The notes beneath the pieces were generated by a model that worked only from the letters and a program-made list of their open reading frames with translations, did not search any database and was not told the origin of the DNA. A stretch of DNA of 64,000 nt, from the NCBI GenBank assembly GCA_016179965.1, contig JACPCF010000019.1:561-64560 (forward strand), in the 5' to 3' direction. The DNA comes from Candidatus Rokuibacteriota bacterium. GTDB taxonomy: Bacteria; Methylomirabilota; Methylomirabilia; Rokubacteriales; CSP1-6. Made by a program: the position numbers and the translations under genes. Positions within the stretch are counted from its first letter, which is position 1, and every line of letters begins with the position of its first letter. Below, piece after piece: positions 1 to 64,000 of the stretch.

Positions 1-1
1 C

Positions 2-1060
2 AAGGCGCTGGAGATCCTGGATTACCCGAAGTTCCGCTCCGAGCAGGCCCAAGCCCGCAAGGAGGGCCGCTACGTGGGCGTCGGCTTCTCAACTTTCGTG
101 GAGACGGCGAGCACCGGCCCCTCGGCCAAGATGGCGTTCCAGGGCCACGAGTACGGCGCCGTCAGGGTCGAGCCGAGCGGCCGCGTGACGGCCCTGACCG
201 GCACCTCACCACACGGTCAAGGCGGAGAGACGACGTTCGCCCAGATCGTGGCCGACGCCCTCGGCGTCACTCCTGAGGACGTCACCGTGCTTCACGGCGA
301 TACCGCAGTAATCCCTACCGGCTTCGGGACGGGCGGGAGCCGCGGGGCGAGCGTCGGCGGGGCGGCGATCCACGTGGCCGCCGGGCGCGTGAGGGAGAAG
401 GCCCAGCGCATCGCCGCCCACCTCCTCGAGGCGGCGCCGGAGGACATCGCCGTCACCGACGGGAAGTTCCACGTCAAGGGCCTCCCCGACCGGGCGGTGA
501 CCCTCCGCGAGGTCGCCCAGACGGCGCACCGCGCGGCCAACCTCCCGCCCGGGATGGAGCCCGGGCTCGACGCCAGCCACATCTTCGACCCCCCGGACTT
601 CACGATTCCCTTCGGCGTGTACATCGCGGTGGTGGAGGTGCTGCCTGAGAGCGGCGAGGTCAGGCTGCTGCGCTTCATCGGTGTGGACGATGTGGGGACG
701 GTGATCAACCCGCTCCTGCTGAAGGGCCAGCTCCACGGCGGGATCGCCCAGGGGATCGCCCAGGCCCTCTGGGAGGAGATCGTCTACGACGAGGGCGGCC
801 AACTCCTGTCGGGGAGCCTGATGGAGTACGCGGCGCCGAAGGCTCCCGATCTCCCGATGTTCGAGCTGGACCACACGGTCACGCCCACGCCCCACAACCC
901 CCTCGGCGCCAAGGGGGTGGGCGAGGCCGGCTGCGTCGGCGCCCCTCAGGCCGTCGTGAACGCGGTGCTCGACGCGCTCTCGCCGCTCGGCATCAAGTCC
1001 CTCGACATGCCCCTCCGGCCCGAGAAGATCTGGCGCGCGATCGAAACCGCCGGACGCTGA
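2..1060 (+). CDS. xanthine dehydrogenase/aldehyde oxidase family molybdopterin-binding subunit, C-terminal part (5' truncated by window edge)
   Basis: ORF 74..1060 continues in frame to the window start; translation shows the C-terminal Mo-binding-domain pattern (GVGEAG...GAP). Confidence 0.75.
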   Translation, partial: KALEILDYPKFRSEQAQARKEGRYVGVGFSTFVETASTGPSAKMAFQGHEYGAVRVEPSGRVTALTGTSPHGQGGETTFAQIVADALGVTPEDVTVLHGDTAVIPTGFGTGGSRGASVGGAAIHVAAGRVREKAQRIAAHLLEAAPEDIAVTDGKFHVKGLPDRAVTLREVAQTAHRAANLPPGMEPGLDASHIFDPPDFTIPFGVYIAVVEVLPESGEVRLLRFIGVDDVGTVINPLLLKGQLHGGIAQGIAQALWEEIVYDEGGQLLSGSLMEYAAPKAPDLPMFELDHTVTPTPHNPLGAKGVGEAGCVGAPQAVVNAVLDALSPLGIKSLDMPLRPEKIWRAIETAGR

Positions 1061-1075
1061 AGACGTGCGGAAGCC

Positions 1076-1792
1076 TCAGGACGGGGCCAGGTCTTCGAAG
1101 ACCGCGCGGTAGAGACCATCCCAGAACCGGGCCCGGGCGCCCAAGGAGGCGTGGGCCCCCTCGAGAATGCGCTCGTGGTTCTCGGGCGTCTCGGCGTAGC
1201 GGGCTAGAGCCATCCGAAGGAGTCTCCCGTGCTCGAGGTCCTGGGCCACGTGCAGGGTGAAGTACTCCAGCGGTTTGTCCTCCACTCCGACCTTCCGAAG
1301 GCCCTCCACCAGGTAGGCGAACATCGTAGGGATCGCCCACTCATGGCCGGGGCCCACAGCCCCCAGCCCCACCAGATAGTGACGGAGCGAGGTCAGCTCG
1401 ATGTGATGGTTGATGAAGGCCCGGGTCTCCGGGAGGGCCTCCACGCGGTCCCAGTCTTCTTCGCTAAGCCCGAGGGCGCGCAGGAACCGCCGGTAGAGCG
1501 CGGGATGGGAGCAGTCATAGGTCTGAGGACGGGCGTACTCATCCTCCAGTACCATATGGATCCAGTCCCTCACCTCCTGCTCCGGGATGCTCTTGACCAG
1601 GGCTTCCAGATAGGTCGTGAACACCCGAACGAGCTGATAGTGCTGGAGACCAAAAGCCCAGAGCTGAATCCGTCGCAGGCCGCCCTCGGCGAACCGACGC
1701 AGGAAGGGGTGGTGCAGGGCGGGATGGCTTCGAACCTCGGCTTCCAAGCGCTGAAGGAAGAGCTCAGCGCGCGTGGGATCAGTTCCGGGCAT
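1076..1792 (-). CDS. TenA/PqqC-like (haem-oxygenase-like fold) iron-containing redox enzyme family protein
   Basis: ORF 1076..1906; likely start MPGTDP (ATG 1790-1792); helical E/H-rich translation typical of the PqqC/TenA superfamily. Confidence 0.55.
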   Translation of the reverse strand: MPGTDPTRAELFLQRLEAEVRSHPALHHPFLRRFAEGGLRRIQLWAFGLQHYQLVRVFTTYLEALVKSIPEQEVRDWIHMVLEDEYARPQTYDCSHPALYRRFLRALGLSEEDWDRVEALPETRAFINHHIELTSLRHYLVGLGAVGPGHEWAIPTMFAYLVEGLRKVGVEDKPLEYFTLHVAQDLEHGRLLRMALARYAETPENHERILEGAHASLGARARFWDGLYRAVFEDLAPS

Positions 1793-1805
1793 ATTTTGCT
1801 GGCCC

Positions 1806-2216
1806 TCAGAAGGTGAGGACCTTGTCGGCGGTCGCGACCTCTTCCAAGAGGAAGGCCGTAAGCCCGCGCACCTCGATGCCGTCGAGGAGATCCTCGGCCT
1901 CCACACCGCAAATCGCCATGGAGGAGCTACAGGCGTAGAGCCGCACGTCCCCGAGCTCCATTACCTGTCGCAAAAGCCCCGGCAGGTCTGTGAGCGCCAG
2001 GGCCGAGAGGCGCTCCCGCACCGCCGCCTCGTGCTCGCGATAAGCCTCCGAGAGGTTGATCTCCTGGACCCCTCTCTTGGTCACCTTGAGGACCGCCTCG
2101 TCGCGAAAGAACACCCTCACTGCCACCCCCGAGCTGACGGCCGCCATCAGCAGCGTCACAACTTGGACGAGGCTGTTGAAGTTGCCGTGCGAGGCGATGA
2201 CGGCCAGGGTGTTCAC
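1806..2216 (-). CDS. DsrE/DsrF-like sulfur-relay family protein
   Basis: C-terminal 136 aa of ORF 1806..2555 (VNTLAVIASHG..., Cys-containing YACSSSMAICG); GTG start at 2214-2216 overlaps the tusA-like stop. Confidence 0.6.
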   Translation of the reverse strand: MNTLAVIASHGNFNSLVQVVTLLMAAVSSGVAVRVFFRDEAVLKVTKRGVQEINLSEAYREHEAAVRERLSALALTDLPGLLRQVMELGDVRLYACSSSMAICGVEAEDLLDGIEVRGLTAFLLEEVATADKVLTF

Positions 2217-2512
2217 GGAGTGGGTTCGCCGGCCCGCTTCTGGACGAAGGAGACGATGAGCGAGCCCCAGCGGGCGTCGGGCTCCCGCCGGTGACCGAGG
2301 AACCGGTGGCCGGTGGTCCGGCACCAGGCAGGGTAGTCGTGCTCGGCGGCGAGGTCCGTCGAGAGCACTTTGACGACACCCGCCGGACCCACGGTCAGCA
2401 TCGCCCGCATCAGCCGGAGGATGCCCTGGGCGCAGAGCATCCCCCGGTTGTCCACCACGGTGGAGACCGTGCCTTCCTCGACCGGACGCCCCTCCCCGCT
2501 TACCAGTTCCAT
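2213..2512 (-). CDS. TusA-like sulfurtransferase
   Basis: 99 aa; DYPAWCRTTGHRF matches the TusA C-terminal signature; Cys in the LCAQG motif. Confidence 0.7.
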   Translation of the reverse strand: MELVSGEGRPVEEGTVSTVVDNRGMLCAQGILRLMRAMLTVGPAGVVKVLSTDLAAEHDYPAWCRTTGHRFLGHRREPDARWGSLIVSFVQKRAGEPTP

Positions 2513-2883
2513 ACTGTGTCGAACTGGTCCACGAACTTTCCCATCTCTTTCCCACTGAGGAGCTGGACTCCCTCGGTCAGCTCGTCTTTCTTGATCCCAC
2601 GCTCCTCCAGGTCTTCGCGCACGGCGTAGACGGGGATGTTCGCCTGGTGGACCGACTTGAGGTCGGTCTCAATCAGGAAGCCGGGCTGGACGAGCGTCCC
2701 GGCAATCCTAATCCCGGTCCCGTCCTGGCCGCGGACCGCATAGTTGACGGCGTCCCCCCGCAGGAGCAGCGTCAGGGGTTGCCCCGCCACCGAGGCAAAG
2801 GCGGAGGCGAAGAGGCCGATGTCGCTGTCCTCAAGGTTTCCGTACTCGGTGTGAGCGAGCACGGAGAGAATCTTCTTAGCCAT
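2500..2883 (-). CDS. DsrE/DsrF-like family protein
   Basis: 127 aa, MAKKILSVLAHTEYGN...; GGAGGG Shine-Dalgarno upstream of the start. Confidence 0.7.
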   Translation of the reverse strand: MAKKILSVLAHTEYGNLEDSDIGLFASAFASVAGQPLTLLLRGDAVNYAVRGQDGTGIRIAGTLVQPGFLIETDLKSVHQANIPVYAVREDLEERGIKKDELTEGVQLLSGKEMGKFVDQFDTVWNW

Positions 2884-2905
2884 GGCCCTGTCCCTCCGAT
2901 TTCTG

Positions 2906-3337
2906 TTAGTGGGCCGACATCAAGAGCGTCTTGTCGGCCTGGTCCGTGAACTTGTAGAGGTCCCCGAGCGTGCCGTGCACGACGGGATCGAGGTGGTAGC
3001 CCTGTGGAACGCCCCGTTCCACACAGCAGAGCCCTCAGACGTACCACTGGAGCTTGGGCTCGCTCTTCCCCTTCTCCAGGAGCCGGGCCACGAACTCCGC
3101 CGTGGTGTTGTGGGCCTTGCCCACGTCGGTGTGATGCGCGGCGTTGGTCTTCCAGATCGGGTCGTCGTGCTGGGCCTGGGCCTTGGCGGTGAGGAGCACG
3201 CCGTCCTCGTAGGCCAGCACGTTGACGTTGTACCCCTTGTCGAGGGCCGTGTCCACCAGCCGGAAGAGGCTGATGGGGGTCTCGTTGCCGTACGGTCCCG
3301 CCGTGATGCAGATGTGAAGGGTCTTCCGGTTCGCCAT
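2906..3337 (-). CDS. DsrE-like protein, candidate selenoprotein (in-frame TGA at 3035-3037 read as Sec)
   Basis: ORF 3035..3337 (100 aa) stops at TGA. The same frame continues 42 codons (GLCCVERGVPQGYHLDPVVHGTLGDLYKFTDQADKTLLMSAH) to TAA at 2906-2908. The KFTDQ(A)D segment parallels the KFVDQFD C-terminus of the neighbouring DsrE paralog. Confidence 0.55.
3003..3023 (-). promoter_or_regulatory. SECIS-like mRNA hairpin (UGUGGAACG-GGG-CGUUCCACA) 11 nt downstream of the in-frame UGA
   Basis: perfect 9-bp stem with 3-nt G-rich loop read directly from the sequence; position matches the bacterial SECIS spacing. Confidence 0.5.
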
Positions 3338-3349
3338 ATCGGGCTCCTC

Positions 3350-3679
3350 TCAATGCCAGATGGCTTTGTCTGACTTCTCCATCAGGAGGTCGATGAGTTC
3401 ATCCGCATTGCTCACCCGGACCCCCTCGGAGAGCCGCTCCTTGGTGATGCCGCGCTGTCGAAGAGAGATCTCGTCCGCCAGGAGCGTCAAGTTATGGGTC
3501 TTGGCCTCGGCCAGGAGCTTCTCACCCGCCTCGAAGCGCTTCCGCGCGGCGAAGACCGCATCCTGCACGAGATAGATCGTGACGTTGTGCCGGAGCTCCC
3601 GGAGCTGCTTCGCCAGCTCGAACGCGTGCTCCCCGCCCTCCAGCGGGCTCTTGGACTCGACTAAAAGGTACTGGGCCAT
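3350..3679 (-). CDS. DsrE/DsrF/DsrH-like family protein
   Basis: 109 aa, MAQYLLVESKSPLEGG... Confidence 0.6.
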   Translation of the reverse strand: MAQYLLVESKSPLEGGEHAFELAKQLRELRHNVTIYLVQDAVFAARKRFEAGEKLLAEAKTHNLTLLADEISLRQRGITKERLSEGVRVSNADELIDLLMEKSDKAIWH

Positions 3680-3696
3680 GTCTCTTCACCTCCTTT

Positions 3697-4512
3697 TCAG
3701 GCTTTCGTTCGGGTAATTGCCAGAGAGGGATCGGTGGGACGCACTGGATCCCGCTCAGCAACCGCACAAGAAGCGTCGAACCACCGGAGTCGGCCGCGCA
3801 AGCGAACGACATCGCCGATAACGGCGACCACAGGCGGCTGAAGCCCCGCGGCCTTGTCCAGGATGTCGGCGAGCGTGCCGGTGATCGTCTGCTGGGCTTC
3901 AGTCGTCCCCCAGCGGATGAGGGCCACGGGGGTCTCCGGGGAGCGACCGTGGGCCAGAAGCTCAGCGACGATCCGGGGCAGCGTCCGCGCCCCCATCAGG
4001 ACGACCAGGGTGTCCACCGCGGTCGCCAGCCGTTCCCACTCCACGGCGGGCTCACCCTTGCACCCGTCCTCGTGGCCCGTGACGACGGCGAAGGAGGACG
4101 CCAGCCCACGGTGGGTGAGGGGGATTCCCGCGTAGGCCGGCACCGCCACGGCCGAGCTGACCCCTGGCACGACCTCGAAGGGGATCCCCGCCGCCGCTAG
4201 AGCCTCTGCCTCCTCCCCGCCCCGGCCGAAGACGAAGGGATCGCCACCTTTCAGTCTGACTACCCGACGGCCGCGTCGAGCGTGGGCGATGAGGAGATCA
4301 TTGATCTGCTCCTGGGGCAGGCTGTGGCCGCCGGCGAGCTTGCCGGCAAAGATGCGCAGCGCGTCGGGCGGCGACTCGTCGAGCAGGATCGGGTTGACCA
4401 GGCGATCATAGATCACCACCTCGGCCTTCCGCAGCACTTCCAGGCCACGCACCGTCAGGAGACCAGGATCGCCCGGCCCCGCGCCGACCAGATAGACGGT
4501 GGCTACCCGCAT
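3697..4512 (-). CDS. cobA: uroporphyrinogen-III C-methyltransferase (sirohaem branch)
   Basis: VYLVGAGPGDPGLLT...GGDPFVFGRGGEE motifs; start MRVATV at 4512 overlaps the upstream gene by 10 nt. Confidence 0.9.
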   Translation of the reverse strand: MRVATVYLVGAGPGDPGLLTVRGLEVLRKAEVVIYDRLVNPILLDESPPDALRIFAGKLAGGHSLPQEQINDLLIAHARRGRRVVRLKGGDPFVFGRGGEEAEALAAAGIPFEVVPGVSSAVAVPAYAGIPLTHRGLASSFAVVTGHEDGCKGEPAVEWERLATAVDTLVVLMGARTLPRIVAELLAHGRSPETPVALIRWGTTEAQQTITGTLADILDKAAGLQPPVVAVIGDVVRLRGRLRWFDASCAVAERDPVRPTDPSLAITRTKA

Positions 4513-5138
4513 GTCCCCGCCCTGAGCCGCGACAAGAGACGCGCCTTGGCTTCGTCCCGGCGCCCTTCGGCGATCAGGCTCCGGAGGTCTCCGTCGAGCG
4601 CCCGGCGCCACGCCGCGCCGTCGGGAAGCCGCCCGCGCTCCTTCAGCTCCTGCCTGACCTCCGCCGCGACCTCGGCGAGCACGGCGTAATCCTCCGTGAA
4701 ATAGGCCTCGAGCTCGTCTCTCACCGCGCGGGACAGGGCCGGGCTCGCGCCTCCCGTGGCCACCGCCACCACGAGCGCCCCCCGCCGGACGACGGCGGGA
4801 AGAATGAAATCACAATGGGCTGGATCGTCGGCGGCGTTGACCCACACGCCCCGTTCCCTCCCTTCGCGGGCGACGGTCGCATTGACCTCCCCGCCGTCGG
4901 AAGCGGCAAAAGCCAACTCCGAGCCCGACAGATCGCCGGGGCGGTATTCCCGGGCCACGTGCCGGATTCGCCCCTCCCCGGCCAGCACCCCAAGGCGCGG
5001 GGTGAGCGCGGGACTGATCACCGTCACGGATGCTTCCGCGGCGATGAGGGCCTCCACCTTGTGCTCGGCCACCCGACCGCCGCCGATGACGACGCACCGT
5101 CGCCCGGCCACCTCGAGGAAGACCGGATAGTAGCCCAT
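4503..5138 (-). CDS. sirC: precorrin-2 dehydrogenase/sirohydrochlorin ferrochelatase (SirC/CysG N-terminal domain-like)
   Basis: 211 aa, Rossmann motif VVIGGGRVA and family resemblance. Confidence 0.8.
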   Translation of the reverse strand: MGYYPVFLEVAGRRCVVIGGGRVAEHKVEALIAAEASVTVISPALTPRLGVLAGEGRIRHVAREYRPGDLSGSELAFAASDGGEVNATVAREGRERGVWVNAADDPAHCDFILPAVVRRGALVVAVATGGASPALSRAVRDELEAYFTEDYAVLAEVAAEVRQELKERGRLPDGAAWRRALDGDLRSLIAEGRRDEAKARLLSRLRAGTCG

Positions 5139-5141
5139 CCC

Positions 5142-8027
5142 TCAGCCGTCCACGCCGTGGGGCGGCCGCCCCGGTGAGGGATCCCGGTCCGCCGCGGCGA
5201 CCTCGGCGCCGGCCAGGAATTCTCGGAGCTTGTCGTCGGTGTGACGGGCGCAGAACCGGCGGAAGTTCTCTCCGTTGACCCGCCCCGAAAGGTAAGTCTT
5301 GAGCAGCCGCTCGATGGCTGCCGGCACCTCGACCGCGGGAGCGCGGTAGCCGATGGGACGTGCTTTGGCCTGGTATTTCCCCACGGCCCCCCCCACGCAG
5401 AAGTAATAGGCATCCACCATCTGGCCTTCCACCTTCATCTTCTTCCCCTCGATCCCGATGTCCGCGATCCAGTGCTGCCCGCAGCTGTTGGGGCAGCCGG
5501 TGATGTGGATCTTGACGTGCTGTTCGAAACCGGGCAGGCGCGTTTCAAGATCCTCCACCAGCCAGCGGGCGAAGTTCTTCGTTTCGCTCAGCGCGAGCTT
5601 GCAGAACTCCGTCCCCGTGCAGGCGATGGTGCCCCGCCAGAAGGGCGAGGCGTCGATCCTGAACCCCGCGTCCCCGAGCTCCCGCGCCAGCCGCTCGGCG
5701 CGGTCCCGGCGGACGTTCAGGATGAGGAGGTTCTGCATGTTGGTCGTCCGGAGCTCCCCCGTGCCGTAGAGCTCCGCGAGGTCCGCCACGGCCCGCATCT
5801 CACCCGGAGACATGCGTCCGCGGAGGACGGCAATCCCCGCGTAGCAGTAGCCGTCCTGCCTCTGGGGGTGGATTCCCACGTGGTCCCGGTAGACGTCGTC
5901 CGGAGGATCCTCTGGGACCGCGGGGTCCAGGCTGAACCCCATCCGGCGTTCCAGCTCTTCCTGAAATCGCCCGGCCGTCCAGCCGTGGGTGAGGAAGAGG
6001 AACTTGAGTCGCGCCTTCTCCCGATTCTGGCGGAGGACGTCGCTGTCACGGAAGATCTCGGAGATCCCCTTTACGACGGGAAGAACCTGGTTCCAGCGCA
6101 CAAAGGCGTTGAGCCGGAGGCCGAGGTGCGGGTCGGTGGACAGCCCACCGCCTACCCGCACGGAGAAGCCGATCTCGCCGGTCTGGGGGTCCGGGAGAGC
6201 GGTCATTCCGATGTCGTTGATCTCCGGATACGAGCACCAGACCCGGCAGCCGGTGATGGAGATCTTGTACTTGCGCGGGAGGTTGTAGAAGTCAGGATTG
6301 CCGTTCAGCATCCCGGTCGCCGCACGGACCAGCGGGGAGGCGTCCACGACCTCGTCGGCGTCCACGCCGGCCAGCGGGCAGCCGGTGACGTTGCGGGTGT
6401 CGTCGCCGCAGGCGCCCATCGTGGTGATGCCGCACCGCCAGAGGCTTTGAAAGATCTCCGGGAGGTCCTCGATCTTCACCCAGTGGAGCTGGACGTTCTG
6501 CCGGACGGTGATGTCCGCGACCCCGCGCGCGTGCCTCTCCGCGAGGTCGGCAAGGGTCCGGAGCTGGTGGGAGAGGAGGAAGCCGTTGGGGAGGCGGATC
6601 CGGACCATGAAATAGGGCACCGCCTTGCCTTCGCCCCCCTTTCCCCCCACCGCGCCGATGCCATCGCCCTGGGTGTACACCCCCCACCAGCGGAAATACG
6701 TATTGAGCCACTCGGCCGGGATCGATTGATAGCCCTCGCGGGCGAACCGGACGATCTCCGAATAGGCGTCCCACGGGTTCAGCGCGCGCTTGAGCCGCTC
6801 GGCCCGCTGGGCCTTGGTCTCTTTCACGGGCTCTGCCGGGGCGCGAGGAGTCTCGGGCCCCCGCACCCAATTCCGCAGGATTTCGGCCACTTCCGGACGG
6901 GTAAACTCCGCGGGGAGAGGCTCCCCCCGCCCCAAGAGTTCGCGTACCAGGCTCCCGCTCAGGGCCATCCGGTCCGACGGATTGTGCGGGCAGGTTTTGG
7001 GAGACGTAATGGCCTCGCACCGACGGCAGTAGAAGGTCTCATCGAAAAAGAGGGGGACGACGCCGAGCTCCTCGGAGGCGAACCGGCGGAAGATCTCGTC
7101 CACCGTCAGCGGGGAGGACGCGGTCTCGACCCCCGCGTATTCGCGCCCGACAATAAAGTGGGTGCAGCCATAATTCTTCCGGACGAGGGCGTGGAAGAGC
7201 GTCTCTCTGGGGCCCGCATACCGCATCGCGCCAGGAAACACCGCCAGCACCACGCGGTCCTTGGGGTAGTACTGCTCGACCAGAACCTGGTAGCAGCGGA
7301 CGCGGACCTCCGAGGGAACCTCGTCGAGCTTGGTCTGCCCCACAAGCGGGTGGATGAGGAGGCCGTCGAGCGGCTCCAACGCGCACTTCTGCACGTATTC
7401 ATGGGCGCGGTGGATGGGGTGCTGGCTCTGAAATCCGACGACGGTGCGCCACCCAAGCGCCTCGAACCGAGCCCGCGTCGCGGAGGGATCGAGACGGTAG
7501 GCCTCGAACCCCTTCAGGGGAGGACGGGTGATCAGGTCCACCTTTCCGGCCAGAAGCACATCGCCCCGGCTAAGCTGATACTGGGCCCCGGGGTGACGGG
7601 GGTCCTCCGTCCCGTAGACCAGGCGGGCCTCCTCGCGCCCATCGTAGGGGAAACGCTCTTTCAGGTGCAGGATGCCGAGCGGCTCCTCCCATGGGGACAC
7701 GAGGGCCACCTCTTCCCCTTCCCTCAACACGTCGGCGTCAGCGCGCCGGACCGCCAGCGTGATCGGCAGAGGCCAGGGAAGGCCGTTGGCCAGGCGCATC
7801 TCCTGAAGGACGCTCCGGTAGTCGGCCTCACCGATGAACCCTTCGAGGGGGCTGTAGGCCCCGACCGCGATCAGCTCGACATCGGACATCGTGCGGGCGT
7901 TCAGGGCGATACGCTTCAACGAGGAAACGCGCCGGCCGGCCTCATCTCGGGCTTCGCCACGGAGGACTCGATCGACCAGCACCCCACCGTGGGGGGGAAT
8001 CGTGGTTCCTACGGACGCCTGAGTCAT
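5142..8027 (-). CDS. fusion protein: N-terminal sulfate adenylyltransferase (ATP sulfurylase) + C-terminal sirohaem ferredoxin-type sulfite reductase hemoprotein
   Basis: single uninterrupted 972-codon ORF. N-terminal part has IPPHGG...QSQHPIHRAHE...GREYAGVE; C-terminal part has the 4Fe-4S/sirohaem Cys cluster CTGTEFC...CPNSC. Likely start MTQASV (ATG 8025-8027). Confidence 0.85.
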   Translation of the reverse strand: MTQASVGTTIPPHGGVLVDRVLRGEARDEAGRRVSSLKRIALNARTMSDVELIAVGAYSPLEGFIGEADYRSVLQEMRLANGLPWPLPITLAVRRADADVLREGEEVALVSPWEEPLGILHLKERFPYDGREEARLVYGTEDPRHPGAQYQLSRGDVLLAGKVDLITRPPLKGFEAYRLDPSATRARFEALGWRTVVGFQSQHPIHRAHEYVQKCALEPLDGLLIHPLVGQTKLDEVPSEVRVRCYQVLVEQYYPKDRVVLAVFPGAMRYAGPRETLFHALVRKNYGCTHFIVGREYAGVETASSPLTVDEIFRRFASEELGVVPLFFDETFYCRRCEAITSPKTCPHNPSDRMALSGSLVRELLGRGEPLPAEFTRPEVAEILRNWVRGPETPRAPAEPVKETKAQRAERLKRALNPWDAYSEIVRFAREGYQSIPAEWLNTYFRWWGVYTQGDGIGAVGGKGGEGKAVPYFMVRIRLPNGFLLSHQLRTLADLAERHARGVADITVRQNVQLHWVKIEDLPEIFQSLWRCGITTMGACGDDTRNVTGCPLAGVDADEVVDASPLVRAATGMLNGNPDFYNLPRKYKISITGCRVWCSYPEINDIGMTALPDPQTGEIGFSVRVGGGLSTDPHLGLRLNAFVRWNQVLPVVKGISEIFRDSDVLRQNREKARLKFLFLTHGWTAGRFQEELERRMGFSLDPAVPEDPPDDVYRDHVGIHPQRQDGYCYAGIAVLRGRMSPGEMRAVADLAELYGTGELRTTNMQNLLILNVRRDRAERLARELGDAGFRIDASPFWRGTIACTGTEFCKLALSETKNFARWLVEDLETRLPGFEQHVKIHITGCPNSCGQHWIADIGIEGKKMKVEGQMVDAYYFCVGGAVGKYQAKARPIGYRAPAVEVPAAIERLLKTYLSGRVNGENFRRFCARHTDDKLREFLAGAEVAAADRDPSPGRPPHGVDG

Positions 8028-8135
8028 GCGCCGGTGCCCCTGTGTCGGAGAAAGGTACACTTTCCGATCAAGAATGTCAAGAAGTAACGTAAATCCAGGA
8101 AAGGCAATTACTTCGGGGTGGCTGGGGCAGCCCGT

Positions 8136-9530
8136 CTAGACCAGAACCAGGCCGGCGGCGGCTTCGCCGGAGTGGACGCAGTCGGAGATGCCAACGCCGC
8201 AGTAGGCGCTCCCGGCGAGCGCCAGCCCCGGATGGCCAACCAGCCGCCGCTCGATCGCCGCCACAGTCTCCAGGTGGCCCACGTGGTACTGGGCCATCGA
8301 GGCCGGGTAGCGGTGGACGCGGGTGAGCAGGGGCGGTGCTGTCACGCCGAGCAGCTCGTTCAGCTGGGCCCTCACGATCGCCGCCATCCGCGCGTCGTCC
8401 TCCTTGAGGATGCCCTCGTCGAGGGGGCCGCCGACGAAAACGCGAAGCAGGGCGTGACCAGGCGGGGCCCGCCCCGGGTACTTCACGCTGGAGAAGGTGC
8501 AGGCCAGGAGCGGGCGACGCTCGATCCGGGGCACGACGAAGCCGAAGCCGTCCAGCGGATGGGCGATCTCCTCCCGGCGGTAGGCGAGCGCGACCGTCGC
8601 CGATGAGGCGTACGGAATCGCCTCAAGAAGATGGGCCAGGCTCGGGTCGAGGGCGCGGACCATGCGCGCGGCCTGGGGCGCCTCGGCCGCCACGATGACC
8701 GCATCCGCGTCCACGCCGCTTCCGTCGGCCAAGCCCACACGCCAGCGGCCACCGTCGCGCCGGAGCCCGACGACCCGTTCCTTGAGCCTCACCGAGCCCG
8801 GCGGGAGGCGATCGCCGAGCGCGCGCGTGAACTCTTCCATCCCGTCCGCAAACGTGACGAAGAGGCTCCAGCGGGCGCCGCTCACCCCTTGGGCCTTCCG
8901 GGACGCGCGCCAGAGCGCCAGGATGAGGCTCCGGTGGGCTCGCTCCATCTCGAGGAAGCGCGGCATGGTCGCCGCCAGGCTCAGGAGATCCGGGTCGGCC
9001 GTGTAGATCCCCGCCACCAGCGGCTGGGCCACTCGCTCCAGCGCTTCGACGCCGAGCCGGCGGCGGACGAAGGACCCGAGGCTCTCATCCTCCGAGCCGA
9101 CCCTCCGCGGCAGCACAACGTCCATCGCCATCCTGAGCTTGCCCCGCCACGAAAAGAGTCGCGAGGAGAGCAGCGGCCCCAGGCGCGCGGGGGCCAGGAG
9201 CTGAAAGCCCTCGGGGAGCGGCTCGAGGCGCCCGCGGAAGACCACCCAGGTCTGGCGGAACCGGTCGTCGGTGCGAACGAGCCGGCCCGCGAGGCCGAGC
9301 CGCTCCGCCAGCGCCAGAGCCCAGGGTTTTTCCGAGATGAAGGAGTCGGGGCCGGCCTCGATCAGGAAGCCCTGGGTGCGCTCGGTGGCGATGGTGCCGC
9401 CGAGACGGTCACGCGCTTCCAGAAGGGTGAGGTCGATCGGCTCGCCGCGCTCGCGGGAAAGCTCGGTGAGCCGGTGAGCCGCGGCGAGGCCGCCAATCCC
9501 GCCGCCCACCACGACCACCCGGCGCGCCAC
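8136..9530 (-). CDS. hemY: protoporphyrinogen/coproporphyrinogen III oxidase (HemY/CgoX family)
   Basis: FAD motif VVVVGGGIGGLAAA; proposed GTG start at 9528-9530. Confidence 0.8.
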   Translation of the reverse strand: MARRVVVVGGGIGGLAAAHRLTELSRERGEPIDLTLLEARDRLGGTIATERTQGFLIEAGPDSFISEKPWALALAERLGLAGRLVRTDDRFRQTWVVFRGRLEPLPEGFQLLAPARLGPLLSSRLFSWRGKLRMAMDVVLPRRVGSEDESLGSFVRRRLGVEALERVAQPLVAGIYTADPDLLSLAATMPRFLEMERAHRSLILALWRASRKAQGVSGARWSLFVTFADGMEEFTRALGDRLPPGSVRLKERVVGLRRDGGRWRVGLADGSGVDADAVIVAAEAPQAARMVRALDPSLAHLLEAIPYASSATVALAYRREEIAHPLDGFGFVVPRIERRPLLACTFSSVKYPGRAPPGHALLRVFVGGPLDEGILKEDDARMAAIVRAQLNELLGVTAPPLLTRVHRYPASMAQYHVGHLETVAAIERRLVGHPGLALAGSAYCGVGISDCVHSGEAAAGLVLV

Positions 9531-9534
9531 GTCG

Positions 9535-10473
9535 TTACGCCCTGAGACCAGCCTTCGCCAGGCCGGCCAGCATCTCGATGAAAGCCGGGTGGTCGTTGAC
9601 GGCGCCGGCGCGATGGAAACGAAGCCCCAGCTCCTCCGCCAGCCGGCGCGCCTCGACGTCCAGGTCGTAGAGCACCTCGACGTGGTCCGAGACAAAGCCG
9701 ATTGGCGCGACCACCACGTCGCCCACGCCCTCCTTGGCCAGCCCGCGCAGGACGTCGCAGATGTCAGGCTCGAGCCAGGGATCGGGCGGCGAGCCACTCC
9801 GGCTCTGATAGGCCACCGACCATCGGGGATAACCGAGCCGTGCCGCCACAGCGCGCGAGGCCGCCGTGAACTGGGCCACGTACGGCGAGCCGTCGGCCAT
9901 CGCCGTGGGAACGCTATGCGCGGTGAAGACGAGCGGCGTGGCCTTCCTTCTGTCCGCGGGAATCGCGGACAAGACGGCCCTCACCCGATCCCCCGCGGCC
10001 TCGATGAAGCGCGGATGGTCGAACCAGGGCGGAGCGTACGAGACCTCCGGCGCCCCCGGGCCCACCTTCTCCCGGGCGGCCGCGACGTCGCCCACGTAGC
10101 GGTCCCAGGAGGCCTCCGTCTCAAAGGACGACAGGATGATCCCCAGGGCGCGCCGGTGGCCCTTGTCTTTCATCTCCGCCAGCGCCTCGTGAAAGAACGG
10201 GTGCCAGTTCCTCATGCCGACGTAGACGGGCACGGAGAGGCCGTCGCGCGTCAAGGCGCGGCGCAGCCCCTCCGCCTGGAGAAGCGTGAGATCGTTCAGC
10301 GGGGAGCGACCGCCGATGACTTCGTAATGGTGCGCTACTTCTTCGAGGCGCTCGGCAGGAATGTGCCGGCCCGCGGTGACGATCTGGAGGAAGGGGCGGA
10401 TGTCCTCGGGCTTTTCCGGGCCGCCGAAGGCGATCAGCAAGACCGAATCCACCACGCTCATGGCCGCGCCCAC
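9535..10473 (-). CDS. hemH: ferrochelatase (HemH/CpfC)
   Basis: 312 aa, LLIAFGGPEKPEDIRPFL...; alternative start ATG at 10461. Confidence 0.85.
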   Translation of the reverse strand: MGAAMSVVDSVLLIAFGGPEKPEDIRPFLQIVTAGRHIPAERLEEVAHHYEVIGGRSPLNDLTLLQAEGLRRALTRDGLSVPVYVGMRNWHPFFHEALAEMKDKGHRRALGIILSSFETEASWDRYVGDVAAAREKVGPGAPEVSYAPPWFDHPRFIEAAGDRVRAVLSAIPADRRKATPLVFTAHSVPTAMADGSPYVAQFTAASRAVAARLGYPRWSVAYQSRSGSPPDPWLEPDICDVLRGLAKEGVGDVVVAPIGFVSDHVEVLYDLDVEARRLAEELGLRFHRAGAVNDHPAFIEMLAGLAKAGLRA

Positions 10474-10477
10474 AGCA

Positions 10478-11593
10478 CTATCTCGCGTCGTTCGAGCGCG
10501 GGCTTTGCCCGCGCAACCCCGGGGGGGAGGAATCGGAAGGGGGGCGGAGCCCCCCTCCGAGCGAAGACAGCTCGTGAACCATCTCCACCATCGCGATCAC
10601 GTGCTCCACGGACGTCTCGGGGAGGACCCCGTGGCCGAGGTTGAAGATGTGGCCGGGCCGGGCGGCGGCCCGATCGAGGATCGCCCGGACATGCCGCTTG
10701 ATCTCGGCGGGCTTCGCGAGCAGCACGGCCGGGTCGAGGTTCCCCTGGACCGCCACGTCGTAGCCGATGCGCTTCCAGGCGTCGGCCAGGTCCACGCGCC
10801 AGTCGAGACCGATCACGTCCCCCCCCGCCTCGCGCAGCAGCTCGAGCAGGCCCGCGGTGCCCGTGCTGAAGTGGATGACGGGAACGCCCGGCGTGAGCCC
10901 TTTGATGACGGCGCGCGTATGGGGCAGGACGAACTCGCGGTAGGCGTCGGGCGAGAGCGCCCCCACCCAGGAGTCGAAGAGCTGCACGGCCTGGGCGCCC
11001 GCGGCGATCTGGCCGTTCACGTAGCCGACGGTGACCCTGACGAGGCGCTCCATGAGGGCGTGCCACGCGGCGGGATCGTCGTGCATCAGCCGCTTCGTGT
11101 GGAGATACTCGCGGGACGCGCTGCCCTCGATCAGGTAGGAGGCCACCGTGAAGGGCGCGCCGGCGAAGCCGATCAGCGGCACTCGCGCGGCCAGCGCCTT
11201 GCGCACCGTGCGGATCGCCTCGAAGACGAAGGGCGTCGCCTCCCGGGGGTCCACGTCCGCCAGCCGCCGGAGATCCGCCGCGCCGCGCACGGGACGGTGG
11301 ATGAGGGGCCCTTCCCCCTTGGCGAACTCCAGGCCCACCCCCATGGGCTCAACCGGCAGGAGAATGTCGGCGAAGATGATCGCGGCGTCCACGCCGAGGC
11401 GCTCCACCGGCAAGAGAGTCACCTCGGCAGCCGCCTCGGGATTCTTGCAGAGCTCCAGGAAGCCGAACCGCTCGCGGAGCGCGCGGTACTCGGCCATGAA
11501 GCGCCCCGCCTGGCGCATGAGCCAGACCGGGGTGAACTCGGTGGGCTCGCGCCGGCACGCGCGGAGAAAGGGAGCGGGCGCCGCGGCGTTCAT
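10478..11593 (-). CDS. hemE: uroporphyrinogen decarboxylase
   Basis: PVWLMRQAGR motif; start MNAAAP (ATG 11591-11593). The last ~28 codons are encoded by repeat family 1 copy A. Confidence 0.85.
   Translation of the reverse strand: MNAAAPAPFLRACRREPTEFTPVWLMRQAGRFMAEYRALRERFGFLELCKNPEAAAEVTLLPVERLGVDAAIIFADILLPVEPMGVGLEFAKGEGPLIHRPVRGAADLRRLADVDPREATPFVFEAIRTVRKALAARVPLIGFAGAPFTVASYLIEGSASREYLHTKRLMHDDPAAWHALMERLVRVTVGYVNGQIAAGAQAVQLFDSWVGALSPDAYREFVLPHTRAVIKGLTPGVPVIHFSTGTAGLLELLREAGGDVIGLDWRVDLADAWKRIGYDVAVQGNLDPAVLLAKPAEIKRHVRAILDRAAARPGHIFNLGHGVLPETSVEHVIAMVEMVHELSSLGGGLRPPSDSSPPGLRGQSPRSNDAR
10491..10562 (+). repeat. repeat family 1, copy A (short form: hairpin GAGCGCGGGCTTTGCCCGCGC + GGGGGGCGGAGCCCCCCTCCGAG)
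   Basis: direct comparison with copies B to E. Confidence 0.8.
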
Positions 11594-11651
11594 GGATGAT
11601 CGAGCGTACAGGAAGCGCCGCGGATTGACAACTCTCGGCACCTGGGCGACC

Positions 11652-13334
11652 ATGGCGTCCATGCCGTTCATGGCGGGGAAGCAGGCGTTCCTGGAGCTCC
11701 TCAAGCAGGAGGGCGCGGAGGTGCTCTTCGGCAACCCGGGGACCACCGAGCTGCCGCTGATGGACGGCCTGGCGCGCGAGACGCGGATCCACTACATCCT
11801 GGCCCTCCAGGAGGCGGTGGCCATCGCCATGGCCGACGGCTACGCTCAGGCCAGCGGCAAGCTGGCCCCGGTGAACGTCCACATCTCCCCCGGCCTCGGC
11901 AACGCGATGGGGATGCTCTACGACGCCTGGAAGGCCGGCTCTCCTCTGCTCCTGACCGCGGGTCAGCACGATCAATCCTTCACCGTCACCGAGCCCGTCC
12001 TCTGGTCCGAGCTGCCGCCCGTGGCGAAGCCCTACGTGAAGTGGGCGACCGAAGTCCGCCGGCTGGAAGATCTGCCGCGCATCGTGCATCGCGCGGCGAA
12101 AGTCGCTCTGACGCCGCCGACAGGCCCCGTCTTCCTCTCCCTGCCCGTGGACGTGCTCAACGCCGAGCGCGACCTGGAGCTGGGCGAGCCCACCCGCGTG
12201 GACCCGCGGATCCGCGGGGCGCGCGAGGCGGTGGAGCGGGCGGCCGACCTCCTGACCCAGGCCAAGCGACCGCTCATCGTGGCCGGCGACGCCATAGCCC
12301 AGGGCGACGGCCACGCCGAGCTGATCGAGGTGGCCGAGTTGCTCGGCGCGCCGGTCCGCACGGAAGGGATGGCCAACCGCTGCAACTTCCCCTTCACCCA
12401 CCCGCTCTATCAGGGCGCGATCTCGCGCCTGGCCCCCGATCTGCGCGCGCTCCTCCAGCAGCACGACCTGCTCTTCTCCGTGGGCGGCGACCTCTTCACC
12501 CTGTCGCTTCCGTCGGACGTGGAGCCCATGCCCCACGGCCTGACGATCATCCATCTGGACGTGGATCCCTGGGAGGTCGGCAAGAACTACCCTGCCAAGG
12601 TGGCGATCCTCGGCGATCCGAAGGCAACGCTGCCCGAGCTGGCTGAGGCGCTGCGGAAACGCTTCGGAGGAAGCGCGCACCCCGAGGCCCAGCGCCGCAC
12701 GGAGGAAGCGGAGAAGCAACGCGCTCAGACGATCGCCGAGTTGAAGAAGCGCGCGCTGGCCGCGAGCGGCCGTCAGCCGATCGCGCCCTTGGCCCTGATC
12801 CACGCCCTCGCCGAGGGCCTGCCGCCCGACGCGGTGGTCGTGGACGAATCGATCTCCTCGGGAGGAGGCCTCCGGGAACTCCTTCGCTGCCAGGATCCCC
12901 GGAGCTTCTTCGGCCTCCGGGGCGGCGGCATCGGCTGGGGGCTCCCGGCGGCGCTCGGGGTCAAGCTCGCGCTGCCGCGCCGCCCGGTCGTGGCGCTGGT
13001 GGGAGACGGGAGCGCGATGTACACCAACCAGGCCTTCTGGACCGCCGCCCATGAGGGGCTCGGCGTGATCTTCCTGATCGTCAACAACAGGAGTTACCGG
13101 GTCCTGAAGCAGCGCGTCCACGCCCTCAAGGGCTTTTCGGCCCAGGACAACGTGTACGTGGCGATGGACCTCGACAAGCCGCTCATCGACTTCGTCGGGC
13201 TCGCCCAGTCCCTCGGCGTGCCCGGTGAGCGCGTGGAGAAGGCCGCGGACATCGGCCCGGCCCTGGCCCGCGGTCTCGCTGCCGGCGGACCGTACCTCCT
13301 CGACGTCCAGGTGGACGGGACGTTCAAGCCCTAG
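11652..13334 (+). CDS. thiamine-pyrophosphate-dependent enzyme (acetolactate synthase/benzoylformate decarboxylase family)
   Basis: TPP-binding GDGS...NN motif and N-terminal pyrimidine-binding domain; start MASMPF. Confidence 0.8.
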   Translation: MASMPFMAGKQAFLELLKQEGAEVLFGNPGTTELPLMDGLARETRIHYILALQEAVAIAMADGYAQASGKLAPVNVHISPGLGNAMGMLYDAWKAGSPLLLTAGQHDQSFTVTEPVLWSELPPVAKPYVKWATEVRRLEDLPRIVHRAAKVALTPPTGPVFLSLPVDVLNAERDLELGEPTRVDPRIRGAREAVERAADLLTQAKRPLIVAGDAIAQGDGHAELIEVAELLGAPVRTEGMANRCNFPFTHPLYQGAISRLAPDLRALLQQHDLLFSVGGDLFTLSLPSDVEPMPHGLTIIHLDVDPWEVGKNYPAKVAILGDPKATLPELAEALRKRFGGSAHPEAQRRTEEAEKQRAQTIAELKKRALAASGRQPIAPLALIHALAEGLPPDAVVVDESISSGGGLRELLRCQDPRSFFGLRGGGIGWGLPAALGVKLALPRRPVVALVGDGSAMYTNQAFWTAAHEGLGVIFLIVNNRSYRVLKQRVHALKGFSAQDNVYVAMDLDKPLIDFVGLAQSLGVPGERVEKAADIGPALARGLAAGGPYLLDVQVDGTFKP

Positions 13335-13354
13335 CCCCCCACCCGATGCCATTT

Positions 13355-13419
13355 CCTCTTCTCCTCCCCCTCGGGGGGGAGAGGATGAAGGTGAGGGGAT
13401 TATGAGTGGGGTGAGGGGG
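13355..13419 (+). repeat. repeat family 2, copy 1 (palindrome CCTCTCCCCC-TCG-GGGGGAGAGG flanked by GGTGAGGGG)
   Basis: 3' of the TPP-enzyme gene. Confidence 0.7.
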
Positions 13420-13435
13420 CGAGGAGGTTCACGCG

Positions 13436-14206
13436 GTGCCGGATCGCCTGAAGGGGAAGGTCGCCATCGTCAGCGGGGCCGGCTCGCGCGGCCCCGGAGT
13501 GGGGAACGGCAAGGCCGCCGCCGTCCTCTTCGCCCGCGAGGGCGCCCGGGTCCTCTGCGTGGACCAGTTCCTGGACCGCGCCGAGGAGACCTGCGCGCTC
13601 ATCCGCGCCGAGAATGGGAACGCCTCCACGCTCCAGGCCGACGTGACACGGGCGGCCGATTGCGAGCGGATGGTCGCGACGGCCCTCGAGCGCTACGGCC
13701 GGCTCGACGTCCTCCACAACAACGTCGGGATCGAGTCACGGAAGAACCTCATGGAGGTCACCGAGGAGGAGTGGGACCGCGTCATGGCGGTGGACCTGAA
13801 GAGCATGCTGCTCACCTGCCAGGCCGCCATCCCCCGGCTGGTCGAGGCCAGCGGGGGCTCCATCATCAACGTCTCCTCGGTGGCGGCCCTCCGCGCCCAC
13901 GGCCGTACCGCCTACTCTGCCGCCAAGGCGGGGGTGATCGGCCTGACGATCTCGCTGGCCGGGCAACTGGCGAAGGATCGGATCCGCGTCAATGCGATCG
14001 CCCCGGGCATGGTCTATACCCCGATGGTGGCGGAGGGGATGTCGGCGGAACTGCGCGAGCGCCGCAGGCTCGCCGCCTTGATCCAGGACGAGGGCACGGC
14101 CTGGGACGTGGGCTGGGCTGCGGTCTATCTGGCGAGCGACGAGTCCCGCTGGGTGACGGGCCAGGTCCTGGTCGTCGACGGCGGCGTTTCCATCACTACT
14201 CGGTGA
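13436..14206 (+). CDS. SDR family oxidoreductase
   Basis: GKVAIVSGAGSRG...YSAAK motifs; GTG start with GGAGG 9 nt upstream. Confidence 0.85.
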   Translation: MPDRLKGKVAIVSGAGSRGPGVGNGKAAAVLFAREGARVLCVDQFLDRAEETCALIRAENGNASTLQADVTRAADCERMVATALERYGRLDVLHNNVGIESRKNLMEVTEEEWDRVMAVDLKSMLLTCQAAIPRLVEASGGSIINVSSVAALRAHGRTAYSAAKAGVIGLTISLAGQLAKDRIRVNAIAPGMVYTPMVAEGMSAELRERRRLAALIQDEGTAWDVGWAAVYLASDESRWVTGQVLVVDGGVSITTR

Positions 14207-14228
14207 AACAGACGAGGGAGCCACCATC

Positions 14229-15212
14229 ATGGCGATGACGTTCGGCGTTCACGTGGGACACGTGAGCAGTCCGCTGGGGGAACTCCGCAAGCTCTGGCGC
14301 TTCGCGGATACCTCGGGCTTCGACTGGTTCTCGGTGTCGGACCACTTCCAGGAAAGCCCGCCCCAGGGGGGCGACATGGACTGCTTCGAGGCCATCTCGA
14401 CGATGACGGCGCTGGCGACGGAGACGAAGAACGTCCGGGTGGGGTGCCTGGTCTTCTGCGTCAACTACCGCCACCCGGGAGTGCTGGCCAAAGCGCTCTG
14501 CACGATCGACCACCTGTCGGGGGGCCGCGTCGAATGCGGTATCGGGGCGGGCTGGCACGAGGCCGAGTACAAGGCATTCGCAATTCCCTTCGAAAGGATC
14601 GGCGTCCGCGAGGACCAGCTGGAGGAGGCCGTTCAGGTGCTGCGGCTTCTGTTCACGCAGCGGATCGCGAGCTTCAAGGGGCAATACTTCCAACTCACCG
14701 ACGCGCGCTGCAACCCCAAGCCGCTCCAGAAGCATCTCAGGATCTGGATCGGCGGCCTCGGCGAGAAGCGGACGCTCCGCGCCGCGGCCAGGTACGCCGA
14801 CGGCTGGAACGCCCCCTACATCTCGCCGGAGGAGTTCAAGCGGAAGAGCCAGATCCTCGACGACTGGTGCCAGAAGGCGGGGCGCGATCCGGCCGAGGTT
14901 CTCCGCACGGTCAACGTCGGCTTCTACATGGGCGCGACGGAGAAGGCGGCCAGGCGTCAGGAGGAGCGGATGAAGGCCCAGTGGGGGGCGACGCTCCAGC
15001 AGCGGATCGGCGGCTTCTTCGTCGGCACTCCCCAGCAGGTGATCGACCGTGTGGCCGAGTACAAGAAAGCCGGAGCGGTCCGGCTGAACATCGGCCTCAG
15101 GTTCCCTCTCGACTGGGAGGCCCTCCACGCCTACGTCGAGGAGGTCTTGCCGGCCTTCCTGCCGAAGAAGAAGGCGACCTCTAAGAAAAAGCCGCGCGCC
15201 CGCAGCCGATGA
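14229..15212 (+). CDS. LLM-class (luciferase-like) F420/flavin-dependent oxidoreductase
   Basis: 327 aa, TIM-barrel luciferase-like monooxygenase pattern. Confidence 0.75.
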   Translation: MAMTFGVHVGHVSSPLGELRKLWRFADTSGFDWFSVSDHFQESPPQGGDMDCFEAISTMTALATETKNVRVGCLVFCVNYRHPGVLAKALCTIDHLSGGRVECGIGAGWHEAEYKAFAIPFERIGVREDQLEEAVQVLRLLFTQRIASFKGQYFQLTDARCNPKPLQKHLRIWIGGLGEKRTLRAAARYADGWNAPYISPEEFKRKSQILDDWCQKAGRDPAEVLRTVNVGFYMGATEKAARRQEERMKAQWGATLQQRIGGFFVGTPQQVIDRVAEYKKAGAVRLNIGLRFPLDWEALHAYVEEVLPAFLPKKKATSKKKPRARSR

Positions 15213-15411
15213 CGCGTCCCCGTCGGCTGCTGGCGGCCGTTCAAGCCCACTTCCCGGCTGGTGGACGCCGACGGCCGGTTCCACCGCTTCTCCGGAGAGG
15301 TGCGCGTGGACCCGAACACGCTGGATCAGGCCGTGGTGGATACGGCCATCCGACCTCCGCGGCATCCCGGCCCCCTCCGGCAGCCCCTCCTGATCTGGTA
15401 CACTTACTTCC

Positions 15412-15915
15412 GTGTTTGACCGGGCGCGCGATCCCGAGCTCTTGAGGAGCATTTTCGAGCGGACGCGGGTCTTGCGAAAGCCCCTGAGGGGGATCATCGC
15501 CGGCTACCACGTCCTCCCGTACATCCTCGTCGGGCCGCAGGAGGAGCAGCAGCAACGGTCCGTCGAGATCCGGGGGAAGATCCGCGTCTCCCCGCGGCTC
15601 GTCCTGGCCCCCGGCCAGCACGGCCAGACCTACGGCGAGCTCTTCCGCGACCAGGAGGTCATGGACCAGGCCTTGGTGGCCCGGGTCTTCAGCTTCCTCT
15701 ACAGCTCCCGCCATCAGGTCACGCTCGAGCACGAGGAGCTCAAGATCACCCGGAGCGACCGGGAACCCGAGGCCCAGATCCACCGGTCGCTGGACGAGCT
15801 CCTCCAGCGCGAGATCATCGACACGGGGGTGATCCTCTGCCCCCAGGTCAGATTCTATCCCGTTTCGATTGACCGCTTCATCACGGAGATCCTGGACGAG
15901 GAGTTCCGCCCGTGA
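15412..15915 (+). CDS. hypothetical protein
   Basis: 167-aa ORF, 4-nt overlap with the downstream CaiB gene; no family recognised. Confidence 0.4.
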   Translation: MFDRARDPELLRSIFERTRVLRKPLRGIIAGYHVLPYILVGPQEEQQQRSVEIRGKIRVSPRLVLAPGQHGQTYGELFRDQEVMDQALVARVFSFLYSSRHQVTLEHEELKITRSDREPEAQIHRSLDELLQREIIDTGVILCPQVRFYPVSIDRFITEILDEEFRP

Positions 15916-17117
15916 CCGAGCCGCTGGCCGGGATCGTGGTGGCCGACCTCACGCTCAACGTCGCCGGGCCGTTCTGCACTCAGATCCTCGGGGACATGGG
16001 CGCCGACGTCATCAAGCTGGAGCGCCCCGGCAAGGGGGACGACGCCCGCGCGTGGGCGCCGCCCTTCTGGGGGACGGAGAGCGCCACCTTCATGAGCCTG
16101 AACCGCAACAAGCGGAGCCTCGCGCTGGACCTCAAGGCCCCCGACGGCCGCGCGATCGCCCGGCGACTGATCGAGAAGGCCACCGTGTTCGTTCAGAGCC
16201 TCGCAGCCGGCGTGGTGGAGGCCCTGGGCCTGGGGTGGGACGACGTCCATGCGCTGAACCCGCGGCTCATCTACTGCTCGGTGACCGCCTTCGGCGCTCG
16301 CGGCCCCCTCAGCGCACTCCCGGGCTACGACGCGCTGATGCAGGCCTACGGCGGGCTGATGTCGGTCAACGGCCATCCGGGCCAGCCGCCGGCGCGGATC
16401 GGCGCCTCGATCGTGGACATGGGGACCGGGATGTGGGCCGCCCTCGGAATCCTGGGGGCGCTCAAGGAGCGCGACCGAACGGGCCTGGGCTCTCACGTCA
16501 CGACCTCGCTCTTCGACACGGCGCTCATGTGGAGCTCCTACCACCTGATGAATTACTTCGCCTCGGGCGAGGCGCCCCAGCCCCAGGGCTCGGGCACCCA
16601 GATGATCGTCCCCTACGAGGCCTTCCCGACGGCGGACGGCTATGTCATGCTCGCCGCGGGGAGCGACGGCCTCTTCGCCGGGATGTGCGAGGCACTGGGA
16701 ATCCCGGCCACCGCCACGGATCCCCGCTTCGTGGACAACCCCGCCCGCGTGAGGAACCGGAAGGCGCTTTACGACCTGATCGCCGGGGTCACCCAGAAGG
16801 ACAAGACGGGCCACTGGGTGGAGCGCCTCCGCGCGGCGGGGGTGCCGTGCGCGCCCATCCTCTCCGTGGACCAGGTGGCGGCGGAGCCCCAGACCGAGGC
16901 GAGCGGGATGCTCCTCCGGGCTCCCCACCCTCGCGTCCCCGATTATCGAAGCGTCGCGCTCCCCCTCGAATGGGCCGGCCGGCGCCACGGCGTCACGCGG
17001 GTGCCGCCGCTCCTCGGCGAGCACACCGCGGAAATCCTGGGCAGGCTCGGCTACAGCGGCGCCGACATCGAACGGCTCGCCGCCGGGCGCGTCGTCCAGC
17101 TGAGGAACGGCCGATGA
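15912..17117 (+). CDS. CaiB/BaiF family CoA-transferase (family III)
   Basis: 401 aa, characteristic N-terminal VVADLTLNVAGPFCTQILGDMGADVIK. Confidence 0.85.
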   Translation: MTEPLAGIVVADLTLNVAGPFCTQILGDMGADVIKLERPGKGDDARAWAPPFWGTESATFMSLNRNKRSLALDLKAPDGRAIARRLIEKATVFVQSLAAGVVEALGLGWDDVHALNPRLIYCSVTAFGARGPLSALPGYDALMQAYGGLMSVNGHPGQPPARIGASIVDMGTGMWAALGILGALKERDRTGLGSHVTTSLFDTALMWSSYHLMNYFASGEAPQPQGSGTQMIVPYEAFPTADGYVMLAAGSDGLFAGMCEALGIPATATDPRFVDNPARVRNRKALYDLIAGVTQKDKTGHWVERLRAAGVPCAPILSVDQVAAEPQTEASGMLLRAPHPRVPDYRSVALPLEWAGRRHGVTRVPPLLGEHTAEILGRLGYSGADIERLAAGRVVQLRNGR

Positions 17118-17153
17118 CGGGACTACACGCGTTCTTGAAGAATCTCGACGCCG

Positions 17154-17264
17154 TTCGAGCGCGGGCTTTGCCCGCGCACCCCCCGCGGGGAGGTGTCGGA
17201 AGGGGCGGGAACCCGGGCATCCACGCCGAAGGCGTGGGGGGGCCTGGGTGGCCCCCCTCCGAGG
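17154..17264 (+). repeat. repeat family 1, copy B (long form, 111 bp, three hairpin modules, ends CTCCGAGG before the ATG)
   Basis: about 90% identical to copy C. Confidence 0.85.
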
Positions 17265-17265
17265 T

Positions 17266-18066
17266 ATGACCGAGGCGCGGCAGTACAAGCACCTGAACGT
17301 GACGCGGAGCCCTGACGGCTTCGTGGTGACAGTTGAGCTCAACCGCCCCGAAGTTCTCAACGCCATGAACACGGCCATGGGGGAGGACCTGCTGGCCTGC
17401 TTCGAGGCGCTTCACTGGGACAAGACCGTGCGCGCCGTGGTCCTGGCCGGCGCGGGGGAGAAGGCGTTCTGCGTCGGCGGCGACCTCAAGGAGCGCGAGG
17501 GGATGACCGACGAGGGGTGGCGCGCCCAGCACGAGATCTACGAGACGATGGCCTTCCGCCTCCTCCGCTGCCCGGTGCCGGTCATCGCCGCCGTGGAGGG
17601 GTTTGCCTTCGGGGGCGGGCTGGAGCTGGCGATCCTCTCCGACTTCATCGTCGCCGGCGAGGGCGCCGTCTTTGCCGTTCCCGAGATCACCCGCGGCATC
17701 TTCCCGGGGATCGGCGGGACCCAGCTCCTCCCCCGGATCATCGGGGCGCCGCTTGCGAAAGAACTGATTTTCACCGGCCGCAGGATGAACGCCCAGGAGG
17801 CCAAGGCGGTGGGGCTGGTGAATCACCTGGTCCCGGCGGGCCAGGCGCGGACCAAGGCGCTGGAGATCGCGGCCACGATCGCCGAGAATGGGCCCATCGC
17901 CGTGCGCCAGGCGAAGAAGGCGATCGCCTGGGGAGCGGAGACCGACCTCGAGACAGGGATGATCCTGGCGATCGAGGCCTACAACAATACGGTCAGCACG
18001 GAGGACCGCTTGGAGGGCGTGCGCGCCTTCAACGAGAAACGCAAGCCGCGCTTCCGGGGGAAATAA
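17266..18066 (+). CDS. enoyl-CoA hydratase/isomerase family protein
   Basis: crotonase-fold motifs AFCVGGDLKE...AAVEGFAFGGG; ATG immediately after the repeat-B CTCCGAGG. Confidence 0.8.
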   Translation: MTEARQYKHLNVTRSPDGFVVTVELNRPEVLNAMNTAMGEDLLACFEALHWDKTVRAVVLAGAGEKAFCVGGDLKEREGMTDEGWRAQHEIYETMAFRLLRCPVPVIAAVEGFAFGGGLELAILSDFIVAGEGAVFAVPEITRGIFPGIGGTQLLPRIIGAPLAKELIFTGRRMNAQEAKAVGLVNHLVPAGQARTKALEIAATIAENGPIAVRQAKKAIAWGAETDLETGMILAIEAYNNTVSTEDRLEGVRAFNEKRKPRFRGK

Positions 18067-18160
18067 CCCCCCTCACCCTACTCATGATCCCCTCACCTTC
18101 ATCCTCTCCCCCCGAGGGGGAGAGGGCAGGGTGAGGGGGGAGAGGAGAAGAGGTGAGGGG
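18066..18160 (-). repeat. repeat family 2, copy 2 (inverted orientation, extended)
   Basis: its plus strand is near-identical to the reverse complement of copy 1 over about 55 nt. Confidence 0.7.
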
Positions 18161-18180
18161 CGTTGGGGTGGGAGTCACCC

Positions 18181-19347
18181 ATGAAAGAGATGACGTTCAC
18201 GCTGACCGACGAGCAGCGGGCCCTCAAGGCCGCGGTCTACGATCTCTGCAAGCAGTTCCGCCCTGAGTACTGGCGCGAGCTGGACGCCAAGCGGGAGTAC
18301 CCCGACGCCTTCGTCAACGCCCTGACGAAAGCCGGCTACCTGGCGGCGCTCATCCCCCAGGAGTACGGCGGCCCGGGGCTCGGGATCCTCGAGGGCTCGC
18401 TGATCCTGGAGGAGATCAACCACTCGGGGGGGAACGCGGCGGCCTGCCACGCCCAGATGTACATCATGGGCACGCTCCTGCGCCACGGCTCCGAGGAGCA
18501 GAAGCGGCGCTACTTGCCGAAGATCGCGACGGGCGACCTGAGGCTCCAGGCCTTCGGCGTCACCGAGCCGAACTCGGGCTCGGACACCACCAAGCTTCAA
18601 ACCACAGCCGTGCGCCGGGGCGACAGGTACGTGGTGAACGGCCAGAAGATCTTCATCTCCCGCGTCCTCCAGTCTGACCTGATGCTGCTGCTCGCCCGGA
18701 CGACGCCTGTGGACCAAGTCGAACGGAAGACCGACGGCCTGAGCGTGTTCCTGGTGGACATCCGCGGCATCAAGGGGCTCGAGGTGCGGCCGCTCCGGAT
18801 GATGATGAACCACTCGACCAACGCCCTTTTCTTCGACAACATGGAGATCCCCGCCGAGGGCCTCATCGGCGAGGAGGGGAAGGGCTTCGCCTACATCCTG
18901 GACGGGATGAACGCCGAGCGGATCCTGGTCGCGGCCGATTCCATCGGCGACGGCCGCTGGTTCATCGAGAAAGCCGTGGCCTACTCGAGCCAGCGCGTCG
19001 TCTTCGGCAAGCCCATCGGCGCCAACCAGGGCGTCCAGTTCCCTGTCGCCCGCGCCCACATGGCGGTCGAGGCCGCGGATCTCATGCGGATCAAGGCCGC
19101 CCGCCTCTTCGACGCCGGCGAGCCGTGCGGGCCAGAAGCCAACATGGCCAAGTACCTGGCCGCCGAAGCCGCCTGGGAGGCGGCCAACGCCTGCATCGAC
19201 TGCCACGGCGGCTACGGCTACGCGGAAGAATACGACGTCGAGCGCAAGTTCCGCGAGGCGCGCCTCTACAAGACCGCGCCGATCAACAACAACCTGGTCC
19301 TGGCCTACATCGGCGAGCACGTCCTCGGCATGCCGAGATCCTACTGA
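18181..19347 (+). CDS. acyl-CoA dehydrogenase
   Basis: GVTEPNSGSD and C-terminal ACAD pattern. Confidence 0.85.
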   Translation: MKEMTFTLTDEQRALKAAVYDLCKQFRPEYWRELDAKREYPDAFVNALTKAGYLAALIPQEYGGPGLGILEGSLILEEINHSGGNAAACHAQMYIMGTLLRHGSEEQKRRYLPKIATGDLRLQAFGVTEPNSGSDTTKLQTTAVRRGDRYVVNGQKIFISRVLQSDLMLLLARTTPVDQVERKTDGLSVFLVDIRGIKGLEVRPLRMMMNHSTNALFFDNMEIPAEGLIGEEGKGFAYILDGMNAERILVAADSIGDGRWFIEKAVAYSSQRVVFGKPIGANQGVQFPVARAHMAVEAADLMRIKAARLFDAGEPCGPEANMAKYLAAEAAWEAANACIDCHGGYGYAEEYDVERKFREARLYKTAPINNNLVLAYIGEHVLGMPRSY

Positions 19348-19352
19348 TGCGT

Positions 19353-19425
19353 CTCTCACCGCTTCCCCTCTCCCCCTCACCCTGCCCTCTCCCCCTCGGG
19401 GGGGAGACGACGAAGGTGAGGGGAT
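19353..19425 (+). repeat. repeat family 2, copy 3
   Basis: CCTCTCCCCCTCGGGGGGGAGACGACGAAGGTGAGGGGATT, 3' of the acyl-CoA dehydrogenase gene. Confidence 0.7.
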
Positions 19426-19488
19426 TCTTCTGAAACGGATCAAGAGCGAAGCCCAGCGGCTCATGCCTAAGGGACCGCAAAAGCCCCA

Positions 19489-20436
19489 ATGAAACTCCCG
19501 AGGCGCGTGACGATCACAGAGGTGGGGACGCGGGACGGGTTCCAGATCGAGCCTGACTTCATCCCCACCGACCTGAAGGTCGAAGTGGTCAATCGTCTCT
19601 CGGCCACGGGCATGCCCCGGATCGAGGTCACCTCCTTCGTTTCCCCGAAGGCCGTCCCCCAGCTGAAGGACGCCGAGGAGGTGATGGCCCGGATCACCCG
19701 GCGCCCCGGCGCGACCTACGCGGCCCTCGTCCCCAACGACAAGGGCGCCTCCCGCGCCGTGGAGGCCGGCGTGGACGAGATCCACACCGTGGTCTCAGCG
19801 AGCGAGAGCCACAACCTCGCCAACGTGAACATGACCATCGCTGAGTCACTTCAGAAGCTCAGCGCGGTGGCCGAGGTCTGCCGACGGGCCGGGAAGCCGG
19901 TGGTCGCGGGAATCTCCACCTCCTTCGGCTGCCCGTTCGAGGGCGAGGTCCCACTCCAGAACCTGGAATCCGTCGTGGCGCGCCTGGTGGACCTCGGCGC
20001 GAAAGGGATCGCGCTGGCAGACACCACCGGCATGGCCAACCCCGGGCAGGTGGCACGCACCCTCGAGTACCTGATGCCCAAATTCCCGGGGATCGAGTGG
20101 ACGCTGCACACCCACGATACCCGCGCCATGGCGATCCCCAACATCCTGGCGGCGATGGAGTGCGGCGTCACCCGCTTCGACGCGTCGATCGGGGGCCTCG
20201 GTGGCTGCCCCTTCGCCCCCGGCGCCTCGGGGAACGTCTGCACCGAGGATCTCGTCCACTGCCTCCACGCCATGGGAATCGAGACCGGCATCAACCTGGA
20301 CGCGCTCATCGACACGTCGAAGCGGGTCCAGGAGATTGTCGGGCGCCCGCTCCCCGGCCAGATCATCAAGGCGGGCAAGGCCGACCGCCGTTACCCCCTC
20401 CCCGACTCCGTCCACCGCCGCCTGGCCGCGGAATGA
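19489..20436 (+). CDS. hydroxymethylglutaryl-CoA lyase family protein
   Basis: TIM-barrel HMGL-like motifs EVGTRDGFQ...HTHDTRAMAIPN. Confidence 0.8.
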   Translation: MKLPRRVTITEVGTRDGFQIEPDFIPTDLKVEVVNRLSATGMPRIEVTSFVSPKAVPQLKDAEEVMARITRRPGATYAALVPNDKGASRAVEAGVDEIHTVVSASESHNLANVNMTIAESLQKLSAVAEVCRRAGKPVVAGISTSFGCPFEGEVPLQNLESVVARLVDLGAKGIALADTTGMANPGQVARTLEYLMPKFPGIEWTLHTHDTRAMAIPNILAAMECGVTRFDASIGGLGGCPFAPGASGNVCTEDLVHCLHAMGIETGINLDALIDTSKRVQEIVGRPLPGQIIKAGKADRRYPLPDSVHRRLAAE

Positions 20437-20465
20437 AACGTCCACGGTACCAATTCGCAGTTTCC

Positions 20466-20573
20466 CGAGCGCGGGCTTTGCCCGCGCAATCTCCGGGGGG
20501 AGGTATCGGAAGGGGCGGGTACCCGGGCTTCCACGCCGTAGGCGTGGGGGGGCCTGGGTGGCCCCCCTCCGAG
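20466..20573 (+). repeat. repeat family 1, copy C (long form)
   Basis: about 90% identical to copy B; ends CTCCGAGG 5 nt before the ATG at 20579. Confidence 0.85.
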
Positions 20574-20578
20574 GAAAA

Positions 20579-21532
20579 ATGAAGTTCGCGCCGCCCCGCG
20601 AGCCGCTCGCCAAACTCCCGACCCCGCTCCTCGATCTCGCGCGGCTCAGTACCGTCCTGGGCGGGCCGCGCCTTTTGATCAAGCGGGACGACCTCGGCGG
20701 CTTCGCTCTGGGAGGCAACAAGGTCCGGAAGCTCGAGTTCTTTCTCGCCGACGCCCGGAACGCGGGCGCGGACGTGCTCATCACGTGCGGCGGGGTGCAG
20801 TCCAACCACTGCCGGGTGACGGCAGCGGCCGCGGCCCGGGCGGGCATGCGGTGCGTGCTGGTGTTGAGCGGGACGAAGCCGGCGCGGTTCAGCGGCAACC
20901 TCCTCCTGAACCAGCTCTTCGGCGCCGAACTGGTCTTCGTCGAAACGCGCGCCGAGCGGGGGCCGCGCATGGAGGCCCTGGCCGGGGAATTCAAGGCGAA
21001 GGAGCTTCGCCCGTACGTGATTCCCCTCGGCGGCTCCACCCCCCTGGGCGCCTACGCCTACGTGGAGGCGGCGCGCGAATTCGCCCTCCAGTGCCGTCCC
21101 ATGGGCCTCACGGTCTCGACCATCGTCCACGCCTCCTCCTCGGGCGGGACCCAGGCCGGCCTCGTGGTGGGGTGCCTGGCCGAGGAGCTGCCGACCCGCG
21201 TAGTCGGGATCAGCGCCGACGAGAAGAAGGACGATCTCGGCCGGATGGTGAACGACATCGCCCAGGCGCTCGCCGAGCAATCGGGATTGCCCGCGCCGCG
21301 AAAGGACCAGATCGAGGTCCTGGACGACTATGTGGGAGAGGGGTACGGCGTCCCGACTGCCGCCTCGGACGAAGCCATTCGACTGTTCGCCCGGCTAGAA
21401 GGGATCGTCCTGGACTCCACCTACACCGCCAAGGCCGCGGCGGGGCTGATCGACCTGATCCGCCGAGGGCGGTTCACGCGCGACGACACCGTGTGCTTCT
21501 GGCACACGGGAGGGAACGGGGGGCTGGCATGA
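20579..21532 (+). CDS. PLP-dependent ACC deaminase/D-cysteine desulfhydrase family protein
   Basis: LIKRDDLGGFALGGNKVRKLEF pattern; ATG preceded by the repeat-C CTCCGAGG. Confidence 0.75.
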   Translation: MKFAPPREPLAKLPTPLLDLARLSTVLGGPRLLIKRDDLGGFALGGNKVRKLEFFLADARNAGADVLITCGGVQSNHCRVTAAAAARAGMRCVLVLSGTKPARFSGNLLLNQLFGAELVFVETRAERGPRMEALAGEFKAKELRPYVIPLGGSTPLGAYAYVEAAREFALQCRPMGLTVSTIVHASSSGGTQAGLVVGCLAEELPTRVVGISADEKKDDLGRMVNDIAQALAEQSGLPAPRKDQIEVLDDYVGEGYGVPTAASDEAIRLFARLEGIVLDSTYTAKAAAGLIDLIRRGRFTRDDTVCFWHTGGNGGLA

Positions 21533-22086
21533 CCAAACGCGCGCGCGCCATGCTGAGGCAGATGGACCGGACCACCCGGACCTGGTTCCTCCCGACCATC
21601 GGGCGGGAGAAGGCCACGTTCATCGCCCGCCTCATTGACAAGCACCGGCCGAAGCGGGCCGTCGAGATCGGCTCCCTCATCGGCTACTCCGCCATCGTCA
21701 TCGCCGGCCACCTGCCGCCGGGCGGCCGCCTCACCTGCATCGAGCTGAACCCTTTCATGGCGATGATCACCGAGGAGAACCTGGCGACCGCGGGCCTCGC
21801 CACGCGCAGCCGCGTCATCACGGGCGACGCCCGGCGCGTGCTCCCGTTCCTGGGGAGCCGCTTCGACTTCGCGCTGATCGACGCCACCAAGGAGGAGTAC
21901 TTCGAGTACCTCCGCGCGCTGGAGCCCCGTTTGGCAAAGGGCGCCCTAGTCGTGGCAGACAACACGCGGCTCTACCGGAGCCGGCTGAAGGACTACCTTG
22001 CCCACGTCAGGCGGAGCGGCCGGTACGAGAGCCACGAGCAGGGGTTCGGCAAGGATGCCATGGAGCTGAGCCGCTTCCTTGGCTAG
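21529..22086 (+). CDS. class I SAM-dependent O-methyltransferase
   Basis: VEIGSLIGYSAI and DFALIDATKEEY motifs; ATGA overlap with the upstream gene. Confidence 0.7.
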   Translation: MTKRARAMLRQMDRTTRTWFLPTIGREKATFIARLIDKHRPKRAVEIGSLIGYSAIVIAGHLPPGGRLTCIELNPFMAMITEENLATAGLATRSRVITGDARRVLPFLGSRFDFALIDATKEEYFEYLRALEPRLAKGALVVADNTRLYRSRLKDYLAHVRRSGRYESHEQGFGKDAMELSRFLG

Positions 22087-23503
22087 AGGCGTTCTGCTCG
22101 GTCTCGGGCTCTGCGGCGTCCTCGCGGCGGGATGCGCCAGCGTCCCGCCCCCTCCCCAGCGTCACTACCTGCTGGTCCATGCGGACGGCTACCCGCTCAC
22201 CACCGAGGGACGGCTGCCGGACCGGGAGACGTTCAAACGGGAGCAGGTCGGCGCCATCGTCGCGGGGATCGACGATTACGTGAAGGGCTACGACCCGCAC
22301 GAGTGGCCGGGCAAGCGGCCGCGCCCCCAGCTCGTCCTGTTCATCCATGGCGGCCTCAGCCCTCACGCCAAGGGGCTCGCGCGGGTCCAGGACTTCCTGG
22401 ACGCCCAGAAGGACCGCCGGGCGAACCCGGAGGTCGCCGCCTCCCACTTCGTCTTCCTCAACTGGGACAGCGATCTGTGGGGATCCCTCGTGGACGACCT
22501 CTGCTGCATCCGTCAGGGGGATCGGAGCCAGCTCGTGGGACCGCTCACGGCTCCCTTCGTCGGCCTGGCCCGCGCGGCCGAAGCCGTGTTCCTCGCCCCT
22601 CGGGCGTGGTACTTCCAGACCCAGAACGCGGTGGACGGCTTCCGCGAAGAGGCCGAGCGCGACCAGTGCAACCCCCTGAGCGTCCGCCGGGTCGAGGACG
22701 AGGAAGAGCGGCTCAACGTGCCCGCGGCGGCCAGCTTCTTCGCGTTCTATCCCCTCCGGCTCCTCTCGGTGCCCTTCATCCAGTCCTTCGGCACATCGGC
22801 GTGGGAGATGATGAAACGGCGGGCCGCGCTCGTGTTCGCCCGGGAAAAGGCCCTGCCGCCCAGGGACTGGGTGAAGGAGGGCGCCGGGCGACTCCTCGTG
22901 ACCGCCTTGAGGGAGCGTCTGCGAACGTCCGGCGCGTGGTGGCTCGGCGGGACGGAACAGAGGGACCTCGACGTCGTCCTGGTGGGATTCAGCATGGGCG
23001 CCTTCGTCGTGAACCGGCTGCTCCAGGAGTTTCCCGAGATCCACTTCGCCCGGATCTTCTACCTGGGCGCCGCCTCGAGCATCGGCGACTTCGAGGCGTC
23101 GGTGCTCCCGTACCTGCGCCAGCACCGGGAGACCCGGGAGGTGAAGGCGACCCAGTTCTGGTCGTTCTCCATCGCCGAGGCCGACGAGGCCGGCCAGATC
23201 GATCCGCCGGACGTGTACGAGCGCGGCAGCCTCCTCGTCTGGATCGACAACTACTTCGAGCGGATCAACGCCCCGACCCAGCGCACCTTCGGGCGGTGGA
23301 GGAACCTCCGCCTCCACTTCAAGACGCCCGAGGGATTCCAGGGGCAGATCTTCCTCGTGAAGTTCGACGGCCGCGGCTGGCGGGACCCGAGCAAGCACGG
23401 GGACTTCGACGAGCCCAAGACCTTCGACCGGCTCCTCAGGATGAGAGAGGCCGACTGCCCCGAGGGCCGAGGCCTCATGCCGCTCCGTTTCCCGCGGCGA
23501 TGA
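22079..23503 (+). CDS. lipoprotein, alpha/beta-hydrolase-like (GFSMGA serine motif)
   Basis: TTG start; signal peptide with lipobox LAAGCAS; GxSxG motif. Confidence 0.5.
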   Translation: MARGVLLGLGLCGVLAAGCASVPPPPQRHYLLVHADGYPLTTEGRLPDRETFKREQVGAIVAGIDDYVKGYDPHEWPGKRPRPQLVLFIHGGLSPHAKGLARVQDFLDAQKDRRANPEVAASHFVFLNWDSDLWGSLVDDLCCIRQGDRSQLVGPLTAPFVGLARAAEAVFLAPRAWYFQTQNAVDGFREEAERDQCNPLSVRRVEDEEERLNVPAAASFFAFYPLRLLSVPFIQSFGTSAWEMMKRRAALVFAREKALPPRDWVKEGAGRLLVTALRERLRTSGAWWLGGTEQRDLDVVLVGFSMGAFVVNRLLQEFPEIHFARIFYLGAASSIGDFEASVLPYLRQHRETREVKATQFWSFSIAEADEAGQIDPPDVYERGSLLVWIDNYFERINAPTQRTFGRWRNLRLHFKTPEGFQGQIFLVKFDGRGWRDPSKHGDFDEPKTFDRLLRMREADCPEGRGLMPLRFPRR

Positions 23504-23547
23504 CTCGTGACCTTGACCGGCCGCAGGTGATCCCCTAGACTCGGGCC

Positions 23548-24696
23548 ATGCCGGGACGGCCGTTCCTCCAGATTCCCGGGCCCACGCTGGTGCCGGAGCG
23601 CGTCACGCGGGCCATTTCGCAGTCCATCATCGACCACCGCGGCCCGAAGTTCGCCGCGCTCGTCCACGAGTGCCTGGCGGGCCTGAAGGGAGTCTTTCAG
23701 ACGGTAAGGGGGGAGATCGTGATCTATCCCGGCTCGGGCACGGGCGCGTGGGAGGCCTGCCTGGTCAACACGCTCTCCCCGGGCGATCGCGTGCTGGCGT
23801 GCGTGAACGGGCACTTCTCCGCGGGCTTCGCCAAGACGGCGGCGGCCTATGGGATCGAGGTGGACCGCCTGGAGCTCCCCTACGGCGCCGGCGTCCCGGC
23901 GGACCAAGTCGAAGAACGGCTGAGGGCGGACAAAACCCACCAGCTTCGCGCCGTCCTCGCCGTCCACAACGAAACCTCCACGGGCGTGACCTCCAACGTG
24001 GCGGCGACCCGCGCGGCGCTCGACCGGGCGCGCCACCCGGCCCTCCTCCTCGTGGACGTGGTGTCTTCCCTCGCGTCCATCGACTTCCGCGTGGACGAGT
24101 GGGGGGTGGACGTGGCGCTGACGGGGCCCCAGAAGGGGCTCATGCTCCCGCCGGGGCTGGCAATCCTCGCGGTGAGCGACAAGGCGTTCCACGCCAGCGA
24201 GAAGGCCAAGTGCCCGCGCGCCTACTGGGACTGGGCCCCCGTCCTCGAGCGCAACAAGCGCGGCGAGTTCCCCTACCTCCGCGAGAGCCTCGCCATCCTG
24301 AACGAGGAGGGGCTCCCCAACGTCTTCAAGCGTCACGCGCGGCTGGCCGAAGCGTGCCGGCGCGCGGTGCAGGCGCTCGGCCTCCGGATCCTCTGCCAGA
24401 ACCCCGCCGAGTACTCGAATACGCTCACCGCGGTGGTGATGCCGACGGGCTTCGATTCCGACGCCTACATCGCCCACGCCTGGAAGACGCTCGACCTCTC
24501 CCTGGGCGTGGGGCTCAGCGAGGTGAAGGGGAAGATTTTCCGGATAGGTCACCTGGGGAGCCTGAACGAGCTCGACCTGCTCGGCGGGCTTGCCGGAGTG
24601 GAGCTGACGCTCAAGAGTTTCGGCGTGAACCTCCGCCTGGGCGCGGGGCTCGCCGCCGCCCAACAGTACTTGCTGGAAACCCCTTCGTCTCAGTAG
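23548..24696 (+). CDS. class V aminotransferase (alanine/serine--glyoxylate aminotransferase family)
   Basis: 382 aa, PLP-lysine region LTGPQKGLM. Confidence 0.8.
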   Translation: MPGRPFLQIPGPTLVPERVTRAISQSIIDHRGPKFAALVHECLAGLKGVFQTVRGEIVIYPGSGTGAWEACLVNTLSPGDRVLACVNGHFSAGFAKTAAAYGIEVDRLELPYGAGVPADQVEERLRADKTHQLRAVLAVHNETSTGVTSNVAATRAALDRARHPALLLVDVVSSLASIDFRVDEWGVDVALTGPQKGLMLPPGLAILAVSDKAFHASEKAKCPRAYWDWAPVLERNKRGEFPYLRESLAILNEEGLPNVFKRHARLAEACRRAVQALGLRILCQNPAEYSNTLTAVVMPTGFDSDAYIAHAWKTLDLSLGVGLSEVKGKIFRIGHLGSLNELDLLGGLAGVELTLKSFGVNLRLGAGLAAAQQYLLETPSSQ

Positions 24697-24698
24697 TT

Positions 24699-24767
24699 GT
24701 TCGAGCGACGGCTTTGCCGTCGCAACCTTGGGGGAGGCTTCGGAGGGGGCCGTCGAGGCCCCCTCCG
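24699..24767 (+). repeat. repeat family 1, copy D (divergent short form, hairpin GAGCGACGGCTTTGCCGTCGC)
   Basis: same module architecture with compensatory stem changes. Confidence 0.7.
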
Positions 24768-24772
24768 ATGAT

Positions 24773-25168
24773 CTACTGGAGCCAGCCGGCCTTCAAGAAC
24801 GACTGGTTCTGCTGCCCATTCACGACGATGATCACCGGCCCCGTGTACTGCCCCAGGGCCCGCTTCGCCGCCGCGTATTTCCGGTACTCGAAGACGTTAC
24901 CGAAGTAAAACCCGTCCCGGCAGAACGCCCAGATCGGGCCTCGATCGAGTGCCGGCGAGCAGGGGACCAGCTTCAAAGTTTCCAGCGCGGCGGGATTCGG
25001 GCGGAGCTGGCCGTTCACCAAAACGCCGATCTCCCGGCCCTTGGCGTTCAACACTCTCGCCTGCGAGTCCTCCTGAACGGTGGTGTCCGCCATCGCGATC
25101 ACTCCGGCCGAAAGCAGGCTCAAGAGCACGAGCCCCACCCCGATCAGCGCAACACTTCGCTTCGTCAT
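24773..25168 (-). CDS. secreted hypothetical protein
   Basis: 131 aa with N-terminal signal peptide. Confidence 0.45.
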   Translation of the reverse strand: MTKRSVALIGVGLVLLSLLSAGVIAMADTTVQEDSQARVLNAKGREIGVLVNGQLRPNPAALETLKLVPCSPALDRGPIWAFCRDGFYFGNVFEYRKYAAAKRALGQYTGPVIIVVNGQQNQSFLKAGWLQ

Positions 25169-25726
25169 CGCTTGCTCCCTCCGTCGCCGACGCTCCTAAC
25201 AAAAAGTGTCGGCACTGCCAAGAAAGGGGAGCAAGGAGAATGCCAGGACCCGGCGGCCGGGAAACTAGCGGGATTTCAGCCCAAGCGCGGCGAAACCGGA
25301 CACAGAGGACGGGTCAGGTTGGCCAGCGCTCGGACAAAACGGCAGGAAAGATCTCAGCGCCGGAGACCGCTCAGGGCCCGCTGGATCGTTCCCCGGATCC
25401 ACGTGTCGAGCGAGGTGCGGCACCTCGGCCTGTGGCGCGTGGGCGAGCCGCTCTCGACGCGAGGCCGCGTGGCGGCGTTGTGGGAGAAGAACGGCCACGA
25501 GTACGTCGAACCGGCCCTCCTGATGGTGGCGGAAGCGACGCGGCCCGTCGCCCACGTCCGCCACCGCTGCATCTACCAGGTCGCGACGACGGAGTTGTCA
25601 GTCTGACCCGATACCTGCCGTCCTGACACCCCCCGCGCCCCCTCTCCTTTCCCCCGGCGCGGCAAAAGAGTCCGATTCTCTGGCACTTAGCCTCTGGCAC
25701 GCCCGCTGCACTTTCCATCGTCTGAC

Positions 25727-26716
25727 ATGGCGAATGTCTCCTGCGCGTTCTCTGTCTCGGAAGGGGTCCGCCTCGTCGAGGTCAGCGTCGAGGGCGGACT
25801 CACCGCCGTCAACGCGTCCTCCCTCTGCCGGGCCGTGCGGGAGCATCTCGAAATGGGCGCCCAGGCCTTCCTGATCAACCTGGAGAACGTGAAGACGGTG
25901 GACCCGATCGGCCTGGCGGCGCTCCTTCAGAGCGCGCGGCTCGCCGAGCTCCTGGGGGCGAGGCCCACGATCATGCCCGGTCCGGCGGCGTACCGCGCGC
26001 TCCTCCCCACGCGACTCGTGGCCGAACTGCCGCTCGCCTCCTCGGAGAACCCGGCCCCGCTTCTGCTCTCGGGCTCGCCGGTCTACGACATTCCCGCCTC
26101 GCAGCGCCTCTTCGTGGCGATGAGCCAGCGCCTCGGCCTCCGGCTGCCCGCGTGGGAGGACCTGGCGCTCTTCGAGCAGTGGGCGCACGAGCCCCTTCTG
26201 GATCAGATGGTCGGGAGCGACTTCCTCTATCTCTGCCGCACCCTCGGCGCCCACCATCCCGACTTCACCCCACTCGTCTGGAGCGATCCGACCGCGCTCA
26301 CTCTGCTGGTCCAGCCGCTCGGGGCACCGAGCCCCGCGGTGGGGTACGTGCGCCTCTACAACATCCACCTCATCGAGGAGTTCGCCTTCCTTGAGACCGC
26401 CGTGTCGGACCTCCGCTACCTCCGCAAAGGCTGGGGGATCGAGGCCTCGCGCCTGCTCCTCGCGTACGCGATGGACGCCCTCGGCTTGGTCCGGGTGGAG
26501 GCGAAGGTCTACGCCTACAACGTCCTCAGCATCAACGCCCTCAAGCGGAACGGCTTCGCGCAGGAGGGGGTCCTCCGGCAGGCGCGCAGCTACGACGGCG
26601 AGCGCTGGGACATCCTCGTCTTCTCGATCCTCGAGGAGGAGATGCTCCAGCAGCGGAGGCAGGACGGCTTCCCCTACATGGGGTTCTGGCGAAGCCGGCG
26701 CGATGATCTTCCATAA
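25727..26716 (+). CDS. STAS-domain (anti-sigma-antagonist-like) / GNAT N-acetyltransferase fusion protein
   Basis: N-terminal 100 aa STAS-like (FLINLENVKTVDPIGLAAL); C-terminal GNAT core (VRVEAKVYAYNVLSINALKRNGF). Confidence 0.6.
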   Translation: MANVSCAFSVSEGVRLVEVSVEGGLTAVNASSLCRAVREHLEMGAQAFLINLENVKTVDPIGLAALLQSARLAELLGARPTIMPGPAAYRALLPTRLVAELPLASSENPAPLLLSGSPVYDIPASQRLFVAMSQRLGLRLPAWEDLALFEQWAHEPLLDQMVGSDFLYLCRTLGAHHPDFTPLVWSDPTALTLLVQPLGAPSPAVGYVRLYNIHLIEEFAFLETAVSDLRYLRKGWGIEASRLLLAYAMDALGLVRVEAKVYAYNVLSINALKRNGFAQEGVLRQARSYDGERWDILVFSILEEEMLQQRRQDGFPYMGFWRSRRDDLP

Positions 26717-28841
26717 GCTCGCCCCCCTGCTGGCCCTGGGCCTCAACCTGCTGCTGCTGGGGACGGCCCTCGCCCCGGACCGGAAGGGCCACCGCGAGAA
26801 GGTGTTCGCCTGCCTGGCGGGCGCGCTCGCCTGGTGGAACCTGGGCGTGTTCGGCCTGCGCATGAGCGACGACCCCGCCACGGCGCTCTTCTGGGAGCAG
26901 CTCCTCCACATCGGCGTGATCCCGCTCCCGGTCCTCTTCTACCACTACGTGCTCGTCTTCCTCGGCGAGCCCACCCGCGCGCGCGCGCTCCGGACGGGCT
27001 ACGTCCTGTGCGGCGGCTTTCTGGCCGTGAGCCCGAGCCCGCTCTTCATGTCGGGCGTCTCGGAGACCTACTGGGGCTACGCGCCGGCGGCCGGGCCCCT
27101 GTACCACCCCTTCTTCGTCTACTTCCAGGCCTACATGGTCCTCGGCCTCGCCCGCCTCCTCCGCCGCTACCGCGGCATGGAGTCGAGCTTCCGGAGAAAC
27201 CGGACGCTCCTCGTGATCTTCGGCGTGGTCGTGAGCCTCCTGGGCGGGGTGGTGGATTTCATCCGGTTCATCCTCGGCTGGGAGTGGCTCTACCCCCTCG
27301 GCATCCCGAGCAACGCGATCTTCGCCCTCGCCCTGGGCGTCGCGATCATCCGCTACCGGCTCATGGACATCGGCGTCCTGGTGAAGCGCGCGCTCCTCTA
27401 CCTCCTGACCTCCCTCGCCCTCGCGCCCGTCGTCTTCGTCGGGCTGTCCGTCGCGGATCGGCTCCTGCCCGGCCAGCACCTCGAGGGCAACCTGCGCTAC
27501 TCCATCATCCTGCTGGTGGCGCTGGCGATCGCCCTGCCCCTCCTCCGGAAGCTGGAGTACGGCCTGGATCGGCTGATGTTCCAGCATCGGCACGGCGTCC
27601 AGAACGCCCTCGTCACGCTCGGCAAGGAGCTGGCGTCCGTCCTGGACGTGAAGGTCCTCGGGCAGCGGCTCACGGAAAGCCTGGTAACCCGGATCCCGTT
27701 GACCCACGCCAGCCTCAAGCTCTACGACCCCGCCGCCGACGCCTTCGTCCGCGAGGCCTGGGCCAGCTCCGGCGCCATCGACGCGCCGGAGATCGCCATC
27801 CCCGCCAAGAGCGGGCTCGCCCTGTGGCTCCAGGCCACAGGGCGCACGCTGGTCCTCGAAGAGGCGGGCTTCCAGCCCCAGCTCGAGCCGGGCATCCTGG
27901 ACGCCGTCGCGGAGCTGGAGCGGCATCGCGCGTCCATGCTCATCCCGCTCCGCCTGGACGGCCAGCTGAGCGGGATCCTCGTCCTCGGCGAAAAGCTCTC
28001 GGGCGGGATCTTCGAACAGGAGGAGATCGAGCTCCTCGAGATGCTCATCGGCGAGACCGCCGTCGCCCTCCGGAACGCGCGCCTCTACGAGGAGCTGCGG
28101 AATCAGGTGGACGAGCTCCAGCGCACCCAGCAGCAGCTGGTCCAGTCGGCCAAGCTGGCCGCCATCGGCGAGCTGGCCGCCAACGTGGCGCACGAGATCA
28201 ACAGCCCCCTGACGAGCATCCTGGGCTACGCCGGCCTCCTGCTGAACCAGACGCCCCCCGACGCCCCGGCGCACGGCAAGCTGTCCGTCATCGAAAACGA
28301 AACCAACCGCGCGCGCAAGATCATCCAGGACCTGCTCCACTTCGCGCGGCGGCGGAAGCCCAAGCGCGAGCCGGTGAGCCTCCACGACCTCGTGGAGCGC
28401 TCGCTGGCGCTCCTCCGCGGCAAGCTCGCCGACCAGGGCATCGAGGTCGAGACCATCTTCGACTCGTCACTCCCGCCGATCTGGGCCGACGGCGACCAGC
28501 TCACCCAGGTCTTCATGAACCTGGTCGCCAACGCGGCGGACGCGATGCCCCAGGGCGGCCGGCTGGTGGTGGGCACCGAGGCGCGGAACGGCGGCGACCC
28601 GCACGTGGCCATCAGCTTCCAGGACACGGGCCTGGGGATGCGCCGGGATCAGGTCGCGCGGATCTTCGAGCCGTTCTACACGACCAAGCCGGAGGGGCAG
28701 GGCACCGGGCTCGGGCTGTCCGTCAGCCTGGGCATCGTGAAGAACCACGGTGGCCGCATCGAAGTGGAGAGCGAGTCCGGCAAGGGCACCACCATGATCG
28801 TGCTGCTGCCGCTCACCTGGAAACCGCTCGACGCATCGTAG
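26703..28841 (+). CDS. sensor histidine kinase: N-terminal multi-TM sensor, GAF, HisKA, HATPase_c
   Basis: H-box AHEINSPL, N/G-boxes, about 7 predicted TM helices; no response regulator adjacent. Confidence 0.8.
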   Translation: MIFHKLAPLLALGLNLLLLGTALAPDRKGHREKVFACLAGALAWWNLGVFGLRMSDDPATALFWEQLLHIGVIPLPVLFYHYVLVFLGEPTRARALRTGYVLCGGFLAVSPSPLFMSGVSETYWGYAPAAGPLYHPFFVYFQAYMVLGLARLLRRYRGMESSFRRNRTLLVIFGVVVSLLGGVVDFIRFILGWEWLYPLGIPSNAIFALALGVAIIRYRLMDIGVLVKRALLYLLTSLALAPVVFVGLSVADRLLPGQHLEGNLRYSIILLVALAIALPLLRKLEYGLDRLMFQHRHGVQNALVTLGKELASVLDVKVLGQRLTESLVTRIPLTHASLKLYDPAADAFVREAWASSGAIDAPEIAIPAKSGLALWLQATGRTLVLEEAGFQPQLEPGILDAVAELERHRASMLIPLRLDGQLSGILVLGEKLSGGIFEQEEIELLEMLIGETAVALRNARLYEELRNQVDELQRTQQQLVQSAKLAAIGELAANVAHEINSPLTSILGYAGLLLNQTPPDAPAHGKLSVIENETNRARKIIQDLLHFARRRKPKREPVSLHDLVERSLALLRGKLADQGIEVETIFDSSLPPIWADGDQLTQVFMNLVANAADAMPQGGRLVVGTEARNGGDPHVAISFQDTGLGMRRDQVARIFEPFYTTKPEGQGTGLGLSVSLGIVKNHGGRIEVESESGKGTTMIVLLPLTWKPLDAS

Positions 28842-28924
28842 TTCCCCCTTGTCACTCTGGCCAGGGGCTGCCGTCCTGTCACCGGGGCAGGAGGAAATGC
28901 GCCAAATTCTCACGTACTTACCCC

Positions 28925-28940
28925 TGGCACGTCTGGTGCA
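28925..28940 (+). promoter_or_regulatory. candidate sigma-54 promoter (TGGCAC-N5-GTGCA)
   Basis: one mismatch to the -24/-12 consensus; 48 nt upstream of the DUF4124 gene start. Confidence 0.35.
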
Positions 28941-28988
28941 AACTCCGGGGGTTGCATGGCCAGGACGGCCGTGGGAAGGAGGCGTTCC

Positions 28989-30650
28989 ATGAAACTCCGG
29001 TCAACGCTGGCAGTCGCCCTTGTTTCCCTGGTGTCTCTGGGCGGCGTCGCCGAAGCCCAGTACCGTTGGGTGGACGCCCAGGGCCGGGTGCACTATTCGA
29101 ACGTCCGCCCCGTCGCCCCTGCCCCCCCGGAGGCTCCCGAACCCGCCAAACGCCCCGGCGATCCCAAAGCGCTCATCGAGGAAGTGCTGGACCTGTCCGG
29201 GACGAAAAAGCAGATTTACCAGTTCCCGGCCGTGGTCCAGGGCCAACTCTCCGAGCGCCGGGACGAGATGCGGCCGGTGGATTACGAGCAGGCCAGCCAG
29301 GTGGTCGCGGAATCCTATCGGCCCGAGGCGCTCTACCAGGCGGTCGTCGAGACGTTCAAGCATCGCTACGACGAGCAGCGCCTGCTGGCCGTCGCCCAAA
29401 CGCTGCGCACCCCGTTGTTCAAGCGGATCACTCAACTGGAAACCCAGTCGTTGACCCCGGAGGCGGGGGAGGGCATCCGCGCGTTCGGGGCCCGGCTGCG
29501 CCAGGAGCCGCCGCCGCCGGCGCGCCTTGCCCTGCTGCGACGGCTGGACGAGGCGGCCGGCGTGACCGAGGGGAACCTGGACATCATGGTCGCCACCGTC
29601 CGCGCGATCGCGACGGCCGTCGAGCCGATGCTCCCGCCCGCTCGGCGAGCCAAGCCGGGACAACTGGAGCAGATGCTGATCCAGCTGAAAGCCCAGGCGA
29701 GGCCGTACGTCAAGAACGACATGCTGGTCACCATGCTCTATGCGTACCAGCCCCTGACGGACGGCGAGCTGCGGGAGTACGTGGCGTTTTACGAGTCGGA
29801 CACCGGCCGATGGTACACGCGCGTCGCCCGGGAGGGAGCCTTGACCGCCCTGACAGCCGCCGCCGACGAGTTCGGCCGCCGGATCGGAAAACGCGCCGCG
29901 GCGACACCCGCGGCCCAGCCCGCCCCCGCCGAGCCAAAGGGGAGCCCATCGGCCCCATCGACCGTCATGCAGAAGAACTGGGCCCTAGCCGCCTCCGCCC
30001 TGCTGACGGAGCGAAACGGCCAGCGCCACGACCTCCTCGGCGGGAGCGAGCGAACCGACGCCAACGTGAAGAACTGGAAGCAGATCATGCGCGATTGGTG
30101 GGGAATCAACAGCCGGGCGGATCTGTTCATGGTGCTGAAGTGGCTCGATGAGGGCGGGCACCGGCAGGATTTCGAGCAGCTGGGCGAGTTCTCCCGCTCG
30201 CTGAGCGCCGCCCAGCACAAAGAGCTTCGCCGGCGGCTCCAGTTCAGCGACAACGAAGTGGGCCTCCACCAGCTGGCGATGGTGGACACGTACTCCGAGA
30301 AGCTGGGCAAGAAGAGCCTGCTGGCCTGGGACTACGCCCGCTACATCTCGCTCTGCCGGTGGGGGTATCTCGTCGGGTACCTGAGCGAGGAGGAGGCCTG
30401 GGAGCGGATGCTCCCCGCGGCCCGCACGCTCCAGAGCGCCTTCGACTCGTGGAAGGACCTCGGGGAAAACTACCTGATCGGCCGGGAGTTCTGGTCCCTC
30501 GAGCGGACCCAGAAAGACGGCCACCTCTACCGGACCGCCTTCCAGAAGCTGCTCGCCGATCCCGCGAGCCCGTGGAACCGCTACTCGTGGGAGACGAGCC
30601 TGGACCCCACCGCTCCCGCCAAGACCGTCAAGGCCTCCCGGCCGCGCTAG
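28989..30650 (+). CDS. secreted protein with N-terminal DUF4124-like and C-terminal DUF1266-like regions
   Basis: signal peptide; YRWVDAQGRVHYSN; C-terminal WDYARYISLCRWGYLVGYLSEEEAWE. Confidence 0.5.
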   Translation: MKLRSTLAVALVSLVSLGGVAEAQYRWVDAQGRVHYSNVRPVAPAPPEAPEPAKRPGDPKALIEEVLDLSGTKKQIYQFPAVVQGQLSERRDEMRPVDYEQASQVVAESYRPEALYQAVVETFKHRYDEQRLLAVAQTLRTPLFKRITQLETQSLTPEAGEGIRAFGARLRQEPPPPARLALLRRLDEAAGVTEGNLDIMVATVRAIATAVEPMLPPARRAKPGQLEQMLIQLKAQARPYVKNDMLVTMLYAYQPLTDGELREYVAFYESDTGRWYTRVAREGALTALTAAADEFGRRIGKRAAATPAAQPAPAEPKGSPSAPSTVMQKNWALAASALLTERNGQRHDLLGGSERTDANVKNWKQIMRDWWGINSRADLFMVLKWLDEGGHRQDFEQLGEFSRSLSAAQHKELRRRLQFSDNEVGLHQLAMVDTYSEKLGKKSLLAWDYARYISLCRWGYLVGYLSEEEAWERMLPAARTLQSAFDSWKDLGENYLIGREFWSLERTQKDGHLYRTAFQKLLADPASPWNRYSWETSLDPTAPAKTVKASRPR

Positions 30651-30794
30651 GCCCCTTTCACTTACTCCGCCCCCCCCCGCCCGGCGCACGCCGCGGCCCC
30701 CTTTCACTTGTGAGTGAGTTGTTGTAAGGTGGGGGCGGTCTTCTCGTGCCTGAACCCCACGACACTGCCCGGACGACCAAGGGAGGGTAAGAGG

Positions 30795-32309
30795 ATGAAG
30801 CGCTGGCGGCTGTTTCTGGTTCTCTTCCTCGCGACGCTACTGATCCCCCTCGGGGCGGCGGCCCAGAAGGACACCCTCGTCGTGGCGCTCGTCTCACACG
30901 CGCCGACTATCGACCCCCACTTCCACTTCGAGCGGGTGGGGATCCTGGTCAACATCAACATGTTCGACTCGCTGCTGCACAAGAACAAGCGGCTCGAGTA
31001 CGAGCCCTCGCTCGCCACCTCCTGGAAGGCGCTCAACGACACCACCTGGGAGTTCAAGCTCCGCAAGGGCGTGAAGTTCCACAACGGCGAGGTGATGACG
31101 GCGGAGGACGTGAAGTTCTCCTTCGACCGGGTCCTGGACCCCGCCAAGAAGTCACCCCAGTATGGGAACATCCGGGCCATCAAGGAGGTCAGGATCGTGG
31201 ACCCGGAGACGATCCACCTCATCACCGACAGGCCGTTCCCGCTCCTCCTCGAGCGGATGGTCTTCTTCCCCATCGTCCCCAAGAAGCACGTCGAGAAGGT
31301 CGGTGATCAGGTATTCGGGATCTCCCAGCCCGTCGGAACCGGGCCGTGGAAGTTCGTCGAGTGGAAGCGCGACCAGCACATCAAGCTGGAGGCCTTCGAC
31401 GGGCACTGGCGGGGCCGGCCGGCGTTCAAGCACCTGATCATCCGCGCCGTTCCAGAGGTATCCACCCAGGTGGCGGAGCTCAAGACCGGAGGAGTGGACC
31501 TCATCCGGAACGTCTCGTCCGACCTCGTCCCCGACCTGAAGGCACACCCCCAGACCTACGTGAGCACCGCCCCGATCCTCCGGACCCACTACATCGAGTT
31601 CGATATGCGGCACCCGCCGTTCGACAAGAAGCTGGTTCGCCAGGCCGCCAACTACGCCGTGGACAAGCAGACGATCATTCAGAAACTCATGGCCGGGCTC
31701 GGGCGTCAGGTGGCGACGACCGTCCACCCCGCCGCCTTCGGTCATGACCCGTCCGTGACGCCGTACCCGTACGACCCGAAGAAGGCCAGGGAGCTCCTCG
31801 CCCAGGCCGGCTACCCCAACGGCGTGGACGTGACGATCCACAGCGCCTTCGTCGAGTTCCGCCCGGTCTTCGAAGCCATCTGCCAAATGCTCACCGAGGT
31901 GGGCATCCGCGCCACACCCAAGCCCTGGGACCCGGGTCCGGCGTATAACAAGTTCCTCCAGGGAGAAGGGAAGGCCACCCACGGCTACTACGGCAGCTGG
32001 GGCTACTACTCGGTCTTCGACGCCGACGCCATCCTCCACCCCCTCTACCACACCGAGCCGGGCGGCTGGATCGGCAAGTGGTACACGCGGATCGAGGGGC
32101 TGGACGGGATGATCGACGAGGCCCGCTCCACCGTAGACCAGGCCAAGCGCAAGCGGATCTACGCCCAGATTCAGCGCTATATCAAGGAGGAGGCGCCCAA
32201 CATCTTCCTCTTCCACCAGTTCGACACGCTCGGCGTCTCCAAGAAGGTGGAGTACGAGGCCCGCGGCGACGAGTGGCTCTGGCTCTTCGACGCCAAGCCC
32301 AAGAGGTAA
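30795..32309 (+). CDS. ABC transporter substrate-binding protein, family 5 (peptide/nickel, DppA/OppA-like)
   Basis: signal peptide; GGGAGGG Shine-Dalgarno upstream. Confidence 0.8.
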   Translation: MKRWRLFLVLFLATLLIPLGAAAQKDTLVVALVSHAPTIDPHFHFERVGILVNINMFDSLLHKNKRLEYEPSLATSWKALNDTTWEFKLRKGVKFHNGEVMTAEDVKFSFDRVLDPAKKSPQYGNIRAIKEVRIVDPETIHLITDRPFPLLLERMVFFPIVPKKHVEKVGDQVFGISQPVGTGPWKFVEWKRDQHIKLEAFDGHWRGRPAFKHLIIRAVPEVSTQVAELKTGGVDLIRNVSSDLVPDLKAHPQTYVSTAPILRTHYIEFDMRHPPFDKKLVRQAANYAVDKQTIIQKLMAGLGRQVATTVHPAAFGHDPSVTPYPYDPKKARELLAQAGYPNGVDVTIHSAFVEFRPVFEAICQMLTEVGIRATPKPWDPGPAYNKFLQGEGKATHGYYGSWGYYSVFDADAILHPLYHTEPGGWIGKWYTRIEGLDGMIDEARSTVDQAKRKRIYAQIQRYIKEEAPNIFLFHQFDTLGVSKKVEYEARGDEWLWLFDAKPKR

Positions 32310-32345
32310 AGGGAGCAGTCTCGCGGGCCTGAGCAGGAAGGGAGG

Positions 32346-33260
32346 ATGACCACTCTCCTCCTTCGCCGCGCCATCCGCGTCCTGGTCGTCTGCGTCGGGG
32401 TCTCCCTCATCACGTTCGGGATCCTTCAGCTGAGCGGAGACCCCGTCGCCCTCATGATGCCCGAGGCGCCGGAGGCCGACCGCGCGAAGCTGCGCGAGGC
32501 GATGGGGTTCAACGACCCGGTGGCGCTTCAGTTCGTTCGGTTCGTCGGCAACTCGATCCGCGGCGAATTCGGCAAGTCGTTCTACTACCGGGCTCCCGCG
32601 CTGGATCTGGTGCTGGAGCGGATGCCCACGACGCTGACCCTCACCGTCCTCGCCCTGGGGCTCGCCGTGCTGGTCTCTATCCCGGCGGGGATCTACAGCG
32701 CCGTCTATCGCTACTCCCTGCTGGATCAGATCGTCACGGTGGTCGTCTTCCTCGGCCAATCCATGCCGGTCTTCTGGACGGGGATCATGCTAATGCTCCT
32801 CTTCGCCGTCCAGTGGCGGCTCCTGCCGGTCTCGGGATGGGAGGGGTGGCAGTTCATGATCCTGCCGGCCGTGACGCTGGGAACCTTCCAGGCCCCGCTC
32901 CTCCTCAGGATCGTCCGCTCCAGCATGCTGGAGGTGCTGGGGCTCGACTACGTGAGGACCGCCCGGTCCAAGGGTGTCTCCGAGTGGATCGTCATCTGCC
33001 GCCACGCCTTGGTCAACGCCGCCCTCCCTGTCGTCACCGTCACGGGGCTCCAGTTCGGGATCCTGCTGGGCGGGGCCGTCATCACCGAGACCGTCTTCGC
33101 CGTCCCCGGCGTCGGGCGGCTGATCGTCCGGGCGATCCTGCAGCTCGACTTCCCCGTGGTCCAGGCCGGCGTCTTCCTCCTGGCCATGATCGTGGTCACG
33201 GTGAACTTCGTCGTGGACGTGCTGTATGCCTACCTGAACCCCCAGATCCGCGTGCGCTAA
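32346..33260 (+). CDS. ABC transporter permease (DppB-like)
   Basis: 304 aa, multiple TM helices, EAA-loop region. Confidence 0.8.
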   Translation: MTTLLLRRAIRVLVVCVGVSLITFGILQLSGDPVALMMPEAPEADRAKLREAMGFNDPVALQFVRFVGNSIRGEFGKSFYYRAPALDLVLERMPTTLTLTVLALGLAVLVSIPAGIYSAVYRYSLLDQIVTVVVFLGQSMPVFWTGIMLMLLFAVQWRLLPVSGWEGWQFMILPAVTLGTFQAPLLLRIVRSSMLEVLGLDYVRTARSKGVSEWIVICRHALVNAALPVVTVTGLQFGILLGGAVITETVFAVPGVGRLIVRAILQLDFPVVQAGVFLLAMIVVTVNFVVDVLYAYLNPQIRVR

Positions 33261-33262
33261 GA

Positions 33263-34171
33263 ATGGACGCCCAGACTCTCGCGCAGCCGGCTCCGGCGAC
33301 CGTGGAGGTCGGACGGGCCGCCGCGAGGTCGCGCGTCTACCGGAAGCTCGTCCGTCACCCGATGACGATCGTCGGGGGGCTCATCCTGCTCGTCGTCTTC
33401 GGGTCGGCCGTCCTCGCCCCCCTGGTGGCTCCCCACGATCCGGCCAAGCAGAGCCTGATCCGCCGCTTCACGCCGCCCTACTGGGCCAAGGGCGGCGACG
33501 TCCGCTTTGCCCTCGGGACCGATCAGGTCGGCCGCGACATCCTGAGCCGGATTCTCCACGGGGCGCGCATCTCGCTCCTGGTCGGCGTGTGCGCTGTTAC
33601 CGTGAGCCTCGTGGTCGGCGTCACGCTGGGGCTCTTCAGCGGCTTCCTCGGCGGGTGGGTGGACACGGTCGTGATGACCGTGGTGGATGTGACCCTCTCC
33701 TTCCCCCAGCTCCTGCTCGCGCTGGCGTTCGTGGCCGTGCTGGGGCCCGGGCTCGGGAACATCATCTTGGTGCTGGGGCTGACGGGCTGGGAGCGCTACG
33801 CCCGGGTTGTCCGGGCAGAAGTCCTGGCGCTCCGCGAGAAGGATTTCGTCGAGGCCGCGCGGGCGGTCGGGGCGGGCCCCCTTCGGATGCTCTCGCGTCA
33901 CCTCCTCCCCAACACCTTCTCGTCCATCATCGTGCTGTCAACGCTCCAGGTCGCCCAGGCGATCCTTCAGGAGGCCGCGCTCTCGTTCCTGGGACTGGGC
34001 ACGGGCTCGGCCTACCCGACCTGGGGGCAGATGATCGCGCTCGGGCGGGATTTCGTGACCGTCGCCTGGTGGCTGCCGACCTTCCCCGGGCTGGCGATCC
34101 TCCTCACCGTGCTCGCCATCAACCTGGTCGGCGACCGGCTCCGCGACGCCCTCGACCCACGCGCGACCTGA
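33263..34171 (+). CDS. ABC transporter permease (DppC-like)
   Basis: 302 aa membrane protein directly after the DppB-like gene; no ATPase genes follow. Confidence 0.8.
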   Translation: MDAQTLAQPAPATVEVGRAAARSRVYRKLVRHPMTIVGGLILLVVFGSAVLAPLVAPHDPAKQSLIRRFTPPYWAKGGDVRFALGTDQVGRDILSRILHGARISLLVGVCAVTVSLVVGVTLGLFSGFLGGWVDTVVMTVVDVTLSFPQLLLALAFVAVLGPGLGNIILVLGLTGWERYARVVRAEVLALREKDFVEAARAVGAGPLRMLSRHLLPNTFSSIIVLSTLQVAQAILQEAALSFLGLGTGSAYPTWGQMIALGRDFVTVAWWLPTFPGLAILLTVLAINLVGDRLRDALDPRAT

Positions 34172-34177
34172 GACCGG

Positions 34178-34210
34178 ATCGCGGAAGGGGGGCGCTAGCC
34201 CCCCTCCGAG
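34178..34210 (+). repeat. repeat family 1, copy E (terminal hairpin module only: GGAAGGGGGGCGCTAGCCCCCCTCCGAGG)
   Basis: matches the 3' module of copy A. Confidence 0.55.
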
Positions 34211-35571
34211 GAGGCGGCGATCTCGAAGAGCGCCACCGCCGTGCTCCGGATGCCGTTGACGAATCCCTCGAGCGTGATGCTCTCGTTGGGGGCGTGGTTC
34301 GCCTCGTCGTGAGGCGCGTAGGGAACCCAGATGCTGGGCAGTCCCAGGACCTGGGTAAAGAGGTAATCGGGGATCGTGCCCCCGAGGTTGGGGACGATGA
34401 CGGGCCGGCGCCCCCAGGCCTGCTCGACCGCGCGGACCACGGCCTTGCCGAGCGGATGGTCCACCGGGGTGCGCGACGGCGGGACCGCCCCGAGCCGCTT
34501 CACCTCGACGTCACCGAAGCCCCGGCGCTTGAGGTGGGCGCGGATCTTCTCCTCGATCTCGTCGGGATCCTGATCCATCACGAGGCGCGCGTCCAGCTTG
34601 GCGCGCGCGACGTTGGGAATGATCGTCTTCATCCCCGGCCCCTGGTAGCCGGACGTCAGCCCAGCGACGTTGAGGTTGGGCTGGAGGAGGAGCTGCCGGT
34701 AGTACGCGCGGCCACGCTCGCCGGTAACGGGAAGACAGCCGAGGTCCTCCCGGACGCTCTGCGCCGCGAAGGGGATCGTCCGGAGGGTGCGCCGGTCGGC
34801 AGGCGACGGCTTCCTCACCCGATCGTAAAACCCGCTGACTAGGACTTTCCCGCGACCCGACCAAAGCGATGCGACCGCCTGGCAGAGCCGCGCTGCCGGC
34901 GCCGGAGCGACGCCGCCATAGTTCCCCGAGTGGAGGTCCCGTTTCGCGCCGTGGGCGGTCAGCTCCAGGTAGAGGATCCCCCGGCACCCGAAGTACACCA
35001 TGGGCCCCGAGGGGTGCATGGGGCCGTCGGAGGAGTAGACCAGGGCGGCCGCGAGGAGCTTCCGGTGGGCCGAGAGGAAGGCGGGGAAGTTCCGGCTCGC
35101 GATCTCCTCCTCCCCCTCGAAGCAGAGCTTCACGTTGACCGGCAGCCGCCCCCGCGTCCGGAGCACCGCCTCGACGGCTTTCAGGTGGGCGAACATCTGG
35201 CCCTTGTTATCACCCGCCCCCCGGGCGTAGATCCGTCCGTTCCGGATGGACGGCTCGAAGGGCGGAGTCTCCCAGGCCTCCAGGGGCTCGGGAGGCTGGA
35301 CGTCGTAGTGGCCGTAGATCAGGACGGTCCGCTTGGCCCCCGACGCTCGCGCCTCGCCATAGACGACCGGGAACCCCGGGGTGGGGATGAGCCGCGCCTC
35401 GGCCCCCGCCTCGCTCATCAGGCGACGGACCAGTTCGGCGCACTCGGTGACGCCGACGTTCTGCGCGGAGACGGACGGCTGGCGGATGAGGGCGCAGAGC
35501 TCCTCCACGAAGCGCCCCCGATGAGTGTCGATGTACTCGAAGACGTCGTTCAGGACGAGGAATTCCCGATG
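34195..35571 (-). CDS. M20 family metallopeptidase (dipeptidase-like); start codon uncertain
   Basis: GHYDVQPP, GAGDNKG, CFEGEEE motifs. No canonical start near the expected N-terminus; C-terminal SEGG residues come from repeat copy E. Confidence 0.7.
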   Translation of the reverse strand, partial: HREFLVLNDVFEYIDTHRGRFVEELCALIRQPSVSAQNVGVTECAELVRRLMSEAGAEARLIPTPGFPVVYGEARASGAKRTVLIYGHYDVQPPEPLEAWETPPFEPSIRNGRIYARGAGDNKGQMFAHLKAVEAVLRTRGRLPVNVKLCFEGEEEIASRNFPAFLSAHRKLLAAALVYSSDGPMHPSGPMVYFGCRGILYLELTAHGAKRDLHSGNYGGVAPAPAARLCQAVASLWSGRGKVLVSGFYDRVRKPSPADRRTLRTIPFAAQSVREDLGCLPVTGERGRAYYRQLLLQPNLNVAGLTSGYQGPGMKTIIPNVARAKLDARLVMDQDPDEIEEKIRAHLKRRGFGDVEVKRLGAVPPSRTPVDHPLGKAVVRAVEQAWGRRPVIVPNLGGTIPDYLFTQVLGLPSIWVPYAPHDEANHAPNESITLEGFVNGIRSTAVALFEIAASSEGG

Positions 35572-35789
35572 ATCGCGAACCCCGTCTGGCGGATTTCCGC
35601 CTCGATTTCCTTCTGGGTCCGGCGGTCCACTCGACGCCGCCCCGGCTCGTTGGCTTCGGCGCGCCGCCGACGCTCCGCCTGCCGCCGATCCAGCATCACC
35701 CGGACGGTCGGAATCCCCGAAAACCACCCTCTCAGGTAGTCGCAGAGGTCGGGCTTATCTTGGGCGACGACGAAGAGGTACTGGGCCAT
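35550..35789 (-). CDS. small hypothetical protein (79 aa, basic C-terminus)
   Basis: strong GGAGGAGG Shine-Dalgarno; its stop abuts the M20 N-terminal region in another frame. Confidence 0.5.
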   Translation of the reverse strand: MAQYLFVVAQDKPDLCDYLRGWFSGIPTVRVMLDRRQAERRRRAEANEPGRRRVDRRTQKEIEAEIRQTGFAIIGNSSS

Positions 35790-35810
35790 GGATCCTCCTC
35801 CGCTCTCAGA

Positions 35811-36341
35811 TTAGGGCCGGATGATCAGATTCGGGTGGCGACGCCAGAAATAATACCCCATGGCGGCGGCCGCCAGCACGTTGCCGATCAGGATCTCCTG
35901 CCACGCCAGCGCGTGCAGCAGCCGCTCGGCGAACAGCATCGCCGCCACGAGGAACCCGAACTCGAACACGACGAAGAGGAGCACGATGCCGAAGCCGAGG
36001 TCCGGCTTCCGTTCGGCCACCGCCAGGAGCCAGGCGGCGATGCCCCCGAGCACGCAGAAGACGAGCCCGTGAACCCACGTGTAGACCAGGACCAGCTCGA
36101 AGGACACCGGCAGGCTCTCGGGCGCGGGAACTCCGCCGCCGGGGCGGAAGAGGACCGAGCCAAGGACCGTCGGGGTGTAGAAGGGCCGTCCTTTGATCGT
36201 GTCCAGGAGGAGGAACCAGATGGCGATCGTCGCCGCTCCGATCACACCCGCAACGATCCCTTCCTGGGCCAGCCGGGAGCCCCCGGAGGCCTCTCGCTCT
36301 GCCGTCGCCCTGCTGGTCACCCCCGGTTGAGCGGTCATCAC
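35811..36341 (-). CDS. integral membrane protein, hypothetical
   Basis: 176 aa, about 4 TM helices. Confidence 0.5.
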   Translation of the reverse strand: MMTAQPGVTSRATAEREASGGSRLAQEGIVAGVIGAATIAIWFLLLDTIKGRPFYTPTVLGSVLFRPGGGVPAPESLPVSFELVLVYTWVHGLVFCVLGGIAAWLLAVAERKPDLGFGIVLLFVVFEFGFLVAAMLFAERLLHALAWQEILIGNVLAAAAMGYYFWRRHPNLIIRP

Positions 36342-36511
36342 GCACTCCCCCCTGTCGGGGCGGACGCTTCAGGACGGAAACTTGGAGCGAGTGTAGGCGG
36401 AGCGGCCAAAGGTGTCAAGACGGCCCCTCAGCGGGAATAAAGGGCAGCGGTTCCCCAACTAAGGGCCCCGGGCGCTTGACGCGACGCCCCGGCCGTCATA
36501 GGGTTTCCCGT

Positions 36512-37051
36512 ATGATCCGCATCGGCACGCGGGCCGTCCTCTTCGCGCTCCTTCTGGCCGCGCTGACCGGCTGCGAGACCATCTACAAGGCGGCGACCGA
36601 GGAGCGCTCGCTCTCCGTCCTGGTGGACGACGAAGTCATCACGGTCAAGATCAAGAAGGGGTTCCTCGACCGGGCCCCGAAAGCGCTCGGTCTCAGCGTC
36701 TTCTGCCATCAGGGGCTCGTGGTGCTGGCCGGCGTCGCCGATCCCCAAATCGGCGACCGGGCCGTCGCCATCGCGCGCGCCGTGGAAGGCGTCAAGCGCG
36801 TGGAGACGTACTTCCTGCCGGGCCAGCCGGCGCCGTTCCAGGATCTTCAGATCAGCGCGAAGATCAAGGCGAAGATCATCGGCGACGGGGCGCTGCGCGT
36901 CTCCCAGGTGGATATGGCCATCATCGCCGGCCACGCGGTCCTCACCGGCGTCGTAGACCGGACGGAAAAAATCGACCAGATCGTCCGCCACGCGCGATCC
37001 GTGGAGGGGGTCGTCGCGGTCAAGTCGTTCCTCCAGCTCAAAGCGCCGTAG
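36512..37051 (+). CDS. BON-domain lipoprotein (OsmY-like)
   Basis: lipobox LTGCE; two BON-like repeats. Confidence 0.65.
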   Translation: MIRIGTRAVLFALLLAALTGCETIYKAATEERSLSVLVDDEVITVKIKKGFLDRAPKALGLSVFCHQGLVVLAGVADPQIGDRAVAIARAVEGVKRVETYFLPGQPAPFQDLQISAKIKAKIIGDGALRVSQVDMAIIAGHAVLTGVVDRTEKIDQIVRHARSVEGVVAVKSFLQLKAP

Positions 37052-37405
37052 TCGCCGTCATCACGGGAGCCAGCAAGCCCGGAACATCTCGGGCCAGTGC
37101 ATCGCCGTCACCGCCGGAGTCCCCCCATCTAGGGCGCCTTCCAGATCACCCTTCCGTCCTTCCCATGGACTGACAGCGCCGGCGAGCCGTCCGGTCCCAC
37201 GCCAAAGATTGGCAATTCCTGACAATTTTGGGGCAGGGACCCCCCCGGCGTGGTGGGCTCGGCGGCACCCATCCCGGGTTCCCTGACTCAGCCTAAGGGC
37301 CCGTCAATCTGGAGATCCTAGCCTACCCAGGGCCCGGCCCGGACCCCAGTTTGGAATAATTTGGAGGATTGGCGAGAAGCTTGCAATAATTTTTGAAGGT
37401 GCCTC

Positions 37406-37660
37406 ATGACCCGGGTCCCTCTCGATGAGCGTCGCCAGCTCTTCCTCGCCCGGCAGCGGGCCAACCAGGCGCTGCGGGACCAGCTCCTCGCGCCCGACCC
37501 CCATCCTCTCTCACCGGCAGAGGCGTCCCATCACCGCCGTCGAATGGTCGTCAAAGCCGTCATGATCGCCATGCTGGTGGGCCTGGGGGTGATCGTGTTC
37601 CAGACGGTGACGTTCAATCCCCCGACCTCGATCGTCGAGGCGCTACTGCCCCGCTTCTAG
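37406..37660 (+). CDS. small membrane protein, hypothetical
   Basis: 84 aa, one TM helix; AT-rich direct repeats upstream. Confidence 0.35.
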   Translation: MTRVPLDERRQLFLARQRANQALRDQLLAPDPHPLSPAEASHHRRRMVVKAVMIAMLVGLGVIVFQTVTFNPPTSIVEALLPRF

Positions 37661-37725
37661 AGGCGGCGCGCCAATGGGGTGGGCCTTTCGTCGCTGCTCT
37701 GGAAGGAGTGGGTCGAAGGGCTCCT

Positions 37726-38230
37726 CTATCTCTTGCTCATGCCGTAAGGCAGGGCGAGATCCCGAACGACGCGCACGGTAGGCATCCGTCGAAACACCTC
37801 CGGCGAGACCTTGATCTTCCCGTTCCGCCCTCCCGTCCCCAAGATCACGTAGTCGAGCCCCATCACCCGCTCGTCCACCAAGATCGGGAGGCCGTCCGGC
37901 AGACCGAACACCGTGACGCCCCCCACTCGCATCCCCGTCAACTGCGCCATCTCTTCAGCCGACGCGAACGAGACCTTGGACGCGCCGAGCAGGTTGCGCA
38001 CGGCGTGATTGACGTCGAGCCGGGTGGTGGCGAGGACGACGCAGGCGGCGTGCCGCTTCGGCTCCTTCTTGGAAGCGACGATGATCGTGTTCCCCGCGTG
38101 GTCGGGCGGATAGCCGTAGCGCTCGCAGAAGGCGGCCGTGTCCGCGAAGTCCGGGTCGATGCGAACCACCTCGTAGGGGACGCCGAGCCCGTCCAGCGCT
38201 TCCCGTGTCTTCTGCTCGGGATCAGTCAAA
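37726..38230 (-). CDS. YbaK/aminoacyl-tRNA editing-domain protein (Cys-tRNA(Pro) deacylase-like)
   Basis: C-terminal 168 aa of ORF 37726..38829; proposed TTG start 5 nt from the tRNA 3' end. Confidence 0.55.
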
Positions 38231-38235
38231 TTACT

Positions 38236-38314
38236 GGCGGGGTCGACGGGATTTGAACCCGCGGCCTCTGGATTGACAGTCCAGTGTGCTAACCAGGCTG
38301 CACCACGACCCCGC
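38236..38314 (-). tRNA. tRNA-Asp (anticodon GTC)
   Basis: cloverleaf read by hand: acceptor GCGGGGT, anticodon loop cuGUCaa, T-loop GGTTCAAATCC. Confidence 0.8.
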
Positions 38315-38343
38315 GCGCACTTACGATACCATACCGCACTGGA

Positions 38344-38404
38344 CTTTGCCCCACTTGGCCCAAAACTTTGCCCTACTCGCGCTCGACTTTGCCCACTTTG
38401 CCCT
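38344..38404. repeat. four direct copies of ACTTTGCCC at 21-bp phasing spanning the integrase stop codon (candidate recombinase arm-type sites)
   Basis: copies starting 38344, 38365, 38386, 38395. Confidence 0.45.
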
Positions 38405-39500
38405 GCTCGGCCCGGGCGAGCCGCTCGGCGCCCTCCCGGAGCATGGCTTCGTCCACGATCGCGTAGCGGCGGTAGATGGCTTCCGTCTTGTGGCCCACCA
38501 GCTTCATCGCGACCGAGCGGGGGACGCCGGCCCGCTCCATGTTGCGCACGGCGCTTCGCCGGAAGTCGTGCGGGATCCGGCCCGGGACGCCGGCCTTCTT
38601 GCACGCCGAGCGCCAGACCTGGCGGAACCACTTGATCGGCCGCCCGTTCCGGTGGAAGACCCAGGGGATGATCCGACCCGTCCGCCGCTGGAGCGCCTCC
38701 GTCCCCGCCCGTTGCTCCTCGAGTGCGGCCCGAAGCTCGGGGGTCATGACGAAGGTGCGCCCCTCCCGGTTCTTCGTCGTCTCGGGCTCGAGGCGAACCG
38801 TGCCCGCCTTGAAGTCGACCTGCCGCCACTGAAGCGGCAGGATCTCGCTCCGCGTCCGCCAGCCGGTGATATAGGCGAACGTCACCACGGCTCTCAGCGC
38901 CTCCGGCAGGTACCGGCGGAGCGCCTCGAACTGCTCCCGCTCGAAGAACCCCTGGCGGACGTTCCGCTCCTCGAGGCGGGGGATCCTGGGCGCCCGATGG
39001 ATCCTCTCGGCGACCAGGGCGAGGGAGTACATCCGCTTGAGGGCGCAGAGCTCGCGGTTGATCGTGGCGTTGGCGGCGCCCTCCGCGTGCCGTCTGACCT
39101 CATAGGCGTTGGCGTCGGCCACCGTCACTTGCACCGCCCGCCGCTCGCCGAAGAACGCGAGGATATGCTCCAGGCAGAACTCCATCCGCTCCGACGAGCG
39201 GCGGCCGTTGGCCGCGTAGTCCTGCCGGAGGTCCTCGGCAAGATCGGCGACCTTGACCCGCTCGACCCGGGGGACGATGGCCCGCCCTTCAAGGGCCGCG
39301 CCCTCCCGCTGGCGCAGCAGCCGCCGCGCCTCCCCTTCCCTGTCCGTTCCCGAGGACTCACGGATCACCCGCCCGTCTAGCCGATACTTCACCCACCAGA
39401 TGCGCGATTCCCTGAGCGAACCATCACTGGCCCTGAACTTCGGCCGGTAGAGGCTTCCCATGTCCATCCTCCTTTCGGTTCTACCGGCTCTCGAAAGCAC
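38373..39500 (-). CDS. int: tyrosine-type site-specific integrase
   Basis: 375 aa; arm-binding and SAM-like domains; catalytic R...HDFRRS...Y pattern. Confidence 0.85.
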   Translation of the reverse strand: MLSRAGRTERRMDMGSLYRPKFRASDGSLRESRIWWVKYRLDGRVIRESSGTDREGEARRLLRQREGAALEGRAIVPRVERVKVADLAEDLRQDYAANGRRSSERMEFCLEHILAFFGERRAVQVTVADANAYEVRRHAEGAANATINRELCALKRMYSLALVAERIHRAPRIPRLEERNVRQGFFEREQFEALRRYLPEALRAVVTFAYITGWRTRSEILPLQWRQVDFKAGTVRLEPETTKNREGRTFVMTPELRAALEEQRAGTEALQRRTGRIIPWVFHRNGRPIKWFRQVWRSACKKAGVPGRIPHDFRRSAVRNMERAGVPRSVAMKLVGHKTEAIYRRYAIVDEAMLREGAERLARAEQGKVGKVERE

Positions 39501-39573
39501 ACGGGAACCCTAGGGCCAGCCGCGCGAGTCGTCAAGTGTATCGTCTTTTAGACAGGGGAGACCGTTGGGGCCC

Positions 39574-39735
39574 TCAGGCGTCTCGGCAATCCTCCACGAG
39601 GCGGTTTAGCTCCGTTATCTCGATCCTCAAGAGCCTTCCCCCTCCGGGAAGACGGACCACGCGGAGTTTCCCGCTTTCCACCCAGCTCCTGACCGTCCAG
39701 TAGGAAACTGCCAGATACTCTGCGGCCTGCCGCAT
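39574..39735 (-). CDS. xis: excisionase/AlpA-like helix-turn-helix DNA-binding protein
   Basis: MRQAAEYLAVSYWTVRSWVESGKLRVVRL. Confidence 0.6.
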   Translation of the reverse strand: MRQAAEYLAVSYWTVRSWVESGKLRVVRLPGGGRLLRIEITELNRLVEDCRDA

Positions 39736-40096
39736 GGTCAGGAGGCGAGGACGGATAGAGGAAGACTGCAGCACCGCGGTCTTCGCGCTGGCGTTACTCG
39801 CGCCGACTCCTGGGAGCACCCTGCCCTGATTTCCAGCGGCGAGAGGTGGTGCGGCCAGGTGGCCGTGACGATGCGGCTCACGATAGGGGTCAACTTCTGG
39901 CCGCGGCATGCCCGTAATCCCGGCAACGTGGATGCCAGGAGAAGGAGCCGATGGAAGAGCTTAGAGAGGCCTGACTTATTAGCGTGCTACGGATAGGAGC
40001 AACCGGCGCGTAGCCCCCGAGGGAGAGACGGGTTGCGCTTTCGTTGTCCTTTTGTTGCGCTTTCCGAGGACGGTGGGTAGCCCCCACTCCGTGTAG

Positions 40097-40300
40097 TTGG
40101 CCAGATACACGGACGGGATTGGCGATTCCTACGCGGGGCGGATGAGCGGGCGAGGCCGACACACGTTCGCGAGCCTGCTCCTCCCGCAGGGCGAAAACCC
40201 AGTCTACGTCCAGCGGCAGTTTTCGATCAAAGGGACCGTGGACACCTACCGACGATGGCTCTCGATGGGCACAAGCCAGCGGTGGACCGACTGGACGACG
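40097..40300 (+). pseudogene. tyrosine recombinase C-terminal fragment
   Basis: GRHTFASLLLPQGENPVYVQRQ matches the catalytic R-H-T-F-A...Y region only. Confidence 0.5.
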
Positions 40301-40373
40301 GAAGTGGTAGCAAAGCGGCAGCAAAAAACAATGAGCGTCCCGGAGGACGCCCTGCAAGGTCCTGAAAAATCTG

Positions 40374-40420
40374 GTGAGCCGTGGTGGGATCGAACCACCG
40401 ACCCCCTGCTTAAAAGTGAG
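40374..40420 (-). other. tRNA 3'-end fragment (T-arm GGTGG-TTCGATC-CCACC + acceptor + CCA); candidate att-site remnant
   Basis: no complete cloverleaf can be built. Confidence 0.4.
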
Positions 40421-40556
40421 CCGCCACGGCAACCCTGAGGATACCTCAGAGGACCTATCCGCGCAAGAAAGCGACGATCAGGGGTAGGTGATAGTTCTCC
40501 TGATATCCCTATGGTGCGGGGTGGTTTGGTAGCAGGATGGTAGCAAGCGACGGCGC

Positions 40557-40745
40557 TTGAACTTCCCCCTCCCCCGGGCTACTCTTGTCGCACTCTTGAC
40601 CGTCATCCGTCCGGCTCGGGGGAGGCATGGCATGAGGTGTTCCCGGTGCCAGCACGAGAACCCCGCACAGGCGAAGTTCTGCGAGGAGTGCGCTACTCCC
40701 CTAGGCCGGACCTGTGCCAACTCAGTGCTGAAGGAGTTAGGCTGA
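40557..40745 (+). CDS. zinc-ribbon domain protein (short or truncated)
   Basis: CSRCQHENPAQAKFCEECATPL. Confidence 0.35.
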   Translation: MNFPLPRATLVALLTVIRPARGRHGMRCSRCQHENPAQAKFCEECATPLGRTCANSVLKELG

Positions 40746-40804
40746 CCATCTCACCGACTCTTCTACGGAAGTAGCAATCTCCCGCTCAGCAAAAGGAGAA
40801 TCCG

Positions 40805-41350
40805 ATGTATGAGCCCACCGAACTAGCCCGCTTTGCGCTGTCGGAGTTCGAGCGTGGCCTCGAAGGCCTCACGGACTCGGAGGCCCGGACCCGCTTGACG
40901 AAGCCTGACGGCACGCAGATGAACGCCATCTCCTGGATCATTGGTCATGTTGCTCAGCACTGGCTGAGTGTTCGGTCCTTGGCTACGTTAGAGCGACGGC
41001 CCAGCGGTCTACGACCGTTCGTTTCGGGATCCGCGGCTGACCCCACCCCGCCGCCGCTCAGTGATGCGCTCAAGTTCTTTCATGACGCCAAGGTCAGCAT
41101 TAGTTGGATCGCTGACGCCGACAATGCACTGATGGCTACGACACGAGAGGAGATCGTCAAAGCAAGCGCAACAACCACCGCGATCGGTTTGGAGGTCCCT
41201 AAAGAGAGCGTAGGGACGGCGCTCATGCGTGCCATCCTCCACACGTGGTTCCACATCGGCGAGATCAACGCCATCCGCCAGATGCTCGGCCACCGGGAGA
41301 TCTTCTTTGTGGGTAGGCTGGTCGGCAATCTCGAGTGGCGCCCTAGCTGA
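40805..41350 (+). CDS. DinB_2/DUF664-like metal-dependent four-helix-bundle protein
   Basis: IIGHVAQHW ... ILHTWFHIGEINAIRQMLG His motifs. Confidence 0.55.
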   Translation: MYEPTELARFALSEFERGLEGLTDSEARTRLTKPDGTQMNAISWIIGHVAQHWLSVRSLATLERRPSGLRPFVSGSAADPTPPPLSDALKFFHDAKVSISWIADADNALMATTREEIVKASATTTAIGLEVPKESVGTALMRAILHTWFHIGEINAIRQMLGHREIFFVGRLVGNLEWRPS

Positions 41351-41352
41351 GC

Positions 41353-41400
41353 TGGAGCCGGCGGTGGGACTCGAACTCACGACCTGCTGATTACGAATCC
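41353..41400 (-). other. tRNA 3'-end-like fragment (T-loop TTCGAGT + acceptor + CCA); candidate att remnant
   Basis: only the 3' portion folds. Confidence 0.35.
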
Positions 41401-41613
41401 CGGCCTAACCTACACAAAAACCAACTTGCCCCAAAAACTCCCAAGACTTTCCGGCTCTATGGCCACTCACGAGTTGGGATGCGTGGGTTGGCTTCGGCAC
41501 CAGTTCTCGGACAGTTTTCGGACAGCAGACGGGGTCCTTGACCCCTCCGGGGCGGCGGGCTAACCTCGGCCTGCCCGTCCTAGGTCCACTGCCCGCTCGC
41601 TGGAGGCCCCGGC

Positions 41614-42072
41614 ATGAAGTGTCATCGCCCGGATCGGGCGGAGCTCGGCGACCACAGGTGGCGCGACCTTCTCGATCGTCACGACGCCCTCATTGACCGA
41701 GTGCTCGGCCGGTTTCGGGGCCGCCTCGTCGACAAGAGCGGAGATGGCATCCTCGCCGCGTTCGACGGCCCCGCGCGAGCGATTCGCTGCGCCACCACCA
41801 TCACGGAGTCAGTCCGGGGAATCGGCCTCGAAGTCCGCGCCGGCCTACACACCGGAGAGGTGGAGATTCGGGGCGATCGGCTCGCGGGGATCGCCGTCCA
41901 CATCGCTTCGCGGGTCTCCAACCTGGCGCGCCCGGGCGAGGTGCTCGTGTCGAGCACGGTGAAAGACCTCGTCGCGGGCTCGGGGATCCGCTTTGAGGGC
42001 CGGGGGATCCATTCGCTCAAGGGTGTGCCGGGTGAATGGGCGCTCTTCGCCGTGACCCCGGAGCCAGTGTGA
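41614..42072 (+). pseudogene. class III adenylate/guanylate cyclase catalytic-domain fragment
   Basis: GDGILAAFDGPARAIRCA...; lacks the N-terminal metal-binding part. Confidence 0.5.
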
Positions 42073-42436
42073 TGGAGCGCGCGCGATCCCGCCGCCGGTC
42101 CTCATGCACGCCACCGAGCCCTCACCCTCGGCCTGCTCACCGCGCACGACAGTAGCAAAACGTTAGCAGAAAACAAAAAGGAGTTAGCGCGACGAACGCC
42201 AACTCCTTGATTTGTTGGTTGCGGGGGCGCGCTTTGAATTGTGGACGCGACCGGCTTTGGACTTTGAATTTATCGTAAGTTACTGACGCCAGAGTCGGTC
42301 GTTGTGGTGGACCAAGGCTACGGCTAAGGAAAATTGCTTGTTTAGCCGCCTCTCTCATTTCTGCGCTTGACAGTCAGGAACGGTTTGCTTTAGTTAGAGA
42401 AAGGATTGATAAGAAAGCTCTTAGGGTCTTTCGGCC

Positions 42437-43513
42437 ATGACCATCAAGGATATCGCCAGCCGCTGCGGGGTGTCGGTGGCTACTGTCTCCCGGGTCCTAA
42501 ATCGTTTCCCGCATGTCCATCCTGCCCTCAGAGCCCGAGTAGAGCGGGAGATCCGCCGGGTAGGCTTCCGTCCCAACGGGGTGGCGCGAAGTCTGGTCCT
42601 CAAAAAAACCAGGACCATCGGAGTCGTTGTCGCCGACATCACTAACCCCTTCTATTCGGAGATCGCCCGAGGGATCGAGGACCAAGTCAGGGCCCACGGC
42701 TACACCTCAGTGCTCTGCTCTACCGATAACCTCCCCAAACGCCAACTAGAGTACCTCCAGACTCTCCTCGAGAAGCGGGTGGATGGCCTAATCCTGGGTT
42801 CGGTGCGTCGCCGCGAGCCCGAGGTGGCCGCGCTGGCGCACAATGGGTTTGCCATGGTTCTGGTGAACCGCTCCTTTCGCTCTCCCCATGTCGATAGTGT
42901 GGTGGTAGACAACTATGCGGGCGCCCGTCGCCTCATGGAGTACTTGGTCGGCTTGGGGCACAGGCTGATCGCACACATCAGGGGTCCTCTCCAGTTCTCC
43001 ACCGGATATGATCGCTACCGAGGATACCGGGACAGCCTCCGTGCGCGCGGCCTGACCCCGGACCCCCGCTACGTGGTCTCGGGTGCCTTCCGGCGGGAGG
43101 ACGCGGTGGTGGCTACCCGTCGGCTTCTCGAGCTTCGACCCCGTCCTACCGCAATCTTCGCCGGCAACGATCTGATGGCTCTAGGCGCCCTGGAGGCCCT
43201 AGCCGAGGCGGGCCTGCGGATTCCCGCTGACATGGCGGTGGTGGGGTTCGATGACGTGGAACTGGCCTCCTACTGGGGGATCCGGCTCACCACCATGAGC
43301 CAGCGGATCTATGAGATGGGCCGGCTAGCGGTGGATCTCCTCATGGAGCGGATCGAGAAACGCCGCCGGGAGCGTCGGGCGATCATCCTTCAACCTGAGC
43401 TCGTGATCCGAGGCTCATGTGGGGGGCAGCCCATCTCTGGCGGGCTGGGTCAAGGCTCCCTCCCTCTCGAAACCCACCTGGACCGCGCTCAACTACGCAG
43501 GCCGCAGGGCTAA
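42437..43513 (+). CDS. LacI family transcriptional regulator
   Basis: N-terminal HTH IKDIASRCGVSVATVSRVLN plus periplasmic-binding-fold domain. Confidence 0.9.
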   Translation: MTIKDIASRCGVSVATVSRVLNRFPHVHPALRARVEREIRRVGFRPNGVARSLVLKKTRTIGVVVADITNPFYSEIARGIEDQVRAHGYTSVLCSTDNLPKRQLEYLQTLLEKRVDGLILGSVRRREPEVAALAHNGFAMVLVNRSFRSPHVDSVVVDNYAGARRLMEYLVGLGHRLIAHIRGPLQFSTGYDRYRGYRDSLRARGLTPDPRYVVSGAFRREDAVVATRRLLELRPRPTAIFAGNDLMALGALEALAEAGLRIPADMAVVGFDDVELASYWGIRLTTMSQRIYEMGRLAVDLLMERIEKRRRERRAIILQPELVIRGSCGGQPISGGLGQGSLPLETHLDRAQLRRPQG

Positions 43514-43650
43514 TCAGGGGGACAATAGGTCACTTCCTTATCGGCGGGATTTCCTCGGCCTCGGCCTGGCGATCTCTAAGAGGTCCTTGGGGCCAGGGTG
43601 AGGCTCCAGAAAAAGGGTCTTGACTCGGGAGACCTGAATAGGTTAAAAGG

Positions 43651-43664
43651 TGAAAACGTTTTCA
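43651..43664. promoter_or_regulatory. perfect 14-bp palindrome TGAAAACGTTTTCA (LacI-type operator candidate)
   Basis: between the lacI-family gene and the liv-type operon, just downstream of TTGACT-N17-TTAAAA promoter-like hexamers. Confidence 0.5.
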
Positions 43665-43797
43665 ACATATCTTGGGCGTTCGGAAGAAGCGAGATGGCCG
43701 AGGTTGAGCGGGGGATGTGGGACTTGGGGTCGATCCATCCTCCGGCATGGCCGAAACCCTAGACTTCTTGCTCCCCCACCCTGAAGGCGACACGCAA

Positions 43798-44481
43798 ATG
43801 TTGGCGTTGAAGCAGTTGACCAAAGCCTTCGGGGGCGTCCGGGCCATCGACAACCTGACCGTCAGCTTCGAGCCGCACAGGGTGCACGGGCTCATTGGCC
43901 CGAATGGGGCCGGGAAGACGACGCTCTTTAACCTCACCTCCGGGACCTTGCGACCGGACAACGGAGAGATTTCTTTCAACGGGGTCCCCATCACCTGGTG
44001 GAACCCCTGGAATATCGCGCGCCTGGGCATCGGCCGAACCTTTCAGACGATCCGCATCTTCCCCAAGATGACTGTGCTTCAAAACATGATGGTCCCCTAC
44101 GGCACTGATCCCAGCCGCTCGGTGGAGCTGTTGGAGTTCGTCGGGTTGAGGGAATTCAGGGACGCCCCCGCCCGAGAACTCTCCTACGGACAGCAGAAGC
44201 TTCTAGAGTTTGCGCGCGCGCTGGTCACGTCTCCCCGATTCGTTCTGCTGGACGAGCCCACCGCGGGCGTGAACCCGATCCTGGTCGAGAAGATTATGGG
44301 GCACATCCGGAACCTCACCCGGGATGGCAAAACCTTCATCGTCATCGAGCATGACATGAAGGTCATCATGAACCTGTGCGAGCGGATCGTGGTCCTCCAC
44401 AACGGAGAGAAGATCGCTGACGGTCCACCCGAGATGATCAAGACAAATCAGCAGGTGATCGACGCCTACTTCGGGGACTGA
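43798..44481 (+). CDS. livG: branched-chain amino acid ABC transporter ATP-binding protein (LivG-like)
   Basis: Walker A GPNGAGKTT, signature SYGQQKLLE. Confidence 0.85.
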   Translation: MLALKQLTKAFGGVRAIDNLTVSFEPHRVHGLIGPNGAGKTTLFNLTSGTLRPDNGEISFNGVPITWWNPWNIARLGIGRTFQTIRIFPKMTVLQNMMVPYGTDPSRSVELLEFVGLREFRDAPARELSYGQQKLLEFARALVTSPRFVLLDEPTAGVNPILVEKIMGHIRNLTRDGKTFIVIEHDMKVIMNLCERIVVLHNGEKIADGPPEMIKTNQQVIDAYFGD

Positions 44482-44482
44482 G

Positions 44483-45187
44483 ATGCTCCATCTCGAGAAT
44501 GTCGTCTCAGGGTACGGGAAGATCGAGATCCTCCACGGCGTCACCCTCGATGTGAGGACGGGGGAGGTCGTCTCCATCATCGGACCTAACGGGTCCGGTA
44601 AGTCGACCCTCTTCAAGACCGTCATGGGGTTTCTCACGCCCGCCGCCGGCGCCATCCGCTTCGACGGACGGGAGATCACTGGGCTTCCTCCTGAGGAGAT
44701 CATCCGCCGACAGATTTCGTGCGTTCCCCAGGGACGCTGCACGTTTCCCCACATGACGGTCAAGGAAAATCTGGAGCTCGGTGGCTACATTCACCGCAAC
44801 CGCCAAGAGGTAAGCCGGGCACTTGAGGAAGTCTTCGCTCAGTTTCCCATCCTGAAGGAACGACGCCGCGCCGTGGCGGGCTCGCTGAGCGGTGGGGAGC
44901 AGCAGATGGTGGAAATGGCTCGGGCGCTCATGCTTCGCCCCAAAGCGTTGTTGCTCGACGAACCGTTGCTGGGCCTGGCGCCCAAGGTGCGGGGGGTCAT
45001 ACTGGACAAAGTTCTCGAGTTGAACGCTGCCGGTGGGACCGTGCTGCTCATCGAACAGAACGCGCGGCGTGCGCTCGAGATCGCTCATCGGGCATATGTC
45101 TTGGAACTGGGCCGGATCAGGTTCGAGGGGCCAGGAGGAGAGCTGCTGGCCGATAAGAAGGTCCGGCGGCTCTATATCGGAGAGTGA
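44483..45187 (+). CDS. livF: branched-chain amino acid ABC transporter ATP-binding protein (LivF-like)
   Basis: GPNGSGKST, LSGGEQQM. Confidence 0.85.
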   Translation: MLHLENVVSGYGKIEILHGVTLDVRTGEVVSIIGPNGSGKSTLFKTVMGFLTPAAGAIRFDGREITGLPPEEIIRRQISCVPQGRCTFPHMTVKENLELGGYIHRNRQEVSRALEEVFAQFPILKERRRAVAGSLSGGEQQMVEMARALMLRPKALLLDEPLLGLAPKVRGVILDKVLELNAAGGTVLLIEQNARRALEIAHRAYVLELGRIRFEGPGGELLADKKVRRLYIGE

Positions 45188-45231
45188 TTCCGCCAACCGT
45201 CTCCCGCCGCGGAGACAGAGGAGGGCATACG

Positions 45232-46494
45232 ATGGGCAGAGTCAGATGTCTGGCCGGCGTCAGAGCGATCTTGGGGACACTCGTCATCGCGGTCCTCTTG
45301 GGGCTATGGGCCTCAGCGCCCGCGCACGCGGCCGAGCGCGACTATTTCCTCTTCGGCTCGGCGCTCTCCCTCACCGGGCGCTTCTCTACCGAGGCCAAGT
45401 CCATGATGGAGGGGTATGAGCTCTGGAAGTGGTGGATCAACAAGCAGGGTGGCATCAAGGTCGGCGACAAGCGCTACCGCGTGGAGATCAAGTACTACGA
45501 CGACAAGAGCGATGCCGCGACGGCGGCGAAGCTGGTGGAGAAGCTGATCACGGAGGACAAGGTGGACCTGATCTTTGGCCCCTACACCAGCGGCGTGACC
45601 TTCGCCGCCAGCGCCATCTCCGAGAAGTACCGGACACCCATGTTCGAGGAAGCCGGGCTGTCGGAAGGCCTCTTCGACCGCGGCTTCAAGTACCTGTTCG
45701 CGACCGACGTGTCGGTCCGTCTGTTGATGAAGCGGCCCATGGAATACATGGTCCAGGAGCTGGGCGTCAAGAAGGTGGCAATCGTGGCGCGCGACGCGAT
45801 CTTCCCGCTGGCCATGTCCGAGGCTGCCAAGGAGTTTTTCGACAAGTACGGCGCCCAGATCATCCACTTCGAGAAGTTCGGCGCCGAGGTGAAGGACCTG
45901 ACGCCCATTCTGCGCAAGGTCCAGGCCAAGAATCCTGACATGCTCATGCTGGGCGGGCACCTCCAGGACAGCATCGCGGTCCAGAAGCAGCTCAAGGAGA
46001 TCGGATACCGGCCGAAGGGCGTCTTCTACCCGATCGGCGCCAACCACCCGGAGTTTGTGCCGGAACTTGGCAAGGACGCGGAGTACGCCACGAGCTTCCT
46101 GGCGCTCCACCCCGACATGTACTTCAAGGGGAAGCACATGGACACGAACCAGTTCTACGCCCTGGTCAAGGAGCGCTACGGCTACGGGCTCCCGAAGATC
46201 CTGGACGAGGAGATCTCGGGCGCCATGTCCATGTGCCTGGTCGTCCAGGAGGTGATCGAGACGGCTGGCGTCGCGCCGCCGTTTGACCAGGCCAAGAAAG
46301 ACAAGGTGCGGGACACCGCGGCCAAGATCGAGTTGACGACGTTCTACGGGCCGCTGAAGTTTCACGAGAAGGGCTATAACGTGGCAAAAGAATGGACGAC
46401 GATCCAGGTCCAGGATGGCCAGCTCGTGAACGTGGATCCCAAGTTCCGGGCTCCCAAGGGCAAGGCAATCTACCCGGCGCCTCCCTGGAAGTAG
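45232..46494 (+). CDS. ABC transporter substrate-binding protein (LivK/type-I PBP family)
   Basis: signal peptide; periplasmic binding protein fold. Confidence 0.75.
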   Translation: MGRVRCLAGVRAILGTLVIAVLLGLWASAPAHAAERDYFLFGSALSLTGRFSTEAKSMMEGYELWKWWINKQGGIKVGDKRYRVEIKYYDDKSDAATAAKLVEKLITEDKVDLIFGPYTSGVTFAASAISEKYRTPMFEEAGLSEGLFDRGFKYLFATDVSVRLLMKRPMEYMVQELGVKKVAIVARDAIFPLAMSEAAKEFFDKYGAQIIHFEKFGAEVKDLTPILRKVQAKNPDMLMLGGHLQDSIAVQKQLKEIGYRPKGVFYPIGANHPEFVPELGKDAEYATSFLALHPDMYFKGKHMDTNQFYALVKERYGYGLPKILDEEISGAMSMCLVVQEVIETAGVAPPFDQAKKDKVRDTAAKIELTTFYGPLKFHEKGYNVAKEWTTIQVQDGQLVNVDPKFRAPKGKAIYPAPPWK

Positions 46495-46564
46495 CTCTCG
46501 GCCCTCACGCGGCGAGGAGGGGGCCGTCCCCTCCTCGCCCATACTCAATGGCAAGGCTCGCAAC

Positions 46565-47440
46565 GTGGACTGGCACCCGTTCGCCGTCGCGGTGATCGAC
46601 GGGATCCTGCTCGGCGGGATCTACGCCGCCTTCTCCGCCGGATTCTCGCTGGTCTTTGGGACGATGCGGGTCATCAACCTCGCCCAGGGCGAGCTGGTGA
46701 TGCTCGGGGCGTTCAGCGCGTACTGGCTCTACAGGGTTCAGGCCATTGACCCGTTCTACAGCATCCCGATCGTCCTGGGCGTCCTCTTTCTCGTCGGGTT
46801 CGGCCTCCAGAAGCTCCTTATCAATCGGATCATCGCCAAGGAGCCGCTTGTCTCCCTTCTCCTCACCTTCGGAATCTCGCTGATCCTGGAAAACCTGGCT
46901 CTTCGTCTGTGGACCGGGGACTACCGAACCATCACCACGTCGTACACGGGCTCGCGGACCGTGGTCGCCGGCGTCACCCTGTCCAACATGCGCGTGGTCG
47001 GGTTGGGGCTCGCGATGCTGGCCATGGTGGGCCTCTTCCTGTTCCTTACGAAGACCAAGATCGGCAAGGCGATCCGGGCAACAGCCCAGCACCCCGACGC
47101 TGCCCGGCTCATGGGAATCCGGATCCACCAGATCTACGCCCTGACCTTCGGCGTAGGCGCCGCCCTGGCAGGGCTGGCCGGCGTTCTCATCGCCCTCATC
47201 TTCACGATCCAGCCGGCGATGGGCGGGTTCTACACGCTCATGAGCTTCTGCGTGGTAGTGCTGGGGGGCATGGGATACGTTCCGGGAGCCCTGGTGGGTG
47301 GTTTCGTCCTGGGGATCATCCAGACCACTTCCGCCACCTTCCTGGGCGGTCACTGGATGGAGTTTTCGATTTTCGCAACCCTTCTCCTCGTCCTCCTGTC
47401 CCGGCCGGCAGGGATCCTCGGCAAAGGGATCGTGGAATAG
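46565..47440 (+). CDS. livH: branched-chain amino acid ABC permease (LivH-like)
   Basis: 291 aa membrane protein. Confidence 0.8.
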   Translation: MDWHPFAVAVIDGILLGGIYAAFSAGFSLVFGTMRVINLAQGELVMLGAFSAYWLYRVQAIDPFYSIPIVLGVLFLVGFGLQKLLINRIIAKEPLVSLLLTFGISLILENLALRLWTGDYRTITTSYTGSRTVVAGVTLSNMRVVGLGLAMLAMVGLFLFLTKTKIGKAIRATAQHPDAARLMGIRIHQIYALTFGVGAALAGLAGVLIALIFTIQPAMGGFYTLMSFCVVVLGGMGYVPGALVGGFVLGIIQTTSATFLGGHWMEFSIFATLLLVLLSRPAGILGKGIVE

Positions 47441-47444
47441 AAGC

Positions 47445-48392
47445 GTGGCACGCGGGGCGAAGCTCCTGACCCTGGGGGTCCTCTTCGCGGGTCTCGTCGG
47501 GCTCCCATTTTTTCTCACCGGGTACAAGCTTAGATTCGTCACTTGGCTTCTCATGTGGGTCGGTCTGGCGAGCACCTGGAACCTCTTCTCCGGGTATACG
47601 GGGTATATCAACTTCGGGCCTGTGGCCTTCTTCGGCGTGGGGGCATACGTCACGGCGGTGCTGATGGTGAAGGCCGGGGTCTCATTCTTCCCCGCCCTCC
47701 TTGCCGCTGGAGTCCTTGCCGGCATCGCTGCCCTTCTCCTAGGTGTCCCCACCCTCCGGATCCGAGGGGCCTACTTCGCGATCGCCACCCTCGCCTTCTC
47801 CGAGGCCACGCGATCGCTCACCCTGAACCTCTCCGGGCTCACCGAGGGGGGAAAAGGCCTCATGCTCCCGATCTACAACAACGCGTACTTCTTCTACTTT
47901 GTGATCCTCGGCCTCACCGTCGCGGTCGTGGCCACGGTCGCCTTCATCCAGCGGACGCGGTTCGGGATTACCTTGGTTTCGATCCGGGAGGACGAGGTGG
48001 CGTCCCAGGTTCTGGGGGTCAATACGTTCTTAAACAAGATGGCAGCCTTCGGGTTGAGCGGCGTGTTCCTCGCCCTGTACGGCGGGATCTATGCCTACTG
48101 GCAGACCTTCATCGAACCCGGAGAGGTCTTCAACGTTCTTTACTCCGTCCAGATGCTCGTCATGACCTTCCTCGGGGGATCCGGCACCCTCCTGGGCCCG
48201 ATCGTCGGGGCCGTCGTTCTCGGGGCCATGACCGAGTATCTCTGGGCGACGTTTACCTATGTCTATCTAATCTTCGTGGGCGTGTTGATCGTGGCCACCG
48301 TCCTCTTTCTCCCTGACGGGGTGTGGGGGTATTGCGTTCAGACGCAGTCACGGCGTAGGCGCCGCGCCCAGCCCGCGCCGGTCCTGGAATGA
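47445..48392 (+). CDS. livM: branched-chain amino acid ABC permease (LivM-like)
   Basis: GTG start right after the livH stop; membrane protein. Confidence 0.75.
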   Translation: MARGAKLLTLGVLFAGLVGLPFFLTGYKLRFVTWLLMWVGLASTWNLFSGYTGYINFGPVAFFGVGAYVTAVLMVKAGVSFFPALLAAGVLAGIAALLLGVPTLRIRGAYFAIATLAFSEATRSLTLNLSGLTEGGKGLMLPIYNNAYFFYFVILGLTVAVVATVAFIQRTRFGITLVSIREDEVASQVLGVNTFLNKMAAFGLSGVFLALYGGIYAYWQTFIEPGEVFNVLYSVQMLVMTFLGGSGTLLGPIVGAVVLGAMTEYLWATFTYVYLIFVGVLIVATVLFLPDGVWGYCVQTQSRRRRRAQPAPVLE

Positions 48393-48419
48393 TCCCATCT
48401 GGTATGTTGGAGAAGGGTT

Positions 48420-49709
48420 ATGAAGGGAACAACGCTGCCGACTGAGACAGTCTTTGTCCTGGAAACCTCCCCGATCAAATTCGGCCTGGGTGCCACGGAC
48501 GAGCTGGGCCATGACGCCCGCCGGCTCGGGATGACACGGGCCCTGATCGTCACCGACCGGCACCTGATGGCGCTGGGGCTCCCGACGTGCGTCCGCGCCC
48601 TCCTGGACGAGGAGGGGATCAAGGCTGAGATCTTCGATGGGGTGCACGTCGAGCCGACAGACCGGTCAGTGGAGGAGGCGGCGAGGTTCGCCAGTGGCGA
48701 GGGCTTCGACGGGTTCGTTGCCGTGGGCGGCGGGAGCACCATCGATACCGCAAAGGCGGTGAACGTGCTCACCAGCTATCCCGCTCCGCTCCGCGACTAC
48801 ATCAACAAGCCCATCGGCGGGGGTGTGGCGGTGCCGGGCCCGCTCAAACCGCTGATCGCTGTGCCGACGACAGCCGGGACCGGGAGCGAGACGACGGCGG
48901 TGGCGGTAGTCCACCTCACCGAGCTCCGCGTCAAGGCCGGGATCTCCCACCGCTTGCTCAGGCCGTCGCTGGGAGTCGTGGATCCTCTGAACAGCCTGAC
49001 CGCGCCCCCCGAGGTCACCGCCGCGGCTGGCGCCGACATCCTCACCCATGCCCTGGAGTCCTATACCACCCGACGCTACGACGCCCGGCCCAAGCACCAC
49101 CCGGCCGAGCGGCCCACCTACATCGGGGCCAACCCGATCAGCGATCTCTGGTCAGAGAAGGCCATCGAGTACGTGGGGCGCTACCTGAGGCGCGCGGTCC
49201 TGAACGGCCAGGACCTGGAGGCTCGCTGGCACCTGGCCCTGGCCGCGACTTACGCTGGGATCGGCTTCGGCAACGCGGGGGTCCACATCCCCCATGCCTG
49301 TGCGTACCCCATCGCCGTTCAGGTCGAGAGGTACGTGCCACCTGGATACACGACCGAGGAGCCGCTTGTTCCCCACGGAGTCTCGGTCATCGTCACGGCG
49401 CCGGCAGCCTTTCGCTTCACCTATCCAGCCTCGCCCGAGCGCCACCTGCGAGCGGCCGAGCTTCTGGGGGTGAGGACCCGCGACCTCTCGCTGGCCGATG
49501 GGGCCGAGGCGCTCCCCAGGGCTCTCGTGACACTCATGCGGGAGGTGGCGATCCCGAATGGGCTTGAGGCCCTGGGGTACACGGAGGCGGACATTCCGGC
49601 CTTGATCGAAGGAACGCTGAAGCAGCCCCGCCTCCTGGTGGGAGCCCCGCGCTCCGTCTCCGCCGCCGAGCTAGAGCGGATTCTCCGCGAGGCAATGCGG
49701 TACTGGTAG
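48420..49709 (+). CDS. iron-containing alcohol dehydrogenase family protein (hydroxyacid-oxoacid transhydrogenase-like)
   Basis: GGGSTIDTAKA and His-rich metal site HIPHACAYP. Confidence 0.8.
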   Translation: MKGTTLPTETVFVLETSPIKFGLGATDELGHDARRLGMTRALIVTDRHLMALGLPTCVRALLDEEGIKAEIFDGVHVEPTDRSVEEAARFASGEGFDGFVAVGGGSTIDTAKAVNVLTSYPAPLRDYINKPIGGGVAVPGPLKPLIAVPTTAGTGSETTAVAVVHLTELRVKAGISHRLLRPSLGVVDPLNSLTAPPEVTAAAGADILTHALESYTTRRYDARPKHHPAERPTYIGANPISDLWSEKAIEYVGRYLRRAVLNGQDLEARWHLALAATYAGIGFGNAGVHIPHACAYPIAVQVERYVPPGYTTEEPLVPHGVSVIVTAPAAFRFTYPASPERHLRAAELLGVRTRDLSLADGAEALPRALVTLMREVAIPNGLEALGYTEADIPALIEGTLKQPRLLVGAPRSVSAAELERILREAMRYW

Positions 49710-50026
49710 GGCCGATAGTGCGGCTGGTGGGGCTGCTTGCGCTCCTCCCGCGACTGACAATGGTCCCCTCGCCGGTAGCGCTCTCAAGGGCCACTTCGGT
49801 TGGCGTAGAGAGTCAATGGTCTTGAGCCCTTTTAACCGAAATAGGTCTTACCATCCCATTCGGAGCTGAAGTTAGCAGCGCAGAGGTACCTTCACAGATT
49901 CAAGTCCTTATCATCGGCTGGGACGAAAAGACATGGTCGCCCCGCCTGGCGGAGGCCGCCCCCGCTTCATTACGACCACCCTGCTGCTGGCCGCCCCCTC
50001 ACCTCATGCGCGCTGCTCCCGGGCCA

Positions 50027-51094
50027 CTAAGGTCTGAACACGAAGCCGAGGGTCAAGGCGGCGGCGGCAGGAATCGGGGGGAGATCGGCGAAGAGCTCAG
50101 GGTGATCCTTCATCACCTTCAGGATGTGCTTGGGCTCGAAGTGCTTGTTGACGTCGAAGGTCGCCTTGATGAAGCCCAGGCGGTGGAGCCGGTCCTGGGC
50201 GCTCCAGAGCGCCCGGTAGTTGTTCGCCGACAGGCGCCGGTCCACCTGCTCGATGTTGTACTTCATCGCGGCCTCCGCCACCTCGGGCTTCAACCCCGGG
50301 ATCCAACGCGTGGCCACGGCAGCGGCGGCCTTGGGGTTGGCGCGCATCCACTTGTCGGCCTCGGAGCACGCGGCCAGGAAGCGCTCGACCGTCTCCCCGT
50401 TCTTCTCCACCCACTCGCGAAGGGCGACATTGAAGCCGAGGAAGCCGATCACCTCGCCGCCCCGGACGATCTCGTAGGCGCCGGGGACATCGCGCGTCGC
50501 CACGATCGGCCACGGGTCCCAGGCGCTGAAGGCGTCGATCCCCTTGGCCAGGAGCGCCACCGTCATGTCGGGCGGCGGCGTGTTGACGAGCGTCACGTCC
50601 TGCAGCGTCAGGCCCGCCTTCTCCAAAAGCGCCAGGATGTAGAGGTGGTTGATCGTCCCGAACGAGGCGGCGATCCGCTTGCCGCGCAGATCCTTCAGGT
50701 TCCGCTTGGCGATGCCCGACCCCTCGCGCCCCACCAGGGCCATCGTCGAGTCCGAGCCCAGCCTGGCGGCGCTGCCGGTGTAGTTGCCGAGGATCACGAG
50801 GTCCATCCCGCGGAGGACCGCGCCGATCATCGGGACGCCGACCTGTCCGAGCTGGACCTCCCCCGCCTGGAGCGCGTTCAGCTGGTCCACGCCCGTCGCG
50901 TACGGGCGCGCGATCGCGACCTCCAGCCCCCACTTCTCGAAGAAGCCGCGCTCCAGCGCGATCGGCACGCCGAGCTGGTCGATGGCCGCCACGATGCCAG
51001 CCTTCACCTTGATCGGCGCGGGCCTCGCCTGCCCCAGGGCCTGGAGGGGCCACGCCGTCAGCCCCAGGAGGATCAGCGCACACATCGTTCTCAT
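50027..51094 (-). CDS. ABC transporter substrate-binding protein (NitT/TauT, NMT1-like family)
   Basis: start MRTMCA; signal peptide. Confidence 0.7.
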   Translation of the reverse strand: MRTMCALILLGLTAWPLQALGQARPAPIKVKAGIVAAIDQLGVPIALERGFFEKWGLEVAIARPYATGVDQLNALQAGEVQLGQVGVPMIGAVLRGMDLVILGNYTGSAARLGSDSTMALVGREGSGIAKRNLKDLRGKRIAASFGTINHLYILALLEKAGLTLQDVTLVNTPPPDMTVALLAKGIDAFSAWDPWPIVATRDVPGAYEIVRGGEVIGFLGFNVALREWVEKNGETVERFLAACSEADKWMRANPKAAAAVATRWIPGLKPEVAEAAMKYNIEQVDRRLSANNYRALWSAQDRLHRLGFIKATFDVNKHFEPKHILKVMKDHPELFADLPPIPAAAALTLGFVFRP

Positions 51095-51438
51095 CTCCGC
51101 TCCCTCCCTTGGTCGGTCTCGATCGGTTCCACCCGGGCCACCCAGTAGGGGCGGGCGACCGCCGTCAGTTCCGACGGCCGCACCCCCCGCAGCTCCACCC
51201 GGTTCCCCTCCGTCCCCGACACCCGGCCGAACCGCTGGAAGACCAGCACGTGGAAACGCTCGGGCGGGAAGCGGAGTGTCACCTGGACGTCCACCGGGCC
51301 GACGGCCCGCCCCAGGCCCGGCGCGATCTTGCCAGGGGCCCGGAGCGTCAGCCATCCCTGCCAGACGAGATAGCACGTCACCACCGCCAACACAATGCGT
51401 CCCCGTCGCGAGGCCACGAGCGCGCGCAGGAGCCTCAC
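51091..51438 (-). CDS. small membrane-anchored hypothetical protein inside the ABC operon
   Basis: 115 aa, one TM helix; 4-nt overlaps on both sides. Confidence 0.4.
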   Translation of the reverse strand: MRLLRALVASRRGRIVLAVVTCYLVWQGWLTLRAPGKIAPGLGRAVGPVDVQVTLRFPPERFHVLVFQRFGRVSGTEGNRVELRGVRPSELTAVARPYWVARVEPIETDQGRERR

Positions 51439-52199
51439 GCCGGCCTCACCATCCCCAGGACGCGGGCCACGAGCGCCTTGAAGTCCCGGTCCTCCACCAG
51501 CGGGGCCCAGACGCGCGGCCGGGGCAGGGGGACCGGGAGCTCTGCCAGCACCCGCCCGGGGGCGCTCGAGAGAACGATCACCCGGTTGGCGAGGAACACC
51601 GCCTCCTCGACATCGTGAGTCACAAACAGGATCGTCGGCCGGCGCTCCTGCCAGATGCGCGTCAGCTCCTCCTGGAGCGTCATCCGCGTCTGGGCGTCCA
51701 CGCTCGCGAACGGCTCGTCCATCAGGAGGAGGTCAGGGCTGTTGGCGAGCGCTCGCGCCACCCCCACGCGCTGCTGCATCCCGCCGGAGAGCTCGGCCGG
51801 GTAGCGCCCCGCCGCGCCCGCGAGCCCGACCAGGCCGAGGTACTCGCGGCCGATCCGCTCCCGCTCCTCGCGCGGCACCCCCCGCATCTTGGGGCCGAAG
51901 GTGACGTTCCCGAGCACCGTCTTCCACGGGAAGAGCGCGAAGGATTGGAAGACGACCCCCCGGTCCGGGCCCGGCCCCTTGACGCTCCGCCCGTCCAGCA
52001 GGATCTCCCCCCGCGAGGGCGGGATGAACCCCGCGATCATGTTGAGCAGTGTCGACTTCCCGCAGCCGGAGGGCCCGACGATCGAGACAAACTCCCCCTG
52101 CACGACCTCCAGCGACACGTCCGCGATCGCAGTCACGTGAGCCCCGGCATAGGGGTCCAGGTAGGTCTTGGAGAGCCCGCGGATGATCAGGTTTTTCAT
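51435..52199 (-). CDS. ABC transporter ATP-binding protein (NitT/TauT family)
   Basis: GPSGCGKST, LSGGMQQRV. Confidence 0.85.
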   Translation of the reverse strand: MKNLIIRGLSKTYLDPYAGAHVTAIADVSLEVVQGEFVSIVGPSGCGKSTLLNMIAGFIPPSRGEILLDGRSVKGPGPDRGVVFQSFALFPWKTVLGNVTFGPKMRGVPREERERIGREYLGLVGLAGAAGRYPAELSGGMQQRVGVARALANSPDLLLMDEPFASVDAQTRMTLQEELTRIWQERRPTILFVTHDVEEAVFLANRVIVLSSAPGRVLAELPVPLPRPRVWAPLVEDRDFKALVARVLGMVRPA

Positions 52200-53002
52200 C
52201 GCGCCACGAGCCCCCACCGCTCGACCGTCGCCCGCTCGAGCGGGACGAGGAGCCAGCCGTCGACAAAGTACCAGAGGAGGCCGAGCACGATCATGCCGAG
52301 GAGGATTTCCGTCACCTGGCCGGCCCGCCGGGCGTCGAACATGAGAAAGCCGATTCCGCTCGTCCCGACGATCATCTCCGCCGCGATCAGCGCGCGCCAG
52401 CCGTAGCCGAGCCCGTTCCTCAAGCCGGTGACGATGTTGGGGAGCGCGCCGGGCACGATCACCTCCAGCAGGATGTGGAAGCGCGGCGCCCCGAGGCTCT
52501 GCGCCGCGCGCGTCAGCTCCAGCGGCACCGAGCGGACGCCCAGCACCGTGTTCAGCACTACGGGGAAGAGAACGGTGTAGACGATCACGAAGGTCATCGT
52601 CCCCAGCCCGAAGCCGAACCAGATCAGGAGGATCGGAAGCCAGGCAATGTCGCCGATCGCCTGGAAGAACAGGAGGACGGGCCAGCCGAGCCGATGCGCC
52701 CGACGGCTCACCCCCACGAGGACGCCGAGCGGGATCCCGAGCGCCATCCCCGCGGCCGCCCCGACGGCGAGCCGGATCACGCTGTCCTCGAGATAGTCAG
52801 GAAGGACCCCCTTGTACATGAGGGTCCCAAACACGCGGAGCACCTCCATCGGCCCCGGGAAGAAGACCGCGGGGAACAAACCGGACGCCGCGAGCAGCGC
52901 CCAGAGCGCGAGGATCGGCACAAACGGGGCGAAGGAGGAGAGGCCCGGATGCGCCGCCGCCCAGCGGAGCGTGAGGCCGAGGAGCCGGAGCGCCCGCGCC
53001 AT
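52196..53002 (-). CDS. ABC transporter permease (NitT/TauT family)
   Basis: C-terminal 268 aa of ORF 52196..53815, start MARALR. Confidence 0.75.
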   Translation of the reverse strand: MARALRLLGLTLRWAAAHPGLSSFAPFVPILALWALLAASGLFPAVFFPGPMEVLRVFGTLMYKGVLPDYLEDSVIRLAVGAAAGMALGIPLGVLVGVSRRAHRLGWPVLLFFQAIGDIAWLPILLIWFGFGLGTMTFVIVYTVLFPVVLNTVLGVRSVPLELTRAAQSLGAPRFHILLEVIVPGALPNIVTGLRNGLGYGWRALIAAEMIVGTSGIGFLMFDARRAGQVTEILLGMIVLGLLWYFVDGWLLVPLERATVERWGLVAR

Positions 53003-53838
53003 CAGCCGACCCGCCGCACCATGCCCCACCGCTCGATCGTCGCCCGTTCCACCGGCGCCAGGAGGAGCCGATCGATCATGAGCCAGAGGGCCCCGATCAC
53101 GATCATGCCGAGGAGAATGACCTCGGTTCGGTAGAAATCGCGCGCCAGGAAGAGCATGTAGCCGAGCCCCGCGTTGGTCGCGATCATCTCGGCGGCGATG
53201 AGCCCGCGCCAGGCGTAGCCCATCCCGGTCCGGATCCCCGTCACGACGTTCGGCAGCGCGCCGGGGAGGAGCACCTCCGTGAGCATCCGCCATGGTCCCG
53301 CGCCCAGGGACGCGGCGGCATAGCGGAGCGGCAAGGGGATGCTCGCCACGCCGAGGAGTGTGTTGTAGGTCACAATGAAGAAGACCGCGTTGAAGATGAC
53401 GAAGGTGATGGCGCCGAAGCCGTAGCCGAACCACAGGGTGGCGATGGGGATCCAGGCGATCCCGGCGAGGACCGAGAAGAAGCGAAACAGGGGAGTCAGG
53501 ACCGCGGATGCCACCCGGCTCACGCTCATGGCCACGCCGAGCGGCACACTCACCGCGATCGCGAGCACCGTCCCAACCAGGACGCGGAGCAGGCTCTGTC
53601 CCGTATGATGGAGGAGGCTGCCGTCGCTGAGGGACTGGACGCCGGCGAGCGCCACCTCCCCGACCGACGGGAAGACGCGGGCGGGGACCTGGAACAGCGC
53701 CACCACGACGGCCCAGACCATCAGGAGCAGACCCAGCGGGACGAGGAAGGCGACCGCGGGACGCAATCCTCCGGGACCGCCCACGACGCGATCGTAGGCG
53801 GTGTCGGCTCGCCAATGCCGGCGTCTGAAGCCCCGCAT
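53002..53838 (-). CDS. ABC transporter permease (NitT/TauT family)
   Basis: 278 aa, paralog of the preceding permease. Confidence 0.75.
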   Translation of the reverse strand: MRGFRRRHWRADTAYDRVVGGPGGLRPAVAFLVPLGLLLMVWAVVVALFQVPARVFPSVGEVALAGVQSLSDGSLLHHTGQSLLRVLVGTVLAIAVSVPLGVAMSVSRVASAVLTPLFRFFSVLAGIAWIPIATLWFGYGFGAITFVIFNAVFFIVTYNTLLGVASIPLPLRYAAASLGAGPWRMLTEVLLPGALPNVVTGIRTGMGYAWRGLIAAEMIATNAGLGYMLFLARDFYRTEVILLGMIVIGALWLMIDRLLLAPVERATIERWGMVRRVG

Positions 53839-53851
53839 GTCCCCTTGACGT

Positions 53852-54679
53852 CTACTCCTTCAGGGCCCCGGCGGTCAAGCCGGTCACCAAAAACCGCTGG
53901 AGGAACAGGTAGAGGAGGATGGCGGGCAGGCCGCCCAGGAGAGACCCGGCCATGAGCATGGGCCAGATGATCCGAAACTCGCCCACGGTGCGGGCGATCC
54001 CCAGGGTCACGGTCATCATCTCCTCGCTCGTGGTCAGGCAAAGCGCCCACAGGAGGTCCCCCCAGGCCAGGAGAAAGGCAAACAGAACCGAGGCCACCAT
54101 GCCGGGGCCGAGGACCGGCAGGATGATGCGGAAGAAGACGCCGAGGCGGTCGCACCCATCGACGAGGGCCGCTTCGTCCATCTCGAGGGGCACCCCGTCG
54201 ATGAAGCCCTTCATGGTCCAGGTGGCGAACGGCAGGCAGATGGTGAGAAAGGCGATCACCAGGCCGGTGCGCGTGTCGTAGAGGCCGGTGGCGGTGAGCA
54301 CCTTGAAGTAGGGGCCGACGAGCAACACGCCGGGGAGCATCTGGGTGGCGAGGAAGAACCCGATGAGGACGCGCTTTCCCGGCAACTGGAATCTGGAAAA
54401 CCCGTAGCCGGCCAGGCTGCCGAAGAACACCGACAGGATGGCGGTCGCCAGCGAGATCACGGTGCTGTTGAAGAAATAGAGGGCAAAGTTCTTCCGCACC
54501 CAGATGCCAATCACGCTGTCCAGGGTCGGTTCCTTGGGAATCCAGGTCGGCGGGATGGCCAGGGCCTCGGACTCGGTCTTCGCCGCGGTCGAGAGCATCC
54601 ACGCGAAGGGGAACAGGACATAGATCGCGAGCATCAGGAGGAATCCGTAGACGAGGACCCGGAACGGCCAGGATCCCAT
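53852..54679 (-). CDS. carbohydrate ABC transporter permease (MalG-like)
   Basis: EAA-loop DEAALVDGC. Confidence 0.8.
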   Translation of the reverse strand: MGSWPFRVLVYGFLLMLAIYVLFPFAWMLSTAAKTESEALAIPPTWIPKEPTLDSVIGIWVRKNFALYFFNSTVISLATAILSVFFGSLAGYGFSRFQLPGKRVLIGFFLATQMLPGVLLVGPYFKVLTATGLYDTRTGLVIAFLTICLPFATWTMKGFIDGVPLEMDEAALVDGCDRLGVFFRIILPVLGPGMVASVLFAFLLAWGDLLWALCLTTSEEMMTVTLGIARTVGEFRIIWPMLMAGSLLGGLPAILLYLFLQRFLVTGLTAGALKE

Positions 54680-54715
54680 GGGCCTCCGTTTGGGCCTCCG
54701 ACCTTGGTCCACTGA

Positions 54716-55588
54716 TTATTCCTCCCGGCTGATCATCCGGATGTAGGGCAGGCTCACCAGCAGGAGCACCCCGGCCATGACCACGGCCATGGCGGAGGCG
54801 TATTCGAACCGGAAAAAGGCGAAATACTGCTTGTAGACGAGCGTCGAGAGCACCTCGGTCAGGCTCCCCGGGCCGCCCTGGGTCATGGCCTGGATGAGGC
54901 CGAAGCGTCGCACCTCCCAGACGGTGTCCAGGGCCAGGGAGACGATGAGCATTTTTCTGAGCCCGGGCAGGGTGATGTAGCGGAACCGTTGCAGGGCGTT
55001 GGCGCCGTCGATGCTGGCGGCCTCGTAGCGCTCACGGGGGATCGCCTGGAGACCGGCCAAGAGGATGATCATGACAAAGGGGAACCCCCGCCACACGTTG
55101 GCGAGGATCACACTGATCAGGGGGAGGTACCGGCCACCGAGCCAATCCAGCGGCGCGGCGAGCAGCCCCAGGCGGAGCAGGATGTCGTTGAGGGCGCCGT
55201 TGAGCGGGTTGTAGAGCCACTTCCAGATGATCCCGGTGACAACGTCGGGGACGACCCAGGGGAGAAGGGCAACCAGCCGGAGGGCGGGCTGGCCTCGCAG
55301 GGGCAGATTCAGGGCGAGGGCGACCGCCAGGCCGACGCCGAGGTGGGCGGCGACGCTCAGGCCGACCAACAGGCCCGTGTTCCAGAAGGCCTGGTGGAAG
55401 AGAGTGTCCTCGAGAAGCAGCCGATAGTGCTCGAGCGAGAAGCCCCCGCCGCTCTCCGGACGGAAACTCAAGGTCAGGCTGAAGAGGGCGGGGAAGCCGA
55501 GCACGGCCAGCAGCAGGAGGAGGGCCGGGAGGACGAAGAGATACCCGGTTCGGACGGACTTCGCTCGCGCGGTGGCCACAAGAGACAA
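54716..55588 (-). CDS. carbohydrate ABC transporter permease (MalF/UgpA-like)
   Basis: 290 aa membrane protein. Confidence 0.8.
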   Translation of the reverse strand: MSLVATARAKSVRTGYLFVLPALLLLLAVLGFPALFSLTLSFRPESGGGFSLEHYRLLLEDTLFHQAFWNTGLLVGLSVAAHLGVGLAVALALNLPLRGQPALRLVALLPWVVPDVVTGIIWKWLYNPLNGALNDILLRLGLLAAPLDWLGGRYLPLISVILANVWRGFPFVMIILLAGLQAIPRERYEAASIDGANALQRFRYITLPGLRKMLIVSLALDTVWEVRRFGLIQAMTQGGPGSLTEVLSTLVYKQYFAFFRFEYASAMAVVMAGVLLLVSLPYIRMISREE

Positions 55589-55625
55589 ACGCGGGGGAGA
55601 GGCCTCCCCTCCCCCGCGTTCCCGA
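55586..55625. repeat. intercistronic GC hairpin AACGCGGGGGAGAGG-cc-TCCCCTCCCCCGCGTT (family-2-like core) between sugar SBP and permease genes
   Basis: inverted repeat read directly. Confidence 0.4.
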
Positions 55626-55637
55626 GAGTTGGGCGTC

Positions 55638-56936
55638 CTAGCGACGCCGCGCCAAGATCGTGTTGATCCGGGCGTGGGCGTCAGCCAGGGCCTTGTCCGG
55701 GGGCTTGGCTTCGGTCAGCGCTTCCTGGACGGCCCCGGTGAAGGCGTCCATGATCTCCGGCCACTCCTTGATCTGGGGTTCCACCTTGCCGTAGGGGAGC
55801 TCGGCGGCGATCACCTTCGCGAACTTGTCGTTGAGGATCTCCGGAGCCACCCCGCTGACATCCTTCCGGGCGGAGGTGACCCGATTGTCCTGGAACCACT
55901 TCAACTCCATCTCCTTGGAGGAGATGAACTTCACGAGCTCCCAGGCCTCCTGGGGGTGCTTGGTGTTGGGGCTGATGATCCACGAGCTGAGCCAGATGGC
56001 GGTGGCGCGCTTTTTCTTGACTGGGAGCGGGTAGGCCCTGAGGACGTCAAAGGCCTTGAGGTCAGGGTTGAGCTTGTTTACGATCGGCGCCGTCCAGCCC
56101 GAGCCGATCTCGCAGGCGATCTTTTTGTGGGCAAGCTGGGTTCGCACGTCCTGGGGGTTTGCCGAGGTGGCCCCCGGAGGAACCACCTTGTGCTTGGTGG
56201 ACAACTCCACGAAGTAGGCGAAGGCCTCTCTGGCCTCGGGGGTGTCCAGCGCCGAGCGCTTCAGATCCGCCGTGAGGTAGTCCCCGCCGAAGGTCCAAAG
56301 GAACGGGCTGAACCGGAGGGAAAATCCCGGATCCTTGGCCCCCACCATCCCCAGGCCCCACTGCTGGCCGGGCGTCGTGGCCTTCTTGGCAAAGTCCAGA
56401 AAGCCTCCCCAGGTCGTCGGAAATCTCTCCACGTCTGTCCCCGCCTGCTTCAGCAGGTCGGTGTTGCACACCAGCACCATCGTCATGTAATCGCCGGGCA
56501 TCGCGTGGACCCGACCCCGGTGCTTGACCAGCTCCAGCGGCAACGGATACCACGCGTCCAGAAATCCCTTCCCCTCCTTTTCGATGAAGGAGGTGAGGTC
56601 CATGGCGTACCCCTTCTCGTAGAAAGAGGGCAGGGAAAACGCGTGGAGGTGCATCACGTCCGGGGCCCGGCCTGCCGCCGACTCGACCGTATATTTCGTC
56701 TCCTTCTCCCGGTAGGAGACCGGCTCCACCTGAACCTTGATGTTCGGATAGCGCTTCTCGAAGATCGCCATCCCCTCTGTCAGGGACTTGTTCCAGACGT
56801 CCTCGGTCAGGTGCCAGTCTGAAAAACGCAGGGTGACCCGTTCTTGCGCCCCGGCCGACATGGCGGCGATCAGCACGGTGACACAGATCATGGTCAGAAC
56901 CATTGGCCATAAAGAGTGACGACGTTGCATACACAC
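55638..56936 (-). CDS. extracellular solute-binding protein family 1 (sugar ABC transporter substrate-binding protein)
   Basis: signal peptide; family-1 SBP pattern. Confidence 0.75.
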   Translation of the reverse strand: MCMQRRHSLWPMVLTMICVTVLIAAMSAGAQERVTLRFSDWHLTEDVWNKSLTEGMAIFEKRYPNIKVQVEPVSYREKETKYTVESAAGRAPDVMHLHAFSLPSFYEKGYAMDLTSFIEKEGKGFLDAWYPLPLELVKHRGRVHAMPGDYMTMVLVCNTDLLKQAGTDVERFPTTWGGFLDFAKKATTPGQQWGLGMVGAKDPGFSLRFSPFLWTFGGDYLTADLKRSALDTPEAREAFAYFVELSTKHKVVPPGATSANPQDVRTQLAHKKIACEIGSGWTAPIVNKLNPDLKAFDVLRAYPLPVKKKRATAIWLSSWIISPNTKHPQEAWELVKFISSKEMELKWFQDNRVTSARKDVSGVAPEILNDKFAKVIAAELPYGKVEPQIKEWPEIMDAFTGAVQEALTEAKPPDKALADAHARINTILARRR

Positions 56937-57137
56937 CCTCCTTCAACCCCACCGAGGGGGCGCAGAGCACACAACATGCAACCTTTTCCGCACAACGTTA
57001 CTCCCGGTCGCGTCGGGGCGGTCCGCGTGGCGTCAGGAGAGCCATTTGCACGAATCTCACCGCTGGATCTCCGGATCCTCGGCGGCACAGGGGGCGGTGT
57101 CCCCCTGCGCGAAGCCCACGATGACAACCAAGCGCAT

Positions 57138-58088
57138 CTAAAGGTACACCTTCGGGCGGACGTCCGCCACGAAGCGCTCGAGGACCTCGAGCATCGCGGG
57201 GACCGTGGGGACCGAGAAGTCGAGGACGAAGTGCTGGACGCCGACGGCGGCGTACGCCCGGAGGTCCTCGATGATCTGGGCGGGGGATCCGGTCAGAGGC
57301 GTGCGCGTCCCGCCGGCAGCCTCCTCGAACCTGAGCGGAGCCTTGAACGAGATCGTAATGGTGGCGGGGTCGCGGCCGCCGGCGCTCGCCATGTCCCGGA
57401 GCTCGCGGACCTTGGCACCCAGCTCGGCCGGGTGGAGCGTGACCGGCGGTCGAAGGCCGAGCGGGTGCCAGCCGTCGCCAACTTCCACTACCCGCTGGAG
57501 TGCCGCCTCGCTGTGGCCGCCGATCCAGATCGGGATCCCGGACGGGCGGGCCGGGTGAGGGCGGACCCCGCCGGCCTCGGCAATCCGCACGAACCGCCCC
57601 TCGAAGGCCACCCGGGGCTTGGTCCAGATCTCCTTCATCACCTTGAGGTACTCGAGCGTCCGCGCCGCGCGATCCTCGAAGGGGATCCCGACGGCCGCGA
57701 ACTCCTCACGCCACCAGCCGACTCCCGCCCCTAGGATGACGCGCCCTCCGGACAGGTAATCCGCTGTCGCCAGAGCCTTGGCCGTGAAGATCGGGTTGCG
57801 ATAGGGGATAACCAGGACGCTGGTCCCCACGCTGATCCGCTCCGTGATGGTGGCGAGGTACGTGATGGCCGTCAGCGGCTCGAGCCAGGGCTCGTCGGGT
57901 CCCAGCGGGAAGGTCCCGGTGGGCGAGTAGGGGTAGGCCGAGCGGCTCTGGACGGGGATCAGCATCCGATCCGTCACCCAGATGGAGTCGTAGCCGAGCG
58001 CCTCGGCCCGTCTGGCGAGCGAGGTGATGGCCTCCCGCCCCGCGAGCACGCCGCGCCCCTGGAGGGAAAACCCGAAGCGAACCGTCAT
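57138..58088 (-). CDS. LLM-class F420/flavin-dependent oxidoreductase
   Basis: start MTVRFG; luciferase-like TIM barrel. Confidence 0.75.
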   Translation of the reverse strand: MTVRFGFSLQGRGVLAGREAITSLARRAEALGYDSIWVTDRMLIPVQSRSAYPYSPTGTFPLGPDEPWLEPLTAITYLATITERISVGTSVLVIPYRNPIFTAKALATADYLSGGRVILGAGVGWWREEFAAVGIPFEDRAARTLEYLKVMKEIWTKPRVAFEGRFVRIAEAGGVRPHPARPSGIPIWIGGHSEAALQRVVEVGDGWHPLGLRPPVTLHPAELGAKVRELRDMASAGGRDPATITISFKAPLRFEEAAGGTRTPLTGSPAQIIEDLRAYAAVGVQHFVLDFSVPTVPAMLEVLERFVADVRPKVYL

Positions 58089-58924
58089 CCCTTGAGCCCT
58101 CCGCTCCCCCATCCCGCCACCAGATGCCGCTGGACCGCCATGAAGAACGCCAGGGCCGGGATCGTGATCAGCACGCCGGCGGCCATGATCAGCCCCCAGT
58201 CAATCAGGGCCGAATGGAAGAGATCCTGGACGCCGACGGGTAGCGTCTTGAGCTCGTCGGACGAGATCAGGATCCGGGTGAAGATGTAATCGTTCCAGGC
58301 CAGGATGAAGGTGAAGATCGAGGTGGCGATGATCCCGGGCAGGGCCAGGGGCAGAACCACATAGACGACGGCCCGGAACCTGCCCGCCCCATCCACCAGG
58401 GCCGCCTGCTCGAGCTCGATGGGGATCGTCTCGAAGAATGCCCGCAGCAGCCACAGGGTGAAGGGCAGGCAGAAGGACGCGAAGGCTAGGACCAGGGCCA
58501 GGTGGGTGTTCTCGATCCCGACCTTCTTCACCAGGATGAAGAACGGGATGACGATCATGATGGGGGCGAACATGTAGGTGCAGAGGATCAGCCCGGCGAT
58601 CTGCTCCCGTCCAGGATAGCGGTAGCGGGTGAGGCTGTATGCCCCCACGGCGCCCGCCACCATGGTCAGCACGACCGCCAGCCCCGCCACCGTCAGGCTG
58701 TTCCGAAAATAGACCAGGAAGTTGGTCGAGGTAAACAGCCGCCAGAAGTTCTCCCACGTCGGCGCCTTGGGAACGAAGTACGGCGGCTGGGCGAAGACCT
58801 CCACGGGCGGCTTCATGGAGGTGGACGCCATCCAGAGAAAGGGGAACGCCGACTGGAAGACCAGCACGGCCGCCCCGACGTAGAGGAGCCCGCGCGCCGC
58901 CGCCCTCCGCGCCCGCGGCCTCAT
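58085..58924 (-). CDS. carbohydrate ABC transporter permease
   Basis: 279 aa; ATGA overlap with the upstream permease. Confidence 0.8.
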   Translation of the reverse strand: MRPRARRAAARGLLYVGAAVLVFQSAFPFLWMASTSMKPPVEVFAQPPYFVPKAPTWENFWRLFTSTNFLVYFRNSLTVAGLAVVLTMVAGAVGAYSLTRYRYPGREQIAGLILCTYMFAPIMIVIPFFILVKKVGIENTHLALVLAFASFCLPFTLWLLRAFFETIPIELEQAALVDGAGRFRAVVYVVLPLALPGIIATSIFTFILAWNDYIFTRILISSDELKTLPVGVQDLFHSALIDWGLIMAAGVLITIPALAFFMAVQRHLVAGWGSGGLKG

Positions 58925-59808
58925 CCGATCTCCACCTCCCTCCGGAAGAGCCGGAAGTACACGACCGTGGAGACCATCAGGATCCCGAACATGACCACGG
59001 CGAGAGCGGCCCCGAGCCCCGCCTGGTAGTAGGTCAGGGTTCGCATGTAGGCGTAGACGGGCAACGTCCGGATGAAGCGTCCGGCTCCCGCCCCCTCCCC
59101 CATCAGCCACACCGTGTCGAACTTGGTGAACATCCAGATGCTGCGGAGCAGGATCACCACGAACAGGATTCCCCGGATGTGCGGCAGGGTGATGTGGAGG
59201 AAGCGCCGGGCGGCGGAGGCCCCATCCACCTTCGCCGCCTCGTACAGCTCCTCGGGGATCGTCTGGAGCCGCGCCAGGACCGCCAGGAGCACGAACGGGA
59301 AGAACTGCCAGACGCTGACGATGATCAGGGAGAGCATGATGTGATCCGCGCCCAGCCAGCTGATCGGATCCCGGATGATCCCGATCCCCATCAGGACGGC
59401 GTTCAGGACCCCATAGGTGTCGTTGAGCAGCCACTTCCAGAGAATGACGGCGACGATCGTCGGGATCATGTAGGGGAAGAGGACGATGCCGCGGGCGAGA
59501 CCCCGGCCCGCGAACGACTCGTGGAGAATGAGGGCAGCGGCCACGCCCAGCAGGATCTGGAGGGTGATGGTCCAGAACGAATAGACCACGCCATACCAGA
59601 GGCTAGTCCAGAACTCGGCGTCGCTCCAGAGGTAGATGTAGTTGTCGAGGCCGACGAACCGCTGCTCGGGGAAGAAGGAGTGCTTCTCGAGGAGGCTGAG
59701 CCAGATGGAGTAGCCGACGGGATAGATGGTCAGCGCCAGGATGAGAAGGAGGCCGGGCGCGATGGTCAGGAAGCCGATCGCGTGCTGCGCGAGCGGCGGT
59801 CGCCTCAC
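58921..59808 (-). CDS. carbohydrate ABC transporter permease
   Basis: 295 aa membrane protein. Confidence 0.8.
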   Translation of the reverse strand: MRRPPLAQHAIGFLTIAPGLLLILALTIYPVGYSIWLSLLEKHSFFPEQRFVGLDNYIYLWSDAEFWTSLWYGVVYSFWTITLQILLGVAAALILHESFAGRGLARGIVLFPYMIPTIVAVILWKWLLNDTYGVLNAVLMGIGIIRDPISWLGADHIMLSLIIVSVWQFFPFVLLAVLARLQTIPEELYEAAKVDGASAARRFLHITLPHIRGILFVVILLRSIWMFTKFDTVWLMGEGAGAGRFIRTLPVYAYMRTLTYYQAGLGAALAVVMFGILMVSTVVYFRLFRREVEIG

Positions 59809-59830
59809 GCCCGGCCCCGAGGAGTCGCGG

Positions 59831-61174
59831 CTACCAGCGCTTGTGCCCCAGCTTGGTGATCAGCTCCTCGGCCCGCCCCTGGCCCCTGGCGGCCGCCTGC
59901 GGCGACGGCATCCCCCGCACGGCGTCGGTCACCATGTCGGGGATGATCCCCGATCCGAGGATCTCGAGCCCGAAGGGGAGCCGCAGATCGGACCACTCGA
60001 TAATAAGGGTCGGCTTGGCCTGATCCGCCTCGAAGTAGCGGTACTGCATGTCCTGCCACTCCTTCCAGCGCCGGATCATGTCGTTGGCCTGGTAGGCGGG
60101 ATTCCGCCGCACCGACTTGAGGCTCGGCAGGAGGTGGATCGGCACCGAGTGCAGGTACTTGATGTAGTGCTCCTCTTTGTAGAAGAACTTCAGGAACTCG
60201 GCCGCCTCGTTCGGGTACTTGGCGTTCTTGAAGACCATCCACGGCTCGGCGTCGATCTGGGCCGCGGTGGTCTTGCCCGATGGCCCGATGGGCCTGACCA
60301 GCACGCCGAAGTGCTCCGAGTTGGCCATCTCCTTTGGGGCGTGGCGCTCGATGAGACCAGCGCCCCGGCCGTAGCCCTGGTAGATCATGGCGGCTTTGCC
60401 CGTGGCGACGTTGACGAAGGTGTCCAGGTAGCCGTGGCCGAGCCAGCCGGGAGGCAGGACTGTGGCGTTGAGCTTCTTGTAGAAATCCAGCACCTCGATG
60501 ACCTGCTTCTCGGTGAACGTGGGCCGGCCTGTCTTGGAATCGAAGAGCCGCCCGCCGTTGGCCTTGGTCAGCTCGCCCACCATGATGTTGATGAAGAGGC
60601 CGACCCCCGGCAGCGACAGGCCGTAGCGGGTGACCCGCCCATCCTTGTCGCGCTCCATCATGGCCTCGGCCACCTTGATCAGGTCATCCCACGTTTCGGG
60701 GGGCTTCAATCCCTTCTGCTTGAAGATGTCTTTGCGGTAGATGAGGAGCGAGGTCGCCGCCGAGTGGGGAATCCCGTAGTACTTGCCCTCGAAGCGGCAC
60801 GGGCCTCGGATCGCCTCCCAGATGTTCTCCTTGCCGACGGCCTCCGCCACATCCTCCATCGGCCTGAGGAGCCCCTTGGCGTAGAACGAGGCGCACGTCA
60901 CCGCCTGGCCGTGGCTGGCGTCCGGCGGCGCCCCCGCCGCCAGGGCGGCGATCAGCTTGGCCTCCAGATCCCCCCAGGCCAGAGCCTCCTGCTTCACCGT
61001 GATGTCCGGCCGGAGCTTCTCGAACTCGTCGATGATCCCCTGGAAGGCCTTGACCGACTGGGGCTCGGTCTCCGTGTGCCAGATGCGCACGACCTTCTTC
61101 TCCTGGGCCCAGGCCGGGAGCGCCAGCACCAGAAGGACAACCGGGATCAAGACCCATCCTCTCCGTCGCATCAT
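59831..61174 (-). CDS. extracellular solute-binding protein family 1 (sugar ABC transporter substrate-binding protein)
   Basis: start MMRRRGW; signal peptide. Confidence 0.75.
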   Translation of the reverse strand: MMRRRGWVLIPVVLLVLALPAWAQEKKVVRIWHTETEPQSVKAFQGIIDEFEKLRPDITVKQEALAWGDLEAKLIAALAAGAPPDASHGQAVTCASFYAKGLLRPMEDVAEAVGKENIWEAIRGPCRFEGKYYGIPHSAATSLLIYRKDIFKQKGLKPPETWDDLIKVAEAMMERDKDGRVTRYGLSLPGVGLFINIMVGELTKANGGRLFDSKTGRPTFTEKQVIEVLDFYKKLNATVLPPGWLGHGYLDTFVNVATGKAAMIYQGYGRGAGLIERHAPKEMANSEHFGVLVRPIGPSGKTTAAQIDAEPWMVFKNAKYPNEAAEFLKFFYKEEHYIKYLHSVPIHLLPSLKSVRRNPAYQANDMIRRWKEWQDMQYRYFEADQAKPTLIIEWSDLRLPFGLEILGSGIIPDMVTDAVRGMPSPQAAARGQGRAEELITKLGHKRW

Positions 61175-61294
61175 CGCTCCTCCCTCCTCGTCCGCGGGGC
61201 GGTCGTGGAGCCCCGCGGGATAGACTGGCCATCCCGCCCGGGATGGCCGATGAACGGTGATCTGCGCGAGGACACGTTGCCGCCGCATTTCCCG

Positions 61295-62077
61295 TCACGG
61301 GTCCGAAGGGCCCGAATAGCCCAGCCGCCGTGAGATCTCCAGGCCCGCCGCCCGGACCCGCGCCGCCATCCGATGGAGCGCCGCGGACGGGAGGCGTTGG
61401 CTCGGCCCGGAGACGCTGACCCCGGCCACCACCGCACCCCGCCGGTCCCGGACCGGCGCGGCGACGCACCGGAGCCCGAGGCTGCACTCCTCGTCGTCCA
61501 GGGCGTACCCGCGCGTCGCCGCCTCGCGCAGCGCCCGCCGGAGCGGTGCCCGCTGCGTGAGCGTGCGCGGCGTCAGGCGGGTCAGCCGGGTGGCCCGGAG
61601 CCAGCGATCGAGGTCGTTCGGGTCCAGGCCGGCCAGGAGAACTTTCCCCAGGGCGGTGGCGTGAGCGGGCACGCCCCGACCGAGGTCCAGGTGTAACCGC
61701 AAGAGGTGCGGGCCCTCGACCTTGTGGATGTTCACCACTCGATCCTCCTCCAGCACGCCCAGGTTCGCGGTCTCCCCGGTCTCGGCCGAGAGCCGGTCCA
61801 TGACCGGCCCGGCCAGATCCTTCAGCCCGTAACGCTCCGTCGCGGTGCTCCCGACGACGAAGAGCTTGTACGTGAGCCGATACCGCTCGGTCTGGGGGTT
61901 CTTCTCGACGTACCCCTGCCCCGCGAGCGTGGCGAGCAAGCGGTGGACGGAACTCTTGCCCATCCCCAGCTTTCTGGCCAGCTCCGTCACGCCGAGTTCC
62001 TGGGCGGAGGCCAGCGTCTCCAGGACGGCGAGGGCGTGTTCAACCGCCGGCGAGGTGTACTGGCCATGCGAGGGCAT
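61295..62077 (-). CDS. IclR family transcriptional regulator
   Basis: N-terminal wHTH (VTELARKLGMGKSSVHRLL) plus IclR effector domain. Confidence 0.85.
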   Translation of the reverse strand: MPSHGQYTSPAVEHALAVLETLASAQELGVTELARKLGMGKSSVHRLLATLAGQGYVEKNPQTERYRLTYKLFVVGSTATERYGLKDLAGPVMDRLSAETGETANLGVLEEDRVVNIHKVEGPHLLRLHLDLGRGVPAHATALGKVLLAGLDPNDLDRWLRATRLTRLTPRTLTQRAPLRRALREAATRGYALDDEECSLGLRCVAAPVRDRRGAVVAGVSVSGPSQRLPSAALHRMAARVRAAGLEISRRLGYSGPSDP

Positions 62078-62198
62078 TGTTCTTATATTGTGAACGACGT
62101 TTAATATAGGAGACCGGCGACGATCCTGTCAAGGCCCTCCCCGGGCTTGCCCTCCCCAATTTCGGCTCCGAGCCTTGAGGTCGACCGGAGGGTGGCGA

Positions 62199-62771
62199 TT
62201 AGGGGGATTCAGGTGGCGGCGAGGTTTTGGCGGTGGGAGAGCGGCAGGCGGATTCTTGGCCGGTGGGGCGCGAGGGCAGAGTCCGAGTCGTAGGCATCCT
62301 TCTCAGCGTAGCGCTCCGCGATCGCGATCCCCTTGAGGGCCAGGCTGGCCAGGAGGTCGGCAACCTTGAGGCGTACTCGCGTCTGGGCTCCGTCTGGAAG
62401 CCGGGCCTCCAGTCCACCCGGATCAGATAGTCCTGGCCATCCCGGGGAGAGCGGATGACCTTCTCAAACTGAAAGAGAGGATCCGGGCCGCGTTGGTACC
62501 CGCGATCCAGGAGCAGGTTCACGATGGTGGCGTACCGTTCCGCGTCCACGAGATCCGGATCCACCACGAGGTCGATGTCGATCGAACCCACGTGGACGAA
62601 TTCTCGCCCAGGTGCGCCGAACTGCTCCAGGATGAGATACGGCGCCCAGCCACCAATGAGGACAAGCGCATCCCGGTAGGCGCCGAGCGTGGTCATGACC
62701 TCGGCCAGGCCCGACCGGGAGGCCGCCGTGATCCCGTCCTGGTAGTCCCTGGCCGTCCGCGGCTTTCGCAT
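62199..62771 (-). CDS. nucleotidyltransferase (AbiEii-like, GSIDID polymerase-beta motif); C-terminus probably frameshifted or truncated
   Basis: GS-x-D-x-D motif; last ~55 residues are low-complexity, out-of-frame-looking sequence. Confidence 0.5.
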   Translation of the reverse strand: MRKPRTARDYQDGITAASRSGLAEVMTTLGAYRDALVLIGGWAPYLILEQFGAPGREFVHVGSIDIDLVVDPDLVDAERYATIVNLLLDRGYQRGPDPLFQFEKVIRSPRDGQDYLIRVDWRPGFQTEPRREYASRLPTSWPAWPSRGSRSRSATLRRMPTTRTLPSRPTGQESACRSPTAKTSPPPESP

Positions 62772-62778
62772 CCGGCGC

Positions 62779-63813
62779 TCAGTACCCCAGCTTCTCGCGG
62801 CGGAGAACCTCCGCCTGCTCGCGACCTCGAGCGGGGTAGTTGATCAGGTCGAGGAAGAGCTGGGTGTTGCAAACGACGCGAACCCCTCTGATGGTCTGGA
62901 CCCGGTAGAAGACCCCCTCGTCGTAGGGCTCGAGAAGGTGGACCGTCCCCCCGGATTCCACGGGTCGGAGGTCGAGGGCCTTCACGAGCCGCTCGCGATC
63001 GCCCACAAAATAGGCGTGCACGTCCGGCGAGCGGACGAAGGGCGCCACGAAAGCCGCTCCGCTGTGGAGGGTGAAACCCACCGCCTCTTTGTGGGCCACC
63101 GCGTGGGCGGTGAGCTTAGCCGCCAGCTGGGCAGAATTCCGGACGAACGTGTAGAACGTGTGCTGCCGCTGCCGTTCGAGACTGTAGTTCTGCGCCCAGA
63201 GATCGAGGAGCTCTCCGGGCTTCTGGAGCTTGATGGCTCCCCGGCGCTTCTCGACGAAGGCCTTCTCCTCGAGCGCGTTGACGACCAAGTGGGCGGTGCG
63301 GAGGCTGATGTCCGACTCCTCCGCCAGCCGGGCCAGGGTCCACTCCGCTTTCGGTTGCTCGAGGAGCACCCGCAGGATCCGCGAGGACTTGGGGGCGAAG
63401 AGCCGCCTGAGCCGTGCCTTTGCCCGAGCGGGAGGCTCGGCGCTCAGCCGGTCTACCAGGATCCCGTCGAAGCGGAGGAAGACGTTCCCGGTGAGGTCGA
63501 GGTAGCCGACCCCGGCCTCGCGGCAGAGGCGCCGCCCTTCCGGGGAGATGTAGGGGGCGATGATGACGGGGTAGAGGCGAGGGTCTTTCCGGGCCGCCAG
63601 TGTGAGGGAGGTGATGGCCTGGGCCAGGTAGCGCGGCTCGCCGACGGCCTTGACCTCGCAGACGAGGCGCCATGTCTTCCCGGCCGAGCGGACCTTCAGG
63701 ACGAGGTCCCAGGGGGTGTCCCGGGAAGGGCGCTCCACGGCCACCTGGAGCGTCGGCAGGAGCTCCGGGAGCCGCCTCCGCAGGCTGGCGAGGACCTCTT
63801 TCTCGGTCGGCAT
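62779..63813 (-). CDS. AbiEi-like wHTH regulator/antitoxin candidate with N-terminal PD-(D/E)xK-like region
   Basis: proposed start MPTEKEV (AGGT ribosome-binding site); D..(20 aa)..CEVK nuclease-like motif; central wHTH; conserved C-terminal domain. Confidence 0.45.
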   Translation of the reverse strand: MPTEKEVLASLRRRLPELLPTLQVAVERPSRDTPWDLVLKVRSAGKTWRLVCEVKAVGEPRYLAQAITSLTLAARKDPRLYPVIIAPYISPEGRRLCREAGVGYLDLTGNVFLRFDGILVDRLSAEPPARAKARLRRLFAPKSSRILRVLLEQPKAEWTLARLAEESDISLRTAHLVVNALEEKAFVEKRRGAIKLQKPGELLDLWAQNYSLERQRQHTFYTFVRNSAQLAAKLTAHAVAHKEAVGFTLHSGAAFVAPFVRSPDVHAYFVGDRERLVKALDLRPVESGGTVHLLEPYDEGVFYRVQTIRGVRVVCNTQLFLDLINYPARGREQAEVLRREKLGY

Positions 63814-63832
63814 ATTTTTACCTAAAAGCCAA

Positions 63833-63852
63833 TTTTTACCGTACGGGTAAAA
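63833..63852. promoter_or_regulatory. imperfect inverted repeat TTTTACC-GTAC-GGGTAAAA just downstream of TTGACA-N18-TATTTT promoter hexamers (autoregulatory operator candidate)
   Basis: read on the minus strand, upstream of the AbiEi-like gene. Confidence 0.4.
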
Positions 63853-64000
63853 TACGCCATCCGGTATAAGTGTGTCAATTTTTCGACTCGGGAGGCGGGC
63901 CACCTGGCCCCAGGGTAAGAACCGGCCGGGGACGATGGGATTGGCCGCCCCCGGAAGGAATGAACTGGTCACCGCCGACGAAACTTGATAATTTCCTCCG

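What the first reader, a model, noticed from the sequence alone, without database searches (positions are those of the whole stretch)
1076..11593. 10.5-kb unidirectional tetrapyrrole-plus-sulfur array: hemE-hemH-hemY, sat~sir fusion, sirC, cobA, four DsrE-family genes, tusA-like, TenA/PqqC-like
All twelve genes are co-directional, with overlaps or gaps of 17 nt or less except one of 75 nt. The array couples protohaem synthesis (no hemF/hemN alongside hemY and hemH), sirohaem synthesis (the cofactor of the fused sulfite reductase), and a full set of persulfide-carrier proteins. The carrier set is four DsrE/DsrF/DsrH-like paralogs, one a selenoprotein candidate, plus a TusA-like protein and a di-iron/HO-like-fold protein of unknown role. 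In characterised systems DsrEFH/TusA belong to dissimilatory sulfur oxidation or tRNA thiolation, not assimilatory sulfite reduction. Their presence directly downstream of sat~sir, with cysH absent, points to a possibly undescribed route in which reduced sulfur from the reductase is handed to a protein persulfide relay, or the reverse.
Basis: inference. Interest (0 to 1): 0.7.

Follow-up and report, generated by a model that had tools for sequence, protein, structure and literature searches.

The report
Sulfite-reductase operon plus selenoprotein sulfur-carrier cassette
The twelve-gene run is real, but it is three separately evolving units placed end to end in an uncultured Rokubacteria genome: a haem operon, a sulfite-reductase/sirohaem operon, and a five-gene sulfur-carrier cassette containing a selenoprotein, with the last two linked only by a shared regulatory DNA motif.

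Summary
All twelve genes exist at the stated coordinates, on the minus strand, tightly packed. The array is a composite.

- **Haem unit:** hemE-hemH-hemY is an ordinary haem operon.
- **Sulfite-reductase unit:** the Sat~Sir fusion, sirC and cobA have their own conserved promoter-like element. The fusion is real (56 homologue clusters). Its Sat half has lost the QXRN and GRD(H)AG catalytic motifs, which stand-alone Sat of relatives keeps.
- **Carrier cassette:** DsrH-like, Sec-DsrE-like (UGLCC), DsrF-like, TusA-like and DsrE2B-like genes keep this order in about 90 other loci. TGA is conserved in 84/84 loci, followed by a nucleotide-invariant SECIS-like hairpin. Cys homologues carry CGLC.

The cassette travels independently of sat/sir. 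Only 1 of 47 other loci with enough upstream sequence lies near sir-cobA, and 0 of 4 fusion-bearing relatives have it.

One link remains. A 14-bp palindrome found just before the cassette in most other loci is the top hit of the whole window, inside the sat~sir promoter. It is missing before the cassette here. This suggests one regulon and, in this genome, an operon fusion.

Verdict: a new variant of known kinds; moderate interest.

The parts
10478..11593 (-). hemE, uroporphyrinogen decarboxylase (371 aa)
   Evidence: PF01208 at 440 bits. Syntenic with L001 and L002.
9535..10461 (-). hemH, ferrochelatase (308 aa)
   Evidence: PF00762 at 290 bits.
8136..9530 (-). hemY-type (copro/proto)porphyrinogen oxidase (464 aa)
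   Evidence: PF01593. TIGR00562 at 299.5 bits against a cut-off of 97.85.
8052..8080 (-). Promoter-like element upstream of sat~sir: TTGACA (8080-8075), 17-nt spacer, TACCTT (8057-8052)
   Evidence: Conserved in the window, L001, L002 and L004, including L004 where hemEHY is not upstream. Not found by the simple consensus scan.
8062..8075 (-). 14-bp palindrome-like operator candidate ATTCTTGATCGGAA, inside the promoter spacer
   Evidence: A PWM built only from 59 cassette-leader sites elsewhere scores this site 19.7 bits. It is the top hit of 127,974 window positions; the next best is 14.2 bits. The IUPAC pattern has a single match in the window, with 0.10 expected. The equivalent top hits occur in L001, L002 and L019.
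5142..8027 (-). Sat-like~Sir fusion (961 aa): PUA_2 plus an ATP-sulfurylase-like domain (residues about 1-390), a linker, then a NirA-type sirohaem/[4Fe-4S] sulfite/nitrite reductase (about 400-961)
   Evidence: Domains. Fifty-six clusters longer than 900 aa share the architecture. The Sat half has QS[QH][QH]P and GREYA[GAS] in place of QTRNP and GRD(H/A)AG. The Sir half is closest to 1ZJ8, M. tuberculosis NirA. CTGTEFC and CPNSC cysteine motifs are visible in the sequence.
4503..5138 (-). sirC/CysG-N-like precorrin-2 dehydrogenase, possibly also the chelatase (211 aa)
   Evidence: TIGR01470 at 165.5 bits against a cut-off of 62.3; PF13241 and PF14824.
3697..4512 (-). cobA, uroporphyrinogen-III C-methyltransferase (271 aa)
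   Evidence: NF004790 at 318 bits against a cut-off of 198; TIGR01469.
3350..3679 (-). DsrH/TusB-like subunit (109 aa, no Cys), first gene of the cassette
   Evidence: PF02635 and PF04077. Best solved match to the profile is DsrH 2HY5_C, E 0.009. It is 36-44% identical to the H gene of the Cys-type trio.
2903..3337 (-). Sec-containing DsrE-like subunit (144 aa; U101, motif UGLCC)
   Evidence: TGA in 84/84 loci and the frame is conserved downstream. All 51 database homologues are truncated at residue 100. Cys homologues carry CGLC at the same place. PF02635. Best solved match is DsrE 2HY5_A; the C-terminal part aligns to the Cys motif of YchN.
3035..3037 (-). In-frame UGA read as selenocysteine
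3003..3023 (-). SECIS-like hairpin UGUGGAACG-GGG-CGUUCCACA, starting 11 nt after the UGA
   Evidence: The 56-nt region spanning the UGA and this hairpin folds at -27.3 kcal/mol, z = -3.1. Codons +5 to +10 show no third-position change in 65 distinct sequences, whereas 10 of the next 11 codons show 15-33 changes.
2500..2883 (-). DsrF/TusC-like subunit (127 aa, no Cys)
   Evidence: PF04077 and PF02635, just above cut-off. The profile hits YchN and DsrF 2HY5_B, E 0.01. It is 33-40% identical to the F gene of the Cys-type trio.
2213..2512 (-). TusA-like carrier (99 aa; invariant C27 and C64; CAQG instead of CPxP)
   Evidence: PF01206 at 41.2 bits against a cut-off of 28.6. Cys conservation. Closest solved proteins are 1PAV and E. 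coli TusA.
1806..2216 (-). DsrE2B-like carrier (136 aa; invariant C96)
   Evidence: PF02635 and PF13686. Closest solved protein is 2QS7 (SSO1126), which Liu et al. call DsrE2B, E 3.9e-10. C96 is invariant.
1076..1792 (-). Haem-oxygenase-like (di-iron) family protein, CADD/BesC-related (238 aa); not part of the cassette
   Evidence: PF14518 at 100 bits. TIGR04305 at 86.5 bits, below its 200 cut-off. Closest solved proteins are 4-aminobenzoate synthase/CADD and BesC. Among about 90 cassette loci it is nearby only in L029, 3.2 kb away.

Best explanation
The array is three or four independently evolving units that lie end to end in one Candidatus Rokubacteria (Methylomirabilota) genome.

**Unit 1: haem.** hemE-hemH-hemY is a haem-branch operon.

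**Unit 2: sulfite reduction.**
- It encodes a NirA-type sirohaem sulfite reductase, N-terminally fused to a diverged, probably non-catalytic ATP-sulfurylase-like domain.
- It also encodes the two enzymes that make the reductase's cofactor from uroporphyrinogen III (cobA, sirC).
- It is driven by its own promoter-like element, which carries a palindromic operator-like motif.

**Unit 3: the carrier cassette.** It encodes a DsrEFH-like trio in the order H-E-F, followed by a TusA-like and a DsrE2B-like carrier. The E subunit carries selenocysteine in a UxxC motif, at the position of the DsrE-family active-site cysteine.

**Unit 4: a haem-oxygenase-like di-iron gene** that does not belong to the cassette.

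**How the cassette came to be here.** In most genomes it sits elsewhere, with its own promoter and the same operator-like motif. In this genome it sits 17 nt behind cobA without either. It is therefore most likely transcribed by read-through from the sulfite-reductase promoter.

**Inferred mechanism.**
- Sulfane sulfur (persulfide or thiosulfonate) is carried on TusA Cys27 and DsrE2B-like Cys96.
- It is passed to Sec101 of the H-E-F complex.
- The neighbouring Cys104/105 can then resolve the Se-S adduct.
- The cassette and Sir belong to one sulfur-responsive regulon, for example thiosulfate or sulfane-sulfur assimilation with the sulfite fraction reduced by Sir. They are not an obligate, physically coupled Sir-to-relay pathway.

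**Shown versus inferred.**
- Shown: gene content, Sec recoding signals, independent distribution, and the shared motif.
- Inferred: co-transcription, the direction of sulfur flow, the regulator, and loss of Sat activity.
For: **Composite nature.**
- Four relatives with the same fusion (73-94% identity class) carry hemEHY and/or sir2-hemD-cysH-TauE-sat-sirC-cobA, but no cassette.
- DNA synteny with L001 and L002 breaks exactly at the cobA 3' end and resumes in the Mo-hydroxylase gene.
- The cassette order H-E-F-TusA-DsrE2B is invariant in the loci from the genome and metagenome scans. Its flanks fall into many unrelated groups.
- Only L019 among 47 loci with at least 1.5 kb upstream has sir-sirC-cobA nearby, and there an ATP-grasp-like ORF lies between.

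**Selenocysteine.**
- TGA is present in 84/84 loci and all 51 database homologues are cut at residue 100.
- The frame downstream is conserved with synonymous changes.
- The hairpin is invariant at wobble positions and stable.
- Cys homologues have CGLC at this site.
- A UxxC DsrE-like selenoprotein family is described (PMC1088965, PMC13188914).
- A Methylomirabilota genome bin is reported with 63 selenoproteins.

**Resemblance to DsrEFH.** Each of the three proteins hits its corresponding A. vinosum subunit: best hit for H and E, second after YchN for F. Each is also a one-to-one orthologue of a widespread Cys-type three-gene unit.

**Own promoter for sat~sir:**

**Shared motif.**
- A PWM trained only on cassette leaders gives its top hit, in the whole window and in L001, L002 and L019, at the sir promoter.
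- The motif is absent before the cassette in the window, in L019 and in the SoxYZ-led group, where the cassette follows co-directional genes.

**Diverged Sat domain.** QXRN and GRD motifs are altered in 56/56 fusions but kept in stand-alone Sat encoded in the same clusters of relatives. The roles of these motifs are described in PMC6607087.

**Sulfur-related neighbours of the cassette elsewhere:** SoxYZ, a YeeE-type transporter and an MBL-rhodanese fusion.
Against: - There are no expression data. Read-through from cobA into the cassette is inferred only from the 17-nt gap and the lack of a promoter or motif there.
- Consensus scans found no terminator or promoter either way.
- The operator-like motif is AT-rich in a 68% GC genome, so intergenic DNA is favoured a priori. 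No regulator was identified.
- In the more distant L105 the best motif hit is not at the sir promoter.
- Matches of the trio to DsrE, DsrF and DsrH are weak (E about 0.01-0.05), and all NCBIfam equivalog cut-offs are missed.
- Single-sequence structure models were unusable.
- Loss of ATP-sulfurylase activity is inferred from motifs only. HXXH is retained and the NCBIfam subfamily model still scores above its cut-off.
- Sec-insertion genes are not in the window.
- Two loci (the window and L019) do place the cassette behind sir-sirC-cobA. This may be more than chance.
Confidence: 0.6

Rival explanations
1. The array is one dedicated pathway in which sulfide (or sulfite) made or used by the fused Sat~Sir is handed directly to the DsrE/TusA persulfide relay. 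This would be an undescribed assimilatory, or reverse, route.
For: - The cassette follows cobA by 17 nt on the same strand.
- A second genome, L019, also has sir-sirC-cobA about 1 kb upstream of the cassette.
- The shared operator-like motif links sir promoters and cassette leaders.
- In L105, TusA, rhodaneses and YeeE lie in one cluster with Sir.
Against: - In 46 of 47 other loci with enough upstream sequence the cassette is not near sir, sat or cobA.
- None of four fusion-bearing relatives has it.
- The juxtaposition is an indel at one chromosomal site.
- The Sat half lacks QXRN and GRD motifs.
- cysH is missing here only because of a local deletion relative to relatives.
- There is no DsrC, Hdr or Rhd partner in the window.
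Confidence: 0.12
2. The cassette is a TusBCD/TusA-type relay that feeds tRNA thiolation or thio-cofactor synthesis. It has nothing to do with sulfite reduction.
For: - Eleven of 47 loci have TtuA (a tRNA thiolation ATPase) and a ThiS-like TtuB within 1-6 kb.
- JGI names several homologues 'tRNA 2-thiouridine synthesizing protein D'.
- TusBCD is the closest characterised relative of DsrEFH-type trios.
Against: - TtuA/ThiS are on the opposite strand and are separated from the cassette by NUDIX, anti-sigma and ECF-sigma genes. This looks like conserved synteny of one subclade.
- TIGR03010/03011/03012 equivalog cut-offs are missed by a wide margin.
- No TusE/DsrC or MnmA is adjacent.
- The operator-like motif is shared with sir promoters, not shown for ttuA.
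Confidence: 0.12
3. The cassette handles selenium rather than sulfur (delivery, storage or detoxification of selenide or selenopersulfide), by analogy with YedF, which joins a TusA-like and a DsrE-like domain carrying a CGxC motif.
For: - The E subunit has UGLC, and its Cys homologues CGLC. [quoted passage not shown]
- TusA-like and DsrE-like proteins are encoded together.
- The phylum is reported to be selenoprotein-rich.
Against: - NCBIfam did not report the YedF model for any of the cassette proteins.
- No selD, selA, selB or yedE-type selenium gene was found in the window or the examined flanks.
- The informative neighbours elsewhere are sulfur genes: SoxYZ, YeeE-type and MBL-rhodanese.
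- The motif is shared with the sulfite reductase promoter.
Confidence: 0.08
4. Pure coincidence. The cassette is a dissimilatory sulfur-oxidation accessory, feeding rDsr or sHdr encoded elsewhere, that happened to insert behind cobA. The shared motif is a generic AT-rich leader or promoter feature.
For: - Some Rokubacteria carry dsrAB with dsrEFH and are proposed sulfur oxidisers (PMC6018805).
- DsrEFH type II of cable bacteria is syntenic with tusA and yeeE and passes sulfur to DsrC (PMC13293266).
- The cassette's contexts are highly variable.
Against: - No dsr or hdr genes lie in the window, or among the flanking genes of the cassette loci that were annotated; these were the recurrent and immediately adjacent ones.
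- The PWM hit at the sir promoter is the single best site in 128,000 positions, and this repeats in three other genomes.
- Only a handful of sites of at least 15.5 bits occur outside those two classes in about 0.8 Mb.
Confidence: 0.08

Closest known systems
DsrEFH / TusBCD sulfur-transferase heterohexamer (type I; A. vinosum 2HY5, E. coli 2D1P)
   Same: - Three small adjacent genes of the DsrE/DsrF/DsrH fold.
- Only the E subunit carries the reactive residue, within the DsrE-family Cys...RG motif.
- A TusA partner is encoded alongside.
- The PDB hits of the three proteins include DsrH, DsrE and DsrF respectively: best hit for H and E, second after YchN for F.
   Different: - Gene order is H-E-F, not E-F-H.
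- The active residue is selenocysteine in a UxxCC motif rather than a lone Cys78.
- There is an insertion of about 30 residues in E.
- NCBIfam equivalog scores are far below cut-off.
- No DsrC/TusE, DsrAB or MnmA is nearby.
DsrEFH type II of cable bacteria and sulfate reducers (PMC13293266, 2026)
   Same: - A DsrEFH-like trio too divergent for standard sequence-based annotation.
- It is transcribed with tusA and is often next to yeeE/yedE. Here tusA always follows, and a YeeE-type gene follows in the L010/L014 group.
   Different: - Type II uses Cys67 and is reported mostly in Desulfobacterota and Nitrospirota with reductive dsrAB.
- This family has Sec/Cys at about residue 101 in a CxxC motif, adds a DsrE2B-like gene, and occurs in Methylomirabilota without adjacent dsr genes.
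- Sequence membership could not be tested because no type II sequences were available.
DsrE-like selenoprotein family (UxxC; Zhang, Fomenko and Gladyshev 2005; 2026 review)
   Same: A PF02635 protein with an in-frame UGA in a UxxC motif, a downstream hairpin and Cys-containing homologues.
   Different: - The published family is a list entry with unknown function and no described partners.
- Here the selenoprotein is the E subunit of a conserved three-gene DsrEFH-like set within a five-gene cassette.
- Whether it is the same sequence cluster as the published Sargasso Sea or Desulfovibrio members was not tested.
DsrE2B/DsrE3A-TusA carriers of Sulfolobales and Aquificae (Liu et al. 2014, PMC4175335)
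   Same: The last two cassette genes are a TusA-like protein and a soluble DsrE whose closest solved relative is SSO1126, called DsrE2B. The conserved Cys aligns (FACSTTM against YACSSSM).
   Different: - There is no hdr or lipoamide-dehydrogenase context.
- TusA has CAQG instead of CPxP.
- The NCBIfam DsrE2 model scores 24.9 against a cut-off of 210.
NirA/SirA ferredoxin-dependent sulfite reductase of M. tuberculosis (1ZJ8), with sirohaem supply genes
   Same: - The Sir half is closest to 1ZJ8 (E 3e-90).
- It has the two NIR_SIR repeats and the cysteine motifs.
- It sits with cobA and sirC and, in relatives, with cysH.
   Different: - It is N-terminally fused to an ATP-sulfurylase-like domain that has lost QXRN and GRD(H)AG.
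- I found no description of such a fusion.
- Sulfite versus nitrite specificity is untested.
hemEHY operon (coproporphyrin-dependent haem branch of Firmicutes and Actinobacteria; from my own knowledge, Dailey et al. 2015/2017)
   Same: The same three genes in the same order. Absence of hemF/hemN is expected in that pathway.
   Different: The pathway type (CgoX/CpfC versus PgoX/PpfC) and the presence of ChdC/HemQ elsewhere were not tested.

Membership tests
DsrEFH/TusBCD (type I) | Three adjacent genes, each of the DsrE/DsrF/DsrH fold | tested here: met
   PF02635 and PF04077 above cut-off for all three. Profile hits to 2HY5 chains C, A and B respectively, but weak (E 0.009-0.047).
DsrEFH/TusBCD (type I) | Scores above the NCBIfam equivalog cut-offs for TusD/DsrE, TusC/DsrF and TusB/DsrH | tested here: not met
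   18.1 against 89.25; 18.8 against 94.15; 30.1 and 24.9 against 49.2.
DsrEFH/TusBCD (type I) | A single reactive Cys (Cys78 equivalent) in the E subunit | tested here: inconclusive
   The position is occupied by Sec101, and by Cys in homologues. It is part of a UxxCC/CxxC motif that type I lacks.
DsrEFH/TusBCD (type I) | Acceptor (DsrC/TusE) and pathway genes (dsrAB or mnmA) in the neighbourhood | tested here: not met
   None in the 64-kb window, nor among the flanking genes of cassette loci that were annotated.
DsrEFH/TusBCD (type I) | Formation of an alpha2-beta2-gamma2 complex | not testable with these tools
   Only single-chain prediction is offered. The single-sequence models were unusable: pLDDT 43.9, and a one-helix artefact.
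DsrEFH type II | Sequence or structure match to the cable-bacteria trio with active Cys67 | not testable with these tools
   No type II sequences were held. Only the synteny with tusA (always) and yeeE (some loci) is shared.
Bacterial selenoprotein (DsrE-like, UxxC) | Conserved in-frame UGA with coding continuity downstream | tested here: met
   TGA in 84/84 loci. The downstream 43 codons are conserved with synonymous changes.
Bacterial selenoprotein (DsrE-like, UxxC) | SECIS-type hairpin shortly after the UGA with G in the apical loop | tested here: met
   The hairpin at 3003-3023 has a GGG loop. The region folds at -27.3 kcal/mol, z = -3.1. There is no wobble variation across it in 65 sequences. 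No Rfam model matched.
Bacterial selenoprotein (DsrE-like, UxxC) | Homologues with Cys aligned to Sec | tested here: met
   CGLC, CVLC or CGPC at the same position in homologues of about 33-44% identity.
Bacterial selenoprotein (DsrE-like, UxxC) | Sec-insertion machinery (selA, selB, selC, selD) in the genome | not testable with these tools
   Not in the window, and the rest of the genome is not available. The literature reports many selenoproteins in the phylum.
TusA | Pfam TusA domain with a conserved N-terminal Cys | tested here: met
   PF01206 at 41.2 bits against 28.6. C27 is invariant in 34 sequences and aligns to the TusA Cys.
TusA | CPxP motif around the active Cys | tested here: not met
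   The motif is LCAQG, conserved across the family. The NCBIfam TusA equivalog scores 21.9 against 78.
DsrE2B | Closest to the DsrE2B prototype, with a conserved Cys | tested here: met
   2QS7 (SSO1126, DsrE2B) at E 3.9e-10, with the Cys aligned. However, the NCBIfam DsrE2 model scores 24.9 against 210.
ATP sulfurylase (Sat) | PUA_2 plus ATP-sulfurylase domains, and the family model above cut-off | tested here: met
   PF14306 and PF01747. NF003166 at 481 bits against 387.
ATP sulfurylase (Sat) | Catalytic motifs QXRN, HXXH and (V)GRDHAG | tested here: not met
   The fusion has QSQH, HRAH (kept) and GREYAG. This holds in 56/56 fusions, while stand-alone Sat of relatives keeps QTRN and GRDAAG. 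Motif roles are from PMC6607087.
Sirohaem sulfite/nitrite reductase (NirA/Sir) | Two NIR_SIR_ferr + NIR_SIR repeats and the Cys ligands of sirohaem-[4Fe-4S] | tested here: met
   CTGTEFC and CPNSC are seen in the sequence. 1ZJ8 is the best solved match. NCBIfam equivalog cut-offs are missed (394 against 594).
Sirohaem sulfite/nitrite reductase (NirA/Sir) | Sulfite rather than nitrite as substrate | not testable with these tools
   This is only contextual: cysH, sat and TauE lie beside the fusion in relatives.
Haem-oxygenase-like di-iron oxidases (CADD/BesC/PqqC superfamily) | Family domain above cut-off; membership of the CADD subfamily | tested here: inconclusive
   PF14518 at 100 bits against 28.9 is met. 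TIGR04305 at 86.5 against 200 is not met. Metal ligands were not examined.
Coproporphyrin-dependent haem pathway | hemE-hemH-hemY together, with ChdC/HemQ instead of HemF/HemN | not tested
   The three genes are present. ChdC was not looked for outside the window, and the oxidase subtype was not resolved.

The most novel reading that the evidence does not exclude
Methylomirabilota possess a third type of DsrEFH-like complex. Its reactive residue is selenocysteine in a UxxC motif. Together with a TusA variant and a DsrE2B-like carrier, it belongs to the same sulfur-responsive regulon as the assimilatory sulfite reductase. It would work as a selenium-dependent sulfane-sulfur or thiosulfonate processing relay, for example splitting thiosulfate into sulfide and the sulfite that Sir then reduces. 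The Sat-like domain fused to Sir would act as a ligand-sensing or docking module rather than an enzyme.
Probability: 0.25. Interest if true: 0.7.

Novelty: new variant of a known kind. Interest (0 to 1): 0.45.

Why it matters
**DsrEFH-type carriers.**
- They are used as genomic markers to decide whether an uncultured organism oxidises or reduces sulfur.
- A conserved, selenocysteine-bearing DsrEFH-like set is not linked to dsr or hdr genes. It appears co-regulated with an assimilatory sulfite reductase.
- It would be a further case where that marker logic does not apply.
- It would also give one long-listed but functionless 'DsrE-like selenoprotein' a defined set of partners to test.

**The Sat~Sir fusion.** Its catalytic motifs are degenerate. 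This is a caution for automated pathway calls ('sat present') in Rokubacteria, a widespread uncultured phylum.

**The palindromic motif.** It offers a concrete handle for defining a sulfur regulon in a phylum with no isolates.

Tried and rejected
- **Consensus promoter/terminator scan of 900-12000.** It found nothing useful. The promoter-like element only emerged from cross-genome alignment.
- **Rfam at gathering thresholds.** Only tRNA-Asp was found. No SECIS or riboswitch family matched.
- **Look-up of P0060,** the depositor's 608-aa call on this contig. Not on record.
- **Single-sequence models of the F-like and H-like subunits.** Both were unusable: pLDDT 43.9, and a single long helix at odds with the family's alpha/beta fold. 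No fold searches were run.
- **Mo-cofactor sulfuration idea.** The cassette is convergent with a Mo-hydroxylase here, and two Cys-type trios abut Mo-hydroxylases.
  - Rejected as a general link because two other Cys-type contexts lack them.
  - In addition, no Sec-type locus other than the window showed the gene.
  - The adjacency here is inherited synteny.
- **PFR motif as a Sat discriminator.** Dropped because stand-alone Sat of this lineage also lacks the Arg.
- **Motif test in L105 (unfused sir).** The best hit is before the YNCE-propeller gene, not before sir. The regulon claim therefore rests on the window, L001, L002 and L019 only.
- **A first PWM-free pattern search** was partly circular, because the pattern had been drawn from both site classes. 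It was replaced by a PWM trained only on cassette leaders.

Full report
**1. Observation**

The window is 68% GC. Third-position GC shows that every gene of the finding is on the minus strand. ORF reading, start-codon inspection and domain scans give twelve genes.

| Gene | Coordinates |
|---|---|
| hemE | 10478-11593 |
| hemH | 9535-10461 |
| hemY-type oxidase | 8136-9530 |
| Sat-like~Sir fusion (PUA_2 + ATP-sulfurylase + two NIR_SIR repeats, 961 aa) | 5142-8027 |
| CysG-N/SirC-like | 4503-5138 |
| cobA | 3697-4512 |
| DsrH-like | 3350-3679 |
| DsrE-like with in-frame TGA | 2903-3337 |
| DsrF-like | 2500-2883 |
| TusA-like | 2213-2512 |
| second DsrE-like | 1806-2216 |
| Haem_oxygenas_2/TENA-family protein | 1076-1792 |

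There are two corrections.
- The large gap is 108 nt, not 75. The GTG at 8060 lies inside a conserved promoter-like element, and homologues are 961 aa.
- One other gap is 19 nt.

The array is bounded by a divergent TPP-enzyme gene (from 11661) and a convergent Mo-hydroxylase gene (2-1060). A long co-directional run is not unusual here, because the plus strand has a similar one from 11.6 to 33 kb.

**2. Organism and the fusion**

Homologues of the fusion carry Candidatus Rokubacteria/Rokuibacteriota/Methylomirabilota names. One cluster from a 65-kb NCBI contig is 100% identical over 608 aa.

Fifty-six clusters longer than 900 aa share the four-domain architecture, so the fusion is not an assembly artefact.

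The Sat half is unusual. It was aligned to solved ATP sulfurylases and to the stand-alone Sat of relatives.
- Every fusion has QS[QH][QH]P where canonical enzymes have QTRNP.
- Every fusion has GREYA[GAS] in place of GRD(H/A)AG.
- HXXH is kept.
- The stand-alone Sat encoded in the same clusters of relatives keeps QTRNP and GRDAAG.

QXRN anchors the phosphosulfate group, and alanine replacements in the GRD loop reduce or abolish activity (PMC6607087). I therefore infer, without having shown it, that the fused domain is not a normal ATP sulfurylase.

The Sir half is closest to M. tuberculosis NirA (1ZJ8) and keeps the cysteine motifs.

**3. Neighbourhoods of the fusion**

In four relatives the fusion is flanked by hemEHY upstream (L001, L002). 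Downstream lie various combinations of a second NIR_SIR protein, hemD, cysH, TauE, a canonical sat, sirC and cobA. None has DsrE or TusA genes.

DNA comparison with L001 is collinear from the TPP gene to the end of the fusion, then sirC-cobA, then the Mo-hydroxylase gene. It shows two indels.
- The window lacks the 5.6-kb sir2-hemD-cysH-TauE-sat segment.
- The window has 2.7 kb, spanning the diverged 3' end of cobA, the five carrier genes and the haem-oxygenase-like gene, where L001 has about 340 bp.

'cysH absent' is therefore a local deletion. No cysH, TauE, hemD or second sat exists anywhere in the 64 kb.

**4. The carrier genes are a self-contained cassette**

A search with the second DsrE paralogue found 51 close homologues. 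All are 99-112 aa long (nearly all exactly 100) and all end where the TGA lies.

Contexts from look-ups, a genome scan (20 loci) and a metagenome scan (68 loci) were mapped with tblastn.
- The order H-like, E(TGA), F-like, TusA-like, DsrE-like is the same wherever the contig is long enough.
- Three loci carry only H-E followed by an MBL-fold gene.

Flanks fall into many unrelated groups.
- ECF sigma/anti-sigma, NUDIX and TtuA-ThiS (about 11-12 loci).
- An alpha/beta hydrolase.
- SoxYZ plus a YNCE-type propeller upstream, with a YeeE-type transporter downstream.
- An MBL-rhodanese fusion.
- Cupredoxin-FTR1.
- Others.

Of 47 loci with at least 1.5 kb upstream, only L019 has sir-sirC-cobA. There sir is unfused and an ATP-grasp-like ORF intervenes. 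The haem-oxygenase-like gene recurs only once, 3.2 kb away in L029.

**5. Selenocysteine**

- The codon is TGA in 84 of 84 loci.
- The 43 codons after it are conserved with synonymous changes.
- Eleven nucleotides after the UGA lies the hairpin UGUGGAACG-GGG-CGUUCCACA. The 56-nt region spanning the UGA and this hairpin folds at -27.3 kcal/mol, z = -3.1.
- In 65 distinct sequences the six codons forming the hairpin show no third-position change. Ten of the next eleven codons show 15-33 changes. That is the signature of selection on the RNA.
- An exhaustive profile-free search found more distant full-length homologues with Cys at the same place, as CGLC, CVLC or CGPC.
- U101, C104 and C105 are conserved.

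A 'DsrE-like' selenoprotein family with a UxxC motif has been listed since 2005, with unknown function (PMC1088965, PMC13188914). A Methylomirabilota genome bin is reported with 63 selenoproteins.

**6. What the cassette resembles**

The Cys-type homologues belong to a large family (3474 proteins at E no greater than 1e-5). They occur as a three-gene unit of 108/109, 137 and 126 aa in the same order. The window's first three proteins are one-to-one orthologues at 33-44% identity.

Profiles of the three proteins hit the corresponding A. vinosum subunits in the PDB, though only at E about 0.01-0.05.
- The H-like and E-like profiles have DsrH and DsrE as their best hits.
- The F-like profile hits DsrF second, after YchN.

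All NCBIfam equivalog cut-offs are missed.

Conserved residues also fit a relay.
- Only E has reactive residues.
- TusA-like keeps C27, in a CAQG rather than a CPxP context.
- The last gene keeps C96 and is closest to SSO1126, called DsrE2B by Liu et al..

The nearest described analogue in organisation is DsrEFH type II of cable bacteria. That trio is transcribed with tusA beside yeeE and was shown to be a sulfur transferase (PMC13293266). I could not test sequence membership.

I read the cassette as a DsrEFH-like complex with a Sec active site, plus two feeder carriers. The UxxC motif is absent from type I DsrE. It suggests that the Se-S adduct can be resolved by the neighbouring Cys, which would be redox chemistry rather than pure transfer. 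This step is inference.

**7. Transcription units and a shared motif**

Alignment of the hemY-to-fusion spacer across genomes shows a conserved TTGACA-17 nt-TAnnnT element. It is present in the window, L001, L002 and L004, where hemEHY is absent. The sulfite-reductase unit therefore appears to have its own promoter, separate from hemEHY.

Most cassette loci elsewhere have their own TTGACA-type promoter 40-60 nt upstream. They also have a conserved block (consensus ATTCTCGAYCGGAA, palindrome-like) just before the ribosome-binding site.

I trained a PWM only on 59 such sites and scanned other sequence with it.
- In the window the single best hit among 127,974 positions is 8062-8075, inside the fusion's promoter spacer. 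It scores 19.7 bits against 14.2 for the next hit.
- The top hits in L001 and L002 are at the equivalent place.
- In L019 the top hit directly follows a TTGACA upstream of the unfused sir.
- Only a handful of other sites of at least 15.5 bits occur in about 0.8 Mb.
- The IUPAC pattern has one match in the window, with 0.1 expected.

Conversely the motif is missing (below 11 bits) before the cassette in 19 of 70 distinct loci. These include the window, L019 and the SoxYZ-led group, where the cassette follows co-directional genes.

My reading is one regulator and one regulon. In this genome the cassette has lost its own control region and rides on the sulfite-reductase promoter.

Caveats:
- The motif is AT-rich in a GC-rich genome.
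- No regulator was identified.
- In the more distant L105 the best hit is elsewhere.

**8. Wider context**

L105 shows that in this phylum an unfused Sir can lie in one co-directional cluster with the following genes:
- an Rrf2 regulator;
- two cysteine-synthase-like genes;
- ThiS-ThiF;
- JAB;
- YeeE halves;
- two rhodaneses;
- TusA;
- the YNCE propeller;
- then hemD-cysH-TauE.

TusA-like YeeD works with YeeE in assimilatory thiosulfate uptake (PMC11073785). Protein sulfur carriers next to assimilatory genes are therefore not unprecedented. The premise that TusA/DsrE proteins belong only to dissimilatory oxidation or tRNA thiolation is too narrow.

Nothing else in the window relates to sulfur or selenium.

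**9. Verdict**

The proposed dedicated Sir-to-relay route is not supported by gene neighbourhoods, but a regulatory connection is suggested.

The parts are new variants of known kinds:
- a Sec-bearing DsrEFH-like/TusA/DsrE2B cassette;
- a sulfite reductase fused to a motif-degenerate Sat-like domain.

Interest is moderate. The strongest open lead is the shared operator together with the UxxC selenocysteine chemistry.

Noticed in passing
window 38235-39509 and 40000-48000: A tRNA-Asp gene lies directly beside a tyrosine-integrase gene. It is followed by a stretch of lower GC (0.61-0.63 against about 0.68). This may be an integrated island.
   Followed up: no
window 5142-8027 (depositor's annotation): The public record of what seems to be this contig carries only a 608-aa 'nitrite reductase' that is 100% identical to the C-terminal 63% of the ORF (P0060). 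The fusion is apparently not annotated as such there. The look-up of that protein failed.
   Followed up: partly
L099 6664-10222; L101 119-2395, 6660-7805 and 10455-12803: The Cys-type H-E-F trio lies directly next to, or within about 2.5-4.5 kb of, xanthine-dehydrogenase-family Mo-hydroxylase large-subunit genes in two of four contexts examined. A role in sulfurating the Mo cofactor was considered but not supported.
   Followed up: partly
L023, L069, L072 (e.g. L072 2455-4089): A two-gene variant of the cassette. DsrH-like and Sec-DsrE-like are followed 23 nt later by an MBL-fold gene instead of the F-like, TusA and DsrE2B-like genes. There is no operator-like motif upstream. L023 is binned as Acidobacteria.
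   Followed up: partly
L105 1221-15995: An unfused sir lies in one co-directional cluster with Rrf2, two PALP enzymes, ThiS-ThiF, split YeeE, two rhodaneses, TusA, a YNCE propeller, JAB, hemD, cysH and TauE. This looks like CysO/CysM-type thiocarboxylate cysteine synthesis joined to thiosulfate uptake and sulfite reduction.
   Followed up: partly
L004 19482-19649: A 55-aa Rdx/SelW-family ORF in a relative, probably another selenoprotein truncated by gene calling.
   Followed up: no
L001 12906-14702 and L004 12923-14713: Relatives encode a second NIR_SIR protein of about 597 aa, only about 35% identical to the fused Sir half, immediately after the fusion. They also encode a canonical sat. These genomes therefore keep two reductase paralogues and two Sat paralogues in one cluster.
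   Followed up: no
L012, L021, L024, L023, L028 (record titles): Some cassette-bearing contigs are binned as Rhodothermales, Gemmatimonadales, Acidobacteria or Binatia, although their cassette's Sec-DsrE-like protein is 75-89% identical to the Rokubacteria one. This is either mis-binning or recent transfer.
   Followed up: no
window 3703-3716: A degenerate copy of the operator-like motif (TTACCCGAACGAAA, 10.5 bits) lies inside the 3' end of cobA, 37 nt before the DsrH-like start. It may be a relic of the cassette's former control region.
   Followed up: no
window 35571-35789 (minus strand): A homologue (47% identity) of the 80-aa ORF that follows cobA in L001 lies elsewhere in the window.
   Followed up: no

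What the first reader, a model, noticed from the sequence alone, without database searches (positions are those of the whole stretch)
2906..3337. DsrE-like gene with in-frame UGA followed by a SECIS-like hairpin: candidate selenoprotein in the sulfur-relay operon
The 100-aa DsrE-like ORF (3035..3337, minus) ends at TGA, but the same frame stays open for 42 more codons (GLCCVERGVPQGYHLDPVVHGTLGDLYKFTDQADKTLLMSAH) down to TAA at 2906. That extension carries a KFTDQxD motif matching the C-terminus KFVDQFD of the paralogous DsrE gene at 2500..2883. Without it the 100-aa product lacks the C-terminal region that the other DsrE paralogs in the operon carry. Exactly 11 nt after the UGA the mRNA forms a perfect 9-bp stem with a GGG loop (UGUGGAACG-GGG-CGUUCCACA), which is the spacing and type of structure of bacterial SECIS elements. 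The predicted Sec-Gly-Leu-Cys-Cys segment would sit in a protein family whose chemistry is persulfide relay on a conserved Cys. A sequencing error creating a stop is the alternative, but a point stop exactly in frame with a perfectly placed hairpin favours recoding.
Basis: partly seen in the sequence, partly recalled or inferred. Interest (0 to 1): 0.8.

Follow-up and report, generated by a model that had tools for sequence, protein, structure and literature searches.

The report
Selenocysteine DsrE-like sulfur-relay gene
The apparent stop codon inside this small sulfur-carrier gene is almost certainly read as selenocysteine, which replaces the protein's active-site cysteine; this kind of selenoprotein is already known, but every public copy of this branch is annotated as a truncated 100-residue protein.

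Summary
On the minus strand, the ORF 3337..3035 ends at TGA (3037..3035). The frame stays open for 42 more codons to TAA (2908..2906). A 9-bp hairpin with a GGG loop starts 11 nt after the TGA.

The TGA is not an error. 51 homologous protein clusters all stop at the same ...WYV residue. 17 lineages, mostly Rokuibacteriota/Methylomirabilia MAGs, keep TGA plus the 42-codon extension. The extension is under protein-level purifying selection (pN/pS 0.26, against 0.22 for the N-terminal part).

The six hairpin codons show no synonymous change in any lineage, although they use three rare codons (Fisher p = 7e-5). Relatives with Cys at this position lack the hairpin. In all full-length homologs an invariant Cys of a W-x-x-C-G-L-C-x-x-E-R-G motif aligns with the TGA. 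That Cys corresponds to the active-site Cys78 of DsrE.

The hairpin meets every published bacterial SECIS consensus criterion.

No selA, selB, selD or selC lies in the 64-kb window, so the decoding machinery is unverified. Selenoproteins have been reported in the phylum.

"DsrE-like protein, UxxC" has been a catalogued selenoprotein family since 2005. This is therefore a new, unannotated member of a known kind, sitting in a DsrEFH/TusBCD-like plus TusA cassette.

The parts
2906..3337 (-). Complete DsrE-like selenoprotein gene: 143 codons plus the TAA stop. Sec is residue 101, in the motif W-Y-V-U-G-L-C-C-V-E-R-G.
   Evidence: Translation. Pfam DsrE matches residues 8-138 of the read-through product. 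The extension is conserved, with pN/pS 0.26 across 17 lineages.
3035..3037 (-). In-frame UGA, read as selenocysteine (inferred).
   Evidence: TGA is invariant in 17 lineages and implied in 51 protein clusters. It aligns with an invariant Cys in full-length homologs, which corresponds to DsrE Cys78.
3003..3023 (-). SECIS-like hairpin UGUGGAACG-GGG-CGUUCCACA. It starts 11 nt after the UGA, and its loop starts 20 nt after the UGA.
   Evidence: Folds. No synonymous change across 17 lineages in codons 106-111, despite the rare codons GAA, GTT and CCA. Absent from Cys-form genes. Meets the bSECIS consensus limits quoted in PMC13188914.
3344..3349 (-). Shine-Dalgarno sequence GAGGAG of the selenoprotein gene.
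   Evidence: Read directly; it ends 6 nt upstream of ATG 3337.
3350..3679 (-). 109-aa DsrH/TusB-like DsrE-fold subunit with no Cys; first gene of the cassette.
   Evidence: Pfam DsrE and DsrH. TusB scores below the NCBIfam cut-off. Adjacent to the selenoprotein gene in all loci examined.
2500..2883 (-). 127-aa DsrF/TusC-like DsrE-fold subunit with no Cys; third gene of the cassette.
   Evidence: Pfam DsrH and DsrE. Conserved position.
2213..2512 (-). TusA-like sulfur carrier. The start codon is uncertain (81 to 99 aa are called in relatives).
   Evidence: Pfam TusA PF01206, E = 1.5e-10. Conserved in relatives.
1806..2216 (-). 136-aa DsrE2/DsrE3-like protein with YACSSSMAICG; last gene of the conserved cassette.
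   Evidence: Pfam DsrE and DrsE_2. Translation. Gene calls of 136 to 142 aa at the same position in L001, L025 and L032.

Best explanation
The gene at 3337..2906 (minus strand) encodes a 143-residue DsrE/YchN-fold protein whose codon 101, UGA, is recoded as selenocysteine.

Proposed mechanism:
- While the ribosome sits on the UGA, the hairpin 11 nt downstream acts as a bacterial SECIS element. The hairpin is itself coding sequence, for V-E-R-G-V-P.
- The SECIS recruits SelB carrying Sec-tRNASec, so translation continues for 42 more codons to TAA.
- The Sec replaces the nucleophilic cysteine at the end of a beta-strand and the start of a helix (Cys78 in DsrE and TusD). Together with Cys104 it forms a UxxC motif.
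- The protein is the only subunit with a redox-active residue in a DsrEFH/TusBCD-like trio. The flanking 109-aa and 127-aa DsrE-fold paralogs have no Cys.
- The trio is encoded with a TusA-like carrier and a DsrE2/3-like protein. The most likely role is to accept sulfane sulfur from TusA as a selenenyl-sulfide (Se-S) intermediate and pass it on.

What is shown: the recoding signals, purifying selection on the extension, the Sec/Cys correspondence, the fold and the operon.

What is inferred: the identity of the inserted residue, the presence of SelA/B/C/D, the heteromeric assembly, and the substrate.
For: 1. All 51 homologous clusters (74-90% identity) end at the same ...WYV residue and cover 70% of the read-through query.
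2. In 17 lineages the next codon is always TGA, followed by a 42-codon open frame. That frame has the conserved sequence GLCC[VL]ERGVPQGYHLD... and many synonymous differences.
3. pN/pS is 0.22 for codons 26-100 and 0.26 for codons 112-143. Codons 102-105 have pN = 0 and pS = 0.28, so the stretch right after the UGA is translated in this frame.
4. Hairpin codons 106-111 have pS = 0. All 4 of 4 invariant-residue codons with four or more synonymous alternatives are frozen there, against 1 of 34 elsewhere (Fisher p = 6.8e-5). The stem uses rare codons: GAA 16%, GTT 6%, CCA 4%. Only 1.5% of synonymous recodings fold as well.
5. Cys-form relatives (TGC or TGT at this codon: L029, L030, L023, L024) have no such hairpin.
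6. Full-length homologs carry an invariant Cys in the UGA column. A profile alignment puts it on DsrE Cys78 and on the first Cys of YchN.
7. An AlphaFold2 model of the Cys homolog P0057 matches YchN, DsrE and TusD, with this Cys at a strand-to-helix junction.
8. The hairpin meets the bSECIS consensus: loop of 3-9 nt, stem of 4-16 bp, G in the first two loop positions, 16-37 nt from UGA to loop, and MFE of -7.5 kcal/mol or lower. The observed values are a 3-nt GGG loop, a 7-9 bp stem, 20 nt and -11.7 kcal/mol.
9. TGA is otherwise an ordinary stop in this window (4 of 14 long reference genes; stop column). It is even the true terminator of this same gene in five lineages.
10. Reading through shortens the gap to the next gene from 151 nt to 22 nt, which fits the tight operon.
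11. DsrE-like UxxC proteins are a recognised selenoprotein family. Selenoproteins have been reported in Methylomirabilota.
Against: - No selA, selB, selD or tRNA-Sec lies in the 64-kb window or in about 250 kb of related loci. The rest of the genome could not be searched.
- No second selenoprotein gene was found in the window or the related loci.
- The hairpin never varies in its seven core pairs, so there is no compensatory covariation. The support is synonymous-site freezing only.
- The loop is GGG and lacks the GU of the Escherichia coli fdhF element.
- Rfam gives no match.
- The GAGGG right after the UGA, together with GTG at codon 106, could in principle act as a re-initiation site.
- There is no protein-level evidence.
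Confidence: 0.85

Rival explanations
1. SECIS-dependent or hairpin-stimulated read-through that inserts a standard amino acid rather than Sec. One route would be Cys, through a tRNASec-like tRNA charged with Cys, as described for some bacteria (my own recollection of the work of Mukai and colleagues). Another would be near-cognate Trp or Cys read-through.
For: All sequence evidence for recoding is blind to which residue is inserted. The Sec machinery was not found in the sequence available. The aligned residue in homologs is Cys.
Against: The Sec/Cys pairing at a catalytic Cys, together with a consensus bSECIS, is the standard signature of true selenoproteins. The DsrE-like UxxC family is already catalogued as one. 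Selenoproteins have been reported in the phylum. If Cys were wanted, a TGC or TGT codon would be simpler, as in L029 and L030.
Confidence: 0.06
2. A conserved split gene. The UGA is a real stop, and the C-terminal roughly 38 residues are made separately by re-initiation at GTG (codon 106), using the GAGGG that follows the UGA as a Shine-Dalgarno sequence. The two pieces would then assemble non-covalently.
For: Gene callers annotate a 38-aa ORF starting at that GTG in several contigs. GAGGG lies 9 nt upstream of the GTG.
Against: - Codon 106 is CTG (Leu) in L008 and L009, which removes the start codon.
- Codons 102-105 (G-L-C-C), upstream of the supposed start, change only synonymously (pN = 0, pS = 0.28).
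- The stop falls exactly on the invariant active-site Cys column, so a split would delete the catalytic residue.
- The start codon would be buried in a hairpin of -11.7 kcal/mol.
Confidence: 0.05
3. A sequencing or assembly error, or a recent pseudogene: a point mutation created a premature stop in a Cys-type DsrE gene.
For: On the window alone, a single-base change from TGC or TGT to TGA would give the same picture.
Against: TGA is present in 17 lineages that differ at about 45% of synonymous sites. It is also present in four other assemblies that encode the same N-terminal protein from non-identical DNA. The region downstream is under purifying selection equal to that upstream.
Confidence: 0.01
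4. The hairpin is conserved for a reason unrelated to recoding, for example mRNA stability, RNase processing or translational pausing within the operon, and its position after the UGA is a coincidence.
For: The V/L-E-R-G motif it encodes is conserved in the whole family, Cys forms included. There is no covariation because the stem does not vary.
Against: Amino-acid conservation does not explain frozen third positions or the fixed use of rare codons. Cys-form genes encode the same E-R-G motif without the hairpin. The hairpin co-occurs with TGA in every lineage examined.
Confidence: 0.03

Closest known systems
DsrE-like selenoprotein family (PF02635, UxxC motif; Zhang, Fomenko and Gladyshev 2005, PMC1088965; found in Desulfovibrio vulgaris, PMC1794560; listed in the 2026 review PMC13188914)
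   Same: Same Pfam domain and the same UxxC redox motif (here U-G-L-C). Sec pairs with Cys in homologs. A bacterial SECIS with a small G-containing apical loop lies just downstream of the UGA.
   Different: This clade is from Rokuibacteriota/Methylomirabilia. It is the middle gene of a three-paralog DsrEFH-like cassette with TusA. It has a UGLCC motif and a roughly 20-residue insert (DDPIWK...HHTD). All database copies are truncated at 100 aa, and no NCBIfam model covers it.
DsrEFH (Allochromatium vinosum, PDB 2hy5) and TusBCD (Escherichia coli, PDB 2d1p) sulfur-relay heterohexamers
   Same: Three adjacent DsrE-fold paralogs, only one of which carries the reactive residue. That residue aligns with DsrE Cys78. 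A TusA-type donor is encoded alongside. The fold matches.
   Different: Scores are far below the TusD, TusC and TusB equivalog cut-offs (18-30 bits against 49-94 bits). The protein has Sec instead of Cys, plus a second Cys three residues on, giving a CxxC-type motif that DsrE and TusD lack. No DsrC/TusE acceptor is encoded nearby. Gene order is H-like, E-like, F-like.
[quoted passage not shown]
   Same: YchN is the best structural match and the best match for the C-terminal half. The CxxC motif sits at the same position (C-K-T-C in YchN, C-G-x-C in YedF, U-G-L-C here).
   Different: YchN is a stand-alone protein of unknown function. YedF is a TusA-DsrE fusion that comparative genomics has linked to selenium use. 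Here the TusA and DsrE modules are separate genes, and the motif's first residue is Sec.

Membership tests
Bacterial selenoprotein gene (general definition) | In-frame UGA, with the frame open and under coding selection on both sides | tested here: met
   pN/pS is 0.22 upstream and 0.26 downstream. Codons 102-105 change only synonymously.
Bacterial selenoprotein gene (general definition) | Cys-containing homologs with Cys in the UGA column | tested here: met
   Cys is invariant in 7 full-length homologs, including cyanobacterial ones. The DNA codons are TGC or TGT.
Bacterial selenoprotein gene (general definition) | bSECIS consensus: loop 3-9 nt, stem 4-16 bp, G in loop position 1 or 2, 16-37 nt from UGA to loop, MFE of -7.5 kcal/mol or lower (PMC13188914) | tested here: met
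   GGG loop of 3 nt; 9-bp stem here and 7-8 bp in other lineages; 20 nt spacing; -11.7 kcal/mol. The 7-bp form alone folds at -7.4 kcal/mol, which is borderline.
Bacterial selenoprotein gene (general definition) | selA, selB, selC (tRNA-Sec) and selD present in the same genome | not testable with these tools
   None is present in the 64-kb window, and there is no tRNA-Sec in 16 related loci. The rest of the genome is unavailable. The literature reports selenoproteins in Methylomirabilota.
Bacterial selenoprotein gene (general definition) | Selenium in the protein (75Se labelling or mass spectrometry) | not testable with these tools
   This needs an experiment.
DsrE-like selenoprotein family (Zhang et al. 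2005) | PF02635 DsrE/DsrF-like domain | tested here: met
   37.9 bits against a cut-off of 22.7 bits, over residues 8-138 of the read-through protein. The fold search hits YchN, DsrE and TusD.
DsrE-like selenoprotein family (Zhang et al. 2005) | UxxC redox motif | tested here: met
   U101-G-L-C104. The motif is listed for the family.
DsrE-like selenoprotein family (Zhang et al. 2005) | Orthology with the described members (Desulfovibrio vulgaris, Sargasso Sea sequences) | not tested
   Those sequences could not be fetched with the tools available.
TusBCD / DsrEFH sulfur-relay complex | Three adjacent DsrE-fold paralogs | tested here: met
   Pfam DsrE or DsrH on 3350..3679, 2906..3337 and 2500..2883. 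The trio is conserved in relatives.
TusBCD / DsrEFH sulfur-relay complex | Scores above the NCBIfam equivalog cut-offs for TusD/DsrE, TusC/DsrF and TusB/DsrH | tested here: not met
   18.1 bits against 89.25; 18.8 against 94.15; 30.1 against 49.2.
TusBCD / DsrEFH sulfur-relay complex | Reactive Cys78-equivalent in the E/D subunit | tested here: met
   The U101 column aligns with Cys78 of 2hy5_A. The residue here is Sec, not Cys.
TusBCD / DsrEFH sulfur-relay complex | DsrC/TusE acceptor and heterohexamer formation | not tested
   No DsrC/TusE-like gene appears in the cassette. Assembly of the complex needs an experiment.

The most novel reading that the evidence does not exclude
The Sec-bearing DsrEFH-like trio plus TusA and the DsrE2/3-like protein may form a dedicated chalcogen relay. 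In it, the selenol would carry sulfane sulfur as a Se-S adduct, or would traffic selenium itself. The selenium idea rests on the CGxC DsrE-like domain of YedF, which has been linked to selenium use. Such a relay could feed a pathway that has not been described, tied to sulfate assimilation, SoxYZ or tRNA thiolation. A separate possibility is that the UGA and SECIS pair here inserts Cys through a non-canonical tRNA.
Probability: 0.1. Interest if true: 0.65.

Novelty: new member of a known kind. Interest (0 to 1): 0.4.

Why it matters
Every public copy of this gene found here is annotated as a 100-residue fragment: 51 clusters in the protein database searched, including NCBI, JGI and ENA records. 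These annotations lack the active site and the last third of the fold. No NCBIfam model recognises the family, so annotation pipelines will keep truncating it.

Recognising the gene as a selenoprotein has three consequences:
- It corrects these annotations.
- It adds a family to the Methylomirabilota/Rokubacteria selenoproteome, which is reported to be large.
- It gives a natural Sec-for-Cys substitution at the persulfide-carrying position of a DsrE-type sulfur relay. This would be a useful comparison for how selenium alters sulfur-transfer chemistry.

It does not change what is known about recoding, or about which protein families use Sec.

Tried and rejected
- Rfam, at gathering threshold on the whole window and at a permissive E-value on 2940..3090, found no SECIS family, only chance hits. 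Bacterial SECIS elements are not usefully modelled there.
- ARAGORN found no tRNA-Sec in the window or in 16 related loci.
- Pfam scans of 36 window ORFs and a motif scan for SelB-type GTPase signatures found no Sec machinery.
- A scan for other in-frame TGAs with coding signal on both sides found none apart from this gene, in the window and in all related loci. The same-frame neighbours at 48390 and 61297 are separate genes: a permease next to an Fe-ADH, and IclR next to a solute-binding protein.
- The read-through protein could not be given to the search of protein representatives. The 100-aa N-terminal part was used for that search. For the structure model a Cys homolog (P0057) was used instead.
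- No covariance model of the hairpin was built. The seven core pairs are invariant across all lineages, so it would carry no covariation signal.
- A genome-wide reassignment of UGA (genetic codes 4 or 25) was rejected. TGA ends many ordinary genes here, and it ends this same gene in five lineages.
- Phmmer of the single sequence against the PDB was only marginal (E = 0.2-0.3). The profile search was needed.

Full report
**1. The observation**

- On the minus strand, an ORF starts at ATG 3337..3335, 6 nt after a GAGGAG Shine-Dalgarno sequence. It runs for 100 codons to ...KLQWYV and meets TGA at 3037..3035.
- The same frame stays open for 42 more codons (GLCCVERGVPQGYHLDPVVHGTLGDLYKFTDQADKTLLMSAH) to TAA at 2908..2906.
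- Eleven nucleotides after the TGA comes a perfect hairpin: UGUGGAACG (3023..3015), GGG (3014..3012), CGUUCCACA (3011..3003).
- The hairpin alone folds at -11.7 kcal/mol. The 71-nt context folds at -32.3 kcal/mol, z = -2.2.
- A perfect 9-bp hairpin in the right distance range has about a 0.6% chance per TGA in this sequence. With 1577 TGA triplets, the hairpin alone proves nothing.

**2. The TGA is real and ancient**

- A search of 5.8 billion proteins with the read-through product returned 51 clusters at 74-90% identity. Every one ends at the same ...WYV residue and covers only 70% of the query.
- DNA was obtained for 17 lineages. Most are Candidatus Rokuibacteriota or Methylomirabilia MAGs. 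A few short contigs are binned as Gemmatimonadales, Binatia or Rhodothermales.
- In every lineage the next codon is TGA, followed by exactly 42 codons of conserved protein sequence.
- Four other assemblies encode the identical 100-aa product from non-identical DNA, again with TGA.
- An assembly error or a recent pseudogene is therefore excluded.

**3. The region after the TGA is translated in the same frame**

| Codons | pN/pS or components | Source |
|---|---|---|
| 26-100 (N-terminal part) | pN/pS 0.22 | |
| 102-105 (G-L-C-C, just after the UGA) | pN = 0, pS = 0.28 | |
| 112-143 (extension) | pN/pS 0.26 | |

- The result for codons 102-105 argues against re-initiation at GTG codon 106. So does the CTG at that codon in two lineages.
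- Pfam DsrE (PF02635) matches residues 8-138 of the read-through product, so the domain spans the stop.
- Reading through also shortens the gap to the next gene from 151 nt to 22 nt, in an otherwise tightly packed operon.

**4. The hairpin is under RNA-level constraint and goes with the TGA**

- Codons 106-111 show no synonymous differences among the 17 lineages, while flanking codons have pS of about 0.44-0.50.
- Consider invariant residues whose codons have four or more synonymous alternatives. All 4 of 4 are frozen in the hairpin, against 1 of 34 elsewhere (Fisher p = 6.8e-5).
- The stem uses GAA, GTT and CCA. These make up 16%, 6% and 4% of their codon families in this high-GC genome.
- Only 1.5% of 5000 synonymous recodings of the 45 nt after the UGA fold as stably.
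- Homologs with TGC or TGT at this codon encode the same E-R-G motif without the hairpin (L029, L030 and the two cyanobacterial loci L023 and L024).
- The element satisfies each constraint of the published bacterial SECIS consensus, as quoted in PMC13188914. Those constraints are a 3-9 nt loop, a 4-16 bp stem, G in the first two loop positions, 16-37 nt from UGA to loop, and MFE of -7.5 kcal/mol or lower.
- The observed values are a GGG loop, a 7-9 bp stem depending on lineage, 20 nt and -11.7 kcal/mol.
- From my own knowledge, the 11-nt offset also matches the minimal Escherichia coli fdhF element. The loop, however, lacks that element's GU.
- Rfam has no matching model.

**5. The UGA sits on the active-site cysteine**

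- An exhaustive HMMER search with the N-terminal 100 aa found a small family: 50 representatives at E <= 1e-3.
- Its full-length members share W-x-x-C-[GV]-L-C-x-x-E-R-G, and the first Cys falls in the UGA column. The cyanobacterial gene reads DWVNCGLCVDERGV, against QWYVUGLCCVERGV here.
- A profile of this alignment places the column on Cys78 of Allochromatium vinosum DsrE (2hy5_A...ELDMVVCVAAAQRRG) and on the first Cys of the C-K-T-C motif of YchN (1jx7).
- By established knowledge, Cys78 of DsrE and TusD is the persulfide-accepting residue.
- An AlphaFold2 model of the Cys homolog P0057 has pLDDT 71.6. It matches YchN, Swol_2425 DsrE, DsrE and TusD, and it puts this Cys at the end of a strand and the start of a helix.
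- A product stopping at residue 100 would lack the nucleophile, two helices and two strands.

**6. Genomic context**

- The gene is the second of a conserved five-gene cassette on the minus strand:
  1. a 109-aa DsrH-like protein with no Cys (3679..3350);
  2. the Sec protein;
  3. a 127-aa DsrF-like protein with no Cys (2883..2500);
  4. a TusA-like carrier (2512..2213);
  5. a 136-aa DsrE2/3-like protein (2216..1806).
- The cassette recurs in relatives, but its neighbours differ:
  - a sat-sir fusion and sirohaem synthesis genes here and in L025;
  - ttuA-ttuB in L001;
  - SoxYZ and a YeeE/YedE-type transporter in L032.
- All of these neighbours are sulfur-trafficking genes.
- The three DsrE-fold proteins score far below the NCBIfam cut-offs for TusD, TusC and TusB. 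The system therefore resembles DsrEFH/TusBCD in architecture but is not an equivalog.

**7. Most likely mechanism**

- SelB carrying Sec-tRNASec binds the hairpin and decodes UGA101 as Sec.
- The selenol then receives sulfane sulfur from the TusA-like protein as a Se-S adduct. Cys104 (the UxxC motif) is available to resolve it or pass it on.
- The recoding signals, the selection pattern, the Sec/Cys correspondence, the fold and the operon are shown.
- The inserted residue, the machinery, the complex and the substrate are inferred.
- Confidence that this is a genuine Sec codon is about 0.85.

**8. What could not be tested**

- The window contains no selA, selB, selD or selC, and no second selenoprotein gene.
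- About 250 kb of related loci contain no tRNA-Sec and no other candidate.
- The rest of the genome is out of reach.
- Support for the Sec trait in this lineage comes only from the literature. One report describes a Methylomirabilota MAG predicted to hold 63 selenoprotein genes. Another describes Sec-type group 4 [NiFeSe] hydrogenases in the phylum.

**9. Rival explanations**

- Insertion of Cys or another standard residue at a SECIS-marked UGA: about 0.06.
- A conserved split gene with re-initiation at codon 106: about 0.05.
- A hairpin conserved for unrelated reasons: about 0.03.
- A sequencing artefact or pseudogene: about 0.01.

**10. Comparison with what is known, and verdict**

- "DsrE-like protein" (PF02635, UxxC) was reported as a selenoprotein family in the Sargasso Sea analysis of 2005. 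It was also found in Desulfovibrio vulgaris and is listed in a 2026 review.
- The present gene meets the features of the family that could be tested. It represents a Rokubacteria/Methylomirabilia clade embedded in a DsrEFH-like plus TusA cassette.
- That clade is truncated in every database copy found, and no NCBIfam model covers it.
- The gene is a new, unannotated member of a known kind. It is well supported, useful for annotation and for comparing Sec with Cys in sulfur-relay chemistry, but it would not surprise a specialist. Interest is 0.4.

Noticed in passing
window 5142..8060 (-): A single 972-aa ORF fuses sulfate adenylyltransferase (residues 20-401) to a NirA/Sir-type ferredoxin sulfite/nitrite reductase (residues 412-953). 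It lies directly upstream of split sirohaem synthase genes (4503..5138 and 3697..4611).
   Followed up: partly
window 38235..46000: tRNA-Asp (38235..38312, minus strand) is followed by a phage-type integrase (38373..39509, minus strand). GC content then drops from about 0.70 to about 0.60 over roughly 39.5-46 kb. This looks like an integrated mobile element at the tRNA gene.
   Followed up: partly
window 1076..1906 (-): A CADD/haem-oxygenase-like (TenA/PqqC superfamily) di-iron protein directly follows the sulfur-relay cassette. It is at the same place in L025. Its link to the cassette is unknown.
   Followed up: no
L009, L010, L015, L017, L020 (codon 144 of the orthologous gene): In five lineages the true terminator of the selenoprotein gene is itself TGA. 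The same gene therefore contains one recoded and one terminating UGA, 43 codons apart.
   Followed up: yes
L029 475..885 (protein P0059): A relative with TGC (Cys) at the Sec position, no hairpin, an internal deletion of about 16 aligned residues and a divergent C-terminus. It may be a Sec-to-Cys reversion, a decaying copy or an assembly problem on a 991-nt contig.
   Followed up: partly
L004 about 691 onward; protein P0053: Two database variants carry frameshifts. In L004 the frameshift lies in the extension; in P0053 it comes after residue 55. They are probably assembly or strain variants.
   Followed up: no
L001 7227..8362; L032 357..938 and 3902..4897: The five-gene cassette sits next to different sulfur genes in different lineages: ttuA-ttuB (tRNA 2-thiolation) in L001, and a SoxY-SoxZ fusion plus a YeeE/YedE-type transporter in L032. 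This suggests a portable sulfur-donor module.
   Followed up: partly
window 8136..11791 (-): A haem biosynthesis cluster: a protoporphyrinogen-oxidase-like flavoprotein, ferrochelatase and uroporphyrinogen decarboxylase. It adjoins the sulfate-assimilation and sirohaem genes.
   Followed up: no
window 22070..23503 (+) and 15394..15915 (+): Two ORFs with strong coding signal (GC3 above 0.9), 477 and 173 aa long, have no Pfam match.
   Followed up: no

What the first reader, a model, noticed from the sequence alone, without database searches (positions are those of the whole stretch)
5142..8027. Single-polypeptide fusion of ATP sulfurylase and sirohaem sulfite reductase
One uninterrupted 962-codon reading frame carries a complete ATP sulfurylase domain (about residues 1-400) followed by a complete ferredoxin-type sulfite/nitrite reductase hemoprotein domain with the 4Fe-4S/sirohaem cysteine cluster. 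Common ATP sulfurylase fusions are to APS kinase or pyrophosphatase. Fusing the first and last enzymes of sulfate reduction while the middle step (APS/PAPS reductase, CysH) is absent from the operon is unusual, and could imply channeling or a non-canonical intermediate.
Basis: partly seen in the sequence, partly recalled or inferred. Interest (0 to 1): 0.6.

Follow-up and report, generated by a model that had tools for sequence, protein, structure and literature searches.

The report
Altered ATP-sulfurylase domain on sulfite reductase
A Rokubacteria gene really does join an ATP-sulfurylase-type domain to a sirohaem sulfite reductase in one protein, but the sulfurylase half has replaced the residues that hold sulfate and sits next to a normal sulfurylase and APS reductase in three relatives, so it is more likely a re-purposed helper module than a first-step-plus-last-step shortcut.

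Summary
Minus strand 5142..8027 is one uninterrupted 961-codon gene with PUA_2, an ATP-sulfurylase domain, a ~45-aa linker and a SirA/NirA-type sirohaem-[4Fe-4S] reductase. At least 55 independent protein clusters (73-94% identity), all named Rokubacteria/Methylomirabilota where a name is given, have the same architecture. An exhaustive search of 1.8 billion representatives found it nowhere else.

The interpretation needs correcting. Every fused copy has lost the ATP-sulfurylase signature residues: QTRN is now QS[Q/H][Q/H], GRD is GRE, and the lid Asp is Glu. The ~170 standalone relatives examined all keep TRN, except two standalone intermediates. HxxH and the zinc motif are kept.

The domain is not decaying. 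It is the most constrained part of the protein (dN/dS 0.05-0.13), and most replacement residues are fixed.

In three relatives the fusion shares an operon with a canonical Sat (64-68% identical) and an APS reductase. The absence of cysH here is therefore a local operon arrangement, not evidence of new chemistry.

Best reading: a neofunctionalised, ligand-binding Sat paralogue tethered to sulfite reductase, probably regulatory. This parallels the inactive sulfurylase-like domains on some APS kinases. Its ligand is unknown. Moderately interesting; a new variant of a known kind.

The parts
5142..8027 (-). Whole gene: ATP-sulfurylase-like domain fused to a SirA/NirA-type sirohaem sulfite reductase (961 aa plus stop)
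   Evidence: Homologues with the same architecture.
7527..8000 (-). PUA_2 domain (aa 10-167)
   Evidence: Pfam PF14306, 3e-50. dN/dS 0.07-0.19.
6870..7502 (-). ATP-sulfurylase-like nucleotidyltransferase core (aa 176-386)
   Evidence: Pfam PF01747, 2e-81. Best solved relative is 8A8D (ATP sulfurylase), E = 2e-90. dN/dS 0.05-0.13, the lowest in the protein.
7401..7433 (-). Altered RNP loop plus retained HxxH: FQSQHPIHRAH (canonical FQTRNPIHRSH)
   Evidence: Residue roles from PMC3779200.
7320..7340 (-). Lid loop GQTKLDE (canonical GxxKxxD; the Asp that pairs with the RNP Arg is Glu here)
   Evidence: Role from PMC3779200.
7125..7148 (-). Altered GRD loop: GREYAGVE (canonical GRD[H/A/P]AGVG)
6984..7028 (-). 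Retained Cys3-His zinc motif CRRCEAITSPKTCPH
   Evidence: Invariant in alignments A1 and A2. The motif is described in PMC3779200.
6738..6869 (-). Inter-domain linker (aa 387-430), Pro/Ala/Glu/Lys-rich
   Evidence: Highest dN/dS (0.12-0.48) and lowest identity. The total length of fused homologues varies (956-986 aa).
5145..6737 (-). SirA/NirA-type sirohaem-[4Fe-4S] reductase half (aa 431-961)
   Evidence: Pfam NIR_SIR_ferr/NIR_SIR x2. Best solved relative is M. tuberculosis NirA/SirA, 1ZJ8, E = 3e-90. It is 83% identical to the standalone SiR that precedes CysH-TauE in L002.
5481..5621 (-). Cluster/sirohaem cysteines C803, C809, C845, C849 (CTGTEFC...GCPNSC)
   Evidence: Aligned to 1ZJ8.
6402..6689 (-). 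Tyr451 (WWGVYTQ) and Cys540 (GACGD), aligned to the Tyr-Cys pair of M. tuberculosis SirA
   Evidence: Alignment; coordinates. The covalent Cys-Tyr bond is taken from the title of Schnell et al. 2005, cited in PMC11947256. Which residues form the bond is from my memory.
8052..8080 (-). Promoter-like TTGACA-17-TACCTT in the 108-bp gap after hemY
   Evidence: Read from the sequence. The region is ~89% conserved ahead of the standalone SiR in L002. It was not called by the consensus scan because the -10 hexamer matches only 3 of 6, so this is weak.
4503..5138 (-). SirC/CysG-N-like precorrin-2 dehydrogenase/ferrochelatase; starts 3 nt after the fusion's stop
   Evidence: Pfam NAD_binding_7, Sirohm_synth_M. 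Conserved downstream in L001, L002, L004 and L009.
3697..4512 (-). Uroporphyrinogen-III C-methyltransferase (SUMT)
   Evidence: Pfam TP_methylase, 1e-58. Start refined.
8136..11746 (-). Upstream hemE-hemH-hemY haem genes, syntenic with the closest relatives
   Evidence: URO-D and Amino_oxidase hits. Same order in L001, L002, L004 and L009. The window's middle gene (hemH, about 9535..10473) was inferred from synteny and not tested.

Best explanation
The gene encodes a ferredoxin-type, SirA/NirA-like sirohaem-[4Fe-4S] sulfite reductase. Its N-terminus carries a duplicated copy of the lineage's own ATP sulfurylase that has since been re-engineered.

The duplicated domain keeps:
- the nucleotidyltransferase scaffold;
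- the HxxH motif that holds the beta/gamma phosphates;
- the Arg of the GRD loop;
- the lid loop;
- the zinc site.

The residues that hold sulfate and the alpha-phosphate have been replaced. Arg became Gln/His, Asn became Gln/His, the lid Asp that pairs with that Arg became Glu, and GRD became GRE. Most of these replacements were then fixed.

The domain is therefore most likely not the pathway's sulfate-activating enzyme. I read it as a ligand-binding module, probably sensing an adenine nucleotide or sulfonucleotide, tethered by a flexible linker. It would regulate or organise sulfite reduction, as the inactive sulfurylase-like domains of some APS kinases and the kinase-like allosteric domain of fungal ATP sulfurylase are thought to do. 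In this window it is co-transcribed with the sirohaem-synthesis genes that supply the reductase's cofactor.

Shown: the architecture, the motif changes and their fixation, purifying selection, paralogy to canonical Sat, and co-occurrence with canonical Sat and CysH in three relatives. Inferred: loss of sulfurylase activity, ligand binding, and a regulatory role.
For: (1) All 56 full-length fused sequences have FQS[Q/H][Q/H]PxHRAH, and all carry Glu in place of the GRD Asp (GREYAG where the motif could be read). All 89 standalone relatives of 370-420 aa in that comparison, and 78 of 78 non-Rokubacteria genomic relatives, have TRN and GRD.

[quoted passage not shown] It assigns the Arg side chain to the sulfate oxygens, the Asn side chain to the alpha-phosphate, and the lid Asp to pairing with that Arg. 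PMC6607087 lists the same four motifs.

(3) Only 15 positions switch between the canonical and fused sets, and they cluster in the pocket loops. Ten of the 15 replacements are 100% fixed.

(4) dN/dS of the sulfurylase-like core is 0.05-0.13, lower than the reductase half at 0.11-0.17. The pocket is therefore under selection.

(5) In L001, L007 and L009 the fusion lies in one operon with a canonical Sat (FQTRNPIHRSH/GRDAAG, checked in L001; 64-68% identical to the fused domain) and an APS-reductase-type CysH.

(6) Two standalone intermediates (P0137, P0140) carry the RNP-loop and lid changes but keep GRDHAG. This shows a stepwise path that began before the fusion.

(7) Precedents: catalytically inactive sulfurylase-like domains on E. 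histolytica and T. denitrificans APS kinases (PMC13213808), and the inactive kinase-like PAPS-binding domain of P. chrysogenum ATPS (PMC3734648).
Against: - The domain still scores above NCBIfam's cut-off for sulfate adenylyltransferase (481 vs 387 bits), and HxxH, which is essential for activity (PMC11697783), is intact. Strong purifying selection is therefore equally compatible with catalysis.
- No canonical Sat or CysH lies within this 64-kb window or within the up-to-10-kb flanks held for L004, L005, L006 and L011. If such genomes have no other Sat, the fused domain would have to be the sulfurylase.
- No ligand has been identified.
- No published mutagenesis of the Arg/Asn positions was available in the library. 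The soybean ATPS mutagenesis I recall could not be retrieved.
- The AlphaFold model was too poor to examine the pocket or any interface.
Confidence: 0.45

Rival explanations
1. The N-half is still a working ATP sulfurylase with unusual active-site residues. The protein would then be bifunctional for the first and last steps of sulfate reduction.
For: - The NCBIfam sulfate adenylyltransferase score is above the cut-off.
- HxxH, the GR-loop Arg, the MRYAGPRE segment and the zinc site are conserved.
- Purifying selection is strong.
- No other Sat is seen in the window or in several related loci.
Against: - The sulfate-binding Arg and the alpha-phosphate Asn are absent in all fused copies, and most have Gln-Gln, with no positive charge.
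- These residues are invariant in every canonical standalone relative examined and are described as strictly conserved.
- Three relatives keep an intact canonical Sat in the same operon, which would be redundant under this reading.
Confidence: 0.2
2. The N-half is a neofunctionalised adenylyltransferase that activates an acceptor other than sulfate. Candidates include sulfite or thiosulfate, another oxyanion, or the C-terminal carboxylate of a ThiS/MoaD-type sulfur carrier. The new chemistry would be coupled to sulfide production by the fused reductase.
For: - The ATP/PPi-side residues are kept while the acceptor-side residues are exchanged and then fixed. That pattern suggests a change of specificity rather than a loss of function.
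- This core is the most constrained part of the protein.
- One relative (P0046/L089) has a complete ThiS/MoaD carrier ending in ...AIAGG joined in-frame to the domain.
- A SiR-ThiS-PAPS-reductase fusion exists elsewhere (P0378).
Against: - The ThiS link rests on one cluster on a 3.9-kb contig, and the junction deletes the first ~16 residues of the domain, so it may be an assembly or deletion artefact.
- No ThiS-like gene lies near the fusion in the window or in L001-L011.
- The Asn that contacts the alpha-phosphate, which any adenylyl transfer would be expected to need, is also changed.
- I know of no precedent for this fold acting on a different acceptor class (from my memory).
Confidence: 0.2
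3. The N-half is a ligand-free scaffold that only drives oligomerisation, or docks onto the canonical Sat. This is what has been proposed for the sulfurylase-like domain of T. denitrificans APS kinase.
For: - There is a precedent (PMC13213808).
- From my memory, bacterial Sats are homo-oligomers.
- The domain is 64-68% identical to the co-encoded Sat, so interface compatibility is plausible.
Against: - A pure scaffold would not be expected to keep HxxH, the GR-loop Arg and the lid loop invariant.
- It would also not be expected to fix specific new residues at pocket positions.
- The catalytic core is more constrained than the rest of the protein.
Confidence: 0.1
4. The fusion is an artefact: a missed stop or frameshift, or a chimeric assembly, and there are really two genes.
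For: - One relative (L090) has an in-frame stop in the linker.
- The public annotation of the source contig calls only a 608-aa product.
Against: - At least 55 independent clusters and seven genomic loci from different projects have the uninterrupted frame.
- L090 has only 4.9x coverage and differs by a single base.
- The 608-aa call starts at an internal Met inside the sulfurylase domain, so it is an annotation choice rather than a sequence difference.
Confidence: 0.02

Closest known systems
APS kinases with an N-terminal, catalytically inactive ATP-sulfurylase-like domain (Thiobacillus denitrificans, PDB 3CR8; Entamoeba histolytica EhAPSK)
   Same: A sulfurylase-fold domain that no longer has the sulfurylase signature is fused to another enzyme of sulfur assimilation. 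A canonical sulfurylase is encoded separately (PMC13213808). 3CR8 is a detectable homologue.
   Different: The partner here is sulfite reductase, not APS kinase. HxxH is retained, the changed residues are fixed, and the domain is under very strong constraint. That argues for a working pocket, whereas for T. denitrificans only a structural role has been proposed. The motif state of those domains was not compared here because the paper was not held.
Penicillium chrysogenum ATP sulfurylase with a C-terminal APS-kinase-like allosteric domain
   Same: A paralogous pathway enzyme is recruited as a non-catalytic, effector-binding regulatory domain (PMC3734648).
   Different: The roles of the folds are reversed. 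The effector is known there (PAPS) and unknown here.
Canonical homo-oligomeric ATP sulfurylase Sat (e.g. 8A8D, 1V47, 2GKS; Rokubacteria Sat such as P0143/P0164)
   Same: The PUA_2 plus ATP-sulfurylase fold is the same, with 60-72% identity to Rokubacteria Sats. HxxH, the GR Arg, MRYAGPRE and the Cys3His zinc motif are shared.
   Different: TRN is replaced by S[Q/H][Q/H], the lid Asp by Glu, and GRD by GRE. The segment after the GRD loop is remodelled, and the domain is fused to a reductase.
Mycobacterium tuberculosis SirA (formerly NirA), PDB 1ZJ8
   Same: It is the best solved relative of the C-half, aligned over ~530 residues. The four cluster/sirohaem cysteines and the aligned Tyr and Cys are shared. 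In relatives the same SiR type sits with an APS-reductase-type CysH, as in mycobacteria.
   Different: SirA is a standalone ~560-aa protein. The C-half scores below NCBIfam's equivalog cut-offs for both the NirA family and ferredoxin-nitrite reductase, so sulfite rather than nitrite as the substrate is inferred from context.
Other Sat fusions: Sat-APS kinase (PAPS synthase type), PAPS/APS reductase-Sat, Sat-phosphodiesterase/pyrophosphatase-like, pyruvate-kinase-barrel-Sat-APSK
   Same: Sat is a frequent fusion partner within sulfur metabolism. All of these architectures were seen among the hits here.
   Different: Where I checked the motifs (the Chloroflexota Sat-phosphodiesterase loci), those fusions keep the canonical TRN/GRD motifs. 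They also join Sat to a neighbouring step or to PPi removal. None joins Sat to SiR.

Membership tests
ATP sulfurylase / sulfate adenylyltransferase (Sat, EC 2.7.7.4) | PUA_2 plus ATP-sulfurylase fold, with family HMM scores above the curated cut-offs | tested here: met
   PF14306 3e-50 and PF01747 2e-81. NF003166 scores 481 bits against a cut-off of 387; TIGR00339 scores 380 against 323.
ATP sulfurylase / sulfate adenylyltransferase (Sat, EC 2.7.7.4) | QXRN (RNP) loop: Arg binds sulfate and Asn binds the alpha-phosphate | tested here: not met
   The window has QSQH. All 56 fused sequences have QS[Q/H][Q/H], while all canonical standalone relatives have QTRN. Roles.
ATP sulfurylase / sulfate adenylyltransferase (Sat, EC 2.7.7.4) | HXXH nucleotidyltransferase motif | tested here: met
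   HRAH is invariant. The motif is essential in human PAPSS (PMC11697783).
ATP sulfurylase / sulfate adenylyltransferase (Sat, EC 2.7.7.4) | GRD loop (VGRD[H]AG) | tested here: not met
   The window has GREYAG, and the Glu is invariant in the 56 fused sequences. Canonical relatives have GRD[H/A/P]AG.
ATP sulfurylase / sulfate adenylyltransferase (Sat, EC 2.7.7.4) | GxxKxxD mobile lid whose Asp pairs with the RNP Arg on closure | tested here: not met
   The window has GQTKLDE. D236E is fixed in all fused sequences and in the intermediates. Role.
ATP sulfurylase / sulfate adenylyltransferase (Sat, EC 2.7.7.4) | APS synthesis from ATP and sulfate | not testable with these tools
   This needs an enzyme assay.
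SirA/NirA-type ferredoxin-dependent sirohaem sulfite reductase | Two NIR_SIR_ferr/NIR_SIR repeats and four Cys that ligate the [4Fe-4S] cluster and sirohaem | tested here: met
   C803, C809, C845 and C849 align to 1ZJ8.
SirA/NirA-type ferredoxin-dependent sirohaem sulfite reductase | Active-site Tyr and Cys that form the covalent Cys-Tyr link in M. tuberculosis SirA | tested here: met
   Tyr451 (WWGVYTQ) and Cys540 (GACGD) align with the corresponding residues of 1ZJ8. The residue identities in SirA come from my memory of Schnell et al. 2005 (cited). Whether the bond itself forms is not testable here.
SirA/NirA-type ferredoxin-dependent sirohaem sulfite reductase | Score above a curated equivalog cut-off | tested here: not met
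   NF007126 (NirA family) scores 363 against 523. NF007125 (Fd-nitrite reductase) scores 394 against 594.
SirA/NirA-type ferredoxin-dependent sirohaem sulfite reductase | Sulfite rather than nitrite as the substrate | tested here: inconclusive
   Only context speaks to this. The 83%-identical standalone orthologue precedes CysH-TauE, and the fusion precedes CysH in L001, L007 and L009. There is no biochemical test.
Non-catalytic ATP-sulfurylase-like domain (as in T. denitrificans / E. histolytica APS kinase) | Sulfurylase fold lacking catalytic signature residues, fused to another sulfur-assimilation enzyme, with a separate functional sulfurylase in the genome | tested here: inconclusive
   Fold and fusion are met. 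The signature is only partly lost, since HxxH is kept. A separate Sat is shown for three relatives but not for this window's genome.
Non-catalytic ATP-sulfurylase-like domain (as in T. denitrificans / E. histolytica APS kinase) | Absence of sulfurylase activity | not testable with these tools
   This needs an enzyme assay.

The most novel reading that the evidence does not exclude
The remodelled domain is a new enzyme built on the ATP-sulfurylase fold. It still uses ATP (HxxH and the PPi side are kept) but adenylylates a different acceptor. The most provocative candidate is the C-terminal Gly-Gly carboxylate of a ThiS/MoaD-type sulfur-carrier protein. Sulfide made by the tethered reductase would then be captured directly as a protein thiocarboxylate, without an E1-like ThiF/MoeB enzyme. 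The ThiS-(ATPS-like)-SiR join in P0046/L089 would be a Rosetta-stone trace of this.
Probability: 0.1. Interest if true: 0.85.

Novelty: new variant of a known kind. Interest (0 to 1): 0.55.

Why it matters
Sulfate assimilation is textbook biochemistry, and its enzymes are used as marker genes in metagenome surveys.

The practical point is annotation. An abundant soil and groundwater phylum carries a 'sulfate adenylyltransferase' that almost certainly should not be counted as one, and whose reductase half is variously labelled sulfite or nitrite reductase or truncated by gene callers. Pathway inferences for Rokubacteria are affected.

The biological point is evolutionary. This is a clean, datable example of duplication, stepwise pocket remodelling (standalone intermediates exist), fusion and fixation. 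It adds sulfite reductase to the short list of sulfur-assimilation enzymes that have recruited a degenerate paralogue of a pathway enzyme as an accessory domain.

If the pocket binds a sulfonucleotide, it would be the first hint of allosteric or feed-forward control of a bacterial assimilatory sulfite reductase. If it is catalytic, it would be a new activity on the sulfurylase fold.

Tried and rejected
1. The plus-strand 948-aa ORF (5241..8087) was rejected as a high-GC shadow.
2. I tested whether the window's TusA and DsrE/DsrH-like genes downstream of SUMT are part of the system. They have no counterpart in any related locus, so I treat them as a window-specific addition.
3. I looked for a remnant of the sulfurylase domain in the 414-bp gap ahead of the standalone SiR in L002/L003. 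None was found; only the promoter-like region is conserved.
4. Genome-level co-occurrence of the fusion and canonical Sat via genome contigs failed.
5. The full-length AlphaFold2 model on 48 homologues gave pLDDT 62 and pTM 0.52. It is unusable for interface or pocket questions, and no conclusions were drawn from it.
6. Rfam on the leader region found nothing. The consensus promoter scan did not call the TTGACA-17-TACCTT site.
7. Literature searches found no description of a Sat-SiR fusion. Gay et al. 2009 and the soybean ATPS mutagenesis paper could not be retrieved.
8. P0127 (frameshifted) and P0126/L090 (one in-frame stop) were considered as natural split forms. I judged them likely sequence errors or rare variants.
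9. Long ORFs around canonical Sat in Chloroflexota loci were checked as possible independent Sat-SiR fusions. They are Sat-phosphodiesterase-like fusions.
10. Look-up of the source contig through P0060 failed.


Full report
**Observation.** The window is high-GC DNA (about 63-73% in the first 16 kb) with long ORFs on both strands at this position. The minus-strand ORF 5142..8027 translates to a protein with clear enzyme motifs. The overlapping plus-strand ORF gives a low-complexity shadow. From the ATG at 8027 the product is 961 aa, which matches the N-termini of homologues, where about 12 residues precede PHGG. Pfam finds PUA_2 (10-167), ATP-sulfurylase (176-386) and two NIR_SIR_ferr/NIR_SIR repeats. 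NCBIfam's sulfate adenylyltransferase model scores above its cut-off, while the NirA-family and nitrite reductase models score below theirs.

**Is the fusion real?** A search of 5.8 billion proteins returned at least 55 distinct 90%-identity clusters of 915-986 aa with the same four Pfam families at 73-94% identity. They come from NCBI, ENA, JGI and Logan assemblies and are named Rokubacteria/Rokuibacteriota wherever a name exists. Genomic loci L001, L004, L005, L006, L007, L009 and L011 carry the uninterrupted frame. One low-coverage contig (L090) has a single in-frame stop in the linker. The public protein for what is evidently the source contig (MBI2152828.1, 65,449-bp contig) is a 608-aa 'nitrite reductase' starting at internal Met354, so the fusion is hidden by a truncated gene call. 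An exhaustive HMMER pass over 1.84 billion representatives found no protein among the best 150 that matches both halves. The architecture appears confined to this one clade.

**The sulfurylase half is not canonical.** Alignment to solved ATP sulfurylases (8A8D, 2GKS, 1V47) shows FQSQH where they have FQTRN, and GREYAG where they have GRDHAG.

This holds for the whole family:
- All 56 full-length fused sequences have FQS[Q/H][Q/H]PxHRAH, and all carry Glu in place of the GRD Asp (GREYAG where the motif could be read).
- All 89 standalone relatives of 370-420 aa in the comparison have FQTRNPIHRSH and GRD[A/H/P]AG.
- So do 78 of 78 genomic relatives from other phyla.

According to PMC3779200, the RNP and GRD loops are strictly conserved across assimilatory and dissimilatory enzymes. 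The Arg side chain hydrogen-bonds the sulfate oxygens, the Asn side chain the alpha-phosphate, and the Asp of the GxxKxxD lid pairs with that Arg on closure. That Asp is also changed here, to GQTKLDE.

Only 15 positions separate the fused set from the canonical set: V148A, L151Q, T201S, R202Q/H, N203Q/H, S208A, L219P, D236E, A276T, D296E, G301E, Y304F/S, Y307I/L/V, A309V and T359A. Ten of the 15 replacements are 100% fixed. HxxH, the GR-loop Arg, MRYAGPRE and the Cys3-His zinc motif are invariant.

**The domain is constrained and arose stepwise.** Nei-Gojobori dN/dS on six fused genes gives these ranges:
- sulfurylase-like core: 0.05-0.13;
- PUA_2: 0.07-0.19;
- reductase half: 0.11-0.17;
- linker: 0.12-0.48.

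The N-domain is therefore the most constrained part, and the linker looks like a flexible tether. In a distance tree the fused sequences are monophyletic. Two standalone proteins (P0137, 386 aa; P0140, 395 aa) branch with them. These two carry the RNP-loop and lid changes but keep the canonical GRDHAG and the following segment. Remodelling therefore began in a free-standing paralogue, and the second set of changes coincides with the fusion. Such intermediates are rare.

**Context.** In the window the gene follows hemE-(hemH)-hemY after a 108-bp gap. It is followed within 3 nt by a SirC-like gene and then SUMT, which are sirohaem-synthesis genes. Neither cysH nor a TauE permease, a second SiR or a canonical sat occurs anywhere in the 64 kb.

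Relatives show the range of arrangements:
- L001: hemEHY-FUSION-SiR2-HEM4-CysH-TauE-Sat-p95-SirC-SUMT.
- L007: CinA-FUSION-SiR2-TauE-CysH-Sat.
- L009: hemEHY-FUSION-HEM4-CysH-...-Sat-SirC.
- L004 has only HEM4-SirC-SUMT after the fusion.
- In L005 and L006 the gene stands alone.

The co-operonic Sat in L001 is canonical (FQTRNPIHRSH/GRDAAG), and the co-operonic Sats are 64-68% identical to the fused domain. The L001 CysH scores as an APS-reductase type (TIGR02055). In L002/L003 the orthologous reductase (83% identical) is unfused and precedes CysH-TauE-SirC-SUMT. L091/L092 show a conventional operon, CinA-Sat-SiR(type B)-HEM4-CysH-TauE, syntenic with L007. The missing cysH in this window is thus a local arrangement and gives no support to a CysH-independent route.

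**The reductase half.** Its best solved relative is M. tuberculosis NirA/SirA (1ZJ8). The four cluster/sirohaem cysteines are conserved, as are the Tyr (WWGVYTQ) and Cys (GACGD) that align with that enzyme's Tyr-Cys pair. The phylum has a second, ~32-35% identical SiR family ('SiR2'), which lacks that Tyr motif. Sulfite rather than nitrite as the substrate is inferred from context only.

**Mechanism.** The best-supported reading (about 0.45) is that the N-half is a neofunctionalised Sat paralogue. It keeps a nucleotide-binding pocket and lid but no longer activates sulfate, and it serves as a regulatory or organising module tethered to sulfite reductase. There are precedents in the same pathway: inactive sulfurylase-like domains on E. 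histolytica and T. denitrificans APS kinases (PMC13213808), and the inactive kinase-like PAPS-binding domain of P. chrysogenum ATP sulfurylase (PMC3734648).

The rivals are:
- A still-active sulfurylase (0.2). This is favoured by the intact HxxH, the above-threshold family score and the lack of a visible second Sat in most loci.
- A changed-specificity adenylyltransferase (0.2). This is favoured by the pattern of a kept ATP side with an exchanged and fixed acceptor side.
- A ligand-free scaffold (0.1). This is disfavoured by pocket conservation.
- An artefact (0.02).

**Novel lead.** P0046/L089 joins a complete ThiS/MoaD carrier ending in ...AIAGG in-frame to the domain, with the first ~16 residues of the domain deleted. 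A SiR-ThiS-PAPS-reductase fusion (P0378) exists elsewhere. This hints at hand-off of sulfide to a carrier protein. It rests on one short contig, and no ThiS gene lies near the fusion in the other loci.

**Limits.**
- The AlphaFold model was poor.
- Key papers were not retrievable.
- The window's genome outside these 64 kb is unseen.
- No paper in the searchable library describes this fusion.

**Verdict.** This is a new variant of a known kind, a degenerate or remodelled pathway paralogue recruited as an accessory domain, here on sulfite reductase. Interest is about 0.55.

Noticed in passing
window 1806..3679 (-): Five small sulfur-relay-type genes are packed directly after SUMT: TusB/DsrH-like (3350..3679), DsrE-like (3035..3337, weak), DsrE/DsrH-like (2500..2883), TusA-like (2213..2512) and DsrE2-like (1806..2216). 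All hits are below NCBIfam cut-offs. They are probably co-transcribed with the fusion but are absent from every related locus.
   Followed up: partly
window 1076..1792 (-): A Haem_oxygenas_2 / CADD-like iron-containing redox enzyme sits at the end of the same gene string. Its function is unknown.
   Followed up: partly
window 5142..6968 (-) versus public protein MBI2152828.1: The public annotation calls only residues 354-961 (608 aa, 'nitrite reductase'), starting at an internal Met inside the sulfurylase domain. The exact 961-aa product is not in the 15-billion-protein collection.
   Followed up: yes
L089 513..3650 (P0046): A complete ThiS/MoaD-type carrier ending in ...AIAGG is joined in-frame to the sulfurylase-like domain, which lacks its first ~16 residues including PHGG, followed by SiR. 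It is one cluster on a 3.9-kb Logan contig, and could be a real fusion, a deletion or an assembly join.
   Followed up: partly
P0378 (879 aa, representative library): A SiR-ThiS-PAPS_reduct three-part fusion joins the last and middle steps of sulfate reduction with a sulfur-carrier domain.
   Followed up: no
L017 1762..4476, L032 4363..7485, L047 9728..12703; P0256: Chloroflexota carry a canonical Sat (TRN/GRDHAG) fused to a C-terminal type I phosphodiesterase/nucleotide-pyrophosphatase-like domain (Pfam-confirmed for P0256).
   Followed up: partly
P0352, P0361 (about 920 aa): These are pyruvate-kinase-barrel + PUA_2 + ATP-sulfurylase + APS-kinase fusions. Several PAPS_reduct + Sat fusions of ~640 aa were also seen (P0186, P0197, P0203, P0209, P0211).
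   Followed up: no
L090 about 9270-9280: A single in-frame stop lies in the linker of an otherwise intact fusion (...HVGK*TKPQRAERLK), on a 4.9x-coverage contig. It could be a sequencing error or a rare natural split.
   Followed up: partly
L001 12906..14702; L007 6527..8317; L091 11220..13019: A second SiR family ('SiR2', ~598 aa) is ~32-35% identical to the fused type and lacks the WWGxYTQ Tyr motif. It sits next to the fusion in L001 and L007, and is the only SiR in the conventional operon of L091/L092.
   Followed up: partly
L002 about 9650-10000 (and L003 6710-7060): About 360 bp lie between the conserved promoter-like region and the start of the standalone SiR. They show no similarity to the sulfurylase domain and have no annotated gene.
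   Followed up: partly
L001 18209..18496: A 95-aa ORF between canonical Sat and SirC has no Pfam or NCBIfam hit.
   Followed up: partly
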